NCBI GenBank assembly: GCA_965541585.1
Contig: CBEUCH010000008.1
Span: 32,001-96,000 of the forward strand
Length of the DNA stretch: 64,000 nt
Source: an uncultured bacterium
GTDB lineage: Bacteria > Zixibacteria > MSB-5A5 > UBA10806
Reading direction: 5' to 3'
In this document: positions 1-64,000 of the stretch, in pieces
Layout of the letters: every line of letters starts with the position of its first letter
Numbering within the stretch: the first letter of the stretch is position 1
Made by a program: the position numbers and the translations under genes
Notes under the pieces: model-generated
What the model saw: the letters and a program-made list of their open reading frames with translations, nothing else
What the model was told of the DNA's origin: nothing
The model's database searches: none

Positions 1-925
1 CGGATTGACCTTTGTAAGAGACGCCTAATCTGGTATTCATATGGTTGTCATCGTTGTATTTGGTGTAGGAGATCGATCCCAGGGCATAAACGGCGGGCCT
101 GATCCTGTATGCCGGGTTTAATCGCACCTGATGATACGGCCTGGATTTGAACACCGAGAAAATGTTACTCTGGCCAAATGAGGGTTTACGATACGTGTAT
201 TCAAGCCTGACAGAATGCCCGGCTATCAGCTTATAGCGCGGCCTGATGCTGAAAAGCTTCATTCTTTCAAGCAGCATATCATAGTCGAGGCGTAATTCAG
301 TTAAGAACTGGTGCCTTTTGAAGCGGACATCGAGACCGGCGAGTCTGGAATCCAAATTATCCTGGAATCCTCTTTCCAGATATGAAAAGTTCAGCTTTAA
401 GTTACTGCTGGCGCCGATCTGAAGCCTGCCGCCCCAGGCGTTGGCATCTTTCCATTCATTAATTTCGTCGTAGTTGAAAAACGATGGTCCGGGAGTAGTA
501 CCGACAAATCCAACTAACGAAAGCCACCGCCTGTGGCCGAATCTAATTCTGATTCCATCCATAGTCAGGGAGCTCAGACCCTCATAGAGGAATTGTCTTC
601 CGGCTCGAAAGGAGGCGATTTTTCTTTTGCATGTATATTGCAGGTATGCGCCGTAAACCCGAAATTCCGGATCGTTTGTAAGTTTGTTAGAGATGTCCGA
701 TGCGATTCGACCGCGAACGTAAAAAGACAGCCCCGGCGTCAGAGCATCTTTAATATCCAGCCGGAGCCCCTGTTGTGATCTGATCTGCGATTCGTCCTCC
801 GGCAACCTCACACGGTACGAGTAAAATTCTGTAAATAAATTACCGCTTACTACTGTCGCTGCCGATGGTGCCCAGGCCGCGCTGACAAAAACCCCGATCA
901 TTATTAAGGTAATTGTTTTTCTCAA
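1..925 (-). CDS. Secreted probable outer-membrane beta-barrel protein (runs off the window start)
   Basis: Absent from the ORF track. I read the 5' part manually from TTG at 925 after a GGAGG RBS: MRKTITLIMIGVFVSAAWAPSAATVVSGNLFTEFYSY..., a signal peptide followed by alternating aromatic beta-strand patterns (e.g. FRAGRQFLYEG). Openness to base 1 not fully checked. Confidence 0.65.
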   Translation of the reverse strand, partial: MRKTITLIMIGVFVSAAWAPSAATVVSGNLFTEFYSYRVRLPEDESQIRSQQGLRLDIKDALTPGLSFYVRGRIASDISNKLTNDPEFRVYGAYLQYTCKRKIASFRAGRQFLYEGLSSLTMDGIRIRFGHRRWLSLVGFVGTTPGPSFFNYDEINEWKDANAWGGRLQIGASSNLKLNFSYLERGFQDNLDSRLAGLDVRFKRHQFLTELRLDYDMLLERMKLFSIRPRYKLIAGHSVRLEYTYRKPSFGQSNIFSVFKSRPYHQVRLNPAYRIRPAVYALGSISYTKYNDDNHMNTRLGVSYKGQS

Positions 926-1103
926 AATCCCTCCTGCATTATTGACGTATGTATAACACATGCATATGATCCTGCCAATCAATATTTTTTCTACTGAATC
1001 AATTGGGCAATTCTTATATGAAATAAAAACTATTATGAATTATGAATGCATGGGTTGTTACATAGATTGAGATCAGCTATCTTGAGGATAGCCCGACGCG
1101 AAG

Positions 1104-1808
1104 CTAACTAATTATGGAGGCCAGGCGTCCCCAGCGAACGCGATCCGGCAGATGGTAGATATTGTAGGCTATGCTCTTGATGTAGGATAGAGGATCTGTC
1201 GATGAGACCCGGGGAGCGTTATCATCCGGCGCCCAGGACCAGTGGATAATCATGGCCTTGCCCAGAACAAGATCGCGGTCGAGGAAACCCCAGAAACGAG
1301 AATCGGAGGAATTGTCACGATTGTCGCCCATCATAAACATCATTCCTTCGGGGACTTCAATTTCAGGCATGTTGTCGCTTCTATATTGTCCCCACCTTCC
1401 GTTATCGTAAAACGGAATAATCTCCCGATTTGAGAATTGACCGTGTTCTGGAAGAGGTACAGGTTTACCATCGACATAAAGCTGTTTATTTTCAATTTTT
1501 ATCTTCTGGCCTTCAGTGGCTACACAGCGCTTTATATAATTTTGCGATTGATTCAACGGGAATTTGAAAATAACGATATCCCCGGGTTTGGGATCGGCCA
1601 GGGCGGGAAGCTTGATATCCACGAACGGGATGGGCAGCCGCATACCGTAGATGAACTTGTTGGCGAGGAGAAAATCGCCCACCAGGAGGGTTTCCTCCAT
1701 GGAGCTGGATGGTATCTTGTACGCCTCCACCACCGATGTTTTTATCATCAGCGCCAGTATCAGGGCTACGCCCAGTGACTTCGTCCAATCCCATGCCGTT
1801 TTTAACAC
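1104..1808 (-). CDS. lepB: Signal peptidase I
   Basis: IPSSSMEETL (catalytic Ser), YIKRC (catalytic Lys), GDNRDNSSDSRFWG box; N-terminal TM segment. Confidence 0.96.
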   Translation of the reverse strand: MLKTAWDWTKSLGVALILALMIKTSVVEAYKIPSSSMEETLLVGDFLLANKFIYGMRLPIPFVDIKLPALADPKPGDIVIFKFPLNQSQNYIKRCVATEGQKIKIENKQLYVDGKPVPLPEHGQFSNREIIPFYDNGRWGQYRSDNMPEIEVPEGMMFMMGDNRDNSSDSRFWGFLDRDLVLGKAMIIHWSWAPDDNAPRVSSTDPLSYIKSIAYNIYHLPDRVRWGRLASIIS

Positions 1809-1910
1809 CTTTTATCCTCCCGGGAAAAAGGTTAGCTTTTCGAGAAAAACATCATCTGCAAAATTGCTTTTGCACTTTCTTTACCTATTAAGACGGCCAA
1901 ATGTTCCATG

Positions 1911-1939
1911 AATCTACCAAACGATATTGAAAAAGTCAA
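1911..1939 (-). promoter_or_regulatory. Sigma70-like promoter for lepB
   Basis: Minus strand TTGACT-17 nt-TAGATT. Confidence 0.5.
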
Positions 1940-2017
1940 CCGGAGAAAACCTTCTGAAACGATCGCAGACTGTTGATTCGATATCAAGAGCAGTTTAGCG
2001 TGAGGCATGATTTGACC

Positions 2018-2046
2018 TTGAAACCGCGGGTCGATTTAGTTATAAT
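2018..2046 (+). promoter_or_regulatory. Sigma70 promoter for the efp operon
   Basis: TTGAAA-17 nt-TATAAT, then GGAGG RBS before efp. Confidence 0.7.
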
Positions 2047-2069
2047 CCTCCGGTAGTAACGGAGGTAGA

Positions 2070-2630
2070 ATGTTAAGCACGAGCGATTTCAGGAAGGGAA
2101 TGAAACTGGCAATAGAGGGGGAGCTTTTTATCATTGTTGATTTTCAGCATGCCAGAACCGCCCAGCGACGGGCCAATGTCTGGACGAAGCTGAAAAACTT
2201 AAGATCAGGCCAAGTAATTGAAAGATCTTATTCCGCGGGCGAGAGTTTTGACGAGCCGGATTTCAGCGAACGGCCCATGCAATATCTATATAATGACGGC
2301 GAGATGTTCCATTTCATGGATTCCAAATCTTACGAGCAGACGGCGCTCACAGCAGAGCAGATAGGCAATTCCAAAGGGTACCTCCAGGAGAATATCGAAT
2401 ACAGGATTCTCTCATTCGAGGGTAATCCCATTTCCATCAATCTTCCGCCGGCTGTTATCCTCAAGGTCGTGGAAGCCGAGCCGGGAGTAAAGGGGGATTC
2501 GGTTTCTAATTTGACGAAAAATGCCGTGGTGGAAACCGGACTGCAGGTTAAAGTCCCTCTTTTTATCAAGATCGGCGAGACCATCAAGATAGATACATCC
2601 AACGGCAAATATCTGGAGCGGGCCAACTAA
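2070..2630 (+). CDS. efp: Elongation factor P (atypical tip loop)
   Basis: KLKNL..G, QYLY.DG, PGVKGD, ETG..V.VPLFI..G...IDT..G.Y..R motifs. Confidence 0.95.
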   Translation: MLSTSDFRKGMKLAIEGELFIIVDFQHARTAQRRANVWTKLKNLRSGQVIERSYSAGESFDEPDFSERPMQYLYNDGEMFHFMDSKSYEQTALTAEQIGNSKGYLQENIEYRILSFEGNPISINLPPAVILKVVEAEPGVKGDSVSNLTKNAVVETGLQVKVPLFIKIGETIKIDTSNGKYLERAN

Positions 2631-2644
2631 ATCAAGCTATAGGA

Positions 2645-3307
2645 TTGGGACTGCAGGAGGATCTATTACTGGGGGAGGCTTCGGGCCTGATCGGCATCGA
2701 TGAGGCCGGAAAAGGAGACTATTTCGGTCCCCTGGTGATCGCCGGATGCTACTCTAATGGTGAGATCGATTCGGAATTCGAGGAATTCGGTCTGCTCGAA
2801 AGCAAGAGGGTCTCCGATAAGCGCACGTTTGCGCTGGAGACGCAGATAAAGAGAGTCGCCCCGTTCGCGGTGGTGGCTATCGGCCCGGAAAAATACAACC
2901 AGCTCTATTCCAAGATCCGCAATCTTAACAAACTACTGGCATGGGGGCATGCCAGAGCCCTTGAAAATCTCATGGGAAAAGTGAATCCCCTGGAGGCAAT
3001 TGCAGATCAGTTCGGCGATAAGAGATTTGTCGAGAATGCCCTGATGCGGCGGGGAAAGGGGATAAAACTCATTCAGAGACCCAGAGCGGAAAACGTCCCG
3101 GCGGTAGCGGCGGCTTCAATCTTAGCCCGGGCGGAATTCCTGCGCCGGCTCGATGGATTGTCGAAAGAGCATTCAGTCAAGCTGCCAAAGGGAGCCGGGT
3201 CGCCGGTCGACATAGCGGCCCGAGAGTTCGTCTCCGCAAAGGGCAGCGAGGAGCTTAGCAAGGTTGCCAAAATCCACTTCAAAAACACCAAGAGAATCCT
3301 CGGTTGA
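2645..3307 (+). CDS. rnhC: Ribonuclease HIII-type (catalytic domain only)
   Basis: IGIDEAGKGDYFGPLV, DQF, VAAASILAR, LPKGAG and AKIHFKNT are RNase HIII-type motifs. Confidence 0.85.
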   Translation: MGLQEDLLLGEASGLIGIDEAGKGDYFGPLVIAGCYSNGEIDSEFEEFGLLESKRVSDKRTFALETQIKRVAPFAVVAIGPEKYNQLYSKIRNLNKLLAWGHARALENLMGKVNPLEAIADQFGDKRFVENALMRRGKGIKLIQRPRAENVPAVAAASILARAEFLRRLDGLSKEHSVKLPKGAGSPVDIAAREFVSAKGSEELSKVAKIHFKNTKRILG

Positions 3308-4151
3308 ATCAAATCTAAAGGCCATTCTGGATAACAGGGTCGACGGGGCATCATTCATAGCAGATGCCGTTTTCGAATTGTTCAATTCCATAATCGAGGA
3401 CTCCGGTGAGCGTTGGGTAAAGCAGGTGAAGAGAGCCTGCAGGCTCGTAGGGGACCGTTTCTCGCAGATGGCAAATGTTGCCACGCTGCTTGATTTTGTC
3501 GAGAGATCAATTGAATCCGCTCCCGTTGATCTTAATATCGCGCTGGCCGAATTCCGCAAGGAAATCGATGATAACAGAAGACTGACCCTTATGACGGCAG
3601 CAAATGCCCTGTCAAGATACAGGACAATATTCACACTCTCGAACTCCGCCATAATCGGGAGGGCCACGATCTTAGCGAAAAAAAAGGGCTGGAGCGGCGC
3701 GGTCAATATAATAGAATCGCGTCCCGGAAATGAGGGTGTCGCACTTGCCGAAACGCTGGCGAAGGCCGGGATATCCACAACGCTTGCAGTTGATACTGCT
3801 CTGCCTCAACTTGTAAAAGGCGATGGGGCGGTTTTCATCGGGGCTGACGCGGTGACGCAGACCTATTTTGTCAACAAGATCGGCTCGCAGATGGCAGTCG
3901 ATTATGCGCGGCGTTATAATAAGCCGGTTTTCGTGGCGACCGATATCAGCAAGTTCATATCGAATGCAAGATATAAGTTTATCCCTGACAGAAATCCGGC
4001 CACTGAAATTACCGGATCCAGAAGGAAGCACCTGATTATCATAAACAGCTATTTCGAGAAAGTGAAGCCGGCCGGAAGATTTCATTATATCTGCGGGCGA
4101 GATATATTCTCTCCGGGCGGCGTCAAAAACATCTTGAAACATCGATCATAG
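3264..4151 (+). CDS. eIF-2B alpha/beta/delta / sugar-phosphate isomerase family protein
   Basis: ESRPGNEG, GADAV, NKIGS, N.YFE motifs of the IF-2B family. Confidence 0.8.
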   Translation: MPKSTSKTPRESSVESNLKAILDNRVDGASFIADAVFELFNSIIEDSGERWVKQVKRACRLVGDRFSQMANVATLLDFVERSIESAPVDLNIALAEFRKEIDDNRRLTLMTAANALSRYRTIFTLSNSAIIGRATILAKKKGWSGAVNIIESRPGNEGVALAETLAKAGISTTLAVDTALPQLVKGDGAVFIGADAVTQTYFVNKIGSQMAVDYARRYNKPVFVATDISKFISNARYKFIPDRNPATEITGSRRKHLIIINSYFEKVKPAGRFHYICGRDIFSPGGVKNILKHRS

Positions 4152-4211
4152 ATTGCTAAACTTATTATAAGAAATATAATTTTAATGAATCGTCACCGGG
4201 GGTGAACTGCC

Positions 4212-5384
4212 ATGGCAACTCGCTCGACAAAGACAACCATAAACCGCAGACGATTTCTGCGGGCAACCGGGGCGTGTGTTGGTTGCAGCCTGCTGCCGAT
4301 AAGTTCGCCGATCTCGATCCCGTGGCTGCCGGAGTCTTCAGGCGATGCGATTGCATCCGGTATCGATCCCTCGATTCTGCACAAAGCGGAATACTACAAG
4401 AAGCTGGAGGATCGCGAGATAGAATGTGAGCTTTGCCCCCGCAAGTGTCCGGTGGGCGATAAGGAGAGAGGATACTGCGGGGTGAGGGAGAATGTCGACG
4501 GCGAATATTATACTCTCGTTTACAGCAATCCCTGCTCGGCCAATATAGACCCCATCGAGAAAAAGCCGCTGTTTCACTACCTGCCCGGCAGCTTTGCATT
4601 TTCGATAGCGACCGCGGGCTGCAACCTCAACTGCAAGTTCTGCCAGAACTGGCAAATCTCGCAGTTTCGACCTGAGCAGATAAATAACATGAGTCTCTCT
4701 CCATCCGATATTACGGATCAGGCATCACGGTATGATTGCAGATCGATCGCTTATACCTATTCGGAGCCGGTTATTTTCTACGAATATATGAGAGACTGTG
4801 CCATAGCGGGTAAGGAGAAAGAGATCGGCTCCGTGATGATATCGGCCGGTTACATACAGCCCGAACCGCTCGAAAAGCTATTGCCGTATCTGGCGGCCGT
4901 AAAAATAGATTTAAAGGCATTCAGGGAAAGTTACTATGCCGATATCTGTAGCGGAAAACTCAAACCGGTCCTGGATACGCTTTTAATCCTGAAGAAATCC
5001 GGAATCTGGCTTGAGATAGTTTATCTGATGCTGCCGACCTTGAATGATGATCCTGCGGAGATTCGGGATCTCTGCCGGTGGATAATGGATGAGTTGGGTC
5101 CCGATGTCCCGATTCATTTCACACGATTTCATCCTAATTATCTATTAACGAACCTGCCGGCGACACCTGTAAAGAGCCTGGAGATGGCCCATGAGATAGC
5201 GGGAGAGGCGGGGATCAATTTTCCGTATATAGGCAACGTGTATGGCCACGATGCGGAAAACACCTATTGCCCGGGATGCGGAGAGATTATAATCAAGAGG
5301 CGTGGATATCAGATAGAAAACATCTCTTTAGACAAGGGAACCTGCAGTCATTGCAAGCGAATCATTCCCGGCGTCTGGTCGTGA
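4212..5384 (+). CDS. amrS: AmmeMemoRadiSam-type radical SAM enzyme with Tat-like N-terminus
   Basis: CELCPRKC, DPIEKKPLFH, CNLNCKFCQNW (CxxxCxxC), YTYSEP, TYCPGC; N-terminal RRRFL. Confidence 0.9.
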   Translation: MATRSTKTTINRRRFLRATGACVGCSLLPISSPISIPWLPESSGDAIASGIDPSILHKAEYYKKLEDREIECELCPRKCPVGDKERGYCGVRENVDGEYYTLVYSNPCSANIDPIEKKPLFHYLPGSFAFSIATAGCNLNCKFCQNWQISQFRPEQINNMSLSPSDITDQASRYDCRSIAYTYSEPVIFYEYMRDCAIAGKEKEIGSVMISAGYIQPEPLEKLLPYLAAVKIDLKAFRESYYADICSGKLKPVLDTLLILKKSGIWLEIVYLMLPTLNDDPAEIRDLCRWIMDELGPDVPIHFTRFHPNYLLTNLPATPVKSLEMAHEIAGEAGINFPYIGNVYGHDAENTYCPGCGEIIIKRRGYQIENISLDKGTCSHCKRIIPGVWS

Positions 5385-7429
5385 CAGCTGATTCCTCACG
5401 TTCCGCCGACGCGGTTTTTCTCGGCATCTGCTCCCTGGCAACCCAGACCGTATTTATAAGATTTATATTATCATCGCAGATAGGCGGTGAATTGTATGCT
5501 GCCATCGCCATCGGCTGCTGGATCGGATGGGTAGGCTTCGGCTCTCTTATCGGGCACAGAATAACTCAGCGTAGAAGGCGGCAGATCTGGCTTATATCGT
5601 CACTTGTGAAAATGCCTCTGGCTTTTTTGATATTTCTCTATCCCGGCTTCTTTACGGGCGTCCTGGATCCCCTTAGATTTCTGCCACTTGCCATATTCGG
5701 GATGGCGCCGACAGGGATCCTATACGGATTTCTATTTCCGCTCCTGATAGGACCTGAAACCAAAGCATCCCATATCTACAGAAACGAGGCCATAGGAAGC
5801 CTGATCGGCGGTCTGGCAGCGTCGCTGTGGGTCGTCTCCGGATCGGGTGATTTTGGATTTCTGCTTATAATATCCATGCTTGAATTATCGAGATTTCTAT
5901 CTCGCAAGAGGACTCTGCCGATTCTCGGAATTGCCGGGGTCGTTCTCGCGGTTACTCTTAACCCCTATCTTGACCGTGCCGCTTTGAAGATCAGGTGGCC
6001 CGGATTCAATGCTGTCGACGTTGCACATGGCCTCTCGGGAAGGTGGTCGCTTCTGGCCAGGGGCGACCAGATAGTCATTATACACAACGGCCAGCAGATC
6101 GGCGTCATTCCCGATAGAGCGTCGACTGAAGAGGCCCTGCTGTGGCCATTCTTATTCTATCCCGATGCGGATAATATCTTGCTGATCGGATATGAAGGTA
6201 TCCGGATTGACGAGTATCTGCCGGCCGGAGTGAAGCCTCTGATGTTGTATAGTGATAGAGCATATACGAGATTGGATGTACCGGATACGTCGCCATACGA
6301 AATAGGTGATCCACTATCATTAGCGACACAGAGTAGATTTGATATCGTATCGGTTTTGCTTCACGGAGCCGGTAATCTCTATGATTACCGGATGGAGACA
6401 GACCTCTTTTTTGAGCGCTGCGCCGGCTTCCTGAATGACGACGGCATACTTTATGTCAGCGCCATCTCCGATGAGAATTATCTGGCGCCCGCCCTGGCAG
6501 ATTATCTGTCTTCCCTCAAGAACACCCTGAGCGTTTATTTCGATTCGATTGTGGCCATCCCGGGAGCGAGGGTTGGCTTTGTTTGCTTCCAAGATGATGG
6601 CAGGCGGGCAGAGCCAGATGATCTATTTACAGGATTTCAGCAGGTTAACATTGAATCGCCATATTTCAATTTGCCTTTGATTATCAACAGGTTGGCGGAG
6701 TTTCGCATATCGAATCTGGAGAATTCGCTGGACGAGACCGCACATCCCAATGGCGTGCTGAAACCGATGTCTGTTCTTCGCTATCTGGGCTGGCAGGGGT
6801 CTGTATTCGGGGCGGCCGGATCGGTATTCGATATTTACGCGCCTCCGTATATCTTCATTGTGTTCGTATTGTTGCTTATCGTTCCCCTGTTGCTGGCGGC
6901 ACTAAGGAAGCTTCGATTTTCACCGATTTTTGGTACTATGGGCCTGGGTTTTATCGGCATGTCTTTTGAGATCGGGATCATCTATCTTTTTCAGACTTTG
7001 TTTGGGTCTCTCCATCTTCATTTAGGCATGATTCTGGCGATCTTCATGGCCGGTTTGGCTCTGGGAGCGACATATTCGCAACGGTTGAAGCCGATGATTA
7101 TAATGGCGCCGATCCTGCTGGCCGCCATCGCGGTCCCCTTCGGCTATGCTATAGTCAGGTTAGATTTTGGCTTGATATTTGCGTATATTCTATTTTATAT
7201 GACATCGTTAGCGGCCGGGTTTTCAACCGGAGGAGGCTTTGCGTTTTTTGTCGACCGCTCGGGAGGCGCCCCCAGGATCGGGGCAACTCTTTATGGGGCG
7301 GATCTTTACGGCGCTCTCATGGCAGCCGTCTGCGTGCCCGGCATTCTGATGTCTCTGGGGACGATATTTCTGATGGTTGCCCTGGTAGCCGTAAGCTTAG
7401 CGGTTCTGGCAACTTTGATCTTTGAATAG
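5381..7429 (+). CDS. Multi-TM membrane protein with degenerate spermidine-synthase-like domain
   Basis: GTG overlaps the upstream stop (GTGA). TM clusters flank a soluble domain (EEALLWP, ILLIG, FDIV, FFERC..L..DG); FQTLFGSL and LYGADLYGA motifs. Confidence 0.65.
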   Translation: MTADSSRSADAVFLGICSLATQTVFIRFILSSQIGGELYAAIAIGCWIGWVGFGSLIGHRITQRRRRQIWLISSLVKMPLAFLIFLYPGFFTGVLDPLRFLPLAIFGMAPTGILYGFLFPLLIGPETKASHIYRNEAIGSLIGGLAASLWVVSGSGDFGFLLIISMLELSRFLSRKRTLPILGIAGVVLAVTLNPYLDRAALKIRWPGFNAVDVAHGLSGRWSLLARGDQIVIIHNGQQIGVIPDRASTEEALLWPFLFYPDADNILLIGYEGIRIDEYLPAGVKPLMLYSDRAYTRLDVPDTSPYEIGDPLSLATQSRFDIVSVLLHGAGNLYDYRMETDLFFERCAGFLNDDGILYVSAISDENYLAPALADYLSSLKNTLSVYFDSIVAIPGARVGFVCFQDDGRRAEPDDLFTGFQQVNIESPYFNLPLIINRLAEFRISNLENSLDETAHPNGVLKPMSVLRYLGWQGSVFGAAGSVFDIYAPPYIFIVFVLLLIVPLLLAALRKLRFSPIFGTMGLGFIGMSFEIGIIYLFQTLFGSLHLHLGMILAIFMAGLALGATYSQRLKPMIIMAPILLAAIAVPFGYAIVRLDFGLIFAYILFYMTSLAAGFSTGGGFAFFVDRSGGAPRIGATLYGADLYGALMAAVCVPGILMSLGTIFLMVALVAVSLAVLATLIFE

Positions 7430-7508
7430 AGTAAAAAAGGGAAACAGAAGGGACTTCGAGATTGTTCTTTTTTTTGAATAGAAATTTTAATTAGATATCG
7501 GAGGAAGC

Positions 7509-9179
7509 ATGAAAAGCAAATTCAAGATCGGGATGACAACGGTGGTGCTGATCAGTCTCATAGCGTTCTTTACTATATCGTTCGCCCAGAGCTCGGGGGA
7601 TTCCATATACTCGCTGGTCAAGCTCTCGTCGGATATCGCATTCAAAGTAAACGCCCGTTACGTGGACAAGCTCGATATAAAGGATCTGATTTTCTCCGGC
7701 ATTCGGGGAATGATCGACCGACTGGATCCGTTTTCCGAATTCCTGGAGAAGAAAGATCTCGATCATCTGATGGAGCAAACCTCGGGTAAATATTCCGGCC
7801 TCGGGATGACCATATTTCTCAAAGACAGTTGGGTAACCGTGGTGTCGCCCATGGAGGGGACTCCGGCCTACAGGATGGGTCTGCGGGCAGGAGACCGGAT
7901 CGTTAAGATCGACGGCGGGAGCACCAGAGGGATGTCGACACGTGAGGCATCCAACCTGATGCGGGGCGAAGCCGGCACGGAAGTTACCCTTACTATAGAG
8001 CGAGAAGGTGTCGACGAATCGCTCGAATATACGATAGAGAGAGCGGTTATCACCATCAAAATGGTGCCATTCGCCGGGATTGTTGAGGAGGGCCATAAAA
8101 AGATAGGTTATATCCGCCTGGCCAGGTTCGGAGAGGAAGCCGATGACGAGCTGAAGGCCGCCATAGCAGAGGTTACGCAAGAGGATATAGACGGTTTGAT
8201 TTTTGATCTCCGATCCAACGGCGGCGGTCTTCTGAACCAGGCGGTAAAGATCTCGAATCATTTCCTGCCCAAGGGTTCCGAGGTTGTTTATACGAAGGGG
8301 AGAGACAAGAATCAGAATCGGACTCATTTTGCAAGCAATAATCCGGATGTCCCTGATATTCCGGTCGTGGTACTGGTCAACGAGATGTCGGCCTCGGCAT
8401 CGGAAATCGTGGCTGGCGCGCTTCAGGATTCGGATCGCGGCGTTATAGTGGGAAATACCACGTTCGGCAAAGGGCTCGTGCAACAGATCTATCAATTATC
8501 CGAGGGAACAGCCCTGAAGCTTACTACCGCAAAATGGTATGTGCCATCGGGCAGATGCATACAGAAAGACTCTCGATCCACCCGTCACCCGGAGGAGCTG
8601 GCTGAGGCCGACTCTGCGGAAGTGGATTCAAGCATGATTGAGATCTTTTACACCAAGGGCGGTAGAGTTGTCTATGGCGGCGGGGGTATCAATCCGGATA
8701 TAGTTGTGGAACGGGAAAAGCTCTCGCCGATGGCGATAAATCTCGATAGACTTTCAATGTTCTTTGATTTTTCCATTATTTATACCACCGAACATCCCGA
8801 TTTACCGGAGGATTTCCGTGTCACGGATGAGATTCTTGAGGAATTCAGAGAATTCATGGAAGAAAAGGAATTTACGTTCAAAAGCCCTCTTGAAAAGACC
8901 CTTGATGACCTTGAGAAAATAGTCGATGAAACAGAGAAAACCGAACAGTTTTCAGCAGAACTTGCACGAATACATGAATTGATCGAGGCCGACAAAGAAC
9001 AAGAGTTTTTCAGAAATATCGATTACATTAAGCGTGGGATCAAGCGCGATATGCTGACCAGGCTTTATGGCGAATCTGCTGTCTACGAACAGATAGTCCT
9101 CGAAACCGATCCTTACGTTTTGCGGGCGGTGGAGATTGTCACATCGCCCAGCGAATATGCCGGGATTCTCTCGGAATAA
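7509..9179 (+). CDS. ctpA: Carboxyl-terminal processing protease, S41 family
   Basis: LDPFS, PDZ domain (GLG...PA.RMGLRAGD), DLRSNGGG, SASASEIVAGALQD, TFGKG.VQ. Confidence 0.95.
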   Translation: MKSKFKIGMTTVVLISLIAFFTISFAQSSGDSIYSLVKLSSDIAFKVNARYVDKLDIKDLIFSGIRGMIDRLDPFSEFLEKKDLDHLMEQTSGKYSGLGMTIFLKDSWVTVVSPMEGTPAYRMGLRAGDRIVKIDGGSTRGMSTREASNLMRGEAGTEVTLTIEREGVDESLEYTIERAVITIKMVPFAGIVEEGHKKIGYIRLARFGEEADDELKAAIAEVTQEDIDGLIFDLRSNGGGLLNQAVKISNHFLPKGSEVVYTKGRDKNQNRTHFASNNPDVPDIPVVVLVNEMSASASEIVAGALQDSDRGVIVGNTTFGKGLVQQIYQLSEGTALKLTTAKWYVPSGRCIQKDSRSTRHPEELAEADSAEVDSSMIEIFYTKGGRVVYGGGGINPDIVVEREKLSPMAINLDRLSMFFDFSIIYTTEHPDLPEDFRVTDEILEEFREFMEEKEFTFKSPLEKTLDDLEKIVDETEKTEQFSAELARIHELIEADKEQEFFRNIDYIKRGIKRDMLTRLYGESAVYEQIVLETDPYVLRAVEIVTSPSEYAGILSE

Positions 9180-9203
9180 AAACGGCGCCTTTTGAAGAAA
9201 ACC

Positions 9204-9230
9204 TGGCCGATCCATTTCGGGTCGGCCTTC
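9204..9230 (+). terminator. Hairpin after ctpA, possible terminator
   Basis: GGCCGATCC-ATTTC-GGGTCGGCC stem; only a weak U tract. Confidence 0.4.
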
Positions 9231-9397
9231 TCAAGATCCTTTTTCATGGCGCTTCCGGAATCGAAATATAACTCCCGGAGAGCCTGCATTGCAGTGATCT
9301 CAGATGATAGCCAAGATGGTTTCCCCAAGCGACATTTTAACCTCTTAATCAGGATACGGTTGCAGAAGCGCCCTGGTGAAATAGGCAAAAAAACTGC

Positions 9398-9426
9398 TTG
9401 ACAAAAGATGAAAGCAAAAATAGAAT
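9398..9426 (+). promoter_or_regulatory. Near-consensus sigma70 promoter for the moeA-like gene
   Basis: TTGACA-17 nt-TAGAAT. Confidence 0.75.
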
Positions 9427-9594
9427 TTCGGCGATTTTGCTCTGGAGGGGAAGCCGGAATGATTCTGGCTCAAGTATTCATGTCCTCCACTCTGTAGTAT
9501 TTGTTTAAAGGCTTTAGAAAGTTTTAGCCGGCGGATCGTCAAATTCGAGTTCTGCCGGAAGAACGGTAATCCTTCAAAGGGAGGGGAAGGCGTT

Positions 9595-10821
9595 ATGATA
9601 ACCGTCGAAAAAGCCCTGCAAATTGTACTTGATCATGCCAGTATTCTGGAGCCGGCAAATGTACCCATTCTCCAGGCGATTGGCATGGTACTGGCCGAAG
9701 ATATCGTTTCCTCGGAAGACATTCCTCCCCATGATATGACTACCATCGAGGGATTTGCTCTCAGGAGCGCCAGCATCGCCAACAGCGATCGATCCAAACC
9801 TACCACCCTTATCCTGGACGGCGAGGTGAAAGCAGGTGATCGCTGGGATAATGTCATTCAATCAGGCCATGCCTTGAAGGTGGCAGCCGGGGCGCCGCTC
9901 CCCGAAGGAGCCGATTCGGTTATCTCGTCGGATCATGCTGTGAGGGAAAGCGCCAAGAAAGTGATGATTTACAAATCTCAAAGGCCGGGTGAGCATATTC
10001 TAATCAGGGGCATGGATGTCGAGGCCGGCTCGACCGTGCTTCCCCAGGGAAAGGTTCTAAGCGCCCCGGATATAGGCGTCCTGGGAGCGATCGGCAGGAG
10101 CGAAGTTCTTTGTTATCGCAAGCCCCGAGTATCTTTCTTTGCATCGGGGAATGACCTCATTCCGCCGGACGGCCCTCCACAGTCAGGAAAACTGAGAGCA
10201 GGCAATACCTTTACCGTGCAAATTCGACTCTCCGAATACGGTGCAGAACCGATAAATCTCGGGATATTCAAGGTCAATCCGGATGAGGTAGAAGGCAGAG
10301 TAAATAGGGCGATGGAGAGCGATATGCTGATCGCCACCGCAGGCCCATCATTCTCAGATTTCGATACCATGAAAGCGATTCTCCAGAAAATCGGGATGGA
10401 TCTGAAATTCTGGAGGGTAGCTATCAGGCCAGGTAAACCCCTGATCTTCGGTACTTATAATGGCGTGCCGATATTTGGCTTATCAAGTAATATCCTTTCT
10501 TCAATGGTCGTACTGGAGCAGTTTGTCAGGCCTGCCATAATGAAGATGCAGGGCAGGAGAGAACTTCGCAGGACAGAGGTGGTGGCGCGTCTGGAAAAGG
10601 ATCTAAACGGCGGTGGCGGGATTACGCATTTCGTTCGGGCCGAAGTTCGTGTTACCGATGATGGTTTCATGGCCATCCCCGCTGGATCTCGTAACTCACC
10701 ATCGATTAGAGCGTTCTCCACTGCAAATGGGTTTATTGTGATGCCGCCGGAGGTGGAGCATATCTGCGCCGGAGAGATGGTAAAGGTTCAGATAATATCA
10801 GATCCGTCGAATTTGAATTAA
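9595..10821 (+). CDS. moeA: MoeA/gephyrin-like protein with divergent active-site motifs
   Basis: G.VLAEDI, GAPLPEGADSV, FWRVAIRPGKP, FVRPAI, ANGFI; several catalytic motifs altered. Confidence 0.8.
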   Translation: MITVEKALQIVLDHASILEPANVPILQAIGMVLAEDIVSSEDIPPHDMTTIEGFALRSASIANSDRSKPTTLILDGEVKAGDRWDNVIQSGHALKVAAGAPLPEGADSVISSDHAVRESAKKVMIYKSQRPGEHILIRGMDVEAGSTVLPQGKVLSAPDIGVLGAIGRSEVLCYRKPRVSFFASGNDLIPPDGPPQSGKLRAGNTFTVQIRLSEYGAEPINLGIFKVNPDEVEGRVNRAMESDMLIATAGPSFSDFDTMKAILQKIGMDLKFWRVAIRPGKPLIFGTYNGVPIFGLSSNILSSMVVLEQFVRPAIMKMQGRRELRRTEVVARLEKDLNGGGGITHFVRAEVRVTDDGFMAIPAGSRNSPSIRAFSTANGFIVMPPEVEHICAGEMVKVQIISDPSNLN

Positions 10822-10926
10822 GATAGTTAAGTGGGCCGGGCTTCTTCTCGTTCGGCCGTGCGCCCCGTTGAGAACCCCACCTGTATTTTAGGTTCGAGTT
10901 GTTTTCTTAATATGCCAGGACTAAAT

Positions 10927-11388
10927 TCAGGCCAACTCCGGCTGGGCCTTAGTGCGGAATTTCCTTTTGTAAAACAATAGAATATGCAGCCCCAGAAGCA
11001 GCATACCGATATCCTCGATTATGCGCAACACGAGATTGGATTTGACTGCAGTGGATGTAGAAAAACAGCCGCAGGCCACGTTTATGCCCCTGAAAGCCGT
11101 TATCGCCAGCACGATGATAAAGAATACAAGCAGGATATTTATCAGGAGGCTTGAGCTTCTTACACGGTATCCTGCTATCAACAATAACCCCGCCAACAGC
11201 TCCATCCAGGGAAAAACCAGGGCCAATAAGTTGATCAGGTCCGGAGGAGTGAGACGGTAATGATGAATCACCTGGGCGAACGCCAGGGGGTGTATAATCT
11301 TGTCGATGCTGGCAAATATAAACAGGCCCCCGAGTATTATCCGTGAAATAAGTAAAATCGAGTGTTTATGCAAGAACTGACTAATCAT
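10927..11388 (-). CDS. MauE/DoxX family membrane protein
   Basis: RIILGGLFIFASIDKI..P..F, PWMELLAG, RGINVACGCF; start taken at ATG 11388, overlapping the rhodanese gene. Confidence 0.88.
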   Translation of the reverse strand: MISQFLHKHSILLISRIILGGLFIFASIDKIIHPLAFAQVIHHYRLTPPDLINLLALVFPWMELLAGLLLIAGYRVRSSSLLINILLVFFIIVLAITAFRGINVACGCFSTSTAVKSNLVLRIIEDIGMLLLGLHILLFYKRKFRTKAQPELA

Positions 11389-11914
11389 TATCTGATTCCG
11401 AATCCTCCACAGGCAGACCGGCCTCGATCCATTTGGTCCAGCCGCCGAAAAATATATATGATTTCTCATAGCCCTGGTATTTCAGATCGCGGGCCAGGAA
11501 GAGTGAGAGTTCGCAATCTATCCCCCCGCAATAAGCGATGATTTCCTGGTCGGAATTCAGTAGCGGTTTTACATCCTCCCAATAATCCTCCCACCAATCG
11601 AAGGGCAGGCTGATGGCTCCTTTTATATGCCCTTCTTCGTATTCGAAAGGATCCCGGGCATCCAGAAATAAAGCCTCGCCTCCGAGATAGAGATTATAAG
11701 CATCCTCCAGAGAAATCAATGAGTCGCCTTTTTCATAGGACGGTGGAATATCGGGTTCGACGCGCTCGCGGTTATCCGGCCATGGAGTATCCAGAGGCAA
11801 CCCACCCAGGGCAGTCAAATTTCGTATACCATTTACCGCCAGCCCGAGGGCGGTGGCGATGACAGCGATCAAGATCGCATCTCTTAAAATCCTCACGGGC
11901 TTAAAATATGGCAT
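11381..11914 (-). CDS. Membrane-anchored rhodanese-like protein
   Basis: FLDAR...YEEGHIKGA, YCGGIDC, GGW..W..AGLP. Confidence 0.88.
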   Translation of the reverse strand: MPYFKPVRILRDAILIAVIATALGLAVNGIRNLTALGGLPLDTPWPDNRERVEPDIPPSYEKGDSLISLEDAYNLYLGGEALFLDARDPFEYEEGHIKGAISLPFDWWEDYWEDVKPLLNSDQEIIAYCGGIDCELSLFLARDLKYQGYEKSYIFFGGWTKWIEAGLPVEDSESDND

Positions 11915-11977
11915 GTTTTTATTTTGTCAAGGACAACAGCTATGCCCATATGACGTAAAGAGTTTCGAAAATCAATG

Positions 11978-12005
11978 TTGACAATTACGTTTACTTTTGT
12001 AAATT
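11978..12005 (+). promoter_or_regulatory. Sigma70-like promoter for the HNH gene
   Basis: TTGACA-16 nt-TAAATT; implies the true start is ATG 12017 or 12023. Confidence 0.45.
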
Positions 12006-12016
12006 CTATCGGTAGA

Positions 12017-12529
12017 ATGGCCATGATCTACAAACAGGTCCTGATCTTAAATCAGAATTTCGAGCCGCTTTCCGTATGCACGGTCAAGCGAGCTGTAATA
12101 ATGATGTATCTCGGTAAAGCGCTGATGGTGGAAACCCTGGATGGATATATTCTAAGGTCTGAAAGATCAGAGTTATCTGTGCCATCGGTCATCAGACTGG
12201 GTTACTACGTAAAGGTTCCCATCAAGAGGATTATGCTAACCCGTAAGAATATAATAAAGCGGGATGGGGGCCGCTGCCAGTATTGCGGCGGGAAAAAGGG
12301 GCAGATGACGGTTGATCATGTGGTTCCCAAAATATTCGGAGGCGAAGATACCTGGGAGAACCTGGTCTGTGCCTGCCATGAATGCAATAACAAAAAGGGG
12401 CATCACTACCCCGACCAGGCGGGTTTGAGGCTTGTCAGGAAACCCCGCAGGCCTAACCATATCACGTTTATCCGGCAGTTTGTCGGTGTTTCCGATAACC
12501 GCTGGCGGCAATATCTCTTCATGGATTAA
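12017..12529 (+). CDS. HNH endonuclease family protein
   Basis: VLILN..FEPL, PSVIRL, RDGGRCQYCG, TVDHVVP..GG..TWENLVCAC..CN..KG. Confidence 0.92.
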   Translation: MAMIYKQVLILNQNFEPLSVCTVKRAVIMMYLGKALMVETLDGYILRSERSELSVPSVIRLGYYVKVPIKRIMLTRKNIIKRDGGRCQYCGGKKGQMTVDHVVPKIFGGEDTWENLVCACHECNNKKGHHYPDQAGLRLVRKPRRPNHITFIRQFVGVSDNRWRQYLFMD

Positions 12530-12659
12530 CGATCGAGAGAGGGCAACCCCGCGTCGGTTTACGGTTTTGCGACCGAACGCGGGCAGGACAGGATTATAAA
12601 TCATATCATAGTATTCGCGACCGGATTACTGATTAAACCTGAATAGAACGAGGGAATTT

Positions 12660-13646
12660 TTGGACAACAAGCGGATCATACTCTCCGGCGTTCAGCCGAC
12701 AGGAAAGCTACATCTGGGCAACTATGAAGGTGCCTTGAGGAATTGGGTAACCCTGCAGGACGATTACAAGATGTACCTCTGCGTGGTGGACTGGCATTCG
12801 CTTACATCGGATTTTAACGACACGGCCGGACTTCAGGATCGAATCCTCGAAACCACCATAGATTTTCTGGCCGCCGGCCTGGATCCGGAGAAGTGCTCTA
12901 TATTCGTACAATCCGATGTTAAAGAGCACGCAGAGCTGCATCTGCTTTTTTCGATGTTGATACCGATATCGTGGCTGGAGAGGGTGCCATCGTATAAAGA
13001 GAAATCTGAATCACTGGGATTGGATACCTACGGTTTTCTTGGCTATCCATTGCTGCAGGCCGCCGATATCCTTCTATATAAGGCCCATGCCGTTCCGGTC
13101 GGCAAAGACCAATTGCCGCATATCGAGCTGACAAGAGAGATAGCTCGGCGATTCAACAACCTTTACGGAAATGTCTTTCCGGAGCCGGAATCTCTCCTTT
13201 CAGAGTTTCCGGCTATTCCCGGCACAGACGGGCGCAAGATGAGCAAGTCCTACGATAATGACATCAAGCTTGCCGATTCCCCCGAGGAGACTGCCGCCAG
13301 GATAAAAAAGATGATCACCGATCCCAAAAAGATATACAAAGGCGATCCGGGGCGACCTGACATATGCCCGGTATTTGCTCTTCACAAGGTTTACACCGGC
13401 GATACTAAAGATATCTATGAAGGATGCATTTCGGGGTCTCTTGGCTGTGCGGATGACAAAAAGGGGATTGCGGAGAATATCAATAATGTCCTGACACCGC
13501 TGCGGGCGAAGAGAAAAGAGCTTGAAAAAGATATAGGATATGGCATAGAAACACTTAAAAGGGGCGCCCGGGAGGCCGGCGAGTGTGCCCGGGCGACGAT
13601 GGATGATGTCAGAAAAGCCATGAATCTGACGAGGGAAAATGCCTGA
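12660..13646 (+). CDS. trpS: Tryptophan--tRNA ligase
   Basis: SGVQPTG.LHLGNY, YPLLQAADIL, VPVGKDQ, KMSKS. Confidence 0.97.
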   Translation: MDNKRIILSGVQPTGKLHLGNYEGALRNWVTLQDDYKMYLCVVDWHSLTSDFNDTAGLQDRILETTIDFLAAGLDPEKCSIFVQSDVKEHAELHLLFSMLIPISWLERVPSYKEKSESLGLDTYGFLGYPLLQAADILLYKAHAVPVGKDQLPHIELTREIARRFNNLYGNVFPEPESLLSEFPAIPGTDGRKMSKSYDNDIKLADSPEETAARIKKMITDPKKIYKGDPGRPDICPVFALHKVYTGDTKDIYEGCISGSLGCADDKKGIAENINNVLTPLRAKRKELEKDIGYGIETLKRGAREAGECARATMDDVRKAMNLTRENA

Positions 13647-14397
13647 TACAAATGTCGACAGAGCCGCCGAACTTGTATTCGAGCTGGGGAGCTTCGGCGG
13701 CCCGCTGGATCTGCTTTTATACCTGATCAAAAAGGATGAAGTGGATATATATGATATTCCGATTGCTGAAATCACGAGACAATACCTGGCGTATCTCGAG
13801 GCCTGCCGCGAGTTGAACCTCGAAATCGCCGGCGAATTCTTGTACATGGCGGCAGCCCTCATAAGAATCAAGGCTCAGATGTTGCTGCCCAGACCGGAAG
13901 AGGATGAGCAGTGGGAAGATCCCAGAACCGAGCTTATCAAAGCACTGCAAGAATATAAGAATCTCAAGAACGTCTCCTCCGCGCTTGAAGAGATGGCGGT
14001 TGGTCAGCAGAAAAGATACCCCAGAAGAGACTATACGCTTTACGATATCCCTCCCCCCGAAGCGGAGCTGGTAAAGGTGGATCTGATGACGCTGATGATC
14101 GCCTTCGGCGATCTCATAAGCAAAGTCGAGACTGAATCATCCTACGAGTTGGAACCACTTGAGATTACGGTCGAGGAGCGAAGAGATCGAATATTATTGC
14201 TCCTCGAGCAGACGGATTCGATGGAATTCGGCCAACTCTTTGAGGATGATCCCAGAAAGATCGTAATGGTGGTAACATTCATCGCTATTCTGGAGTTAGT
14301 TAAATCAGGGGTTCTGAGGGTCGAGCAGGCCGAACGGTTCTCGACTATAAGAGTGTATAAATGCTCACCCCTACCCGTCAATGTAACGGAGAGCTGA
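13639..14397 (+). CDS. scpA: Segregation/condensation protein A
   Basis: FGGPLDLLLYLI, DIYDIPIA.IT.QY, IKAQMLLP, TFIAILEL. Confidence 0.95.
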   Translation: MPDTNVDRAAELVFELGSFGGPLDLLLYLIKKDEVDIYDIPIAEITRQYLAYLEACRELNLEIAGEFLYMAAALIRIKAQMLLPRPEEDEQWEDPRTELIKALQEYKNLKNVSSALEEMAVGQQKRYPRRDYTLYDIPPPEAELVKVDLMTLMIAFGDLISKVETESSYELEPLEITVEERRDRILLLLEQTDSMEFGQLFEDDPRKIVMVVTFIAILELVKSGVLRVEQAERFSTIRVYKCSPLPVNVTES

Positions 14398-16001
14398 TGC
14401 GAGCAATCACGGTTTTAGCTTTCATTTTCTTTGCGCTGGAGGGGGAAACCTTTGGCTGTGCAACTGCGGATCTGATTGCAGGCTTTAGCGGCTCCGGCGA
14501 CGGTGTGATCCTCACCCGCCCCGAAATGCAGCATAACTGGGCTACGCCCGAAGGTATTTTCCTGATCCATTACGATACGGAAGGGCCTCGTGCAGTATAC
14601 CATGCTGATGAGGATATCGATCCAGCCGACGGTATTCCGGATTATGTAAACAGGCTTTCAGAATTCCTGTATCAATCATACCAGGTTTTTATCGTCGAAC
14701 TGGATTATGATCCTCCTCCATTTGACGGTGAAGGCGGCGGAGGCCCCCTCTATGATATTTATCTGACAGAGGTTCCGGCGTTGACCTCACCGGAAAACCC
14801 GTCGGATCAATATCCGGGCAGGCCTGCTTATACGTCATATATACAGCTTGGCAGGGATATGCGTACCCCACGCTACCCCGATGATCCCTATCCTTTTCTG
14901 AAGGTCTCTGCGGCCCACGAGTACTTCCATGCGGTTCAGTTTGCATATAGAGCGTATTCTGTGGATGCCACGCCGTGGTGGTTCGAATCGTGTGCGGCCT
15001 GGGCCGAGGAGATGGTCTTCGATGAAATTAACGACGTGCATTATGATCTGCCCGAATATCTTCCGCGGCTCCATTATTCTCTCTATCAGACCGGAGGGCC
15101 GTTTATGTATGGTGCCTGGTTATTTCCTCAGTTTGTTTCGGAGAGGATCGGTCCCAGGATAATCAAACGGTGCTGGGAAAAGTTTGCATCTTTGAATTTT
15201 GCGATGGAAGCGATAAGACTGGCTTTTAATGAATTTGGATATGATTTCAACGACGAATATTGCCGGCATATAGTCTGGAATTATTTCACGGGCCCGAATT
15301 ATCAGCCGGGCTTTTATGAGGAGGCGGCCCTCTTCGACGAAACAGTTTTCGAAGCCCGGATACACTATAGTTATCCGATCGAATGGATGGGACAACCGGT
15401 TGATCAGCAAAATGTTTCGGGCGCCTATATAAATTTCTGGAAGCCCCAGATAAATAAAGGCTCTCTTGTGATTGAATATTACAATCCCACCGATGACGAT
15501 CATTCCGTTTGCATCGCTGTGCTGCGGAATTCATCGGGAGTGGAATACGATATCTACAGGGTTCAGAATCGGGTATACACAACTTTCACGGTCAGAGATT
15601 TCGCTGAATGCGAAAAAGTCATAATGATGCCGGTATGGCGATACGAGGGAGTTCCTGCAGGGGGGACGACCTCCTATATATACAGGGCTCACGTCGACAG
15701 CAATCTGACTTCCGTTGCGGATGAGCTCCCGGGTCCGGGAGATTTCGAGCTCTTGGGGGCATTCCCGAACCCCTTTAATCGGTCGGTGTCAATCGTATTC
15801 GAGGCTCCGGTCGGAGAAGAGTACGAGATCAGGGTATACGACATAGTCGGCCGTCTGATATCGGGCTGGCATGGGCGGCGCGATTCTGGAATGAATCGAC
15901 TGATATGGACCGCCCCGGAGGATCTTGCGGGAGGCGTTTTACTATACGAGGTGGAGATAGGATCATCAAAGCGTCAAGGGAAGATGTTATATTTGAAATA
16001 G
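14397..16001 (+). CDS. Secreted zinc metalloprotease-like protein with C-terminal secretion (T9SS-like/FlgD-type) domain
   Basis: Signal-like N-terminus, AHEYFHAVQ, WWFES.A.WAE, C-terminal FPNPFN...VYDIVGR...KMLYLK. Confidence 0.75.
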   Translation: MRAITVLAFIFFALEGETFGCATADLIAGFSGSGDGVILTRPEMQHNWATPEGIFLIHYDTEGPRAVYHADEDIDPADGIPDYVNRLSEFLYQSYQVFIVELDYDPPPFDGEGGGGPLYDIYLTEVPALTSPENPSDQYPGRPAYTSYIQLGRDMRTPRYPDDPYPFLKVSAAHEYFHAVQFAYRAYSVDATPWWFESCAAWAEEMVFDEINDVHYDLPEYLPRLHYSLYQTGGPFMYGAWLFPQFVSERIGPRIIKRCWEKFASLNFAMEAIRLAFNEFGYDFNDEYCRHIVWNYFTGPNYQPGFYEEAALFDETVFEARIHYSYPIEWMGQPVDQQNVSGAYINFWKPQINKGSLVIEYYNPTDDDHSVCIAVLRNSSGVEYDIYRVQNRVYTTFTVRDFAECEKVIMMPVWRYEGVPAGGTTSYIYRAHVDSNLTSVADELPGPGDFELLGAFPNPFNRSVSIVFEAPVGEEYEIRVYDIVGRLISGWHGRRDSGMNRLIWTAPEDLAGGVLLYEVEIGSSKRQGKMLYLK

Positions 16002-16010
16002 GATCAGGGA

Positions 16011-16673
16011 ATGAGCAACGAGCAGGATATAAGAGAGTCAGCGGGGACGGAGGAAATCGAGAGTAGATTTCCCGGTCTTTTTGAGGATGAGTCGGCCACG
16101 GCGGCCGAGGCCCTGCTGTTCGCCTCGCCCCAGCCTTTGAGCGATAGAGAGATCGCTCGCATAATCGGGTGTGATAGGCGAAAAGTAGCTGCCATCATTG
16201 AGGAGCTAAACCAGAAATATGTTGAATGGGGAAGATCATTCAGGATAGAGGAATTCGGTGGTCGCTACAGATTTTTCACCCTCCCCGAATTCGACCGCTA
16301 CATCAAGCGACTGGCGGATATCCCGCGGCCGGTAAAGCTATCCAGGGCTGCGCTGGAGGTTCTCTCTATCATAGCCTATAAACAGCCGGTGGTTAGATCG
16401 GAGATCGAGCGTATCAGGGGCGTAAATCCTGAAGGTGTGATACGGACCCTGATCGAGAGGGGCCTGATCGAGGTGCACGGCAGATCCGATGGTCCCGGGC
16501 GGCCATTACTATATGGAACTACCAGAGATTTTTTGGAGTTTTTCGGTATTTCCGATCTTTCGGAGTTGCCGGATCCCGAGCCAGCCGCTGATAGGGATAC
16601 AGATAAGATATTGGTCATGAAAAGGCCCGCTGAGGAAAGCGAATCTACGGCGCCTGCCGATGAGACTGAATAA
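16011..16673 (+). CDS. scpB: Segregation/condensation protein B
   Basis: EALLFAS, LSRAALEVLSIIAYKQP, IRGVN, GRPLLYGTT..FL..FG. Confidence 0.96.
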   Translation: MSNEQDIRESAGTEEIESRFPGLFEDESATAAEALLFASPQPLSDREIARIIGCDRRKVAAIIEELNQKYVEWGRSFRIEEFGGRYRFFTLPEFDRYIKRLADIPRPVKLSRAALEVLSIIAYKQPVVRSEIERIRGVNPEGVIRTLIERGLIEVHGRSDGPGRPLLYGTTRDFLEFFGISDLSELPDPEPAADRDTDKILVMKRPAEESESTAPADETE

Positions 16674-17376
16674 ATTTCTTGCCAAAACCGGTATAGCATC
16701 CCGCAGAGCAGCCGATCTGCTGCTGGTACAAGGGCGTATCGCTGTCAATGGCGAGATTGTCACCACTCCCGGCAGCGTTGTGGACGAGGCTGTTGATGAG
16801 ATCACTTTCGATGGTAAACTGGTTACACTGCCCGAAGAATTTGTTTATGTTCTGTTAAACAAACCGGTCGGCTATCTGGTAACCTGCAGGGACGATTTCA
16901 AGCGCCCCATCGTGCTCGATCTGATCAGGAAATACAAACGGTTGGTGCGGCCGGTGGGCCGCCTCGACCTCGATTCTTCAGGGCTATTACTGCTCACAAA
17001 TGACGGCGAATTGGCTTTCAGGCTGGCGCATCCCCGATATAAGATTGATAAGAAATATCTGGTAAAATGCGAGGGTTTTGTCTCAGACGATGAAATGGAG
17101 AGACTCCGGGACGGCATCGAACTTGACGATGGTTCGACCTGGCCCGCGAAGGTCGAATTGATATCTCGCAGCAAGAACTCCAGCAGATTTCATATTACTA
17201 TTCATGAGGGCCGAAAGCGTCAGGTAAGGAGGATGTGCCAGGTCATAGGCCATTCGACAATAACCCTGCGAAGGGTGGAATACGGTTGTATCAACCTCAG
17301 CAACTTGAAGGCGGGAGAATATCGTCTTCTGAAGAAAGCGGAAGTGGGAATTTTGAGAACGTCGGTCGGCCTGTGA
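16660..17376 (+). CDS. rluB: rRNA pseudouridine synthase (RluB/RsuA family)
   Basis: S4 domain (RLNKFLA..G.ASRR), PVGRLDLDSSGLLLLTNDG, EGRKRQVRRM. Confidence 0.9.
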   Translation: MRLNKFLAKTGIASRRAADLLLVQGRIAVNGEIVTTPGSVVDEAVDEITFDGKLVTLPEEFVYVLLNKPVGYLVTCRDDFKRPIVLDLIRKYKRLVRPVGRLDLDSSGLLLLTNDGELAFRLAHPRYKIDKKYLVKCEGFVSDDEMERLRDGIELDDGSTWPAKVELISRSKNSSRFHITIHEGRKRQVRRMCQVIGHSTITLRRVEYGCINLSNLKAGEYRLLKKAEVGILRTSVGL

Positions 17377-18053
17377 AAAAACACCGTGTTATAGTTATAG
17401 ACGGTCCTGCCGGTTCGGGCAAGAGCAGCACCGCCAGGCTCCTGGCGAAAAGGGTGGGATTCACCTATCTCGATACGGGTTCCATGTACCGCAGCGTTAC
17501 ATTAGCCGCAATAGAAAGAGGGATAGATTTAAACGACGAGGCGAAGGTCACGGAAATCGCAGGGAAGGTGAAAATAGAAATCGTCCCCGGCGAGGATGAG
17601 GATAGGTTTTTCCTCGACGGAAAAGACGTCACTCTTCTGATCCGTAAACCGAGGATTGATGCCGGAGTATCACTCGTTTCATCCTACAAAGGGGTCAGAG
17701 AAAAAATGGTCGGACTCCAGCAGAAGTTCGCCCGGGTTGCCGATATCGTGGCCGAGGGAAGAGACATGGGAACGGTTGTATTCCCGGATGCCGAGCTCAA
17801 GATTTTCCTGGTTGCCGATCTGCAAACCAGAGCAATCCGACGGTGCCGCCAGCTCGATGGGGTCGGTATCACGACGTCCCTTGAGGAGCAAACGGCATCG
17901 CTTTCATCGAGGGATCTCTTTGACTCGGGGAGGGATCATTCGCCTCTGAGGAAAGCCGATGACGCAATTGAGATAGATACCACCGATATGTCGCTGGGCG
18001 GTCAGGTGGAAAAGGTATATGAGCTGGCTTGCGAAAAGCTGGGAATATCGTGA
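17373..18053 (+). CDS. cmk: Cytidylate kinase
   Basis: IDGPAGSGKS, YLDTGSMYR, EGRDMGTVVFPDA; GTG start overlapping the rluB stop. Confidence 0.96.
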   Translation: MKKHRVIVIDGPAGSGKSSTARLLAKRVGFTYLDTGSMYRSVTLAAIERGIDLNDEAKVTEIAGKVKIEIVPGEDEDRFFLDGKDVTLLIRKPRIDAGVSLVSSYKGVREKMVGLQQKFARVADIVAEGRDMGTVVFPDAELKIFLVADLQTRAIRRCRQLDGVGITTSLEEQTASLSSRDLFDSGRDHSPLRKADDAIEIDTTDMSLGGQVEKVYELACEKLGIS

Positions 18054-18685
18054 AACCGTTTTATAGGACCTGCCGGTTTATTGTCAGATCATTTCTCGTT
18101 ATCTATTGCCGCCTGCAGGTTAGCGGCAGAGAAAACATTCCGTCCGAGGGCGGCATCGTTATAGCCTCGAATCATATCGCGGCGGGCGATCCCCCGTTCG
18201 TGGGCTCCTCTATTAATCGAGAGGTCTATTTCCTGGCTAAAAGAGAGCTTTTCATAAATCCTCTGTTAAGAATCTTAATCAGAAACTTAAACGCATTTCC
18301 GGTAAACAGGGGTGTCTTCGATCGCAACGCTCTCGAGCGGTCGGAGGAAATCCTCCAGAAAGGATTCGGGCTGGTATTATTCCCCGAGGGGACCCGCAGC
18401 AGAACCGGCGAACTGGGGCGCGGGAAACCGGGCATCGGAATGCTGGCCAGACATGCTATGGTTCCCATCGTGCCGGCGTATATCGAAAACTCCAAACGTT
18501 TTCTGAGATTGCCGTTCACCGGGAGAAAGCTGGCGATACGTTTCGGCCCGCCTCTCACTCCGGAATGGCTCTCGAAGTTCTCGGATGATAAGGACGGATA
18601 CAGAGCCATCGTAGCGGAGGTCATGGAGAGAATCAGGCTATTGAAAGAAGAATCGGCTTCGGGGCGGCTTCCGGTCTCCAAATAG
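18050..18685 (+). CDS. plsC: 1-acyl-sn-glycerol-3-phosphate acyltransferase
   Basis: SNHIAAGDP (HX4D), FPEGTRS. Confidence 0.9.
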   Translation: MKPFYRTCRFIVRSFLVIYCRLQVSGRENIPSEGGIVIASNHIAAGDPPFVGSSINREVYFLAKRELFINPLLRILIRNLNAFPVNRGVFDRNALERSEEILQKGFGLVLFPEGTRSRTGELGRGKPGIGMLARHAMVPIVPAYIENSKRFLRLPFTGRKLAIRFGPPLTPEWLSKFSDDKDGYRAIVAEVMERIRLLKEESASGRLPVSK

Positions 18686-18809
18686 ATGTAAAAAAGATTT
18701 GCCAGGTGTTGGAAATTACTTATATTGTTTTTCAATTATCTCCCGATAATCTTAAATTGGGGGACCCCTTAGGGGGAATTGATTTTGTGCTAAGGAGGAT
18801 TTTTTAGTA

Positions 18810-20969
18810 ATGCCAGCGAAAAAGAAGGTTGCGAAGAAAAAGGTAACGGCAAAGGCCAAAACGGGAGGTGGTGCCAAAAGCAAAACAGCCAGGGCCAGAG
18901 CGGAATCTCGCAAGAAAGCCGTTGCGAAGAAGGCGGCGAAGGCGACCGCTACCGCCGGAAAAGCCAAGAAAGCCGTAAGGAAGACCCGTACCAAGGTAGC
19001 TCGCCAGAAGGTTAAGAAGGTCGAAGTTGAACCGGTCTTGACCGCTGAAGATATCGAGATGCAGGAATACTCCCAGGAGGAATTTGACCTGCAATTGAAA
19101 ATGTATGAGGACACCTTGCAGGATATCAGAGAGGGCGAGGTTGTTGAAGGCACGGTTATGGGCGTTACTCACGATGATGTTATTGTCGATGTCGGCTTCA
19201 AGTCGGAGGGTATCATACCGATTCACGAATTCCCGGCGCCGGTGAACGTGCAGGTCGGGGAGAAAATAGCCGTATACCTGGACGCTATAGAAAACAATGA
19301 TGGCCAGCTCGTTTTATCCAAGCAGAAGGCGGATTTCATGCGCGTCTGGGATAATATCAAGGAGGCCCATGACTCCGGCCAGACCGTCGACGGAAAAGTC
19401 ATGCGACGCATCAAAGGCGGTATGGTTATCGATCTCTTCGGCGTAGATGCTTTTCTTCCGGGTTCGCAAATTGCCCTGCGGCAGGTTCCCGATTTCGATG
19501 CCCTGCTTGGCACGACCATGGAGTTGAAAATCATCAAGATCAACAAGAGCCGCAGGAATATTGTTGTTTCGCGACGGGTGGTTCTTGAGCGTGAGCGTGA
19601 AAAGATGCGCGACCAACTATTGAAAGAAATTGAGCCCGGACAGGTTCGCAAAGGTATCATCAAAAACATCACCGATTTCGGCGTTTTCATTGACCTCGGC
19701 GGCGTGGACGGGCTTTTACATATAACCGATATGTCATGGGGGAGGATCAATCACCCCTCGGAGGTCGTTCAACTTCAGCAGGAAATAGACGTTAAGATCT
19801 TGGATTTCGACAAGTCCAGTAGCAGGATATCCCTGGGTCTGAAGCAGCTTACCCCTTATCCGTGGGAGAAGGTTGATGAGAAGTTTCCGGTGGGAAGCCG
19901 CTTAACAGGGAGGGTCGTATCCATTACCGACTACGGGGCCTTCATCGAGCTGGAAAAAGGGATCGAGGGTCTCATTCATATTTCTGAGATGTCCTGGACA
20001 CAGCATATCAAGCATCCATCGAAACTGCTAAATTCCGGGGATAGTGTGGAAGCGATTGTCCTCTCGGTTGATAAGGAAAATGAAAAAATCTCCCTGGGTT
20101 TGAAGCAGCTTGAGCCGGATCCCTGGGAGACTCTTGACCTGAAGTATCCGGTAGGGACAAAAGTAACCGGAAAAGTGCGAAATTTGACCACGTTCGGTGC
20201 TTTCGTTGAAATAGAGGAGGGCATCGACGGTCTGGTTCATATCTCTGATATGTCCTGGACCAGGAGGATTCAGCACCCCTCCGAAATCATGAATCGAGGG
20301 GATAAGGTCGAGATTGTCATACTGGGAATAGATAAAGACAACCGGCGGATATCTCTCGGGCATAAGCAGGTTAAGCCCGACCCGTGGCCGGAGTTGCAGA
20401 TGAATTTCGCGGTAAACACTGAGACCATAGGGACCATATCGAGGATGCTCGACAGGGGTGTCATAGTCAACCTTACTGGCGAAGTCGAGGGTTTCGTGCC
20501 CGCCAATCAGCTCGGGAAGCGCGATCTAAACCGGCCAGCGGATGCATTTTCGGATGGCGATGAGCTGCCGTTGAGGGTCATAGAGTTCGACACTCATAAC
20601 AGACGGATTATTCTCTCGGTCGAAGCTTATTTCTCCAGCCGTGAAAAAGAGGAGATGGAGGCATACATAGCGAAGCATCCGACAAAAGTAGTGCCTGTCT
20701 CTGATATTGTAGAGGATAAAAGCCAGATAGAGGTCAGGTCTGCTGAAATTGAACCCTCGGCGGAGATCAAGGCAGCGGATCCGCCGCCCGCCGATGAGCC
20801 TGTTGAAAAGCCTCAAGGCGAAAACCTGGCGACCGGGGTCAGTCCGGAAGAGCCTGTTGAAAAGCCCCCGGATGATAATCCTGCGGACGAGACCAAAGCG
20901 GAAGAGTCTCTTGAGAAACCCCCGGACGAAAACCCTACGGACGAATCCAAGCCGGAAGAGCAAGCCTGA
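18810..20969 (+). CDS. rpsA: 30S ribosomal protein S1 with basic N-terminal and acidic C-terminal extensions
   Basis: Repeated S1 domains (DVGFKSEG, DGLLHITDMSW, EGLIHISEMSW, DGLVHISDMSW); cmk-plsC-rpsA context. Confidence 0.97.
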   Translation: MPAKKKVAKKKVTAKAKTGGGAKSKTARARAESRKKAVAKKAAKATATAGKAKKAVRKTRTKVARQKVKKVEVEPVLTAEDIEMQEYSQEEFDLQLKMYEDTLQDIREGEVVEGTVMGVTHDDVIVDVGFKSEGIIPIHEFPAPVNVQVGEKIAVYLDAIENNDGQLVLSKQKADFMRVWDNIKEAHDSGQTVDGKVMRRIKGGMVIDLFGVDAFLPGSQIALRQVPDFDALLGTTMELKIIKINKSRRNIVVSRRVVLEREREKMRDQLLKEIEPGQVRKGIIKNITDFGVFIDLGGVDGLLHITDMSWGRINHPSEVVQLQQEIDVKILDFDKSSSRISLGLKQLTPYPWEKVDEKFPVGSRLTGRVVSITDYGAFIELEKGIEGLIHISEMSWTQHIKHPSKLLNSGDSVEAIVLSVDKENEKISLGLKQLEPDPWETLDLKYPVGTKVTGKVRNLTTFGAFVEIEEGIDGLVHISDMSWTRRIQHPSEIMNRGDKVEIVILGIDKDNRRISLGHKQVKPDPWPELQMNFAVNTETIGTISRMLDRGVIVNLTGEVEGFVPANQLGKRDLNRPADAFSDGDELPLRVIEFDTHNRRIILSVEAYFSSREKEEMEAYIAKHPTKVVPVSDIVEDKSQIEVRSAEIEPSAEIKAADPPPADEPVEKPQGENLATGVSPEEPVEKPPDDNPADETKAEESLEKPPDENPTDESKPEEQA
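20796..20957 (+). repeat. Three 54-bp (18-aa) tandem repeats in the rpsA 3' end
   Basis: GAGCCTGTTGAAAAGCC at 20796 and 20850, GAGTCTCTTGAGAAACC at 20904. Confidence 0.85.
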
Positions 20970-20993
20970 AAGATTCGCATCTGATAGGCAGGA

Positions 20994-21020
20994 GAAGCCC
21001 CCGTTACGGGGGCTTTTTTG
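20994..21020 (+). terminator. Rho-independent terminator after rpsA
   Basis: AAGCCCCCG-TTA-CGGGGGCTT stem followed by a T run. Confidence 0.88.
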
Positions 21021-21055
21021 TTGACATTAAACGGCTTAAATGAATAAATTTAACA

Positions 21056-22108
21056 ATGCTTTTGAGATCCCTGAAGACGAAATTATTGGGTCTACTCCGG
21101 CGGCGGGTACTCCCCTCGGGGGACCTTGACAATGTCGATATCCTAAGAGGACCTTCCAGGATACTGCTGGTAAAGCAATCCGAACGCATGGGGAACGTCA
21201 TCTTGTTAAATTCAGCTATCGATGCCATTTCGATCTCGTTTCCAGAAACGACGATCGATCTCCTCCTACCGGCCGCCTATGCCGACTTGATGGACCGAGA
21301 TTCGAGAATAGGAAGGATTATTAAGGTCCATAAAAGGAAATATATTCTCCGGCCGTGGAGGCTGCTTAGCTTAATAAGAAGGCTCAGGAGATCTGAGTAT
21401 GATCTGGCGATAGACTGCTCCGATGTAAATTCGCATTCGTTAACGGGTGCAGTTTACACACTTCTCAGCGGAGCCAGAATTACCGCCGGTTGGGAAATGG
21501 GTAGCGACCGGATTTTCGAGAGGGAGGTCCCCAGATATACCGGGACCATGCATGCCAGAGATATGATTCTCAGACTCCTATCCGGTGTTTTTGGCTTGGA
21601 ATTGTCCGGAGACCCGTACTTTAAGGAGAGCTCGAAGCGGCTGCAAAATGGAAAGCCGATAGTCGGTCTCAACTGTGGTGGCAGAGGGCCTAAAAGGTGG
21701 CCTCTGGAAAACTTCATTGAACTTGGCTCGAGGCTATCCGACAGGGGCATAAGCGTTGAGTTCATTCTGGGTCCGGATGAAAAAGATCTGAGATCCGAAT
21801 TGAGCGAGAGCTTACCCTCCAATGGTCGATTGCTGCCTCTGATGTCCATGGGAGAGCTTAAAGAAACCATAGGCGCATATTCCGCCTTCATCTCATCAGA
21901 TTCCGGTCCCATGCATCTTGCCTGGACCCAGGCGGTTCCGACAGTGGCGATATTTATTGATTCGGAAATGGACAAGTTCAAACCGCTCGGAGCCGGTTCG
22001 GTGGCTCTGGAGACTAAATCCGGGATCGATGTTGAACGGGTTTTCAACCATGTGTGTAGAATTCTTTCGAAAACCGAAGCTACTGGTTCCTTGAGGGCCG
22101 GACCATGA
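21056..22108 (+). CDS. Glycosyltransferase family 9 (heptosyltransferase-like)
   Basis: ILLV...RMGNV, YDLAID, KRWP.ENF, SSDSGPMHLA. Confidence 0.88.
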   Translation: MLLRSLKTKLLGLLRRRVLPSGDLDNVDILRGPSRILLVKQSERMGNVILLNSAIDAISISFPETTIDLLLPAAYADLMDRDSRIGRIIKVHKRKYILRPWRLLSLIRRLRRSEYDLAIDCSDVNSHSLTGAVYTLLSGARITAGWEMGSDRIFEREVPRYTGTMHARDMILRLLSGVFGLELSGDPYFKESSKRLQNGKPIVGLNCGGRGPKRWPLENFIELGSRLSDRGISVEFILGPDEKDLRSELSESLPSNGRLLPLMSMGELKETIGAYSAFISSDSGPMHLAWTQAVPTVAIFIDSEMDKFKPLGAGSVALETKSGIDVERVFNHVCRILSKTEATGSLRAGP

Positions 22109-23931
22109 AATTATACTGGCGTTTGTTGAAATTTATAAAGCCGCATCTGCGGTTTTTCATAGTTGCTGCTCTTCTTAGCATGCTCTTTGCAGGTATGAGC
22201 GGGGTCTCGGTGACACTGGTGATTCCTTTTATAAACATCGTTTTCGAACAGGACATTTCATCGCAGACTATTGAATCGGGACCGATCGATTACTCAAAGC
22301 TATTGGAACTCGATAAAGAAACATTTCTTCGTGTCATCGGGGGCAACACCAAGATTGAAATGCTGGGCAGATTTTGCCTGCTGCTTCTATGCTCATTTTT
22401 GATCAAAAACATCTTCCTCTATGGCCGGAGCTTCTTGATAGTCCGGGTGGAGCAGGGAGTAGTCCGGGATCTTCGAGATAGGCTCTTTTTTCATTATCAG
22501 ATGCTGCCATTGGAATATTTTCACGGTCAGAGGGCGGGAGAGCTGATATCGAGAATCACCAATGATATAACACTCGTCAGAGGAGCGGTCGCCAATGGTT
22601 TATCCGATCTATTGAAGAACCTGTTTTTGAGCATCGTATTTATGGTTTTGATATTTATAGCATCGTGGAAGATGGCCCTGGCCGCAATCCTGATTTTGCC
22701 TCCCTCTATTGGCCTGATAGGGATCCTGGGTAAGAAATTGAAGAAAAGTTCCAGAATAACGCAGGAGAAGATGGCATCTATAACCACCGTTTTGCAGGAG
22801 ACCATCTCCGGTATCCGGGTGGTTAAAGCCTTTGCCATGGAGAGATTCGAATTGGGCCGGTTCAAACGGTTTACGAACGATTTTTCCAGAACTATGGTTC
22901 GCTTAACGAGGATCGGCTCACTTGGCATCCCGCTGACGGAGATGCTCGGCGTCGCAGCCGGGACTATAATTATATGGTATGGGGGCCGCCAGGTTTTGAG
23001 CGGTGATCTGACCGCCGATAAGTTCTTTTTATTTCTGGTGGCGATGTTTTCCCTTATGGATCCCGTAAAAGTCTTGGCCCGCGTGAATATAGATATCCAG
23101 CAGGGCCTGGCCGCAGCAGCGCGGATATTCGGTATTCTCGACACCGAGCCGAAAGTAGTGGAGGCCAAGAGTCCTGTCGTTTTGAGTGAATTTAAAGAGG
23201 CCATCGGGTTTGAGAGTGTCTCCTTCAATTATTCCACCGGCGGATTCAGACTTCAAAACCTAAGCTTTGATCTAACAAAGGGGCAGGTGATGGCGCTTGT
23301 GGGGCCGTCGGGCGGAGGCAAATCGACAATAGTCGATCTGATTCCTCGATTCTATGATCCTGTTTCAGGCCGTGTTACTATAGATGGTATCGATCTAAAA
23401 GATGTGGAGACCAGATCTTTGAGAAACCTGCTGGGGATCGTAACTCAGGAGATTATCCTCTTCAACGATACGATATATAATAATGTCGCCTACGGGCAGG
23501 AGAATATCGGTCAGGAACCAGTCGAACGGGCTTTGGAGGCTGCCTGCGCTCTCGACTTTGTCCAAGAGACGCCCGAGGGTCTTAATACCTATATTGGAGA
23601 CCGGGGCGTAATGCTATCCGGCGGCCAGAGACAGAGGCTGGCTATCGCGCGCGCTCTCTTGAAGGATCCGCCGATCTTGATCTTCGATGAGGCAACATCC
23701 TCGCTCGATTCCGAATCCGAACAACTTATTACGCAAGCGATCTCGAACCTTTTGAGCGGCAGAACGGTCATCCTGATTGCCCATCGCCTCTCGACCATAC
23801 GTAAGGCGGATGTCATACTGGTGGTTGAGAACGGACAGATAGTCCAGACAGGGGATCATAACGATCTGCTCAGCGAGGGCGGCCTGTACAAGAAACTACA
23901 CGATCTGCAATTTGAGGATGCAGGTTTATGA
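22105..23931 (+). CDS. msbA: Lipid A export-type ABC transporter (fused TM/ATPase)
   Basis: GPSGGGKST, RFYDP, LSGGQRQRLAIARA, DEATSSLD, IAHRLST; LPS operon context. Confidence 0.82.
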   Translation: MKLYWRLLKFIKPHLRFFIVAALLSMLFAGMSGVSVTLVIPFINIVFEQDISSQTIESGPIDYSKLLELDKETFLRVIGGNTKIEMLGRFCLLLLCSFLIKNIFLYGRSFLIVRVEQGVVRDLRDRLFFHYQMLPLEYFHGQRAGELISRITNDITLVRGAVANGLSDLLKNLFLSIVFMVLIFIASWKMALAAILILPPSIGLIGILGKKLKKSSRITQEKMASITTVLQETISGIRVVKAFAMERFELGRFKRFTNDFSRTMVRLTRIGSLGIPLTEMLGVAAGTIIIWYGGRQVLSGDLTADKFFLFLVAMFSLMDPVKVLARVNIDIQQGLAAAARIFGILDTEPKVVEAKSPVVLSEFKEAIGFESVSFNYSTGGFRLQNLSFDLTKGQVMALVGPSGGGKSTIVDLIPRFYDPVSGRVTIDGIDLKDVETRSLRNLLGIVTQEIILFNDTIYNNVAYGQENIGQEPVERALEAACALDFVQETPEGLNTYIGDRGVMLSGGQRQRLAIARALLKDPPILIFDEATSSLDSESEQLITQAISNLLSGRTVILIAHRLSTIRKADVILVVENGQIVQTGDHNDLLSEGGLYKKLHDLQFEDAGL

Positions 23932-24965
23932 TCGCTCCTGAGAAAGTATTATTCATACAGCTTCGCCGGATCGGCGATGTCTTGATGTGCACCCCGACGA
24001 TCAGGGCCTTTAAGAAGAAGTTTCCCGAATGCCGGCTCGATTTTCTAACGGAGCTTCCTCAGGTTTTGAGCAATAATCCGCATCTTGATTCGATAATAAC
24101 TGTGGATGAATCCAGGAAATTTAATCCTGCATACCAGTATAAACTGATCAGAAAGATAAGAACCGGCCGATATGATCTGGTTGTCGATTTTTTCGCGAAT
24201 CCCAGAAGCGCTTATTATTCGTTCTTGAGCGGTGCGGACATCAGGTTGAGTTACGGATTTGGCCATCGCAAGTGGGCCTATAACCGCATTCCCCGGAAAT
24301 CCGATCAGCCCGCTTACGCTGCGCAGGACAGACTGGATCTTTTGAGGGAAGTTGACGTTCCATCCGACGGTTTGCGGCTTGAGTTCAATCCGACCGATGA
24401 TGATCGAAGAGAGGCCGAAGATATACTAGATCCCGTACGCGGCAGATCGGTCGCTACTTTATCCCCCGTTTCCCGCAGGGAATTCAATCGCTGGCCACTG
24501 GAAAACTATGCCAGGCTGGGAAAGCTCTTATCGACAGAGCTTAATTTTGCAGTTGTTGTTCTCACGGGCCCCGGCGAGGAGCGGGTGGCCTGCGATCTGG
24601 GGAATATGATGATAGAGGCTAAACCGTTAATTCTCCGGATAGATCGTCTCGGTCTGTTGGGCGCGATATTCGAACATGCGAATATGCACCTGGGGAACGA
24701 CAATGGCCCGAAGCATATCGCGGTGGCCTGCGGCGCTCCGACCTTCACCATTTACGGCCCGCATAATCCTGTAAGCTGGACATACCCGAACCTTTCGCGC
24801 CATCAATACATACGGCCGGCAGATGTCGATATCGAATGCCGGAGTCTGAATCATAAGTGCGATAAAGATTGTATCCGTAAGATATCCGCAAACGATGTCC
24901 GGGACAGGCTGAAACAGATGGTGGCGAGCCTGCCCTCGCCGGAGTCATCGCTAAAAGCCAGATGA
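23928..24965 (+). CDS. Glycosyltransferase family 9
   Basis: QLRRIGDV, YDLVVD, RWP, GNDNGPKHIA. Confidence 0.88.
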   Translation: MIAPEKVLFIQLRRIGDVLMCTPTIRAFKKKFPECRLDFLTELPQVLSNNPHLDSIITVDESRKFNPAYQYKLIRKIRTGRYDLVVDFFANPRSAYYSFLSGADIRLSYGFGHRKWAYNRIPRKSDQPAYAAQDRLDLLREVDVPSDGLRLEFNPTDDDRREAEDILDPVRGRSVATLSPVSRREFNRWPLENYARLGKLLSTELNFAVVVLTGPGEERVACDLGNMMIEAKPLILRIDRLGLLGAIFEHANMHLGNDNGPKHIAVACGAPTFTIYGPHNPVSWTYPNLSRHQYIRPADVDIECRSLNHKCDKDCIRKISANDVRDRLKQMVASLPSPESSLKAR

Positions 24966-26062
24966 AAATCATTCAGATAGTAGATGTCCGCTGGTACAAC
25001 GCCTGCGCAGATTTTGCAATACAGCAAGCTCTGGGACTTTCGCGGCTGGGCCATGAGGTCCTCCTGATGGCCAATCCCGGCAGTCCACCCGCAACGAAAG
25101 CCAGAGATGCCGGTCTGGATGTTGTAGAGGACGTCGATTTCAGCAGCTTGAATATCATCCGGTCGGTGAGGCGCCTCAAGGGAATCGCGGATGATTTTCA
25201 AGCGGATGTTATTTTCGCGCATCGAGGCGAATCGCATCTGATCGGCGCTCTGGCCTCCAGAAAAATACGCTGTCCGGTAGCCAGGTTCAGAGGCGATGTT
25301 AGATCTCCCCGGGGGGATCCATTCAGCCGGATATTGAATGAAAAGATGACTCACGGGATCGCCGTCTCCACGAAGCGTCTTAAGAATGAATATGAAAGCA
25401 GATTCAGGCTCAATGGCATCCCCCTGACAGTGATATATCCGGGAATAGACGACTCCGGCTTCCAGATCGCAAGACCCCGGATGGAATTGAGATCGCAGTT
25501 CGGATTGGATCCGGAAAAACGGCTTGTCGGAATCGTCGGTCGTTTATCACCGGTAAAAGGGCATCATTATTTTCTGAGGGCTGCGGAAATGGTGTCGAAA
25601 AAAATCCCCGATATTCAGTTTGTGATCGCCGGGGAGGATGCCCAGATTACGGCGCTCGAGCTTGAAGAATATGCTGAGAGTCTTGGCCTTCCCGATCTAC
25701 GCTTCTTCGGCATTGTCGAAAATATCGAGGATTTGATATCGTCGTTTGATATAGGCGTTATAGCCTCCGTTGGATCGGAGATGATCTGCAGAGTCTTGAT
25801 GGAGTATTTTGCTGCAGGTATCGGGGTGGTTGCCACGAGAGTGAATCAACTGGAGGAACTCGTTAGCTTATCAGAAGCCGGGTTGGCGGTGCCTCCGGGA
25901 GACTCACGGGCGATGGGCGAGGCGATTCTGGAATTGATCGAGGACGAGGGCAAAAGAGAAGCGATGGCAGCGACCGGCAGAGCCTGGGTTAAGGCCAATA
26001 GAACCCTGGAGCGGCTGGGTCAGGACTCCGAAGCTTTCTTAAAGCAGGTATTGAATGGCTAA
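24962..26062 (+). CDS. Glycosyltransferase family 4
   Basis: VIYPGID, VGRLSPVKGH, SE..CRVLMEY. Confidence 0.88.
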   Translation: MKIIQIVDVRWYNACADFAIQQALGLSRLGHEVLLMANPGSPPATKARDAGLDVVEDVDFSSLNIIRSVRRLKGIADDFQADVIFAHRGESHLIGALASRKIRCPVARFRGDVRSPRGDPFSRILNEKMTHGIAVSTKRLKNEYESRFRLNGIPLTVIYPGIDDSGFQIARPRMELRSQFGLDPEKRLVGIVGRLSPVKGHHYFLRAAEMVSKKIPDIQFVIAGEDAQITALELEEYAESLGLPDLRFFGIVENIEDLISSFDIGVIASVGSEMICRVLMEYFAAGIGVVATRVNQLEELVSLSEAGLAVPPGDSRAMGEAILELIEDEGKREAMAATGRAWVKANRTLERLGQDSEAFLKQVLNG

Positions 26063-27161
26063 ACCATCAGCTCTATTGATCAAGATAGGATTCTATATAG
26101 TTCTGTTATTTTCGCTATCGGTCTCGATATTCCCACGTTATGCCTATGTCCTGGCGATAGCGGCATTCTGCATCTGGCTTCTGGACCTTTTGATTTTCCG
26201 TGATTTCTCCTGGACAGCATCTTCTCTATTCAACCCGATTGCGGGATTTGCGGCCTTTTCTTTGATTGCCTGGATTTTGTCGTGGTTGCTGTATGATCGG
26301 AGCCCGGCGCCCTGTCTTGCCATATTTTCATTCTTTTATTTTGTTGCCAGGAGCTTTGTGCGGTCCTCGGAAAAGAGAAAAATGATAGTCTGGACTTTTA
26401 TTTCAGGTGTCATTCTCGCCTCCGGGATAGATCTCTTCTACAGGTGGGGAAGCCTTTTTAATCTCAGCATTTCGCCGGATTATACACCCGGATCGTTGTC
26501 ATTTCTGATGATGCTGGTATTTTGCCTTATTATTGCCTATTACGCACAAACGCGTGTTTATGCCGAAAAGTTTTTTTTTGGATTAATATCTTTGCCGTTG
26601 GCGGTTCTGGCGGCGCTTACATTCGATTTTGCTATAATCGCTATTTTGCTCCTGGTTTCCGTGGGCGTGGCAATTCTCAAAGACAGAACCGTTTTGATAA
26701 TAGTCGGCTTAATTATCGTTGTGATGTTTTCCGGTTTATCAGGGTTAAGAGGAAGGATTGCTAAACCTGACGATGCTTTTGACCTGGTGGAGCTAGCCCG
26801 ATCTCCGGCGAACGCAATAACGAGAAACTCTGATATGATTTCCGGCACAGGCTTTTACGGCGCCGGTAGCGATCAATCGCAGACGGACGAAAGAGCAATG
26901 CCCGATGAACCGTTTTTCATAAAGCTCATAAAATATTCAGGACCTCCGTCCCTGGTGCTTTTTATCTGGATCATAATTGAGCGGGGCCGGCGCGATCTGG
27001 CAAGAATCAGAAAGATCTCATTCACCGAAGCGAAAGCATACCATCTGGCATCCCTGTTGATCGTTGTTTCCGTTTCGATAGCCAGTCTATACGTTTCGAT
27101 GCCTGGATGCTCATCGGCGGTTCTGGCGCTCTGGCTGTTGCTCGGGATGGCCGAGATATGA
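26055..27161 (+). CDS. Polytopic membrane protein, O-antigen ligase/polymerase-like
   Basis: About 10-11 hydrophobic segments with a periplasmic loop (G.G.G) inside the LPS operon. Confidence 0.5.
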   Translation: MAKPSALLIKIGFYIVLLFSLSVSIFPRYAYVLAIAAFCIWLLDLLIFRDFSWTASSLFNPIAGFAAFSLIAWILSWLLYDRSPAPCLAIFSFFYFVARSFVRSSEKRKMIVWTFISGVILASGIDLFYRWGSLFNLSISPDYTPGSLSFLMMLVFCLIIAYYAQTRVYAEKFFFGLISLPLAVLAALTFDFAIIAILLLVSVGVAILKDRTVLIIVGLIIVVMFSGLSGLRGRIAKPDDAFDLVELARSPANAITRNSDMISGTGFYGAGSDQSQTDERAMPDEPFFIKLIKYSGPPSLVLFIWIIIERGRRDLARIRKISFTEAKAYHLASLLIVVSVSIASLYVSMPGCSSAVLALWLLLGMAEI

Positions 27162-27919
27162 ACAGGCCTCGCATTACAGCGGTGATCATGGCTCTCGATG
27201 AGGCAGAAAATATTGAAGCCGCTATCGAAAGCTTGAGGTTCGCCGACCAGATTGTGGTGGCCGATACGGGCAGCAGCGACAATACTATCGAACTGGCCCG
27301 AAACGCAGGAGCTGAGGTTCATAGCATTGATTTCGATGGTTTCGGCAGCAGTAAGAACAGGGCTCTGGAGTTTTGCGATGGAGATTGGATATTCTTTCTC
27401 GATGCCGACGAGAGAGTTTCTCCGGAACTTGCAAATAGCATTACCGGGAGTGTCGCAAATGATTCGAGGCATGGCGGTTACACCGTTAACCGCCTTTCCT
27501 TTTTCCTCGGCAAGCCGGTCAGGCATTCCGGATGGCATCCGGATTATGTCCTCCGCCTTTTCAAAAAGGGTCAGGGCAGATTTTCAAACCGGCTGGTTCA
27601 CGAAAGAGTTGAGTTGAAGGGCGCCGCTGGTAAACTGGAAGGACTCTTATATCATTACAGTTATGAGAATCTCGATCAGTATATCGAGAAGTTAAATGTT
27701 TACTCGCGGTTGAATGCCGAGGAGATGTATAATAACGGCAAGAAATGGCATTTCCGGGACCTGATGGTCCATCCCGCGGCTATATTTATTAAGATGTATA
27801 TTTTAAGAGCCGGCTTTCTCGATGGTATTAATGGATTCCTCCTGGCAGTCCTGTCCTCTTATCATGTTTTTGTGAAATACGCTAAATTACGCCAGCTTTA
27901 CCGTCAGGCGAAAAATTGA
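27158..27919 (+). CDS. Glycosyltransferase family 2 (WaaE/KdtX-like)
   Basis: DTGSSDNT, WIFFLDADERV, VHE, RAGFLDG..G...YAKL; ATG overlapping the upstream stop. Confidence 0.9.
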   Translation: MNRPRITAVIMALDEAENIEAAIESLRFADQIVVADTGSSDNTIELARNAGAEVHSIDFDGFGSSKNRALEFCDGDWIFFLDADERVSPELANSITGSVANDSRHGGYTVNRLSFFLGKPVRHSGWHPDYVLRLFKKGQGRFSNRLVHERVELKGAAGKLEGLLYHYSYENLDQYIEKLNVYSRLNAEEMYNNGKKWHFRDLMVHPAAIFIKMYILRAGFLDGINGFLLAVLSSYHVFVKYAKLRQLYRQAKN

Positions 27920-28920
27920 AATATCCCCACAAGATATTGCTGGTCAGACCGGACGGGCTTGGCGACCTGATTCTCTCCCTGCCGGTTGCACGGACCTTGA
28001 AAAATTCATTCCCGGGATGCAGCGTGCACTACCTGGTATCCGACCGGGCAGCCGGTATCCGGCCGTTAGTGAGTTATGTAGATGACTGGCTTGTGGACGA
28101 TGCAGGTGATGGCTCCAAGATTCCTATTCCGCAACTCATTCATAAAATAAGAATGGCCGGCTATAGCCATGTCATCGAGCTTAAGCCCTCGTGGCGAACC
28201 GCCCTGGCCGGTTTTCTCGCAAGGGCCAGGAATAGGATAGGTACCTCCAGGAGGTTATATTCTCCCTTATATAGCCGTACCATATCGGTCCACCGTAAAG
28301 GCTCAGGATTTCATCAAACGGACCTCGACCTGAGGCTTCTAAAGCCGATGGGAATTGAGGTTGAGGGAATACTACCCACCCTGGAAGTCACCGAGAACGT
28401 CCGGCAGATGGCCGCCGGGCTGCCTGGCTCAACAGGTAAAGAATACATCATAATACATCCGGGATCGTCCGGGTCGGCGCCCAATTGGCCGGTCGAAAAT
28501 TATCGAAAACTGGCGGAGATTATCCTGGCGGAGACCGATTATGATGTTGTGATCACGGATCGAGATAAAATAAACGATGGGTTTGCAGGTTGCCTGGATA
28601 TCAGCGGCAGAACCGATATTGAGACCCTGGCCGGTATTATGAAAGCTGCCGCCCTGTTTGTGTCCGGCAGCACCGGTCCGCTTCACCTTGCCGATGCGCT
28701 CAATGTGCGCTGCGTATCGTTCTTCCCGAATCGAGCCGATATCGGCCACATAAGGTGGGGACCAAGACGAAACATGGATGGTATCATAATGCCTGCAGAT
28801 GACTGTCGCTGCCGGGACCTGAGAGATTGCCGTTGTCTGGAACGTATCTCACCCCTTACGGCGTTTAAGAAGATAGAAGGGATATTGTCGCGCAAGAATA
28901 ATACAACGGTGGAGCGGTAA
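27916..28920 (+). CDS. Glycosyltransferase family 9
   Basis: RPDGLGDL, IHPGS.GSAPNWP, STGPLHLA. Confidence 0.88.
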   Translation: MKYPHKILLVRPDGLGDLILSLPVARTLKNSFPGCSVHYLVSDRAAGIRPLVSYVDDWLVDDAGDGSKIPIPQLIHKIRMAGYSHVIELKPSWRTALAGFLARARNRIGTSRRLYSPLYSRTISVHRKGSGFHQTDLDLRLLKPMGIEVEGILPTLEVTENVRQMAAGLPGSTGKEYIIIHPGSSGSAPNWPVENYRKLAEIILAETDYDVVITDRDKINDGFAGCLDISGRTDIETLAGIMKAAALFVSGSTGPLHLADALNVRCVSFFPNRADIGHIRWGPRRNMDGIIMPADDCRCRDLRDCRCLERISPLTAFKKIEGILSRKNNTTVER

Positions 28921-31058
28921 TGAATCTGGCCGAGTTTATAATACATGTCGAATCTTATAACGCTAATATCGATATCCCCCTGGTGCGTAGAGCCTACGAA
29001 TTTTCTGACAGAGTTCACGCCGGACAGTATCGTGAATCGGGCGATCCTTATGTCGAGCATTGTTTGAATGTAGCATTTATACTGGCTGAAATCCATATGG
29101 ACTCCGCCACCATTGCGGCAGGCCTGTTGCACGATGCTATTGAGGACGCCGGCGCCACAATCTCCGAGATCAAACTGGAGTTTGGCGAGGAGATCGCGGA
29201 TATGGTTAACGGCCTTACAAAAATGTCGGGCCTGAAATTCAAAAACGCCGCCGAACAGCAGGTTGAGTATTTCCGCAAAATGCTCTTGTCCATGGCCAAA
29301 GATGTCAGGGTAATCGTTATAAAGCTTGCCGACAGGCTCCACAATATGCGCACTCTCGGCCATCTTCCCGCACAAAAAAGAATGAGGATTGCTCTTGAGA
29401 CAAGGGAGATCTATGCTCCACTGGCTCATCGTTTCGGCATGGCCAGGATGAAATGGGAGCTGGAGGATCTTTCATTTAAGTATCTCAGCGCTGCTGAATA
29501 TATCGATATCGAGAGAGACATCCTGGAGAATCGTGAGGAGAGAGAGGCCTATATAAGTGATCTGACCGGCGCACTGGAGACGGCCATGGCATCTGCGGGG
29601 ATCAAAAGCGACGTAACGGGCAGAGCGAAACATTATTATTCGATTTTCCGGAAAATCAAGGTTCGGCGGGTGCCTTTCGATCAGATATACGATCTTCTGG
29701 CCATGAGGATCATTGTCGATACAATCACCGATTGCTATCATGCGCTGGGGATTATTCATACCATGTGGCCGCCGGTGCCGGAGAGATTTCATGATTACGT
29801 CGCTAATCCAAAATCGAACGGTTACCGATCGCTTCATACTACCGTCATCGGGCCTCGGGGAAAGATGGTTGAAATTCAGATTCGCACTCAAGCCATGCAT
29901 TACGCGGCCGAATACGGGATCGCCGCCCACTGGCTCTATAAAGAAGGGAAAAAGGACCCCGGCGAGATCGACCAGCATATGGCCTGGATTCGCGAAATCC
30001 TGGAATGGCAGGGGGAGATGACCAATCCCGAGGAGTTTCTGGAATATCTGAAGATCGATCTTTTCCCCGACGACGTTTTCGTTTACACTCCTGCGGGCGA
30101 TCTGAAACAGCTTCCAAGGGGTTCGACAGCCCTGGATTTTGCATTTTCAGTTCACTCGGATATCGGATTTCATTGTGTCGGGGCTACAATCAGCGGCAAG
30201 TTTGCGCCGTTGTCCACGGTCTTACATAGCGGCGATGAAGTTGAGATTAAGACATCATCTCACCAGAATCCGAGTTCTGACTGGCTGATGATCGTCAAAA
30301 CCACAAGGGCCAAGTCCAGGATCAAGCACTGGCTCAGGCAGAAAGGTTACGAGCAGTCAGTTTCGCTGGGAGAGGAGATGCTTGAAAGAGAGCTAAAGAA
30401 GAAAAGGATGGAGATTCCATCGGAGGCCGAGTTGCTGGATCTGGCGGCGCGTAACGGTTTCACGAACATCGAGCAAATGTATTCCGGGCTCGGTTCAGGG
30501 ACAATCTCGGTTCAAAACCTGATAAGTAAACTGGAGCCGCAACCGGAAAAAGAAGAACCATCGCTGATTCGCAGATTTATAGACCAGGCCAGGGGCGTTT
30601 CCAAAGGGATCAGGATCGGCGGTGTAGAGAATTTGATGTTTAGATTCGCCGCCTGCTGTCAGCCGGTTCCGGGGGAAAAGATTGTCGGATTCGTCACCAG
30701 GGGACGCGGACTCTCTGTTCACAGGACTGATTGTACAAATGCCGCGGCTATTTTCCAGGAACCGGAGCGAATGGTCGATGTTGAATGGGATGTTGAAAAA
30801 GGGCAATCCTTCCTGGTCAGGTTACACGCTCTGGTCGAAGACAGGAAAAACCTGCTCAAAGAAATCACGGAGGCTATCGCAGAAGCCGATGCTAATGTCA
30901 GGGGGGGCGAGATAAGTACCGGCACCTGGCCGGCAACAGGACGATTCGTTGTGGAGATACAAAATTATGGACAGTTAGCTAAAGTATTGGATAAAATAAG
31001 AAAAGTTGACGGAATTCTCTCGGCAGAGAGAGAAAGCGGAGGCGATCAGAGCCAATAG
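28920..31058 (+). CDS. relA: Bifunctional (p)ppGpp synthetase/hydrolase (long RSH)
   Basis: Intact HD motif (LLHDAIED), KLADRLHNMRT, GRAKH, EIQIRT, TGS, CC.PVPG and ACT domains. Confidence 0.96.
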   Translation: MNLAEFIIHVESYNANIDIPLVRRAYEFSDRVHAGQYRESGDPYVEHCLNVAFILAEIHMDSATIAAGLLHDAIEDAGATISEIKLEFGEEIADMVNGLTKMSGLKFKNAAEQQVEYFRKMLLSMAKDVRVIVIKLADRLHNMRTLGHLPAQKRMRIALETREIYAPLAHRFGMARMKWELEDLSFKYLSAAEYIDIERDILENREEREAYISDLTGALETAMASAGIKSDVTGRAKHYYSIFRKIKVRRVPFDQIYDLLAMRIIVDTITDCYHALGIIHTMWPPVPERFHDYVANPKSNGYRSLHTTVIGPRGKMVEIQIRTQAMHYAAEYGIAAHWLYKEGKKDPGEIDQHMAWIREILEWQGEMTNPEEFLEYLKIDLFPDDVFVYTPAGDLKQLPRGSTALDFAFSVHSDIGFHCVGATISGKFAPLSTVLHSGDEVEIKTSSHQNPSSDWLMIVKTTRAKSRIKHWLRQKGYEQSVSLGEEMLERELKKKRMEIPSEAELLDLAARNGFTNIEQMYSGLGSGTISVQNLISKLEPQPEKEEPSLIRRFIDQARGVSKGIRIGGVENLMFRFAACCQPVPGEKIVGFVTRGRGLSVHRTDCTNAAAIFQEPERMVDVEWDVEKGQSFLVRLHALVEDRKNLLKEITEAIAEADANVRGGEISTGTWPATGRFVVEIQNYGQLAKVLDKIRKVDGILSAERESGGDQSQ

Positions 31059-31061
31059 GTA

Positions 31062-31757
31062 TTGGAGATAATGGCGGGCGATCCAATTTGCATGTTCGAC
31101 GAATTTTCGTCTTTCGGATACACGGCCGGAATGGTCTTGAAAGGGCGATGGAAAAATCAAGACGAAGTCAATAATCATATTGGCAGAGATCTCCTCGGCA
31201 ATAACATCAGGATGATATCGCCGTTGCAGACTCATAGCTCCAGAATAGCAACTATTGGAAAAGAGCATACCTCTCAAAACCTCTCTGCGGATGGGGCGAT
31301 CAGCAATTCGAAAGATGTTTGTCTGACCTTACGTTCCGCTGACTGCATTCCGATGTTGACGGTTGAGCCATCGACAGGCTTTTTCGGCGCATTGCATATA
31401 GGCTGGCGCGGACTTATAGGCGGGATAGTGGAGGAACTGTTTAACCTATCCGGACATTCCAGGTTGAATCCCGAGGACATGCATTTCTACCTGGGACCGT
31501 CGATTGGGAGTTGCTGTTTTGAAATAGGCCATGAGCTTGCCGCCATGTTTGACGATCCTTTCATAACAACAAGGGATGGCGGGTTTTTCGTCGATTTGCA
31601 GAAGTCCTTGATGAACAAACTGATTTCTCATGGCGTAAGAGAATCGAATATCAGTGGATCGCCCGATTGCACAAGCTGCCTTTCGGATAGATATTATTCC
31701 TATCGCCGGGACGGCAGCGCGCCGATCCAGATGGTTAGTTTTATCTTTAAGTCGTGA
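31062..31757 (+). CDS. pgeF: PgeF/YfiH family protein
   Basis: QTHS, ADC.P, H.GWRG, GPSIG.CCFE, CTSC..YSYRR. Confidence 0.88.
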   Translation: MEIMAGDPICMFDEFSSFGYTAGMVLKGRWKNQDEVNNHIGRDLLGNNIRMISPLQTHSSRIATIGKEHTSQNLSADGAISNSKDVCLTLRSADCIPMLTVEPSTGFFGALHIGWRGLIGGIVEELFNLSGHSRLNPEDMHFYLGPSIGSCCFEIGHELAAMFDDPFITTRDGGFFVDLQKSLMNKLISHGVRESNISGSPDCTSCLSDRYYSYRRDGSAPIQMVSFIFKS

Positions 31758-31781
31758 CAATAAATCGTTGGAGGTGGGATT

Positions 31782-32378
31782 TTGAAAAAAGTAATGCTTG
31801 TCGTGGCGTTAGTCCTGGCGGGGGTAAAGACTTCCTTCGGGCTTTCCGGACTTGGGCTGGGTATCCACGGAGGCCTGGTTTCCGGTTATGATAATCCGGT
31901 TCTCGAGGACAGTGTCTTATCGCAGTTTGCAAGCTTCGATATGTCGGAAGAGATGACCGATATCGGGGCGCATCTGAATATCGGTACTTTCAGGATCATC
32001 GAATTCGATATAAATATCGATTACGCCTGGAAAAAGCAGGAGATATTATCGGGTATCGATCTGAGATTCTCCGATTTTTCAATATCGGCCTCGATTAGAA
32101 AATCGATTGCGCTGTCTGCGCTTAAGCCATATATAGGCGTCGGCGTGGGCCAGCACTGGGTGGCGTATTCGATTGAGCTCGGCGATCAGGTAATCGGTGT
32201 AGTGTTACCGAAGGATGAAAGCAAAATCGGTTATCATTTTAAGGCTGGAGTCGATCTGGATTTTCCGGTGTTTCCTTTGACCCCGTACGGCGAATGGAGG
32301 TATAATATCATCAAAACGGCGGGAGAATCGACGAAGTATACGGCCATACTGGTCGGCCTGACTCTGGATCTGCCGTAG
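31782..32378 (+). CDS. Outer-membrane beta-barrel protein
   Basis: Signal peptide, PYIGVGVG, amphipathic strands. Confidence 0.7.
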   Translation: MKKVMLVVALVLAGVKTSFGLSGLGLGIHGGLVSGYDNPVLEDSVLSQFASFDMSEEMTDIGAHLNIGTFRIIEFDINIDYAWKKQEILSGIDLRFSDFSISASIRKSIALSALKPYIGVGVGQHWVAYSIELGDQVIGVVLPKDESKIGYHFKAGVDLDFPVFPLTPYGEWRYNIIKTAGESTKYTAILVGLTLDLP

Positions 32379-32391
32379 CGAGGAGGAGAAA

Positions 32392-33012
32392 TTGAATAGA
32401 ATAGTAGTTTCATTATTATTGGTAGCGTCGGTGGCGTCCGGCGCGACGGCGCAATACGCTGCGCAATTGTCCACCGCCGGGACGGTGCTCAAAGGCAGCG
32501 CCGCGGGCGGAGGTTTCGTCGGTATATATGATGGAGCGTTCGGGGTCTCAGGTCAATACCGATATGGCATCGGCGGATACTCCGATATTGGCGGCAAGTT
32601 GGGGATCATAGATCTTGACTCTAATTCGGAAGAGGGCGACCTGGGTTTATTTATTGCAATCGATTCCAAATACCAGGTTATGGAAGTGCGGATTATGGAT
32701 CCGATTGATCTGTCGCTTGGCGGCGCCCTTGAACTTGCCCTTTTCGACCACGCTAACAATTTTATCATCGGCGGATTTGTGGTGGGTTCCTATCCCGTCA
32801 CCCTCAAGAATGGACGAGTCTTATCGCCTTACGGGCGATTGATAATGGGATTTAACAGGGCCGATTCGAGGTGGGCATCCGATACCGAATTCGATCTGGG
32901 CCTCAATATGGGTGTTACCATGGAGCTATCGTCATCGACAAACGCTCTGGCTGAATTTCAGATTGACGATAATACAGCTGCATTTCTTATGGGTCTCGAA
33001 TTCGGGCTGTAA
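32392..33012 (+). CDS. Outer-membrane beta-barrel protein
   Basis: Signal peptide, amphipathic strands, C-terminal GLEF. Confidence 0.6.
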   Translation: MNRIVVSLLLVASVASGATAQYAAQLSTAGTVLKGSAAGGGFVGIYDGAFGVSGQYRYGIGGYSDIGGKLGIIDLDSNSEEGDLGLFIAIDSKYQVMEVRIMDPIDLSLGGALELALFDHANNFIIGGFVVGSYPVTLKNGRVLSPYGRLIMGFNRADSRWASDTEFDLGLNMGVTMELSSSTNALAEFQIDDNTAAFLMGLEFGL

Positions 33013-33015
33013 TAC

Positions 33016-33816
33016 TTGGGCTTAGTCGAGAGCACAGTCCTTGGCCTGATTCAGGGGCTGACAGAATTTCTGCCCATTTCCTCGTCAGGGCACCTCGTAA
33101 TTTTCGAAAAACTTTTCCATATAGAAGCGGATGATCTCGTTTTCGAGATTTTTGTCCATCTGGGAACCCTGATGGCCGTGTTGTTTTACTTCAAAGAGAG
33201 AATATTCGCTATTTCAGGTTCCATTGCCAGATCGTTTTTTCCTACCCGAAAACTGGAAAGCGATAAAGCCAACATGAGACTTTTTTGGTATCTGATCCTG
33301 GGAACCGTCCCGGCCGGCCTTATAGGTCTTTTATTTGAGGATTATATTGAGCTGGCGTTCGCATCACCGCGATGGTCGTCGGGCATGCTGCTGGTCACAG
33401 CTGCGATTCTCCTCTCCACGAGATGGGCGGCGGGGGAAGATCGCAAATTAGACACGCGCCGGACCATAATAATTGGAATTGCCCAGGCCCTTGCCATCAT
33501 GCCGGGCATATCGCGATCGGGAAGCACCATCTCCGCCGGAATGTTCTTGAGAATGAAAAAGTCCGAGGCTGCCGAATTTTCATTTTTACTTTCAATTCCG
33601 GCCATAGCCGGAGCTACTATTCTGCAGATTCCGCAATTCGCCAGAGATATTACAAACGCCGATCTTATGATTAATTATTTTGTTGGAGCTGTCACGGCGG
33701 CAATTATCGGCTATATATCCATTACCTATCTGATGAAAATCTTAAAGAAAGGTAAATTCTTCTATTTCGGTTTGTATTGCGCCGTGGTTGGTTTTTTGGG
33801 TATCTTGCTTCTGTGA
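33016..33816 (+). CDS. uppP: Undecaprenyl-diphosphatase
   Basis: QGLTEFLPISSSGHL, PGISRSGSTI, FSFLLSIP. Confidence 0.97.
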   Translation: MGLVESTVLGLIQGLTEFLPISSSGHLVIFEKLFHIEADDLVFEIFVHLGTLMAVLFYFKERIFAISGSIARSFFPTRKLESDKANMRLFWYLILGTVPAGLIGLLFEDYIELAFASPRWSSGMLLVTAAILLSTRWAAGEDRKLDTRRTIIIGIAQALAIMPGISRSGSTISAGMFLRMKKSEAAEFSFLLSIPAIAGATILQIPQFARDITNADLMINYFVGAVTAAIIGYISITYLMKILKKGKFFYFGLYCAVVGFLGILLL

Positions 33817-34817
33817 ATCCCCCGAAAAAAATCCTGATTTTTCGCAAAAGCTCCCTGGGTGACGTAATCATGACTCTGCCAGTAGTCCGGGCGTTAAAAG
33901 ACCATTTTCCCGGGGCGCAGATTGATTATTTGACCAGATCGCAGTATGCTCCGATAGTCGAATATAACCTCGCCATCGATAATGTGATAACCTTCCACGA
34001 CAACTCATCCTTTATAAGAACAGCACGAGGCTTGCGTCCTGAAAAGTATGATCTTCTAATCGATTTGCAGGCGAATTTTCAATCACTTATTATTGCCGCT
34101 TCATTGTTTCCGGTACGCGCCATGAGCTATAAGAAACGTCGTCTTGCCAGAGAGTTGATTGTCAGGCGTCCGCAGCAGAAATTGAGAGTGGATCATACAA
34201 TAGACGCCTATTTCGGAACCCTTCGCCGTCTGGGTATTGATATTCAGCCGTCGCCCCCGGCCATGACCATTCCGGCAGAGCTAATCGAATACGCCGATAG
34301 CTTTATTTCAAAAATGTTGCCCTCTGATTGCAAGATGATAGTGGCACTCTGCCCGGGTGCCAGGTATTACGAAAAAAGATGGCCGTATGACAATTTTCGC
34401 GGTGTGGCGGAGCGTTTGCTGGATGATCCTGCCATCGGCATTCTCGTAATCTCGTCGGGAAGCGACGATCTCCCGGCGGGCCTCGAATTGAATCACCATA
34501 GGGTGGTGCCAGTTAGAGATTTCGAGATTCTCAAGGTGGGGGCATTGCTTTCAAGATGCCGGGTGGCGGTCACCAACGACTCGGGGATCATGCACCTGTC
34601 CTGTGCCTCCGGAACCCCGGTACTGGCCCTTTTCGGCCCCACCAGCCCACGCCTGGGATTCTCCCCGACGCTGGCCGGTTCGAAGGTTTTATGCGATGAT
34701 GTCTTCTGCTGTCCCTGCAGCGTTCACGGAAAAAAAAGATGCCGTCAGGCGGAAAAATATTGCTTCAAGGAAATCACGCTGGAGAGGGTTTATAGCGAAT
34801 TGCAGGAGATGATCTGA
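33813..34817 (+). CDS. Glycosyltransferase family 9 (WaaF-like)
   Basis: SSLGDVI, PGA...KRWP, TNDSG.MH, FGPT, C.PCS.HG..C. Confidence 0.88.
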   Translation: MNPPKKILIFRKSSLGDVIMTLPVVRALKDHFPGAQIDYLTRSQYAPIVEYNLAIDNVITFHDNSSFIRTARGLRPEKYDLLIDLQANFQSLIIAASLFPVRAMSYKKRRLARELIVRRPQQKLRVDHTIDAYFGTLRRLGIDIQPSPPAMTIPAELIEYADSFISKMLPSDCKMIVALCPGARYYEKRWPYDNFRGVAERLLDDPAIGILVISSGSDDLPAGLELNHHRVVPVRDFEILKVGALLSRCRVAVTNDSGIMHLSCASGTPVLALFGPTSPRLGFSPTLAGSKVLCDDVFCCPCSVHGKKRCRQAEKYCFKEITLERVYSELQEMI

Positions 34818-34923
34818 GTTCCCTCCTCGTTTGAAGTCGCTTAAGGCCATCTATCCAGGCTCTTTAGCCTTCATATCATATACGAATTGCGTTTTCGGTG
34901 TCATGACAATATCTTACTCTTCT

Positions 34924-35916
34924 ATGGAGAATATCGAAGCCAGATACTATGATAAGCTGGAAGAGAGTAAAACCAGATGCCGGCTCTGCCCGGCCAATTG
35001 TATTATCAGACCTTCGAAGCAGGGGATATGCATGGTCCGCGGCAACATCGACGGTACTCTTTACGCTTCGGAATACGGTAAGACGGTGGCTTTTAATATC
35101 GACCCCATTGAAAAGAAGCCACTCTATCATTTCATGCCCGGCAAAGACATACTCTCCATTGGTCCTAATGGGTGCAATTTCTCATGCGCCTTCTGTCAGA
35201 ACTGGAGTATATCGCAGGAGAAAAGCCATACCAAATATATCTCGCCCTCGGAATTGGTCAAACTCGCAGGCAAAGACGGGTCGATCGGCGTGGCATATAC
35301 GTATACAGAGCCTCTGGTATGGTTTGAATACGTTTACGACTCCGCAAAGCTTCTGAAGGAGGCCGGATTTTGCACGGTTATCGTCTCCAATGGATACATC
35401 AACGAGGAACCGGCCAGAGAGCTTTTCAAATATATCGATGCGGCGAATTTCGACCTGAAGTCGATCCGGCCCGATTTTTATAGAAAGCTGTGTAAAGGCA
35501 AGCTGGATGACGTCCAGAGGACAATCGGAATGGCGGCGGAAATGGGCCTTCATGTGGAGATCACGAATCTTCTGATTCCCGGAAAGAACGATTCCGACGA
35601 TGATATCAGGGGGCTTATCGATTGGATTTACGATTTCAATCCATCGACGGTTTTGCATATTTCCCGATATTTTCCCCATTATAAAATGGATACGCCTTCC
35701 ACAGCGTCGGAACGAGTTGCCTTTGCCTACGAGGCCGCGAAAGCTAAATTGAAATATGTTTATACAGGTAATATAACGGGTGTCGGCGATCCCGATACAA
35801 TCTGCTCGTCATGCAAAGCCACCTTGATCGAGCGAGACTTCTACAATGTCAGGGTTATCGGCCTGGATGGCCGTAAGTGCTCGAAATGTGGCGCCGATAC
35901 CGATATTGTGGTATGA
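34924..35916 (+). CDS. amrS: AmmeMemoRadiSam-type radical SAM enzyme (second paralog, no Tat peptide)
   Basis: CRLCPANC, DPIEKKPLYHF, CNFSCAFCQNW, YTYTEP, HISRYFP; start taken at ATG 34924. Confidence 0.9.
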   Translation: MENIEARYYDKLEESKTRCRLCPANCIIRPSKQGICMVRGNIDGTLYASEYGKTVAFNIDPIEKKPLYHFMPGKDILSIGPNGCNFSCAFCQNWSISQEKSHTKYISPSELVKLAGKDGSIGVAYTYTEPLVWFEYVYDSAKLLKEAGFCTVIVSNGYINEEPARELFKYIDAANFDLKSIRPDFYRKLCKGKLDDVQRTIGMAAEMGLHVEITNLLIPGKNDSDDDIRGLIDWIYDFNPSTVLHISRYFPHYKMDTPSTASERVAFAYEAAKAKLKYVYTGNITGVGDPDTICSSCKATLIERDFYNVRVIGLDGRKCSKCGADTDIVV

Positions 35917-35934
35917 ACTAAAAGAGGGGAAAAG

Positions 35935-37149
35935 ATGCGGGTTAAAAGCGATTTATCAGCGTGGAGGATGTCGAAAAGGGGAACTGAAGTCCAGGCCTCA
36001 CCTATAAGAAAGCTTGTGCCGTATGCGGAGGAGGCAAAGAAGAGAGGCGTCAGCGTATATCATCTGAACATAGGCCAGCCTGATATAGAAACACCCCCGG
36101 AATTCTGGGATGCCATCAAGGACTATCCGCAAAAGGTCCTGGCCTACGGACATTCCCAGGGTCTGTCTTCGTATTTAGCGGCGCTTTCCGGATACTATAT
36201 GCGATACGGACTCGATATCCAACCCGATCATATTGTTATTACAACCGGTGGCTCGGAAGCATTGGTATTCGCTTTTCTGCTGGTAGCGGAGCCGGGTGAG
36301 AAAATCCTCGTATTCGAGCCGTTCTATACCAACTATAATGGCTTTGCTACCATGGCCGGGGTGGAGCTGGTGCCGCTGGAGACGAAAGCTGAAAATGGAT
36401 TCCACCTGCCGCCCCGTGATATCATTGAAAAGAAAATCGATTCCGACGTGCGAGGCATAATAATCTGCAGCCCGAATAATCCGACCGGGACTCTGTTTAC
36501 CAGGGCAGAGATCGAAATGGTTGCGGAAATCGCCCGGGAGCGCGGATTATACGTGCTATCCGATGAGGTCTACAGGGAATTGGTCTATGAGGGAGAGCAT
36601 ACCTCGATTTTTGATATTCCCGACGTTGATGAATTTGCCATTATGCTGGACTCCATAAGCAAACGGTTTTCAGCCTGCGGTGCGCGAATAGGCAACCTCG
36701 TAACTAAAAACAAAAAATTGCATGAGGCAGCGGTCAAATTCGGACAAGCCCGCTTGTGCTCACCCACCCTCGAGCAGGTCGGCGCAGAGGCAGCCCTGAG
36801 GCTCGGGCCGGAATATTTCGAGAACTTAATGGCGGAGTATAAGAGGAGAAGGGACGTGGTTTATGAAGGGCTGATGCAGATCGAAGGTACAGTCTGCCTG
36901 AAACCGGCGGGAGCGTTTTATGCGATGGCGAAACTCCCTGTCTCCGATGCGGAAGAGTTTGCGAAATTTATGCTGACCGAATTCTCTATCGATAATAAAA
37001 CTGTGATGGTTGCCCCCGGGCCCGGTTTCTACGCTACATCCGGCAGGGGGGTGGATGAGTGTCGCATCGCTTATGTACTGAATATAAAATCTCTTAAAGA
37101 TGCTATGAGAATTCTGAAATTGGGCGTGGAGGCTTTCAACACCAGATGA
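35935..37149 (+). CDS. PLP-dependent class I/II aminotransferase (aspartate aminotransferase-like)
   Basis: LNIGQPD, PNNPTG, DEVY, SISKRFS.CG.RIG. Confidence 0.92.
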   Translation: MRVKSDLSAWRMSKRGTEVQASPIRKLVPYAEEAKKRGVSVYHLNIGQPDIETPPEFWDAIKDYPQKVLAYGHSQGLSSYLAALSGYYMRYGLDIQPDHIVITTGGSEALVFAFLLVAEPGEKILVFEPFYTNYNGFATMAGVELVPLETKAENGFHLPPRDIIEKKIDSDVRGIIICSPNNPTGTLFTRAEIEMVAEIARERGLYVLSDEVYRELVYEGEHTSIFDIPDVDEFAIMLDSISKRFSACGARIGNLVTKNKKLHEAAVKFGQARLCSPTLEQVGAEAALRLGPEYFENLMAEYKRRRDVVYEGLMQIEGTVCLKPAGAFYAMAKLPVSDAEEFAKFMLTEFSIDNKTVMVAPGPGFYATSGRGVDECRIAYVLNIKSLKDAMRILKLGVEAFNTR

Positions 37150-38102
37150 GGAAATGCTACGGCGGCATAGATCTCGGCGGGACTTTTATCAAGGCCGGTC
37201 TTTTATCGCTCGACGGTCGACCCATAGCCAGATTTAAGATTCCCACGGAGGTCGATTCGGGGGTGGCCGCGGTCGAGGCTAACCTGCTGCAAGCGGGCCG
37301 GAGGCTTTGCCGTCTGGCCAGCAAGCGTAAATTGCAGCTTGCCGGAATCGGTGTCGGTTCGCCGGGCACGGTTAAGTACCCTGAGGGCATAATAACCGGA
37401 TCGTCTCCGAATATCCCCGGCTGGGTGGGAACCAATATACGAAATCTCTTTTCGGGATTTCCTGTACCTGTCAGCGGCGATAATGACGCTAACTGCATGG
37501 GCCTTGCGGAATCGATGTTCGGTGCGGGCAAAGGTACGGATTCGGGATTTTATTTGACTATAGGCACCGGCATAGGCGGGGCCCTGGTAGTTGATGGCTC
37601 GCTGGTCAGGGGAGCCAGTTTCGCCGCCGGGGAATATGGGCATACTATTTTTAAATACGGCGGGATCAAATATAAGACGGGACAGCGCGGGCCACTGGAG
37701 GCCTATGTCGCCGCCCCGGCTTTGATCAGGCAGACAAAAAAAGCTGTCAGGAGAAGAAAAAATTCCATCCTCAGGAAAAAACTCGATTCCCTCACTCCCG
37801 AAGACATCTTCGAAGCCTTCAAGTCCGGTGACAGGGCCGCTGTCGAATCGGTATCGGGGAATGCAGAGATGATAGGAATAGCCATTGGATCGGTAGTCAA
37901 CTTGCTCAACCCCGAGGTCGTCGTCATCGGCGGCGGCATATCAAAGGGCGGCACTAAATATATAGAGCTAATCCGGAAAGCAGTGAAATCGTTTGCTTTC
38001 GATTCGGCAACTTCGAGTCTGAAAATAAAAGTTGCCAGGTTCGGTAATGATGCCGGATGGATCGGCGCCGCCTGCCTTTATATGCTGGAAGACGGCGATT
38101 GA
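37146..38102 (+). CDS. ROK family sugar kinase
   Basis: GIDLGGT, NDAN, TIGTGIGG, GEYGH, VIGGG. Confidence 0.9.
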   Translation: MRKCYGGIDLGGTFIKAGLLSLDGRPIARFKIPTEVDSGVAAVEANLLQAGRRLCRLASKRKLQLAGIGVGSPGTVKYPEGIITGSSPNIPGWVGTNIRNLFSGFPVPVSGDNDANCMGLAESMFGAGKGTDSGFYLTIGTGIGGALVVDGSLVRGASFAAGEYGHTIFKYGGIKYKTGQRGPLEAYVAAPALIRQTKKAVRRRKNSILRKKLDSLTPEDIFEAFKSGDRAAVESVSGNAEMIGIAIGSVVNLLNPEVVVIGGGISKGGTKYIELIRKAVKSFAFDSATSSLKIKVARFGNDAGWIGAACLYMLEDGD

Positions 38103-39475
38103 AGCGGCCAGGCGGCGAAAAATGGTGGATCTTATCGGTGGCGGCCGCCGGTGTGCTCCTGGCCACCATCGATGCTTCTATCGTTAATATCGCTCTGCCT
38201 ACAATCAGCGACTATTTTCAAACATCGGTTCAAACCACCGCCTGGGTTACCATCAGCTATCTTCTCGTAGTCACCGCATTCCTTCTGGTCTTCGGCCGGC
38301 TTTCGGATGTATACGGGCAGAAGCTGGTTTTCATTTCAGGTATGATCGTCTTTACGATCGGCTCAGGACTCTGCGTCCTGTCGGCCAGTATAGGGCAACT
38401 GATCGCTTTTCGTGCCTTCCAGGGACTCGGCGCGGCTATGATCATGTCGAACACGCCCGCAATAGTAACCAACGCCTTTCCTGCTGAGCAAAGGGGCACC
38501 GGGCTGGGCGCTATCGGTTCGGTGGTCTCGGTTGGTCTTATGCTCGGCCCTCCTCTGGGGGGAATGCTGATCCATTATTTTGGATGGCATTACATTTTTG
38601 CGGTCAATCTGCCGGTTGGTATATTGGGTACCATCTTTTCACTGAAAATACTAAAAGAACATCGGGCCGATTCATCAGGCAAGCCATTTCATCCGATCGA
38701 TCCTATTCTCTGGATCTTGAGCGTAACCTCTTTTGTATTGATTTTCGGTATAGGCGGGAATTCGGGGCTCGATTACGGTCGGACGACTATCTATCTGGTT
38801 ATAACGGTCGCTCTGGTTATTCTGTTTTTAAAAAGGCAATGGAGAAGTGAGCAGCCGCTTTTAGATCCTGTTCTACTAAAAAACAGAATATTCATGCTGT
38901 CATCGGGCGCTGGCTTTTTCTCATATATGGGAATAATAGGTCTCAGTTTTATGCTGCCTTTCTTCCTGGAGAAGTCTGTCGGGATGTCGCCTCTGCAGAC
39001 AGGCAAAGTTTTGATGGCAATACCGGCTACGACCGTGTTCATTTCCCCTCTGGCAGGTTATCTTTCGGATAAACTCGGTCAGCGCCCGATATCCACCGTC
39101 GGGCTATTCGTTTCCACGATATCAATGTTGTTTATGTCAACGTTGACCAACGATTCCTCCACCTTGCGCCTGGTGGCAAATCTCATTGGTCTGGGCTTGG
39201 GACTGGGGTTGTTCGGATCTCCCAATAATTCAGCTTTAATGGGATCTGTCGATCATAAGAATAGGGGCTCGGCCGGGGGCATCCTGGCTACGGTTAGAAA
39301 CCTGGGAATGGTTTCCGGAATCAGTATCGTAAGCCTCGTTTTCAATTCGGCCCTTGGGAGGCAACTGGTCGGTGATACGTTAAAGTACTCTGTTGCCTTT
39401 AAGGCGGCTTTGCCGGTCGCGGTAGCGTTCTCGGTTGCGGCGATAATTTTGTCCGGTTTGAGGAGGTCGGTCTGA
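38099..39475 (+). CDS. MFS transporter, DHA2 (EmrB/QacA) type
   Basis: D.SIVNIALP, GRLSD.YG.K, RAFQG.GAA, about 14 TM; TTG start overlapping the upstream stop. Confidence 0.9.
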   Translation: MKRPGGEKWWILSVAAAGVLLATIDASIVNIALPTISDYFQTSVQTTAWVTISYLLVVTAFLLVFGRLSDVYGQKLVFISGMIVFTIGSGLCVLSASIGQLIAFRAFQGLGAAMIMSNTPAIVTNAFPAEQRGTGLGAIGSVVSVGLMLGPPLGGMLIHYFGWHYIFAVNLPVGILGTIFSLKILKEHRADSSGKPFHPIDPILWILSVTSFVLIFGIGGNSGLDYGRTTIYLVITVALVILFLKRQWRSEQPLLDPVLLKNRIFMLSSGAGFFSYMGIIGLSFMLPFFLEKSVGMSPLQTGKVLMAIPATTVFISPLAGYLSDKLGQRPISTVGLFVSTISMLFMSTLTNDSSTLRLVANLIGLGLGLGLFGSPNNSALMGSVDHKNRGSAGGILATVRNLGMVSGISIVSLVFNSALGRQLVGDTLKYSVAFKAALPVAVAFSVAAIILSGLRRSV

Positions 39476-39654
39476 GAAGGAGACGCAAAAGGGAATTTAT
39501 CGGCGTGATATTTAGCTGCTGTAAAGTATATAAACGGATCTATTTGAACAGAAAGAAAGCTGCCTTTGTCGGATGGTGCCCGAAATGCGGGGCGTCAATG
39601 GAAGTGTTATTATCTCCGACCGGTTCAAAATCAAGATTTTTTGAGACGAGATGA
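39472..39654 (+). CDS. 60-aa Cys-rich putative zinc-binding protein (CTG start)
   Basis: AGGAGG RBS at 39461, CTGA overlap with the MFS stop; (M)RRRRKREFIGVIFSCCKVYKRIYLN...GWCPKCG...GSKSRFFETR. Confidence 0.75.
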   Translation: MRRRRKREFIGVIFSCCKVYKRIYLNRKKAAFVGWCPKCGASMEVLLSPTGSKSRFFETR

Positions 39655-39736
39655 TTAATTGGGTTGATTTTTCGAAAAGGTGAGTTATTTTAGTTTAGAT
39701 GGCGACTTGAGCGTTCTGTAGGAGGCCAGAGGAGAG

Positions 39737-40279
39737 ATGTACGAAAAGATCTATGTCGTTCCCCTTGATGAAAACAGCCGAGGGCATGCTGACTGGCTCG
39801 GCCAGACTCTTGCGAAGAAGATGAATTTTCGCCTGCAATCCGGCATCGTGTCCCGCTTGCCGGAGGAGGCCTATAATGCTCAGTCCAATCAATATTATGC
39901 CGTACCCATTCTCTCCAAACTGGAGCTTCTGAAGGGATCCGAGGACGAAATCATCCTGGCGGTTACCGAGGAGGACCTCTATCTACCGAACCAGAATTTT
40001 GTATTCGGCCAGGCTAATTCGGTCGGCCGCACGGCCATTGTCTCATCCGTCAGGTTGAAACCGGAATATCACGGGCTGCCGGAGGACGAGAAGCTCACCA
40101 GAATACGGTTGTTCTCGGTGGCGCTCCATCAGATAGGCCATGTTCTGGGATTGAAGAACTGCGCCGAAGACTGTGTCATGAGGATCGCGTCAAATGTCAA
40201 CGAGCTCGATGCGCGGCCGGATACCTTCTGCCCCAACTGTTTTTTGAATTTGACCCTGCCAACTAAGGTCAAGATTTAG
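39737..40279 (+). CDS. Archaemetzincin (M54)-like protein, probably catalytically altered
   Basis: QYYA..IL, DLY....NFVFG.A, HQIGHVLGLKNC, CVM, FCPNC. Confidence 0.85.
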   Translation: MYEKIYVVPLDENSRGHADWLGQTLAKKMNFRLQSGIVSRLPEEAYNAQSNQYYAVPILSKLELLKGSEDEIILAVTEEDLYLPNQNFVFGQANSVGRTAIVSSVRLKPEYHGLPEDEKLTRIRLFSVALHQIGHVLGLKNCAEDCVMRIASNVNELDARPDTFCPNCFLNLTLPTKVKI

Positions 40280-40452
40280 AAGCTAAATATCAGCCCTCTC
40301 ATCTTAAGAATATAGACAATTCTCATTCCGGTAAATTGTCAGGCCCCGAATCCTCGCGAGACGAAAGAGAACCCCGGGATCTATTTGCGGTATAAGAGAG
40401 TCCTGAGCAGTCGCTTCTAAACTCTGTGTGCGGTTTCAGCTAAAGGATAGCA

Positions 40453-41073
40453 TTACATGGACGCCATCAGTGAATCGAATACAGCTTTTCCCTCCGGCCA
40501 TTTGACGGAAATCGAAAGAGCTCCGCGATGCTCATCCAGCTTAAAACCGGTGGCCTGATCGCCGGGATACTTCTCCCCAAGGATCGTTAAGAGTTCATCG
40601 CTAAATTTGCCCTTATCGCCGTGGCACTTCAGACAGGGAGCCTTCATCTTGATCACTTTCATGAACCGGAAGGACTTTTCCCCGTTCTCGTCGATCCAGG
40701 TGAAGTATTCATCTCCGGCGGTAGCCGGCCTGTTTTCGAGAATCTCGAGGCTCTCTGTTTCAAATTCATCCGGCGCATTATTCGGATTGCGGTAACTGGC
40801 GCTTACCCTCTTTACGGTCCATCCCGGCAGGCTTGAATAGCGGGCCGATATTTCCGGTGCCCTCTCCGCGCAGATCCTTATGGCTGCAATTTCTCCGGAG
40901 TCCTCGAGTACGGCATAAAGCTCGGTCTTTAATTCATCCATGAAACCACTTACCACATGCCTGGAGGCTTTAGCCAGTTCAGCGTCGGGTGCCGCTTTTT
41001 CTCCGCAGTTCATGATTGCCAATAGGAAAATGCAGGATATCAAAACGGTGAAAATACTGATAGGATTTCGCAT
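40453..41073 (-). CDS. DUF3365-type c-heme-binding lipoprotein
   Basis: Lipobox-like Cys (IMNC), RVS..YRNPNNAPD.FE, CLKCH, YP.D.A.GF. Confidence 0.85.
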   Translation of the reverse strand: MRNPISIFTVLISCIFLLAIMNCGEKAAPDAELAKASRHVVSGFMDELKTELYAVLEDSGEIAAIRICAERAPEISARYSSLPGWTVKRVSASYRNPNNAPDEFETESLEILENRPATAGDEYFTWIDENGEKSFRFMKVIKMKAPCLKCHGDKGKFSDELLTILGEKYPGDQATGFKLDEHRGALSISVKWPEGKAVFDSLMASM

Positions 41074-41161
41074 GAATCCACCTTTCATTTTCTGTATTAT
41101 AGAGTGGATAAGGATCTAAGCGCAAGGTAAATCGTCATCGGTTTTTGATAAAACAAAATAG

Positions 41162-41190
41162 TTGCACAAAAGTGCATTATGTGATAATAT
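41162..41190 (+). promoter_or_regulatory. Sigma70-like promoter overlapped by a palindromic operator
   Basis: TTGCAC-17 nt-TAATAT with extended TG; inverted repeat TGCAC-AAAA-GTGCA at 41163-41176. Confidence 0.55.
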
Positions 41191-41221
41191 GACATTTGAG
41201 AGGGTAGCGCGAGAAAAGGTT

Positions 41222-43495
41222 ATGCAATTAATACAGGTTTTAGATAAGATCAAAACGGCCAGGGAGTTCGGTCCCAATATATGTCACTGGCATATATCGC
41301 CGCCGGGCGATGGCAAATTTGCTGATTTTCCCGAGACTGTCGATACGAAATTAGCCAATGTCTTAAAATCTATAGGTATCAATAAACTTTACAGCCACCA
41401 GGCAGAGGCTTTCGAGACCGCGTCTCAAGGCAAGAATTTTGTGGTCGTCACACCGACAGCATCGGGTAAGTCACTCTGCTATAATCTTTCCGTCATGAAT
41501 CATCTCCTGACCAAGGATCCAGAGGCCCGGGCTCTGTATATTTTCCCCACCAAGGCACTGTCTGCGGATCAGGTTGATGAGCTTTACTCCATGGTCGAGG
41601 CCTGCGGCGCTGACATCAAGACCTACACCTTCGATGGAGATACTCCGCAATCGGCCAGGGCGGCAATCAGAAGGGCCGGTAATATCGTAGTCACCAATCC
41701 TGATATGCTGCATTCCGGGATTCTGCCCCACCACACCATCTGGGTAAAGCTGTTTGAGAATCTGAAGTATGTGGTCATCGATGAGTTGCATCACTACCGG
41801 GGCGTTTTTGGATCGCATCTGGCCAATGTTCTCCGACGTCTCCAGCGCCTCTGCGAGTTTTACGGCTCGAAACCACAATACATACTCTGCTCGGCAACGA
41901 TCGGCAATCCCCGGGAGCTGGCAGAGAAAGTGACCGGCCGGTCAGTCGACTTGATAGATAATAACGGTGCGCCGACGGGGGAGAAACATTTTATATTTTA
42001 CAATCCACCTGTGGTGAATCGCCAGCTTGGCATCCGGAAATCATCGGTGAACGAGGCGGCTCGCATCGCAGGCATGTTCATAGGAAATAACATCCAGACC
42101 ATCACATTCGCGCGCAGCCGGGTCAGGGTGGAGATTCTGACAACCTACCTCAAAGACCAGCTTGCCATCCAGAAGGTGCCTCCCGAAAAGGTTCAGGGAT
42201 ACAGGGGAGGCTACCTACCCAATGAGAGAAGGGCGATTGAGAAGGGGCTTCGTTCGGGCGAGATTCTCGGCGTAGTCTCCACGAACGCCCTGGAGCTTGG
42301 TATCGATATCGGCGGCCTCGATGTCTCAGTGATGTGCGGCTATCCGGGTGGGATAGCCTCCGCCTGGCAGCAGGCTGGGCGGGCGGGGCGCAAGACCGAT
42401 CTCTCGGTGGCCATCATGGTGGCATCATCATCGCCGCTGGATCAGTTCATCGTCAACCACCCCGAGTATTTCTTCGGTAAATCTCCGGAGGAGGGAATCA
42501 TCGATCCGGATAACCTCTCGATTCTCGTCAGCCATCTCAAATGCGCGGTGTTCGAACTGCCGGTTGAGCAGACCGAATCGTTCGGCGCCGCACCGACCAG
42601 CAGGGTCTTGGATTTCCTGGCCAAAGAGAGGCTGGTCAAAAAATCGCAGGATAAATACCATTACACGTCCGACATATATCCGGCCACGGAGGTTTCACTG
42701 CGCTCGGCGTCTGCCGAAAATTTCGTCATCATGGATGAATCCGACGGCGGCCGGGCTGTAGGGGAGGTCGATTATTTTTCAGCGCCGGAAATTGTTCACC
42801 CTGAAGCCATATACCTGCACGGCAGCCGCCAGTACCAGGTTCGTGATCTCGACTGGGACGGCAGACGCGCTTATGTTATTCCGGTGGAGGTGGAATATTA
42901 CACCGACGCTGAATCCAAGGTCACCATCAAGGTACTGCATACTGACCAGGAGGAGGCGATCCGGGAGGGAATAAAAATGGCCCTCGGCGATCTATCGGTG
43001 AGCCGGGTGGTGGTGGGATATAAGAAGGTCAGGTTCCATACGCATGAGAACCTGGGCTGGGGTAATGTTCATCTGCCGGAACAGGAGATGCATACCGGCG
43101 GTTTCTGGGTATCGTTTCCCGATGATATAAGCGAAACGCTGAATCTGACTAAGGAGAAATTAGGCGGCGCTATGCAGGGGGCGGCGCATCTTCTAAGGCA
43201 GATCGTCCCGATATGGATTTTGTCCGATCCGGGGGATATCAGGTCGGTGCCCATGGTCAGGTCGCCGTTTACGGAACAGCCCACTATTTATATTTGCGAA
43301 TCGATACCGGGTGGCGTGGGGTTTGCCCGACGGATATTCGATATGTTCGATGAGATCGTCAAAGGCGCGCTCTCTCTGGCCGGGGAATGCCCGTGCAAGG
43401 AGGGGTGCCCGTCGTGTGTCGGCCCTGCCATAGAGACCGGCGAGGGGGGTAAAGACGGGGCGGTGGCGCTGCTGAAGCTTTTGGCTGGCCGGTAA
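41222..43495 (+). CDS. MrfA/Hrq1-like DEAD/DEAH helicase with C-terminal DUF1998 Zn domain
   Basis: LYSHQ, TPTASGKS, PTKAL, DELH, SAT, QQAGRAGR, CPCKEGCPSC. Confidence 0.92.
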   Translation: MQLIQVLDKIKTAREFGPNICHWHISPPGDGKFADFPETVDTKLANVLKSIGINKLYSHQAEAFETASQGKNFVVVTPTASGKSLCYNLSVMNHLLTKDPEARALYIFPTKALSADQVDELYSMVEACGADIKTYTFDGDTPQSARAAIRRAGNIVVTNPDMLHSGILPHHTIWVKLFENLKYVVIDELHHYRGVFGSHLANVLRRLQRLCEFYGSKPQYILCSATIGNPRELAEKVTGRSVDLIDNNGAPTGEKHFIFYNPPVVNRQLGIRKSSVNEAARIAGMFIGNNIQTITFARSRVRVEILTTYLKDQLAIQKVPPEKVQGYRGGYLPNERRAIEKGLRSGEILGVVSTNALELGIDIGGLDVSVMCGYPGGIASAWQQAGRAGRKTDLSVAIMVASSSPLDQFIVNHPEYFFGKSPEEGIIDPDNLSILVSHLKCAVFELPVEQTESFGAAPTSRVLDFLAKERLVKKSQDKYHYTSDIYPATEVSLRSASAENFVIMDESDGGRAVGEVDYFSAPEIVHPEAIYLHGSRQYQVRDLDWDGRRAYVIPVEVEYYTDAESKVTIKVLHTDQEEAIREGIKMALGDLSVSRVVVGYKKVRFHTHENLGWGNVHLPEQEMHTGGFWVSFPDDISETLNLTKEKLGGAMQGAAHLLRQIVPIWILSDPGDIRSVPMVRSPFTEQPTIYICESIPGGVGFARRIFDMFDEIVKGALSLAGECPCKEGCPSCVGPAIETGEGGKDGAVALLKLLAGR

Positions 43496-43542
43496 CCGTT
43501 GTCGATGTAAGCTGAATCGGGCGAATATCAATTTCAACATAT

Positions 43543-43590
43543 TGTCATTCCCGACACCGATCGGCCATACGGCCCGTATGGGGAATCCAG
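43543..43590. repeat. REP-like palindrome (GTCATTCCC...GGGAATCCAG type) with inner hairpin
   Basis: TGTCATTCCCG...CCATACGG-C-CCGTATGG-GGAATCCAG. Confidence 0.7.
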
Positions 43591-43607
43591 AATGGTAGCA
43601 AAAGATC

Positions 43608-43650
43608 GTCGGGTTTTGCCCATGCTAAGGCGGCCTGAAACCCGACCTAC
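43608..43650 (-). repeat. GTAG-type REP-like palindrome overlapping a stop codon
   Basis: Minus strand GTAG-GTCGGGTTT...AAACCCGAC; its TAG is the stop of the 43647-45785 gene. Confidence 0.7.
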
Positions 43651-45785
43651 GGGCTACTGTCGTCATGTTCCCGAATAAGTCTCAACGACCCAGGGCAATC
43701 CGGGCAGCTGGAGGCCTCCGACGTGCCGCGATAAGCCTCGATCTCGGTGACGACATCGTTAAGCTCCAATGCCACGCAATTACCGTTGGGGTCAGCCGTA
43801 GGCGTGAAGTTATCACCATGCGGTGGGCAAGGGCATTCGTACGGTGGAACTACCGAACCTCTGTACATGCCGATCAAAGTCACCACGTCGTCCAATTCCA
43901 GGAATGTGCCATTATGGTTGACATCACCGGCTATATATTCACAACTGCATCCCACGCCCAGGGCGCCGATAGTTTCTCCGTTTTCGCCGGCCCCGATACA
44001 GCAGGATGTCTCCTGGAGGCGATAATTATCGAATTCCATACTACAGAAATCGGGATTACAGTTGATATTTCCCTCGCCTTCCCAGCCGCCCTGGATATCG
44101 CAGTAGGTGATAGAAGGATCGTTCCCATATCCATAATTATATATTTGAGGGTCTTCCGGCGCGTAATTATCCCAGAGAATGTTATTGATATAATCGTGAT
44201 CACCATAATAGACCCAGTTAAAGATACCGCCACCCCGGGTACCGGACGTATTACCTACAATGGTATTATTTTTCACCAGGGCCGTACCATAGAAAATCGC
44301 CATAGCGGCGCCAAAGGCTTCTATATGATTATCGTAAAATAAATGTCCTTCAACCAGCAAATCGCAAAACCGGGATTCGAATCCGCCACCGTGGCCATAG
44401 AGATAATTATCATAAAATCTGTTGTTTGTGACGTTTAAAGACGAATCCCATATCCTCATACCGCCTCCGGGGCCCCGGTCTCCATTACGAATAGAAAGGC
44501 CGGTTACAGTCATATCCCCCCAGCAATATACCATTGATATGCATCTGCCCGGCACTGCACTATTGATAATGGTAGTAAAGATATCGATTTGGTTACCTGA
44601 ATCGATATGGTTTGATGCTATTACAGCGTTTTTTCCCACGATCCCGATATTCTCGTAATATGTTCCGTTATCCACGATCACCGTATCGTTATGATTTGTC
44701 AAATCAACCGCGAATTGTATGGTTCGATAGGGGTATTCATAGGATCCGTCGCCGGACTCATCGCTACCGTTGGTAGCAACGTAAATTCGATTTCCCCCGG
44801 AACAGTCGGGATGATAATCAAAATATACGCCGATATCGGAACGGCTGCCGTCGGGATCTTCTATCGATGGATCGCCCGCGTCAATACAGGGAGACGACTG
44901 ACAGATATTAAAATCATCATTCTCCAGGTCAACGAATTGCGCGTATTCGTCTATATTCCCTTCGCCCTCCCAGCCGCCTTTAATATTGCAGTAAGTTACG
45001 CTAAAGGTCGAGTTCTGGCCATAGATTTCAACATAATCTTCACTTTGCCAGAAAATACTATTCTTAATTGTGGCTTCAGTATCAAGAAGATATAATCCAA
45101 AATAATATCCATTCAAGCATACTGTATTATTGATAATTTCAGTTGACGTGCATCCTTCAAGGTAAATCAAACAAGGAATACCCCAGACAGCTCCGCAGTT
45201 GTTTCTAATCAATATATTATTCGAAATTACGGTCCCGTCATTCGAGATGCATGCAATACCGCTTCCCCCGCCTCCCATGTCAGCGGTTAAAATGTTACCT
45301 ATAATAATATTATCCTTTATTAGCATGGTCGAGCCCATTGAATAAATGCCCGCACCGTAGCCATCACCGCTGAAGTTTTCCGAAATTATATTATTGAGGA
45401 CGCGTGGATTGCTATTGGAACAATATATTCCCGCTCCGTTAACGCTCCGCCCATTTTTGATTGTAAAACCTATAAGTTCCGTAGATGAGTTCTCTCCGCT
45501 TTCAAAAGTAACCACCGACTCATATAGCCCGTCGGCATCGATGACCGTTGCCGAAATATAGCTGGTATCGTCAGTGGTAATAAACAGCGAACCTAAAACA
45601 ATATTATGCCCGTTGAAATTGATGCTCTCATAATATGTCCCCGGGTGAACGAGCACGGTGTCGCCGTTTGCGGAGGCATCTATGCCCTGCTGAATAGTCG
45701 GGTAATCATCGGGGATGTTGATGATGCTGGCCAAGGCGGGCATAGAGATGATCACCGAAAATAATATTGTATGGCGAATTATCAT
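43647..45785 (-). CDS. Secreted parallel beta-helix protein with C-terminal dockerin-like domain
   Basis: Signal peptide, two PTIQ..ID..DTVLV..GTY beta-helix modules, SPCIDAG, GDVN.NG...ADPNGN dockerin-like repeat. Confidence 0.8.
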   Translation of the reverse strand: MIIRHTILFSVIISMPALASIINIPDDYPTIQQGIDASANGDTVLVHPGTYYESINFNGHNIVLGSLFITTDDTSYISATVIDADGLYESVVTFESGENSSTELIGFTIKNGRSVNGAGIYCSNSNPRVLNNIISENFSGDGYGAGIYSMGSTMLIKDNIIIGNILTADMGGGGSGIACISNDGTVISNNILIRNNCGAVWGIPCLIYLEGCTSTEIINNTVCLNGYYFGLYLLDTEATIKNSIFWQSEDYVEIYGQNSTFSVTYCNIKGGWEGEGNIDEYAQFVDLENDDFNICQSSPCIDAGDPSIEDPDGSRSDIGVYFDYHPDCSGGNRIYVATNGSDESGDGSYEYPYRTIQFAVDLTNHNDTVIVDNGTYYENIGIVGKNAVIASNHIDSGNQIDIFTTIINSAVPGRCISMVYCWGDMTVTGLSIRNGDRGPGGGMRIWDSSLNVTNNRFYDNYLYGHGGGFESRFCDLLVEGHLFYDNHIEAFGAAMAIFYGTALVKNNTIVGNTSGTRGGGIFNWVYYGDHDYINNILWDNYAPEDPQIYNYGYGNDPSITYCDIQGGWEGEGNINCNPDFCSMEFDNYRLQETSCCIGAGENGETIGALGVGCSCEYIAGDVNHNGTFLELDDVVTLIGMYRGSVVPPYECPCPPHGDNFTPTADPNGNCVALELNDVVTEIEAYRGTSEASSCPDCPGSLRLIREHDDSSP

Positions 45786-46681
45786 TTCAACAACACCATC
45801 ATCCTCGTCTCGGTATACTCACCCGCCTGAATCCTGTAGAAATACATGCCGGATGAACGGTCGCTGGCATCCCACACAACCTGATGATAGCCCGCTGGCT
45901 GTTCTCCTTGAACTATCGTTTCCACCCTGCGGCCGAGGATGTCGTAGATGTTGATTATAACGTGGGATGGTTCGGGCAAAGTGTAATTAATGATAGTGGA
46001 TGCGTTGAAAGGGTTGGGCTGGTTTTGAGCCAATGAAAAATCAGAGGGAATCATGGGAATAGGATCGATACTGATCTCCGGCTCAAAGTATAGCCCGCAG
46101 TAATCCTGCTCCGGCACGACGCTTCCGCCCGGCGGAGTTTCAAAAGACCAGGTAGTTCCCTGCCCGCTATGCGGATACCAGCCTATGGAAAACGGGTAGT
46201 ATGTATCATCTATAGGAACATCAGTATTGCAGGTCATACGAAATGAGCCGTAGTAATCCCATTCCCCCTGGGTATCTAACGGATCACCCTCAGGACCGAA
46301 AACTGTATATAAAGCCGCCTGCATTTCGCAGGTGTAGCCCGGAGGAATCGGGAAATCATCGTCAGGGTTGTAGATATATGGGCCATCGACCCAAACCGAC
46401 TCCCAGTTGGGCATATCGTAGTCGGGATCAATTTCTGCGCCGTTACGTAATACAATAACAGCGTCCTCAGACATCAGGCCATGTGCAAGACCGACAATGT
46501 AAGCTGAGTTACCGGGGTCAGTTCTTACCCACATCTCAATTTCTATATCCTCTCCATTGTGCACCGTCAAAACTCCGGCATTATCCCCCTCCAGTGGCCC
46601 GAAGACGATCTTGTTGGATTGGGCGGAGGCTATAGATGCTGCAAATAACGCAAACAACGATACAAACAATACTCTATTCAT
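45782..46681 (-). CDS. Secreted protein with C-terminal secretion (T9SS-like) domain
   Basis: Signal peptide; QNQPNPFNAST...IYDILGR...SSGMYFY...MVLLK. Confidence 0.8.
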   Translation of the reverse strand: MNRVLFVSLFALFAASIASAQSNKIVFGPLEGDNAGVLTVHNGEDIEIEMWVRTDPGNSAYIVGLAHGLMSEDAVIVLRNGAEIDPDYDMPNWESVWVDGPYIYNPDDDFPIPPGYTCEMQAALYTVFGPEGDPLDTQGEWDYYGSFRMTCNTDVPIDDTYYPFSIGWYPHSGQGTTWSFETPPGGSVVPEQDYCGLYFEPEISIDPIPMIPSDFSLAQNQPNPFNASTIINYTLPEPSHVIINIYDILGRRVETIVQGEQPAGYHQVVWDASDRSSGMYFYRIQAGEYTETRMMVLLK

Positions 46682-46699
46682 CGCATCCCCCTTAACATT

Positions 46700-48091
46700 T
46701 TATTTCAACAGAACCATTTTCTTCGTTTCAGCATATTCCCCCGCCTGTATTCTGTAGAAATACATGCCGGATGATTGATTGCTGGCATCCCAGGTGATCT
46801 GACGATAACCCGCCTGCTGATTTTCATTAATAAGCGTCTCCACCCTGCGGCCGAGGATGTCGTAGATGGTGATTATGACATCGGAGGGTTCGGGCAGGGT
46901 ATAGCGGATGAGGGTGGAAGCGTTGAAGGGGTTGGGATAGTTCTGGGATACGGAGAACCTATCAGGCGAGGGGATTTCGTCATAGTCGATTCCTACCAAG
47001 AGCGAATCACCGCCGCCATAAGCGCCCATATCGCTTCTTATGGCTCCCAGCCCCCAGGAGCAATTCAGAAGGCTGTCAAGAATATCAGGATGCCCCGCAT
47101 CGATGCAGGGAGAATCAAAAGAATCTCCGCAGGCGGTGGACATGAGATGGAAATCGCCGTTTTCAGGATCACGGAAGAGAGGGTCGGCATCGATGTTGCC
47201 CTCACCGGGCCAGCCGCCCTGGATGTTACAGTAAACAATCTCAGGCGGCAGCTCGATACGCAAGAATACCTCATCTGGCTCATTTTCATAGACAATAGAA
47301 TTTATAATAATAGAATTCGGACTCCAACAGTAAATCCCTCCGCCCTGCACAATAGAAATGTTCCGACTGATTGTATTGTTGGCAATTAGAATGTCATCAC
47401 CACATATAATCCCCGCACCTTCGGCAGCGTAATTTCCAACAATGCTATTATTAGCGATAATAACACTACCCCAGCCACATATTCCGCCACCATATCCAGA
47501 TGAATTGTTTATGATTCTATTACCTATGATTAAGCTGTTAGCACAATCGCAATAAATCCCACCCCCGAACGATACACCCCTTGCATGATTATCTCTGATG
47601 AGGTTATTCACTATTTTTGAACTTGATCCAGTGCACAAGATCCCTCCGCCTGCTGTGGTTAGACTGGATACGATATTATTCTGAATAATATTGTGTGAAA
47701 TTACAGGGCTGGATGACAAACAGATGATCCCTCCTCCGAAGGCGTAATCATAACCGTTCTGCAACGTGAATCCAGAAATAGCTGAGGTGCTATCCTCCCC
47801 GCTCTCAAAAGTAACTACTGACCCGGATTCATTACCATCGATAACCGTTTCCGCTATATACGTTGTATCCCCCGTCATTAAAAACAACGACCCCAGCACA
47901 ATATTGTGCCCGTTAAAATTGATATTCTCTACATACGTCCCCGGATGAACCAGAACGGTGTCGCCGTCATGGGAGACGTCTATGCCCTCCTGAATGGTCG
48001 GGTAATCATAGGGGATTTCGATGATGGTCGCCTGGACAGGTATATATGCAAACACAAGCAACGCTATAACGAAAATGTATGCTCTTTTCAC
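46700..48091 (-). CDS. Secreted parallel beta-helix protein with C-terminal secretion (T9SS-like) domain
   Basis: GTG start with GGAGG RBS; YPTIQEGID, GGGI.C repeats, QNYPNPFN tail. Confidence 0.82.
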   Translation of the reverse strand: MKRAYIFVIALLVFAYIPVQATIIEIPYDYPTIQEGIDVSHDGDTVLVHPGTYVENINFNGHNIVLGSLFLMTGDTTYIAETVIDGNESGSVVTFESGEDSTSAISGFTLQNGYDYAFGGGIICLSSSPVISHNIIQNNIVSSLTTAGGGILCTGSSSKIVNNLIRDNHARGVSFGGGIYCDCANSLIIGNRIINNSSGYGGGICGWGSVIIANNSIVGNYAAEGAGIICGDDILIANNTISRNISIVQGGGIYCWSPNSIIINSIVYENEPDEVFLRIELPPEIVYCNIQGGWPGEGNIDADPLFRDPENGDFHLMSTACGDSFDSPCIDAGHPDILDSLLNCSWGLGAIRSDMGAYGGGDSLLVGIDYDEIPSPDRFSVSQNYPNPFNASTLIRYTLPEPSDVIITIYDILGRRVETLINENQQAGYRQITWDASNQSSGMYFYRIQAGEYAETKKMVLLK

Positions 48092-48237
48092 ACAGTCCTC
48101 CCGCTCAATGGAACCATTATAATTATAAGGCCTTTGTCCGGTTTGGCAAGGGAATTGTGCCCGCTTTCCCTCATTACCTGCTAGCCGTCAAATCCTGGCC
48201 ATACGGCTTGTCCTGATTTGCTAAGACCGCTCATGCT

Positions 48238-48264
48238 GTAGGGGCGAGGTAACCTCGCCCCTAC
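48238..48264. repeat. GTAG-type REP palindrome
   Basis: Perfect inverted repeat GTAGGGGCGAGGT-A-ACCTCGCCCCTAC. Confidence 0.85.
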
Positions 48265-48301
48265 TAGCAAGAAAAAAATCCATCAAAACTAAAAAAACCT
48301 C

Positions 48302-48330
48302 TTGACACCTGCACGAATGTTCAGTATTTT
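48302..48330 (+). promoter_or_regulatory. Sigma70 promoter with a palindromic operator in the spacer, heading the helicase/phage-head module
   Basis: TTGACA-17 nt-TATTTT; CTGCAC-GAAT-GTTCAG at 48309-48324. Confidence 0.6.
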
Positions 48331-48438
48331 GGGGCCGGAAAGAAAGTAGAGGGAGGCTGGAACAACGCAGGCGATGGTTAACCTGTTATCATGTAACGTA
48401 TTATGATTATCGAGAATCTCAATATGAAGGGAGGCAAT

Positions 48439-48633
48439 ATGACCAGGAAAATGGAATACGACCTTTTCGCCGCACAAAAGCGATGCAATTGCGGCGGGGG
48501 TCTGATTTACGACGGACAGCTGATGGTCTGTGTCGGCTGCTACGATATTTTCTGCCCGAGCTGTTTTAACAGGGCCGTAACCGAGGGCGGATGTTTCGCC
48601 TGCGCGCTTTGCGGCTGGAGCGCATGCATATAG
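48439..48633 (+). CDS. Small Cys-rich zinc-finger protein
   Basis: GGAGG RBS; CNC, CVGC, CPSC, CFACALC in 64 aa. Confidence 0.65.
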   Translation: MTRKMEYDLFAAQKRCNCGGGLIYDGQLMVCVGCYDIFCPSCFNRAVTEGGCFACALCGWSACI

Positions 48634-48639
48634 GCAATT

Positions 48640-51183
48640 ATGAAGATCGAAAGGCTCCAGCGGTTCGGAATCCCGGAGCAGGTTATAAAACGGTGGTCTG
48701 CAGACGGCATACGATTCCTGCTGCCATTGCAGGCGGAATCGGTTAATCGCTATGCTCTTCTTGACGGCGAAAGCCTGATAATCAGCGGGCCGGGAACATC
48801 CGGTAAGACATTTTGCGGGGAGATGGCCACGCTGCACCAGGCGGCATCGAGAAAGAAAGCTATATTTCTAGTGCCGTTGAAGGCCATCGCGGAGGAAAAA
48901 TACCGGCTGTTTACGAAAAGATATTCGCCGCTGGGGCTTAAGATAAGGCTGGCCACAAGAGACCATGCGGAATACGGTCACGAAATCTCCAGGGCCGATT
49001 ATGATATCCTGATAACCATCTATGAGAAACTCAATTCATTGACTGCTACAGACGTCTCGATTATCAAAAACACCGGCTGTTTTATTCTCGATGAGTTTCA
49101 GCTGATATCCGATCCCGGCAGAGGGCCGGAGATCGAGATCGTGATTGCCAAGATAAGAGCTTTCAATCCCGACGCCCAGCTTGTCATACTGATGGGCGGA
49201 GGGTCGTCGCCTGAGAATATCTCCCGTTGGCTGGGATTGCCGGCGCTGGAAGAAACACGCCGTCCGGTGGATCTTCGGCTGGGAGTTTTACACAGAGGCA
49301 CCTTTCATTTTCGCGGTTTTAACGATCTGACCGAGGGCGATGAGCGCTGGCTGGAGGAGAGGCAGATCGATTACGACGGTCCCCTCGATGACCAGGGTGC
49401 GGCGGCCATCGAGATTCTCGCCGGGCGAGAAGAGCAGATAATCATTTTCACATCGACAAGGAAGAAGGCGACCGGGTTGGCATCGTATCTTGCCGAACGG
49501 TTGGATCTTCCGGCAGCCCGGGAATCCTTAAAGGGGATATCGGAACTGGCGCCATCCGTGCAGAATGAGCGTCTGGCGGAATGCCTGCGGAACGGTGTTG
49601 CGTTTCATCATGCCGAACTCAATAGCGAGCAAAGGCAGTTGGTCGAGGACGGGTTTCGCCGGGGGGAGATCAGGATTCTGTCGTCGACAACAACATTGGC
49701 CTCGGGCGTGAATCTTCCGGCAAAAAATGTGTTTGTAGAGACCATGAAATACGACGGTATCCGATCATCGAACTGCAGGGAAGCGCTGGTTCCGATTTCG
49801 GGAGTCGATTTTCAGCAGGCGGCGGGGCGCGCCGGACGGTTGGGAGTGGGGGATAAGTTCGGCCGGGCGGTGATGATTGCGGCTACTCCATATGAACATG
49901 AAGTTCTCTGGAATCAATATGTCTATGCCCAAAATGAGGATACGAAGTCCGGCCTGGCGAGAAGGCAGATGCCCGATCTGGCAATGCGCCTTATAGCCTC
50001 CGGTATAGCCTTTTCCTCAGATGAGGTAGTCTGCTCCATGGGAAATCTATTCGGGGTCTTCTGTTTGAACGAGAATAGCGGCATCTCAAATTCTGTGGGA
50101 TCCGCGATGGCTTATCTCGAAAAAGGGGGGCTTATTCAATTCGAGAAGGCGGGCAGTATCGTGCCAACCTCGCTGGGAATCATCGCTTGCTCGACAGGAT
50201 TCTCAGTGGGATCGATTATCAGGATCAATGAGACGCTCGATAGATGTATAATAAAAGAACCGTTAGAGTGGCTCTATTTCGCTTTCGGCCTGAGCGAATG
50301 GTCGAAGACAGGTGGATTTTATAATCCGAGAGGCGCATCAGATACTGTTTTGCTTCATCAGATCGATGAGTTAACCGAGGAGTTGTCTGTTCGGTCAGAG
50401 TATATTGCATCGCAGGTGAAATCTTATAAAGAGCGGTCGGTTGTGCGATCGTTATCATCGTTTCTGTTCGCGCTGGAGTGGGTCGCCGGCAGGCCGACTC
50501 GTGAAATGGAGATCGCCTTTAACAAGGGCAGCGGAGGACTCAAACGCGACGCACGGACATTATCCTGGATTCTGACAGCAATCGAAAAGGTCATTCGCAG
50601 TGAGGAATCGGCGTCCGAATCATATAATATGGTCGCCGGTGAACTGAATCAACTTGCTGCCAGAATGAGACATGGTGTCATCGCAGCGATGTTGCCTCTG
50701 GCGAGGATTCTCGATATCGACAGAGAATTTGTTCAGCGGCTTTATAACATGGGGATCAGGTCGGTGGATGATTTTCACGATATCGATTATTCGGTTCTAA
50801 AGGAGATGTTACCGCTAACCGTTGTTGAGAAAATCCAGAATCGTCTCAAGAACTATAATCAGCGAATATCATCGCCGGATAAGCTGACTCCCTCTCAGAA
50901 AAGGAGTGAAGTTTTATTCACCGGCAAAAACAGAAAGCTCTTGAGGGAAATAAATATCTGCGGCAAATCAATATTCTTACAGGCGAAATTATATTCTTAT
51001 ATGCAAAAACTCTGGTGGGGGAATCTGTCGGAAAATCCCTGGATACACAAAGAGAGCCTCGAACCGGGGATCAACCAGGCGAAATATGTAAGCAAGCTTA
51101 GAAGAATATTGAAAGAAAGCGGTATAAAGATAGAGATAGTTTCCAACGGCCGCGGATATTATCGCTTGGTTCTACATAGCTGA
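48640..51183 (+). CDS. Ski2/Hel308-like SF2 helicase with atypical motifs and C-terminal OmpR-like winged-helix domain
   Basis: GI..L.PLQ, GTSGKT, VPLKAIA.EK, DEFQ, RPVDL, GVAFHHA, TLASGVNLPA, QAAGRAGR, HhH (RLYNMGIRS), YVSKLRRIL...NGRGYYRL. Confidence 0.88.
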   Translation: MKIERLQRFGIPEQVIKRWSADGIRFLLPLQAESVNRYALLDGESLIISGPGTSGKTFCGEMATLHQAASRKKAIFLVPLKAIAEEKYRLFTKRYSPLGLKIRLATRDHAEYGHEISRADYDILITIYEKLNSLTATDVSIIKNTGCFILDEFQLISDPGRGPEIEIVIAKIRAFNPDAQLVILMGGGSSPENISRWLGLPALEETRRPVDLRLGVLHRGTFHFRGFNDLTEGDERWLEERQIDYDGPLDDQGAAAIEILAGREEQIIIFTSTRKKATGLASYLAERLDLPAARESLKGISELAPSVQNERLAECLRNGVAFHHAELNSEQRQLVEDGFRRGEIRILSSTTTLASGVNLPAKNVFVETMKYDGIRSSNCREALVPISGVDFQQAAGRAGRLGVGDKFGRAVMIAATPYEHEVLWNQYVYAQNEDTKSGLARRQMPDLAMRLIASGIAFSSDEVVCSMGNLFGVFCLNENSGISNSVGSAMAYLEKGGLIQFEKAGSIVPTSLGIIACSTGFSVGSIIRINETLDRCIIKEPLEWLYFAFGLSEWSKTGGFYNPRGASDTVLLHQIDELTEELSVRSEYIASQVKSYKERSVVRSLSSFLFALEWVAGRPTREMEIAFNKGSGGLKRDARTLSWILTAIEKVIRSEESASESYNMVAGELNQLAARMRHGVIAAMLPLARILDIDREFVQRLYNMGIRSVDDFHDIDYSVLKEMLPLTVVEKIQNRLKNYNQRISSPDKLTPSQKRSEVLFTGKNRKLLREINICGKSIFLQAKLYSYMQKLWWGNLSENPWIHKESLEPGINQAKYVSKLRRILKESGIKIEIVSNGRGYYRLVLHS

Positions 51184-51290
51184 GTCTATAGTCCCATTGC
51201 AATTCGCCGGTTTCCATGTCGGGAGCACAGATTTTCTATCCTTCAGGATGGAAGCTGCAGCGATATCCTGAGTGTATAACCTGTCCAACC

Positions 51291-51304
51291 TGCATTTGTT
51301 TTGC
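51291..51304 (+). promoter_or_regulatory. Repeated motif TGCATTTGTTTTGC upstream of the portal gene
   Basis: 13/14 identical to 54938-54951; both are followed by ATAATTGAAA. Confidence 0.5.
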
Positions 51305-51362
51305 TAAAGTCTTTTCCAATGGATAATTGAAATCAGCGAAAGCACCGCGCAAAGGAGCTCCG

Positions 51363-52649
51363 ATGTTCGGATTGCCGTTTCTAAAAAAAAGGGAAAATAG
51401 AAAGAAAAGCCCTCGCGCCGACCTGGCCCAGCGAGCGAAGATCATCAAGCCTCGCCGTCCCCGGCATAAGGCGGGAGCATCATTGAAGGATGACTATGCC
51501 CGGATCAGCTTCCCGGCCGATTACGGCTATTATGAGAGAATCACACTGTATCGATTCCTGCGGGAGCAGATTCCGGTGGTCAATGGCGCCATTTGGATCT
51601 GGGTACGCCTCTGCTCCAGCCCCATGGAATTTCACCCGTCCGCCAGCGACCGGGAGGCGGATATTACAAGACTGAATTCGGCCGTAGATGATCTCAACCT
51701 GCGCCTGGCGCCGAATCCCTATTATAAATCGGGCGGGCTGGAACGGCTCTCCGATCTTTTCTTCAGTTCATTATTTGTCGATGGGGCCTTTGCAGGCAAT
51801 ATCGAGGTCGGCAGCGACGGCCGGCTGATCGGCTTTTTGCCGGTCGACGTGCGAAAATTGACGTTCGAATACGACGATGGCTGGAAGATTTATCATGAAT
51901 CAGATGAGGGCAAGAGGCTCTTGGATCCGGCCAACTTCATCTATATACCGCTGGACGATGACTCCATCGATCCGCGCGGAAAAAGCATCCTCCAGTCCAT
52001 AGGCTTCGTCAGCCGTCTGGAACAGAAGCTTCTGGATGATATGCAGAAATCACAGGAGAAGGCGGGATATAACAGGCTTCACGTCCTGATCAACAAACCG
52101 GAACGCCGGATGGGCGAATCGGAGAACGATTTTCACGATCGCGCCAACAGCTATTTCGATGATACGGTTGGCCTTTTCTCCGGCATAAAGCCCTCGGATT
52201 CGGTAGTGACCTGGGATGATATCGAAATCAAGACTGTGGCGCCGTCTGGAGGGGCAACAGCGGCAACCCACTCGTGGTACCTGGCGCACCGGGCCGTTGT
52301 GGAGGATGTTTGCGCCGGCGTTCATCTCGATCCCTTTATGTTGGGATATTCATACGGCAGCACCAGGAGCTGGGCGCAATTCAAATTCGAACTGGTTTTA
52401 AGGCAGGTGATTTCCGTCCAGAAGCTGGCGGTTCGATTCTTCGAGTGGCTCGTTAATACGCATCTCACCCTGTCAGGAGTAAACCTGAAAGCCTCCGTCA
52501 ATTTCAATAACGACAGGATAGACGGCGCTCTCGAGAGATACCAATCGGAACATGAGGAGGCTCGCCGCGTGCTGGAATTATACGAGGCCGGATTGTTTTC
52601 CAAGGAGGAGGCCCGCTCCCGCGTTTTCCGAATCGAGGGGGATAATTGA
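51363..52649 (+). CDS. Phage portal protein (putative)
   Basis: AAGGAG RBS; about 430 aa; LYRFLRE..PVV.GAI, G.SIL, PFMLG features; position beside the terminase. Confidence 0.72.
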   Translation: MFGLPFLKKRENRKKSPRADLAQRAKIIKPRRPRHKAGASLKDDYARISFPADYGYYERITLYRFLREQIPVVNGAIWIWVRLCSSPMEFHPSASDREADITRLNSAVDDLNLRLAPNPYYKSGGLERLSDLFFSSLFVDGAFAGNIEVGSDGRLIGFLPVDVRKLTFEYDDGWKIYHESDEGKRLLDPANFIYIPLDDDSIDPRGKSILQSIGFVSRLEQKLLDDMQKSQEKAGYNRLHVLINKPERRMGESENDFHDRANSYFDDTVGLFSGIKPSDSVVTWDDIEIKTVAPSGGATAATHSWYLAHRAVVEDVCAGVHLDPFMLGYSYGSTRSWAQFKFELVLRQVISVQKLAVRFFEWLVNTHLTLSGVNLKASVNFNNDRIDGALERYQSEHEEARRVLELYEAGLFSKEEARSRVFRIEGDN

Positions 52650-52650
52650 T

Positions 52651-53136
52651 ATGGCCGGTGCCGACTGCACAATCTGCGAATCGCCGTTGCGAACAGAGAT
52701 CGAGAGCAAAGATACCGCCTGGAAGGCCGACAGGACCATTCAGTGGGCAAGAAAGCATGGCGTGCGAATAAGCAGGTTTTCACTGGCCAGGCATCGCACT
52801 AACCATTTAAATTCGACGAGAATTAGCGCAAAGAAAAAACCTCCGGATAAAATCGTCGAACCTCAGGCCAAAACGAAGCAAATAAAAAGTGATGCCTCCA
52901 TTAGCCCGAATCCCGTATCGGATCTGGAATTTCTCAATGCGGTACGCGACAGGGTTTATGAAAAATTAAAAGAAGGCGAATTCGACCTGAAGATCGAATC
53001 GGCGTTCAAGGCTATCGAGATTAAGAATAAGATATCCGACGAGTCTCAAAACGAAAAACTTCTATTAGAAATTCTGGCGGAGATCCGGACCGAGGAACTC
53101 GGCCGCCTCAAGCAGAGCCGGAGAGCTGCAATCTGA
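52651..53136 (+). CDS. Putative terminase small subunit (CxxC...H-x3-H plus HTH)
   Basis: CTICESPLR.EIE...ISRFSLARHRTNH, helical C-terminus, directly upstream of TerL. Confidence 0.55.
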   Translation: MAGADCTICESPLRTEIESKDTAWKADRTIQWARKHGVRISRFSLARHRTNHLNSTRISAKKKPPDKIVEPQAKTKQIKSDASISPNPVSDLEFLNAVRDRVYEKLKEGEFDLKIESAFKAIEIKNKISDESQNEKLLLEILAEIRTEELGRLKQSRRAAI

Positions 53137-53197
53137 TTCTATTTCGCAGTTCGGGTATCGATCATATCGATTTAATATCTTTTTTGTAACAGAGCCT

Positions 53198-54538
53198 ATG
53201 GTAAAAAGAGATCCGCTCGAATCCGGGCGAAGCTGGCGAAAAGCGGTAACGGACCCGGTCTATTTTGCCCGCGCTTTTCTGGATTTGAATCCTCATCCGG
53301 GACAGGCCAGGTGGCTTGAGAATTCGACGGGCTCGGAAAACGCGCTGGTAACGGGCAACCGCTGGGGTAAATCGCAAATACAGGCCGTTAAGCTTTTGCA
53401 TCGTGCCGTCTTTCAAATCAGGCCGATCGATCGCGATATCGACCGTTACTACCGTTGCGCTAACGTCTCCATCACCCAGGATCAGGCAAGCATAGTCTTT
53501 GCGAAGATGCTGGATCTGATAAACAGATCCGAGCCGCTGACTGCTCTTGTGAAAAATATCAGGCAGACTCCTTTCCCTCACATAGTCTTCAAAAACGGCT
53601 CGGAGATCTGGGCACGATCGACGCAGAACAGGGGGGAGTATATCCTGGGGCATGATTTCGACTATATCAATTTCGACGAAGCGGCCTATGAGCCGTTCGG
53701 GGATTGGGTAGTGGACGGCGTGATCAAGCTACGGTTGGCCGACAGGGATGGGACATTAGATCTTTCCTCGACGCCAAACGGTTTGAACTGGTTTTACAAG
53801 CGATGTGAACTCATCAAAAAGCAAATGCGCGGATTTGTGATGCGCGGCTCGACATTTGAAAATCCTCACCTGGCGAAGAATTATCTGGAGGATCTAAAAC
53901 GAGGTTTAACCGAGTCGAGGGTAGCACAGCATCTTCATGGCCGTTTCACCTCGTTCGAGGGGCGCCTTTTCCCGGACGATGTTATCAATCGCTGTTTAAT
54001 ATGCGATGCTCCCTCGTTGCGGGCGCCGAATCCGAAAGGTTTCTATATCCATGGATGGGATCTGGCCCGCAAGGTGACGTACACAGTGGGCATAACAATC
54101 GACGCCGGCTCACGTCCATTCAGGGTGATCGAAATAGCGCGGATGCAGAGGAAATGGCCGGTAACGATTAGTTCTATTAAGGAAAGGCATCGGAAATATG
54201 GCGGCGTAACGATTATCGATTCCACCGGTCTCGGGGATGTCGTCCTGGCGGAGTTGAACGATATCGGTGCGGTCGGCTTCAATTTCGGCGGCGGAAATCG
54301 TGATTTACTGCTGGCCAATCTCGAGCGGGCCATTTACGCCGGAGATGTCGTCTGGCCCCATATCGACCTGCCGGATGACGGAGGCTCGACCTGGAGTCTG
54401 ACAGATGAAATCAGAGCTATGGATAAATTATATAAGAACGTCGGTGATGGCGTTTGCGCGCTCGCGCTGGCGTTGTGGCAGGTCAGAGAACGTTCGGCCG
54501 AATCCCCGTTTTTGAAATCATCGGTTGGCAGGTTTTGA
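53198..54538 (+). CDS. Terminase large subunit
   Basis: Q motif, GNRWGKS (Walker A), NFDEAA (Walker B), STPNG, nuclease GWDLA, DSTGLG, D..CALALA. Confidence 0.92.
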   Translation: MVKRDPLESGRSWRKAVTDPVYFARAFLDLNPHPGQARWLENSTGSENALVTGNRWGKSQIQAVKLLHRAVFQIRPIDRDIDRYYRCANVSITQDQASIVFAKMLDLINRSEPLTALVKNIRQTPFPHIVFKNGSEIWARSTQNRGEYILGHDFDYINFDEAAYEPFGDWVVDGVIKLRLADRDGTLDLSSTPNGLNWFYKRCELIKKQMRGFVMRGSTFENPHLAKNYLEDLKRGLTESRVAQHLHGRFTSFEGRLFPDDVINRCLICDAPSLRAPNPKGFYIHGWDLARKVTYTVGITIDAGSRPFRVIEIARMQRKWPVTISSIKERHRKYGGVTIIDSTGLGDVVLAELNDIGAVGFNFGGGNRDLLLANLERAIYAGDVVWPHIDLPDDGGSTWSLTDEIRAMDKLYKNVGDGVCALALALWQVRERSAESPFLKSSVGRF

Positions 54539-54579
54539 CCGGGGGATTTCTTTTTCCAGATACTATAAACATCTTTTCC

Positions 54580-54750
54580 TAAATAAGAGGAAGGCCGGCC
54601 TCAAGGAGGGAGGGAAAGACCGGCCTCTTTCGGCTAGCCCTTGCGGGCTTGCCATCGGACTGGCGCGACATTCGGCCATACGGTCGTCCGTATGGACGCC
54701 GTCAGGAGGAAGAAATTACGCTCAATTTATTTAAAAAGAACGCCTGTGCA
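54580..54750 (-). ncRNA. Candidate structured small RNA with anti-Shine-Dalgarno motifs
   Basis: Sigma54-like site upstream, stacked hairpins including a GCAA tetraloop, UUCCUCCU, and a CCCUCCCUCCUU loop in the terminal hairpin. Confidence 0.45.
54585..54630. terminator. Potentially bidirectional terminator hairpin after TerL
   Basis: AGGCCGGCCT/AGACCGGCCT 10-bp stem (G-U pair on the minus strand) with T-rich tracts on both strands. Confidence 0.55.
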
Positions 54751-54761
54751 TGTTATACGAG

Positions 54762-54777
54762 TGCAATAAATATGCCG
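54762..54777 (-). promoter_or_regulatory. Sigma54-like -24/-12 promoter (minus strand)
   Basis: CGGCATATTTATTGCA: GG-N10-GC spacing with TTGCA. Confidence 0.5.
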
Positions 54778-54937
54778 CCGGGACCGAGTATAAACTGCCT
54801 CTGCAAAAACCGGAAAGCCAGTATCTTATAAGGCTTGTTCAACGTCTGAGCACCCCGCCCGATGTGAAATGCTCTGCAGTGTTTCCTATTTTCGGTAGCT
54901 CTCTGCATAGGGACAGGTTGCTGAAATTCGTTCAAAA

Positions 54938-54951
54938 TGCATTTGATTTGC
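54938..54951 (+). promoter_or_regulatory. Repeated motif TGCATTTGATTTGC upstream of the prohead protease gene
   Basis: Near-identical to 51291-51304. Confidence 0.5.
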
Positions 54952-54982
54952 GATAGCTCCAATAATTGAAAGAGGAGGAGAT

Positions 54983-55789
54983 TTGGAAGGACTAAGAGAA
55001 ATACTGATAGGAAACCTCTCGGTAAGCCATCCCGACGAACGAATTGACTTTCTGGTGGGTCAAATCAATAAGAATATCAATCCCCCTCGAAAAGCGATGC
55101 TGGATAATGTCAATATCAGGGTCATGTATCTGTTAAATGATCTGGTTAATTCGCATGGCGGACGATTCGGGCAGGCCGATCTGGCAAGCCTTGGCAAATT
55201 AATTGTCGACACCCCGGTTTTGATCGGCCACGACAGGTCATCGGCGCCACTGGCCAGAAATTTCCATACAGAACTGGAGCGCAAGGAAGAAACGCTCTGG
55301 CTAAAAAGCTATTTCTATTGGCCAAAATCAAATGACGGTGAGTCCGATCAATTGCTGGAAAAGATCGACTCCGGAATTCTCAAGGAATGCTCCATATCAT
55401 TTGTTTATACCACGCCGGAGTGTTCTGACTGTGGTCAGGACATCAGGAGTTGCCCTCATGAAGCGAACGGCAAAAACGGTACGCACTTTATCTATAAAGG
55501 CATAACCCAGGTGCTGGAAACCTCGCTGGTCTCAAAAGGATCTGTAAAAGGGACTTACGTAACGGATAAATTGTCAGCTCACTCAGTCAGGAGTGTAACC
55601 ATCGGCGGAGACGGCTATATAATGGAACTGCCGGTTGCGGATAGCATGATTCATCAACAGGGAGCGGCAGTGTTATCCATAGAATCGCATGGGTGCCCGA
55701 CGCCCGAAATTATCGCTCATTCACCCGATATTATTGCTGCGCTGGCAATAAAAAATGATCGAGTCCATCTTCTGGTCAAATCAGCCTGA
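54983..55789 (+). CDS. Prohead (capsid maturation) protease-like protein
   Basis: GAGGAGG RBS, TTG start; PVLIGHD, I.SGILKECSISF, CSDCG..CPH, ETSLV. Confidence 0.72.
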   Translation: MEGLREILIGNLSVSHPDERIDFLVGQINKNINPPRKAMLDNVNIRVMYLLNDLVNSHGGRFGQADLASLGKLIVDTPVLIGHDRSSAPLARNFHTELERKEETLWLKSYFYWPKSNDGESDQLLEKIDSGILKECSISFVYTTPECSDCGQDIRSCPHEANGKNGTHFIYKGITQVLETSLVSKGSVKGTYVTDKLSAHSVRSVTIGGDGYIMELPVADSMIHQQGAAVLSIESHGCPTPEIIAHSPDIIAALAIKNDRVHLLVKSA

Positions 55790-56101
55790 ATGGAAATGAT
55801 TAGAATGAATCCCAGGGAATCGCTAATAAGATTCTTAATCACATTTGCAGTGACTATCGCTGCCGCCATATCAGGATATTTTGCGGCTTACACCGGATTG
55901 AGGGTGGAACTGGCCGGAAAGGCAGAAGAGCGTTATGTCTCGGCAATGGATATCAGGCTCTCCCGGCTGGAAGCGGTTATAAATGAAAGGTTCGCCACTA
56001 AAGAGGACCTGTCTGAATTTAAAGGAGAGGTTATCAGCAAGCTTATCGCCATTGAAGCCTTTTTATCAAATCAAAATTGGCCCCCCGAAACAAATATGTA
56101 A
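55790..56101 (+). CDS. Small membrane protein with coiled coil
   Basis: One TM helix, then RLE...FATKEDL..F. Confidence 0.55.
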   Translation: MEMIRMNPRESLIRFLITFAVTIAAAISGYFAAYTGLRVELAGKAEERYVSAMDIRLSRLEAVINERFATKEDLSEFKGEVISKLIAIEAFLSNQNWPPETNM

Positions 56102-56134
56102 TTGCAGGAAATCCAGCATCTGCGAGGAGGAACG

Positions 56135-56380
56135 TTGGAAATAGATAAGACCATTGAGAAGATCAAGAATATAAAATCTGCTCTCGACACCGCCTTCGAC
56201 GAAGGAAGGATTGACCTGGATCGGATTTCAGCCGGCCTTGAATCCGCGGTTGCCGATCTGAAAGCCATTAGCGGCCGGCAAAAGGGGAAAGATCACAGGT
56301 CCGGGATTCAACGAGAGATCAGTCCCCTGGTCAACTGCCCCGAACGCAGACCGTCTCTTCTGGTCGAGGATTACCGCTGA
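56135..56380 (+). CDS. Small helical protein, possible scaffold fragment
   Basis: GAGGAGG RBS before TTG 56135; coiled-coil-like; lies between the protease and head genes. Confidence 0.45.
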   Translation: MEIDKTIEKIKNIKSALDTAFDEGRIDLDRISAGLESAVADLKAISGRQKGKDHRSGIQREISPLVNCPERRPSLLVEDYR

Positions 56381-56434
56381 ATATGAACCTGAAATAAAAA
56401 ATGATTTGAAGATAAAAATCAAAAAGGAGAATCG

Positions 56435-56857
56435 ATGAGTGTAAGAGAACAAAACTTGCAGACCGTTGGCTTTATGACGGCCACGTTCAAAATCCATCAG
56501 ACCGCCAGCGAGGATGATTTAAAAGACGCGGATATCGGCAAGGCGGTCGCCATGACGGGCAATTACGAGGTCGGTCCTGGTTCCGATGGCGATGTGTTGA
56601 TCGGTAAACTGATACATCTATCGTTGACCGATGCAGACGTCGGGAAGAGGGTGGCTACCGTCCAGATCGGCGGAATCTGCACGCTGGCCGCGGCCGCCAC
56701 GGTGCCGTCCGTAGGAGATCGTGTAGTGGTTGACGGTAGCGGCGCAGTGAGACAGGCCCCGGCGCTGGCAACCGATGACCCGGCCGGGGGGAACGTGGCG
56801 CGCGGAACTGTCATCGATGTCAACGGCACCTCGGAAGTAACATTAATTCTTGGATAA
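56435..56857 (+). CDS. Head decoration/cement-like protein
   Basis: 140-aa Gly/Ala/Val-rich beta protein (GKAV, ATVQ.GG, DG.G.V) directly upstream of the capsid gene. Confidence 0.6.
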   Translation: MSVREQNLQTVGFMTATFKIHQTASEDDLKDADIGKAVAMTGNYEVGPGSDGDVLIGKLIHLSLTDADVGKRVATVQIGGICTLAAAATVPSVGDRVVVDGSGAVRQAPALATDDPAGGNVARGTVIDVNGTSEVTLILG

Positions 56858-56876
56858 GAATCAACAGGGAGAAAAG

Positions 56877-57986
56877 ATGGAAATAGAAAAATTGATGTCA
56901 TCAGATCTCGAAAGCTCGCTTGTGGATGCGATCGAGAACGAGAAGGGCTCGACCGGATCAGTCGATTTCGCAAAGGCCCGGAAGATAGACGTTGACCGCG
57001 ATACATATCTCGAAGCGCAGGCCAAGGGAATGTCTCTAACCGAACTGCTGGAGCAGACGGAATACGATCCGAGTCCCTCCGGTTCATTACTGGATGCTTT
57101 CGAGAGACAACTGGCGTTGAAGGGAATTCGTACTGGGGGCAAAAGTCCGGTAACGGTTGAGATGTTCTATCGAGGCGCACCGGCCCTTATGCCGGAATTC
57201 ATGCAGAGGGAGATCCTGCGGGGGATGAATATGCGTCCCGAACTGGCGAAACTGCTGGCCTCCAGCTCCGGCGTATCCACGTCACGCTACTCACCCATAA
57301 ATATTGACCACTCCGCCACCGATCCCGAAATGTCGCTACGGCCGGTAGGCGAGGGCGCCGTGATACCATCCGTCAATGTCACCGAGCAAAACAACACCAT
57401 AACGATTCCGGATTATGGTCTGACCCTGAAGGTAACCTACAAAGCTCTACGACACCGGAGTATGGCGCAGTTTAAAGTGTTGCTATGGTATATAGGATAT
57501 CGTCTGCAATCGGATAAAGTCGCTCTGGTCGTGGATACAATCATCAACGGCGATGGCAATTCTAATCCGGCGACGGTAATAAACACCGATATTACCAGCA
57601 CTCTCGATTACGACGATCTCATTAAATTCTGGAACGAATTCTATCCTTACCAGCCGAACGTTCTGATCTGCCATAAAGATAAAGTCAGATCGATACTGAC
57701 CCTGGCGGAATTCAAAGATCCCCTGGTCGGCTTCAGTTTCCAGACCAATGGGGAAATTACATCGCCCCTGGGCGCAACGTTGATACGCTGTGATGAAGTC
57801 CCCGCCGATTACGTCATCGGCCTCGATAACCGTTTTGCAATTGAAGAGGTGATCGGCCAGCCCCTGATGGTGGAATACGATAAAATCATCGAGCAGAAGA
57901 TCGAGGAGGCTGTGATATCCGAATCGGTGGCGTACGCAAAAGTCGTGAAGGAATCATCGCTGATACTCGATTCCGAGTGGACTTAA
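56877..57986 (+). CDS. Major capsid protein (HK97-like, putative)
   Basis: About 370 aa; LDAFERQL, ALMPEF, VGEGA.IP, YG..L..TY.A, INGDGN, D.R.A.E features; canonical position. Confidence 0.82.
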   Translation: MEIEKLMSSDLESSLVDAIENEKGSTGSVDFAKARKIDVDRDTYLEAQAKGMSLTELLEQTEYDPSPSGSLLDAFERQLALKGIRTGGKSPVTVEMFYRGAPALMPEFMQREILRGMNMRPELAKLLASSSGVSTSRYSPINIDHSATDPEMSLRPVGEGAVIPSVNVTEQNNTITIPDYGLTLKVTYKALRHRSMAQFKVLLWYIGYRLQSDKVALVVDTIINGDGNSNPATVINTDITSTLDYDDLIKFWNEFYPYQPNVLICHKDKVRSILTLAEFKDPLVGFSFQTNGEITSPLGATLIRCDEVPADYVIGLDNRFAIEEVIGQPLMVEYDKIIEQKIEEAVISESVAYAKVVKESSLILDSEWT

Positions 57987-58008
57987 TCCTCGGTTATCCG
58001 GATTTAAC

Positions 58009-59454
58009 ATGCACAAACTGATAGCCACATCGGCGGCGAACCGGCCCACCGGGTCGCCGCCCCAGAGAAAACTGTTTCGGGTGCCGTCCGGGATATTCAA
58101 GAGAAGGCTGGCGGCTCTATACATGGACTCTGCGGCCGGTATATCGCTTTCGTACTCGGATCACCCGCATCAATCCTGGTCGTCGCCACAGCAGATAATA
58201 ACCGATTCGCTTGACTCACCTTTCAGCGTCAGCATGGATGGATCAGGTAACATATATATAGTCTATAGCGATAGTTCGAAGGATATTAAATTCGTCAAGC
58301 TGACGTTTGCCGCAGGCGCCTGGTCGGCCGGGTCCGCTGTTACGGTCCTGGATGTGGATGATAATTACAATCCCTTTATTCTAAAAGACGGCGACGGCAA
58401 GCTCTGGTGCTTCATTGTAAACCATCGAACTTCGGTCGACTCGAAATACTACGTGCGCTCGAAATTTTCAGACGATGACGGCCAGACATGGGGAACGGGT
58501 GGCAGCGATCTCGGGACGCAGCTTTCGTCGGGATCGGACGATATCTGTTACGTATCGGCCTGCCAGATATCATCGCGGCTTTACACCGTTTATGCCGACG
58601 AGCGATCGAATCTCAAATACCGCGTCTATGACCTGAAACTGGAGTCCTGGGAAAGCGAAAATGCAATCCATACGGGAGATTATATAGATGACGATTTCGA
58701 TATCGCCGTGAGTCCCGATAAGAAACTTGGCGTTGCCTTTTCAATCAGTTCCGATAGCAGGATCTATTTCAAAGAGTTCGATGGTAATTCCTGGAGCGGT
58801 TTACAGGAGGTCGAAGATGTACAGTCAAGATCCCCCCAAATCTCCTATTTGAATGAAATTCCGCATATATTCTATGCTGGATTCCTGGGCAGCAATTACT
58901 ACAGGCTTCGCCATGCGCTAAAATCCGGGGATTCATTCCTCCCTGCCGACTATGCTCCCTCCATAGGAACATTCGATAAAGTTTTGGTTTACGATGATTC
59001 GGCGAGCACTAAATTCGAGGATAAGACAACTGCCGCAGCAGATTCCTCGTCCGGCGATGTGTATCATTCTGAATCATCGGCCTTGTTGAATGGTATAGGC
59101 GATTGCCTCTATGTCGGGAATAAAGACAAGTTCTACTGCGCTACTATTATACTCTCTGTCGCAGGTGCCGGAGGCCAGGTGGTCTGGGAGTATTTCAACG
59201 GAGCTCAATGGATCGCCTTCACTCCGGACAGCGGTGCTTATCATTTCGATTCGGCTGACAAGCTGGTTTATCTGTGGGCCGACGGCGAGTCATTGCCATC
59301 GGACTGGCAAATCGGGGCGATCAACAACTACAACGCATACTGGGTAAGAGCCCGCGTTTCAGTCGGTTTCTCGTCGAACCCGGTCGGCACACAGATCATG
59401 GCAGCGCCCGCGTGCGACGATCTGGCGCTGGTTCGTAACGGCCTCGGGGGATAG
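58009..59454 (+). CDS. Beta-propeller (BNR/Asp-box) structural-type protein
   Basis: SDDDGQTW Asp-box, repeated W-ended blades, C-terminal WEYFNG..W...YWVR domain. Confidence 0.55.
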   Translation: MHKLIATSAANRPTGSPPQRKLFRVPSGIFKRRLAALYMDSAAGISLSYSDHPHQSWSSPQQIITDSLDSPFSVSMDGSGNIYIVYSDSSKDIKFVKLTFAAGAWSAGSAVTVLDVDDNYNPFILKDGDGKLWCFIVNHRTSVDSKYYVRSKFSDDDGQTWGTGGSDLGTQLSSGSDDICYVSACQISSRLYTVYADERSNLKYRVYDLKLESWESENAIHTGDYIDDDFDIAVSPDKKLGVAFSISSDSRIYFKEFDGNSWSGLQEVEDVQSRSPQISYLNEIPHIFYAGFLGSNYYRLRHALKSGDSFLPADYAPSIGTFDKVLVYDDSASTKFEDKTTAAADSSSGDVYHSESSALLNGIGDCLYVGNKDKFYCATIILSVAGAGGQVVWEYFNGAQWIAFTPDSGAYHFDSADKLVYLWADGESLPSDWQIGAINNYNAYWVRARVSVGFSSNPVGTQIMAAPACDDLALVRNGLGG

Positions 59455-59464
59455 GGGAGAGATC

Positions 59465-59836
59465 ATGAACGTTACTCTGGACTACCTGAAATCTAACCGT
59501 AAATGGTTTATCCGCGATTATCGTGTCTGGGGCGATGACGGCGCCCTCGAAGCCGATATGCTGATGACGGAAACAACGCCCTCAACGTCGAGAATAGTCT
59601 TCCTGCATCAGTTCTCCGGTGGCAACGGACAGGTTGTGGATTTTGCGGATCTTCTGGATCATCGCGGCAATAAACTGCCGCTGACCATAAACAATGCAGA
59701 AGTTATTATCATCCCGAAGAATGCGGTCGCCGCCTTCGTTCCTGGCACGGTCGGCCCGACATCTTTTCGAATTGCCAAATCTAATCGGCAACTTGCGGAT
59801 GCAGTCGTCGACCTTTTGATAATGGAGATGAGCTGA
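59465..59836 (+). CDS. Hypothetical protein of the phage-like module
   Basis: GGAG RBS, ORF coupled to the downstream gene. Confidence 0.55.
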   Translation: MNVTLDYLKSNRKWFIRDYRVWGDDGALEADMLMTETTPSTSRIVFLHQFSGGNGQVVDFADLLDHRGNKLPLTINNAEVIIIPKNAVAAFVPGTVGPTSFRIAKSNRQLADAVVDLLIMEMS

Positions 59837-60660
59837 TGTCATTTACGACGAAAGATCTCGTTAAAAAACATATCCTGGATCACCATCTCGGCTCGACCCT
59901 CATGGAAAATGAACCGCTCCAGTTAACCGGTAATGATGCCGTGTCCCTGCAGAGGAGAATGATCCTGAAAGGCTCGGAAAAGGTAAAGGGAAAAGAGCAA
60001 CTGGAGCCGGTTCAGGAAACTGTGAGCTTCGCAGGCTCCGATACATTCAGCCTGTCACATTCGGAACTGATTCCCGATACCGTGGTTGTCGCAGGGGATA
60101 GCTCTTTGGGAACCATTTATCTGGAAAATGTTGATTACCATATAGACTACGACAACGGAGAAATCAGAAGAATCAGCTCCGGATCTCTTGCCGCCGGCGC
60201 CAGCGTGGTGATCTGGTATCTCCACTTTAGAATCTATCAGCGGGGAGTGGATTACGATATCGATTACCAGAAGGGCACTATACGAAGGCGCTCATCAGGG
60301 GACGTTGAGTCCGGGCAGCGGGTCCTGGTGGACTATACGGCGGAGTACGGAGGTCTTGACGATGAGGCCATTGATAATGCTATCACGGAGGCCCATGAGC
60401 AGGTGCTGTCGTATATCGATGAGACCTACCGCGATTCCGCCGACCGTTCGCTGGTTTCCGCGGAGACCTATCTCACGGTTTCTATTATATGCCGTATCCG
60501 GGCCATGGAGGCCGTATCTCCATCGAGGGGCAGCGCCAACAACGCCACCGAGGCTAAATCCTGGTCCGCATTGTCTGACACATACAAGAAGGAGGCATAT
60601 ATTATCCTCTCGAGATTCACCGGTATCGTTGGTTCATTCAAGTCGCCATCGAAAGCTTAA
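59836..60660 (+). CDS. Head-tail connector-like protein with inserted repeats
   Basis: N-terminal FTT.DLVK and helical C-terminal AI.EA...V..Y...AE.YL; two internal DY.IDY..G.IRR repeats. Confidence 0.45.
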   Translation: MSFTTKDLVKKHILDHHLGSTLMENEPLQLTGNDAVSLQRRMILKGSEKVKGKEQLEPVQETVSFAGSDTFSLSHSELIPDTVVVAGDSSLGTIYLENVDYHIDYDNGEIRRISSGSLAAGASVVIWYLHFRIYQRGVDYDIDYQKGTIRRRSSGDVESGQRVLVDYTAEYGGLDDEAIDNAITEAHEQVLSYIDETYRDSADRSLVSAETYLTVSIICRIRAMEAVSPSRGSANNATEAKSWSALSDTYKKEAYIILSRFTGIVGSFKSPSKA

Positions 60661-60701
60661 ATTCAGGGTTCTCATATCCAGGGATAAGCGGAGAAATTAA
60701 A

Positions 60702-61799
60702 ATGGGCAGAATCATTTTAGCCACGCTGAAAGCGTGGCTTATAGTCCCGCTTATAGCGGGACTGGCCTCGTCTGCGTGGGGGGATACATTTGGCTTTTCG
60801 ACCCAGGGTGCTGCCAGTATCGGCGTAAATCAAACGTGGTGTTACAGTAACAGATACCCACCGGATGTTTACGGTGTTTCGGGCGGCGAGATATTAACCG
60901 AGTTGTGGGTGTTTATAGATCCGCCAGCTGCCAACTACACCAGTAAAATGGGCGTATATAAGTGGTCGGCATCCGATTCATGTGTTACCGACAGTATAGT
61001 GACATCCGGCAGCGTCAGCAATCCGTCGGCGGGTGCCGGTTGGATGCGGTATGATATTGCAGATAAGGTATTGACGGCTAACGATACCATATCGATAGTG
61101 GTCGGAAATTTCCAGACGGGAACGTGGTATATATACGAAACGGCTACTACCGATGCCGCAGAAGAGCATACGGCCGGCGATCTGCCGGCTTCGCTGAGCT
61201 GCGACAGCCGGGACGATTGGCGACTCTCCATGTTCGGGTGCATTAACCAGGAAGGTGGGGGTGGTGCTCTGGGGCATAGTCCTGACACATTCAGCCTCGG
61301 CACCAATTGGACTAATCCTGACAACGGCAGGATAGATGATAATTCCTGTGCCACATATAATAATACCGGGCAGGATTATGTCTGTTACCACGATTTCGAT
61401 TTTTCCATTCCATCAGGCGTAACTATTGACAGCTTTGATGTAACCGTGCAAGTTCGTGGCTCTGCCCTGCCTGCGGCAAAACGGGAATATCGTATCGGCT
61501 TGACAAAAGATTCGACAAATGTATATGGAACCGCCAGGCTGGACACTGCCAACAATGCGGGAGCCTGTAGTGACGCAAGCAACCAGACGAATAGTGGCGA
61601 TCTGTTCGGCGGTGCGTCATGGTCGGGATCAGATATAAACGGTCGGGGATTCGGGGTTATCCTCTATGACGATGATGAACAATCAGACGCATTGGATTTT
61701 GATGCCGTCTGGGTGACGGTTTATTTTACGCCCGCAGCGGTAGGGGGGGTGACTCCATCTCCAAGACGAAAAATGATCTCTAAGGTATTCGGGGGATAA
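60702..61799 (+). CDS. Secreted beta-rich protein
   Basis: Sec-type signal peptide ending ASSAWG; FSIPSG.TI motif; Ser/Thr/Asp-rich. Confidence 0.6.
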   Translation: MGRIILATLKAWLIVPLIAGLASSAWGDTFGFSTQGAASIGVNQTWCYSNRYPPDVYGVSGGEILTELWVFIDPPAANYTSKMGVYKWSASDSCVTDSIVTSGSVSNPSAGAGWMRYDIADKVLTANDTISIVVGNFQTGTWYIYETATTDAAEEHTAGDLPASLSCDSRDDWRLSMFGCINQEGGGGALGHSPDTFSLGTNWTNPDNGRIDDNSCATYNNTGQDYVCYHDFDFSIPSGVTIDSFDVTVQVRGSALPAAKREYRIGLTKDSTNVYGTARLDTANNAGACSDASNQTNSGDLFGGASWSGSDINGRGFGVILYDDDEQSDALDFDAVWVTVYFTPAAVGGVTPSPRRKMISKVFGG

Positions 61800-61803
61800 T
61801 AAA

Positions 61804-63540
61804 ATGAAAAAGGTATTTACAATACTATATGTTCTCATCCTTGCCGCCGGGGTTATGGCAATATCGGTAAGGCCAACCGATCAGGTTACAGTAGCTTCCC
61901 GGACGATTTACAATGATGGCAATCTTGCACAGCCCGATTCGGTCAGGATACAGGTATTTCGCAATGGCACGGAGCTTTCTGACGCATGGTATAATACGGG
62001 CGATGCAGAGTGCTCCGCTATTGATAGTTGGTTGATATTCACCGATCAGTTGCAGGATATAGATGGTGCAGGGGGACAGGGACACTATATCATAATGGGT
62101 CGGGCATACGATGAGGATTCAACTCTCTATACGCCCTGGGTATATAATTTCGATGTCGGTATGTGGACAGCCGTTGATCTTATAGAAGATACCCTGCAAT
62201 CACAGGATGGGTGGGTAGCCAGAGAAGCTACGGTTCAGATCATTAATGACAGTTTGGATAGTCAGGATGGATGGGTTGCCCGGAATCAATATGTGGACAC
62301 CGAGGTGCAGGAGATCTTGGACACGCTGAAGACATATGACGACGCCGGTCGCTTTCAGACAGATGCGCAGGAAATCCTCGATACTTTACAGAGCCAGGAT
62401 ACCTGGGTGGCGAAGGAGGCGACCGTAAACGGCCTGAACGACTTTGATCCCCTGTCGGATTCCGTGATGGTCGATATGTCTGTTCTCGATTCGAGCCTGA
62501 TGGGCAGCACTGCCGGGCGGGCATTGCTGTCATTAGCGCCCCATTTCGGGTGGGTGTCTTCTCAGATCAGCACCGGTCAATTCAAAATCGGCGGGCCGAT
62601 GACCGCATACAGCGATGATTTTTTCAATGATCTTCAATTGATTTTCATTGACGGGAATCTGCCCGGCAGGGCATCGAAAGTGACTGATTGGAGCGGTTCG
62701 GATTCGACCATAACGGTCAACCCGTTCTCATCACAGCCCGCCGTATATGACACGTTTGTAGTCGCTCCCAATCTGGATATCTCGGCTTCGGCAGATCTCC
62801 CCGATTCCGTTTCGGCAAGAATAGACTCGATTTTTGCCTCCGTTGGGACATTTTCGGATACCTCGATTACCGCTAAACTGGGGAGTTACTCCGGTGCCGC
62901 CGGGGATAATAACAATGTCAAGGACGACATAGCCGCAATATCCACACAGGGGGGAGGTACGGAAGCTGAAACGCTACTCGTTTTCGATAGTGATTCGACG
63001 GCCATCGAGGGCGTATCCGTCACGGTTCGCAACCTCGACCAGACATCCACAAAAGTGCCCGGTCACCGCACCGACTCCTCCGGCAAACTATACCTCGAGC
63101 TCGATCCCGACAGTTTCGTGGTGGCGCTTTATGCAAACAACTATATCCAGCCGGACCTCGATACAATCGTGGTGTCGACCGGCGGGGGCACAGATACGCT
63201 CTGGATGAACCTGTTCGATCCCGGCAATCCACCATCGCCTGATCTCTGCAGGGTTTATGGCTGGGTATACGATATCACCGGCGATTCGCTCGAAGGCGTG
63301 ACGATAACTTCAGAGATTCCACCGGATTTCCATCCCGTCAAGTACTCGAATGTCATAATTACGCCCTTTAAGAAGACCACGAAGACAGATTCCACCGGCT
63401 ATTGGCAAATCGATCTATTCCCAAATTCGGTCCTGTCCGATGAGGATTCCAGGTACGCCTTTATAATCGAATATCCATCCGGTGTAGTTTTCAAAGCCCG
63501 GGTCGAGGTACCGGATTCGACCAGTTGGCAATTGAAATAA
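61804..63540 (+). CDS. Secreted fibre-like protein with internal repeats and C-terminal prealbumin/carboxypeptidase-regulatory-like domains
   Basis: Signal peptide MKKVFTILYVLILAAGVMA; DTLQSQD.WVA repeats; EGV.V/IT...TDS.G domains twice. Confidence 0.6.
   Translation: MKKVFTILYVLILAAGVMAISVRPTDQVTVASRTIYNDGNLAQPDSVRIQVFRNGTELSDAWYNTGDAECSAIDSWLIFTDQLQDIDGAGGQGHYIIMGRAYDEDSTLYTPWVYNFDVGMWTAVDLIEDTLQSQDGWVAREATVQIINDSLDSQDGWVARNQYVDTEVQEILDTLKTYDDAGRFQTDAQEILDTLQSQDTWVAKEATVNGLNDFDPLSDSVMVDMSVLDSSLMGSTAGRALLSLAPHFGWVSSQISTGQFKIGGPMTAYSDDFFNDLQLIFIDGNLPGRASKVTDWSGSDSTITVNPFSSQPAVYDTFVVAPNLDISASADLPDSVSARIDSIFASVGTFSDTSITAKLGSYSGAAGDNNNVKDDIAAISTQGGGTEAETLLVFDSDSTAIEGVSVTVRNLDQTSTKVPGHRTDSSGKLYLELDPDSFVVALYANNYIQPDLDTIVVSTGGGTDTLWMNLFDPGNPPSPDLCRVYGWVYDITGDSLEGVTITSEIPPDFHPVKYSNVIITPFKKTTKTDSTGYWQIDLFPNSVLSDEDSRYAFIIEYPSGVVFKARVEVPDSTSWQLK
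62180..62430 (+). repeat. Degenerate internal coding repeats
   Basis: DTLQSQDGWVAREATV, DSLDSQDGWVA, QEILDTLK, QEILDTLQSQDTWVAKEATV. Confidence 0.7.
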
Positions 63541-63568
63541 ATACAATAAATCTGTGGAGGAAATTAAG

Positions 63569-63955
63569 ATGTTTATCGAACCTGTCTCAATTCATCACGT
63601 CTCGGCCGGCCTGTTTTCATGGGTAGGGGACATCCTGAGCGAAAGATCGCTGGCGGCGGTCGGTACGATTCTGATGATTTACCTGGGATATCTGATAAAA
63701 AAAGAAATAGTCCCGTTATTGAAAGTCAAACGCAATAAAGAGATTGCGGGCTACATACTTGTGATTGCCGACGATGTTACCGATTATTTCCGGCTGAAGT
63801 TTCCGTCGGCGCACTGGTCGGTATGGCTTGACCGGGCGGTTGACAAAATTATCGATGTTACCGGCGTCGGGAAAAATGCGGCAGAACGTGCCGCCAGAGC
63901 AGCGGTAGCAAGGAAAAAAGAAATAAAGGATCAGAATGAAGAAGGTCGAAGCTGA
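63569..63955 (+). CDS. Holin-like membrane protein
   Basis: GGAGG RBS; single N-terminal TM, amphipathic helices, AAVA then a basic C-terminus. Confidence 0.45.
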   Translation: MFIEPVSIHHVSAGLFSWVGDILSERSLAAVGTILMIYLGYLIKKEIVPLLKVKRNKEIAGYILVIADDVTDYFRLKFPSAHWSVWLDRAVDKIIDVTGVGKNAAERAARAAVARKKEIKDQNEEGRS

Positions 63956-64000
63956 CTATTAGCATCCGGTAAAATTGCCGTCAAGGGGAGCTCATATTCA

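Follow-up and report, generated by a model that had tools for sequence, protein, structure and literature searches.

A Hel308-like helicase fused to a predicted OmpR-type winged helix as a candidate SOS-controlled activator of a head gene module in Zixibacteria

The 64,000-nucleotide stretch of DNA from an uncultured member of the Zixibacteria that we analyzed (the window) carries on its forward strand a short operon followed by phage-like head genes. The operon is headed by a sigma70-type promoter, TTGACA-17-TATTTT (48302..48330), found by scanning the sequence and recurring in layout upstream of orthologues, and the spacer of this promoter holds a predicted LexA operator, TGCAC-N4-GTTCA (48310..48323), which scores 18.3 with a matrix trained on lexA promoters. 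A Cys-rich zinc-ribbon small ORF of 76 aa (48403..48633, likely start 48439) comes next and is predicted to be cotranscribed with the helicase gene (48640..51183). Profile and fold searches divide the 847-aa product of the latter into a Hel308-like SF2 helicase (residues 1–745) and an OmpR/PhoB-type winged helix (residues ~756–845). Family searches with the zinc-ribbon ORF returned no match, while small Cys-rich ORFs directly 5' of the helicase form two clusters, one of 10 loci and one of 9; in one member of the first cluster, L034, the ORF lies 413 nt from the helicase.

The head genes, all on the forward strand, begin with a portal protein (51327..52649, likely start 51363; phrog_3753, E 1e-25), preceded by a conserved promoter motif, GTNCA-N3-TGCATT(T) (51283..51302), which was found de novo and is a candidate site for an activator where -35 would lie. 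Then follow an ORF to which its position would assign a small terminase function (52552..53136; phrog_1007, of unknown function, E 3e-5; kin ORFs in 21 module loci) and the large terminase (53198..54538; phrog_2, E 2e-26, and Terminase_6N). A second copy of the promoter motif (54930..54949) stands upstream of a prohead-protease-like protein (54983..55789; phrog_16951, E 4e-13; TIGR01543, weak), and a head decoration protein (56435..56857; phrog_4588 and phrog_122) and the major capsid protein (56850..57986; phrog_3922, E 1e-64, and Phage_capsid_4) lie beyond it. Conserved accessory genes (58009..63955), syntenic across families, encode a BNR-repeat protein of 481 aa, proteins of 123, 274, 365, and 578 aa, and a membrane protein of 133 aa; none of them, the BNR-repeat and 274-aa genes included, gave a clear PDB or family match. 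Genes for a tail tube, a sheath, or a tape measure were not recognized in the module, nor were integrase, replication, or tail genes recognized by reading in or beyond the window. Every module gene has one copy in the host genome. The module is thus chromosomal, single-copy, lineage-wide, intact, and without integrase or replication genes, which are the marks of the head module of a gene transfer agent (GTA).

The helicase region of the fusion protein was matched by NCBIfam PRK02362 (Hel308/Ski2-like) over residues 1–747 with an E value of 2e-109, under the cut-off (367 bits against 887), and the equivalog cut-off of NF040935 was missed as well (234 bits against 1200). Its AlphaFold model (pLDDT 87) has the five-domain Ski2-like fold of two RecA domains, winged helix, ratchet, and HhH, and it aligns to solved Hel308/Hjm structures with TM scores of 0.85–0.90 over the target, bearing out the Hel308-like architecture that the original prediction had read from the letters. 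The helicase occupies the N terminus, where no receiver domain was matched. Pfam and PDB sequence searches with the last ~95 residues gave no match, and a protein atlas offered just leads scoring under 0.9. In a model of the isolated C-terminal domain (pLDDT 90), these residues form a four-strand sheet, three helices, and a C-terminal beta-hairpin wing, and OmpR/PhoB DNA-binding domains came top in both fold searches: SaeR and AdeR in Foldseek, at TM ~0.6 and a weak E value of 0.015, and AdeR/BaeR in a wide structural search, at a Z score of 10.5 and an rmsd of 2.2–2.5 over 82–84 residues. In addition, Trans_reg_C (PF00486) was above its cut-off in two homologues, P0079 and P0112 (E values of 9e-11 and 5e-9), and matched 0 of 30 Zixibacteria C-terminal domains. 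The OmpR/PhoB winged helix proposed for the C terminus from YVSKLRRIL...IVSNGRGYYRL is therefore upheld for the last 100 residues by structure, with OmpR/PhoB domains ranked first, and by Pfam profile in those two homologues but not in the window protein. Overall, the models confirm that a Hel308-type helicase is fused to a predicted OmpR-type DNA-binding domain.

The helicase motifs depart from those of the solved Hel308/Hjm counterparts. Motif I is GPGTSGKT, motif II DEFQ, and motif III LMGGG in the window ORF, compared with PTASGKT or PTAAGKT, DEIH, and LSAT, respectively. The Walker lysine, the DE pair, the Q motif, and motifs Ia, V, and VI are retained, as is motif IV relative to solved Hel308. 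The DExH and S-A-T motifs of Hel308 members are replaced by DEFQ and MGG here and by DELQ and SAV in most orthologues. We compared 43 genome loci titled Zixibacteria, uncultured bacterium, or uncultured Ignavibacteria, all of which were treated as belonging to the host's phylum because the helicase gene is found throughout it. The combination of GPGTSGKT, DEFQ, and a glycine-rich motif III is confined to the window and 9 of these loci; the remaining 34 have a near-canonical APTS(S/A)GKT with mostly DELQ and LSAV. The histidine-to-glutamine change in motif II runs throughout the family, motif III is lost in the whole host order (families f1 and f2), and motif I is changed in f1 only and kept in f2. 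The 'rewired' motifs of the original prediction are thus present in the window ORF as quoted but fail as a hallmark of the family; the comparison of sequences indicates lineage-specific drift of the motifs within a fusion that is itself family-wide.

The distribution of conservation along the protein bears on its function. Against six members of its own family, f1, from other genera, the window protein is 59–68% and 56–65% identical in the two RecA folds, 46–63% in the C-terminal domain, and 22–45% in the middle domains. In the host order, the coupling to unwinding that motif III provides appears to have decayed, and the ATP-binding folds and the winged helix appear to be the most conserved parts. 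This pattern suggests that the helicase in this order likely acts as a sensor rather than as a processive motor.

Control of the operon was assessed with a 14-bp LexA matrix trained on 18 sites in 30 lexA upstream regions, the sites being chosen by pattern and position window with one match removed by hand. The arrangement TTGACA-nn-TGCAC-N4-GTKCA-GTATAT occurs upstream of the zinc-ribbon/helicase operon in many families, and the same palindrome stands upstream of the host's lexA and recA. The window operator is the top of 39 matches scoring at least 12 in the 3.5-Mb genome, followed by dinB-like, mrfA-like, lexA, and recA sites; the dinB and priA names among these matches are ones that we assign from reading the translations. 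The palindrome, which overlaps the promoter, presumably also resembles the Fibrobacter LexA box. Boxes scoring at least 12 were present in 39 of the 43 helicase promoter regions and in none of the portal (0/35), protease (0/37), decoration (0/37), or terminase (0/36) regions. The fusion gene therefore likely lies behind a LexA (SOS) operator, as judged from shared sites, and the head genes, if they are induced by damage at all, need an intermediate.

The promoters of the head genes carry a signal of their own. A de novo search of the portal and protease upstream regions in the order's 24 genomes recovered GTNCA-N3-TGCATT in ~42 of 45, with an information content of 15.6 against 7.8 for shuffled sequence, and the motifs at 51291 and 54938 singled out by the original prediction proved to be its core. 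The protease and portal copies in the window are, respectively, the best and second-best genome matches of the motif matrix, from which 3 regions were excluded and in whose training set both window sites stand. The next genome matches lie inside hpr, before a doubtful ORF, and inside a sigma gene, and no other convincing promoter was among them. The motif stands where a -35 element would be, with an AT-rich hexamer at -10 spacing and no TTGACA; portal and protease promoters of this kind would fit activator dependence. In the other orders, the matrix found 0 of 30 portal and 0 of 29 protease regions, and de novo motifs were weak (information content of 8.5 against 7.4 and 11.2 against 8.8).

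The geometry of the site was examined by self-similarity. Both the portal and protease sets of the host order peak at a lag of 11 bp (z +2.7 and +3.2). Compared with sets of 1261 host upstream regions, the p values are 0.009 and 0.002, a significance overstated by kinship, and the Zixibacteria signal is modest. In the other orders, the protease regions reach z +3.6 at lag 11, and the portal regions +1.8, tied with lag 12. The signal is flat in four controls, the upstream regions of decoration, terminase, helicase, and lexA genes. The window's own portal site has an 11-bp repeat score of only 9/22, and an alternative reading of the motif is an imperfect 29-bp inverted repeat, a geometry not typical of OmpR. 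A sigma54-type site lies ahead of the protease in 28 of 37 loci; it was considered as a control element for the module and rejected, being directed away from the head genes. In many relatives it precedes a divergent secreted gene, and the two of these examined encode PEP-CTERM proteins.

Helicase and head genes are both nearly universal in the phylum. Among 151 sampled Zixibacteria genomes, 143 have the helicase, 145 the capsid, and 144 the terminase, almost always as single copies, and the head module is syntenic across families. Sequence identity falls with kinship, which suggests vertical descent. Linkage is looser: where helicase and head genes are both present (142 genomes), the helicase is no more than 30 kb from capsid or terminase in 26 genomes of 8 families, in differing orders and orientations (~2.6 expected by chance), on the same contig but unlinked in 9 genomes of 4 families (186 kb–1.95 Mb apart), and on different contigs in 107. 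The first position in the module that had been attributed to the helicase is consequently a feature of the host's order only. Eight draft genomes initially appeared to lack the helicase; four of these have C-terminal fragments, G120 has a partial frame, and the other three yielded nothing. In G120, a 223-codon frame encodes the C-terminal domain behind a LexA-type box, and neither the helicase core nor capsid, terminase, portal, or BNR gene was found in this draft. G024 (98% complete, draft) has an intact LexA-boxed helicase, and searches there for capsid, terminase, portal, and BNR gene found none. Conversely, the drafts G021, G112, and G117 have head genes and no helicase that could be found, and in G021 and G112 the capsid is kept with helicase, terminase, and portal all missing from the searches.

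Outside the Zixibacteria, the fusion belongs to a large family. Among 7997 scored proteins, 1555 were homologues at E ≤ 1e-60, labeled Deltaproteobacteria, Planctomycetota, Fimbriimonadaceae, Polyangia, and others. We examined 59 loci (54 long matches out of 80 metagenome loci, plus 5 from a viral collection); closed ORFs were obtained at 57, and an HMM detected the C-terminal domain in 39 of these 57. Their neighbors include a LexA-like repressor (11 loci), a serine recombinase (10 loci), and a downstream sigma-like ORF (10 loci), and the recurring cassette, which places the fusion in integrative elements, consists of recombinase, LexA-like repressor, helicase fusion, Com-like zinc ribbon, sigma-like ORF, and replication genes. 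A low-GC group has instead a DnaD-like gene, a split sigma, DUF1659, DUF2922, a holin, and an M15 peptidase, and three homologues directly follow recA. No head genes were seen near the homologous elements, no homologues of their sigma-like genes were found in the host genome, and searches of annotated phages and plasmids gave no full-length fusion. When sigma-like elements without the helicase were sought, one usable contig emerged, and it ends at the repressor.

Immediately 3' of the helicase, 13 cassette loci show strong self-similarity at a lag of 11 bp (z +10.3; next lag +2.7), as exemplified by a tandem array of GTCA-N7-GTCA repeated three times. Arrays scoring at least 14/22 accompany 17 of 49 long homologues, and they remain with the promoter of the zinc-ribbon/sigma operon despite intervening genes or changed order (L185 and L425). 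By their sequence, these 11-bp tandem arrays have the geometry of OmpR boxes. The element's own LexA-like repressor was considered as the repeat binder and rejected: its promoter lacks GTCA-N7-GTCA in all but one of 10 regions, the exception being the divergent region of L425, which includes the array (the starts of L198, L252, and L265 were probably mis-picked), and it carries a separate palindrome, CTAAC-N4-GTTAG, seen by eye in 5 loci. As the repressor has this operator of its own, the 11-bp repeats need another binder. Within the low-GC group, L228 and L232 are 89% identical in the core, yet only 8/13 in the recognition helix and 5/11 in the repeat, whereas L228 and L239 are only 68% identical in the core, yet 13/13 and 10/11. 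In such pairs the repeat goes with the recognition helix and not with the core. Over all 45 low-GC pairs, the covariation of helix and repeat is not significant (Spearman 0.11, Mantel p 0.21).

Comparison with known systems shows what the fusion shares with each. It has the five-domain fold, Q motif, motifs Ia, IV, V, and VI, catalytic lysine, and DE of archaeal Hel308/Hjm (PDB 2p6r, 2zj8, and 2va8); however, it is bacterial, has DExQ, does not keep motif III, and adds an OmpR-type domain and a LexA-type operator. With OmpR/PhoB response regulators such as PhoP, AdeR, and SaeR it shares the C-terminal winged-helix fold and candidate 11-bp direct repeats at the -35 position, whereas it has no receiver domain or kinase and its input module is an SF2 helicase. 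In domain 5, the RAR motif of Hel308 is not kept in the fusion. The Ski2-like core also resembles Hachiman HamB (PADLOC, E 2e-37, residues 40–402), a partial match only, and no HamA-like partner adjoins the fusion, whose neighbors are a zinc ribbon and a portal. HamB has a damage-sensing role and is not known to carry an OmpR domain.

In its circuitry, the locus parallels RogA-GafYZ of the Caulobacter GTA, where a LexA-like repressor represses a dedicated activator gene, whose product switches on a chromosomal head cluster (PMC9632790). The proteins are unrelated, and RogA is described there as lacking autoprotease residues, whereas the box here is that of the host's lexA and recA; moreover, the Zixibacteria module has no recognized tail genes, and its particles are putative. 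DriD and other WYL activators likewise combine, within one component, a nucleic-acid-sensing domain and a winged helix in the response to DNA damage; they differ in using a WYL-domain sensor instead of a helicase, DriD is reported to be SOS-independent, and the proteins are unrelated (PMC12041258, PMC12340889).

The LexA operator, the promoter motif, and the arrays of the elements are most simply accounted for by a two-step damage switch, in which an SOS-induced helicase-sensor transcription activator would turn on the GTA-like head module of the Zixibacteria. We give this reading a probability of roughly 55%. Damage would activate RecA, LexA would be cleaved, and the zinc-ribbon/helicase operon would be derepressed through the operator recognized by sequence comparison. 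The helicase domains, to judge from the Hel308 fold, may then bind ATP together with a product of the damage, such as a stalled fork or a 3' single-stranded tail, leading to licensing or oligomerization. The winged helices would presumably be what binds the tandem -35-position sites at the portal and protease promoters and recruits sigma70 polymerase, as PhoP/PhoB do; PhoP dimers bind tandem direct repeats, displacing the contact at -35 (PMC11825685; PMC4832192). Finally, heads would assemble and take up DNA in the manner of a GTA. The winged helix and the notion of a capsid controller thus survive from the original prediction, the latter through the LexA-type operator, the -35-position motif, and the 11-bp arrays of the elements, whereas the motif hallmark and the leading position in the module do not. 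Against the activator reading stand the unlinked genes (9 genomes of 4 families, with 107 more on other contigs), the retention of the gene in G024 where head genes were not found, the head genes of G021, G112, and G117 where no helicase was found, the modest lag-11 signal, the many homologues without an adjacent array, and the blank result of the motif matrix in other orders.

Several of these observations would also suit an ordinary SOS-induced repair or fork-restart helicase of Hel308 type, with a winged helix that aids DNA loading and a link to the head genes that is an accident of ancestral gene order. The top LexA-box score then simply places the gene with dinB-like, mrfA-like, and recA, its ATPase motifs are canonical in the 34 near-canonical orthologues, it is remote from the module in four families, it persists in G024 where head genes were not found, and three homologues sit behind recA like ordinary SOS genes. 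We regard this explanation as unlikely, since the added domain has a sequence-specific OmpR fold, homologues occupy regulator positions in integrative elements with 11-bp arrays, G120 keeps the LexA box and C-terminal domain where no helicase core was found, and the gene persists despite the order-wide loss of motif III. A factor that processes DNA for the particle, its winged helix anchoring a motor that makes or clears the terminase substrate (free ends or unwound forks) after damage, would explain the near-universal co-occurrence with terminase and the joint absence of helicase, terminase, and portal from G021 and G112, and arrays before replication genes could be origin-like. It is nevertheless improbable, as the arrays track the zinc-ribbon/sigma operon promoter (L185 and L425), homologous elements have no head genes nearby, and the host order has lost the unwinding motif III. 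We also give little credence to a damage-induced transcription factor with other targets, the portal/protease motif being read by the small-terminase-position ORF, an alternative sigma, or another protein: the inverted-repeat reading atypical for OmpR, the helicase without head genes in G024, and the winged-helix-only form in G120 would agree with it, but no other convincing host promoter carries the motif, and searches of the host gave no homologue of the sigma-like genes of the elements.

Building on the SOS-induced activator reading, we tentatively propose, at somewhat less than even odds, that the fusion represents a new class of one-component transcription factor, with a Hel308 sensor and an OmpR output, in the SOS switches of mobile elements, and that in Zixibacteria it is a prophage-captured, host-LexA-wired master activator of a tail-less GTA with a double damage check. 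What is new here is the helicase operator, the order-wide portal/protease motif, and the element fusions with LexA-like repressor and 11-bp arrays. In the main text of open-access papers, we found no paper joining Hel308 with an OmpR winged helix or Trans_reg_C, none on a Zixibacteria gene transfer agent or on Zixibacteria terminase and capsid, and none on a Ski2-like helicase with LexA and prophage; judged by title, none of the open-access papers found on Zixibacteria prophages concerns such a regulator.

These results provide a candidate trigger for the head genes, DNA damage through LexA, together with a named predicted activator and named target sites, and they predict that particles in an uncultured phylum would be inducible by mitomycin C or by expression of one gene. 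They also point to a regulator family that is widespread but unannotated, its members being filed as 'DEAD/DEAH box helicase'; this family may control how many integrative elements excise and replicate. The results further suggest that an SF2 helicase is able to act as the sensory part of a transcription factor. If the proposal is true, the fusion provides mobile elements with the second step of an SOS switch, and the Zixibacteria have kept a captured copy phylum-wide, such that particles would be made only when damage is both signaled through LexA and physically sensed by the helicase.

The head module, the set of phage-head genes 3' of the helicase fusion, is accompanied by secreted proteins with T9SS-type C-terminal domains, which are encoded on the reverse strand at 43647–48091 of the window. 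Proteins of this type recur on the opposite strand, both flanking and inside the module; in the related loci L002, L004, and L008, they are interspersed among the module genes. The nearest capsid relatives in the viral collection (L101–L111, 32–35% identity) come from tailed elements whose portal and protease families are the same as those of the head module. A separate contractile injection locus with sheath, tube, AAA ATPase, and baseplate-like genes lies elsewhere in the host genome (G000, contig C22, 11102–36999; L418).

An exact sigma54-type site at 54763–54776 on the reverse strand points toward the end of the terminase gene, and it is the only one of the 25 exact intergenic sites in the host genome without a same-strand gene ahead. 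Because relatives carry a divergent PEP-CTERM gene at this position, the site is likely an orphan or the promoter of a small RNA.

LexA-type boxes also occur elsewhere. The box at 41163–41176, which ranks third-best genome-wide with the lexA-derived matrix, belongs to an MrfA/SftH-type helicase with an MZB domain (41162–43495, forward strand), whose true start probably lies 3' of the box. Another accompanies a short frame in genome G120 (contig C73, 16241–16615; L419) that has kept the C-terminal portion of the helicase fusion, with its winged helix, and nothing else; searches of that genome turned up no head genes.

Four low-GC elements (L228, L231, L235, and L242) combine the helicase fusion with long perfect 11-bp arrays and also encode a DnaD-like gene, a split sigma factor, DUF1659, DUF2922, and a holin; among them, L228 has an M15 peptidase. 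They carry a lysis cassette, yet no head genes nearby, and the recognition helices of their helicase fusions change fast. In another locus, L196, a gene resembling a WYL/PafC-type regulator by eye (6921–7931, reverse strand) is divergent from the helicase fusion and occupies the place of the LexA-like repressor. Lon protease is encoded immediately 3' of the helicase in eight loci (L029, L030, L032, L035, L036, L039, L041, and L043), a neighbor that could limit the lifetime of the proposed activator.
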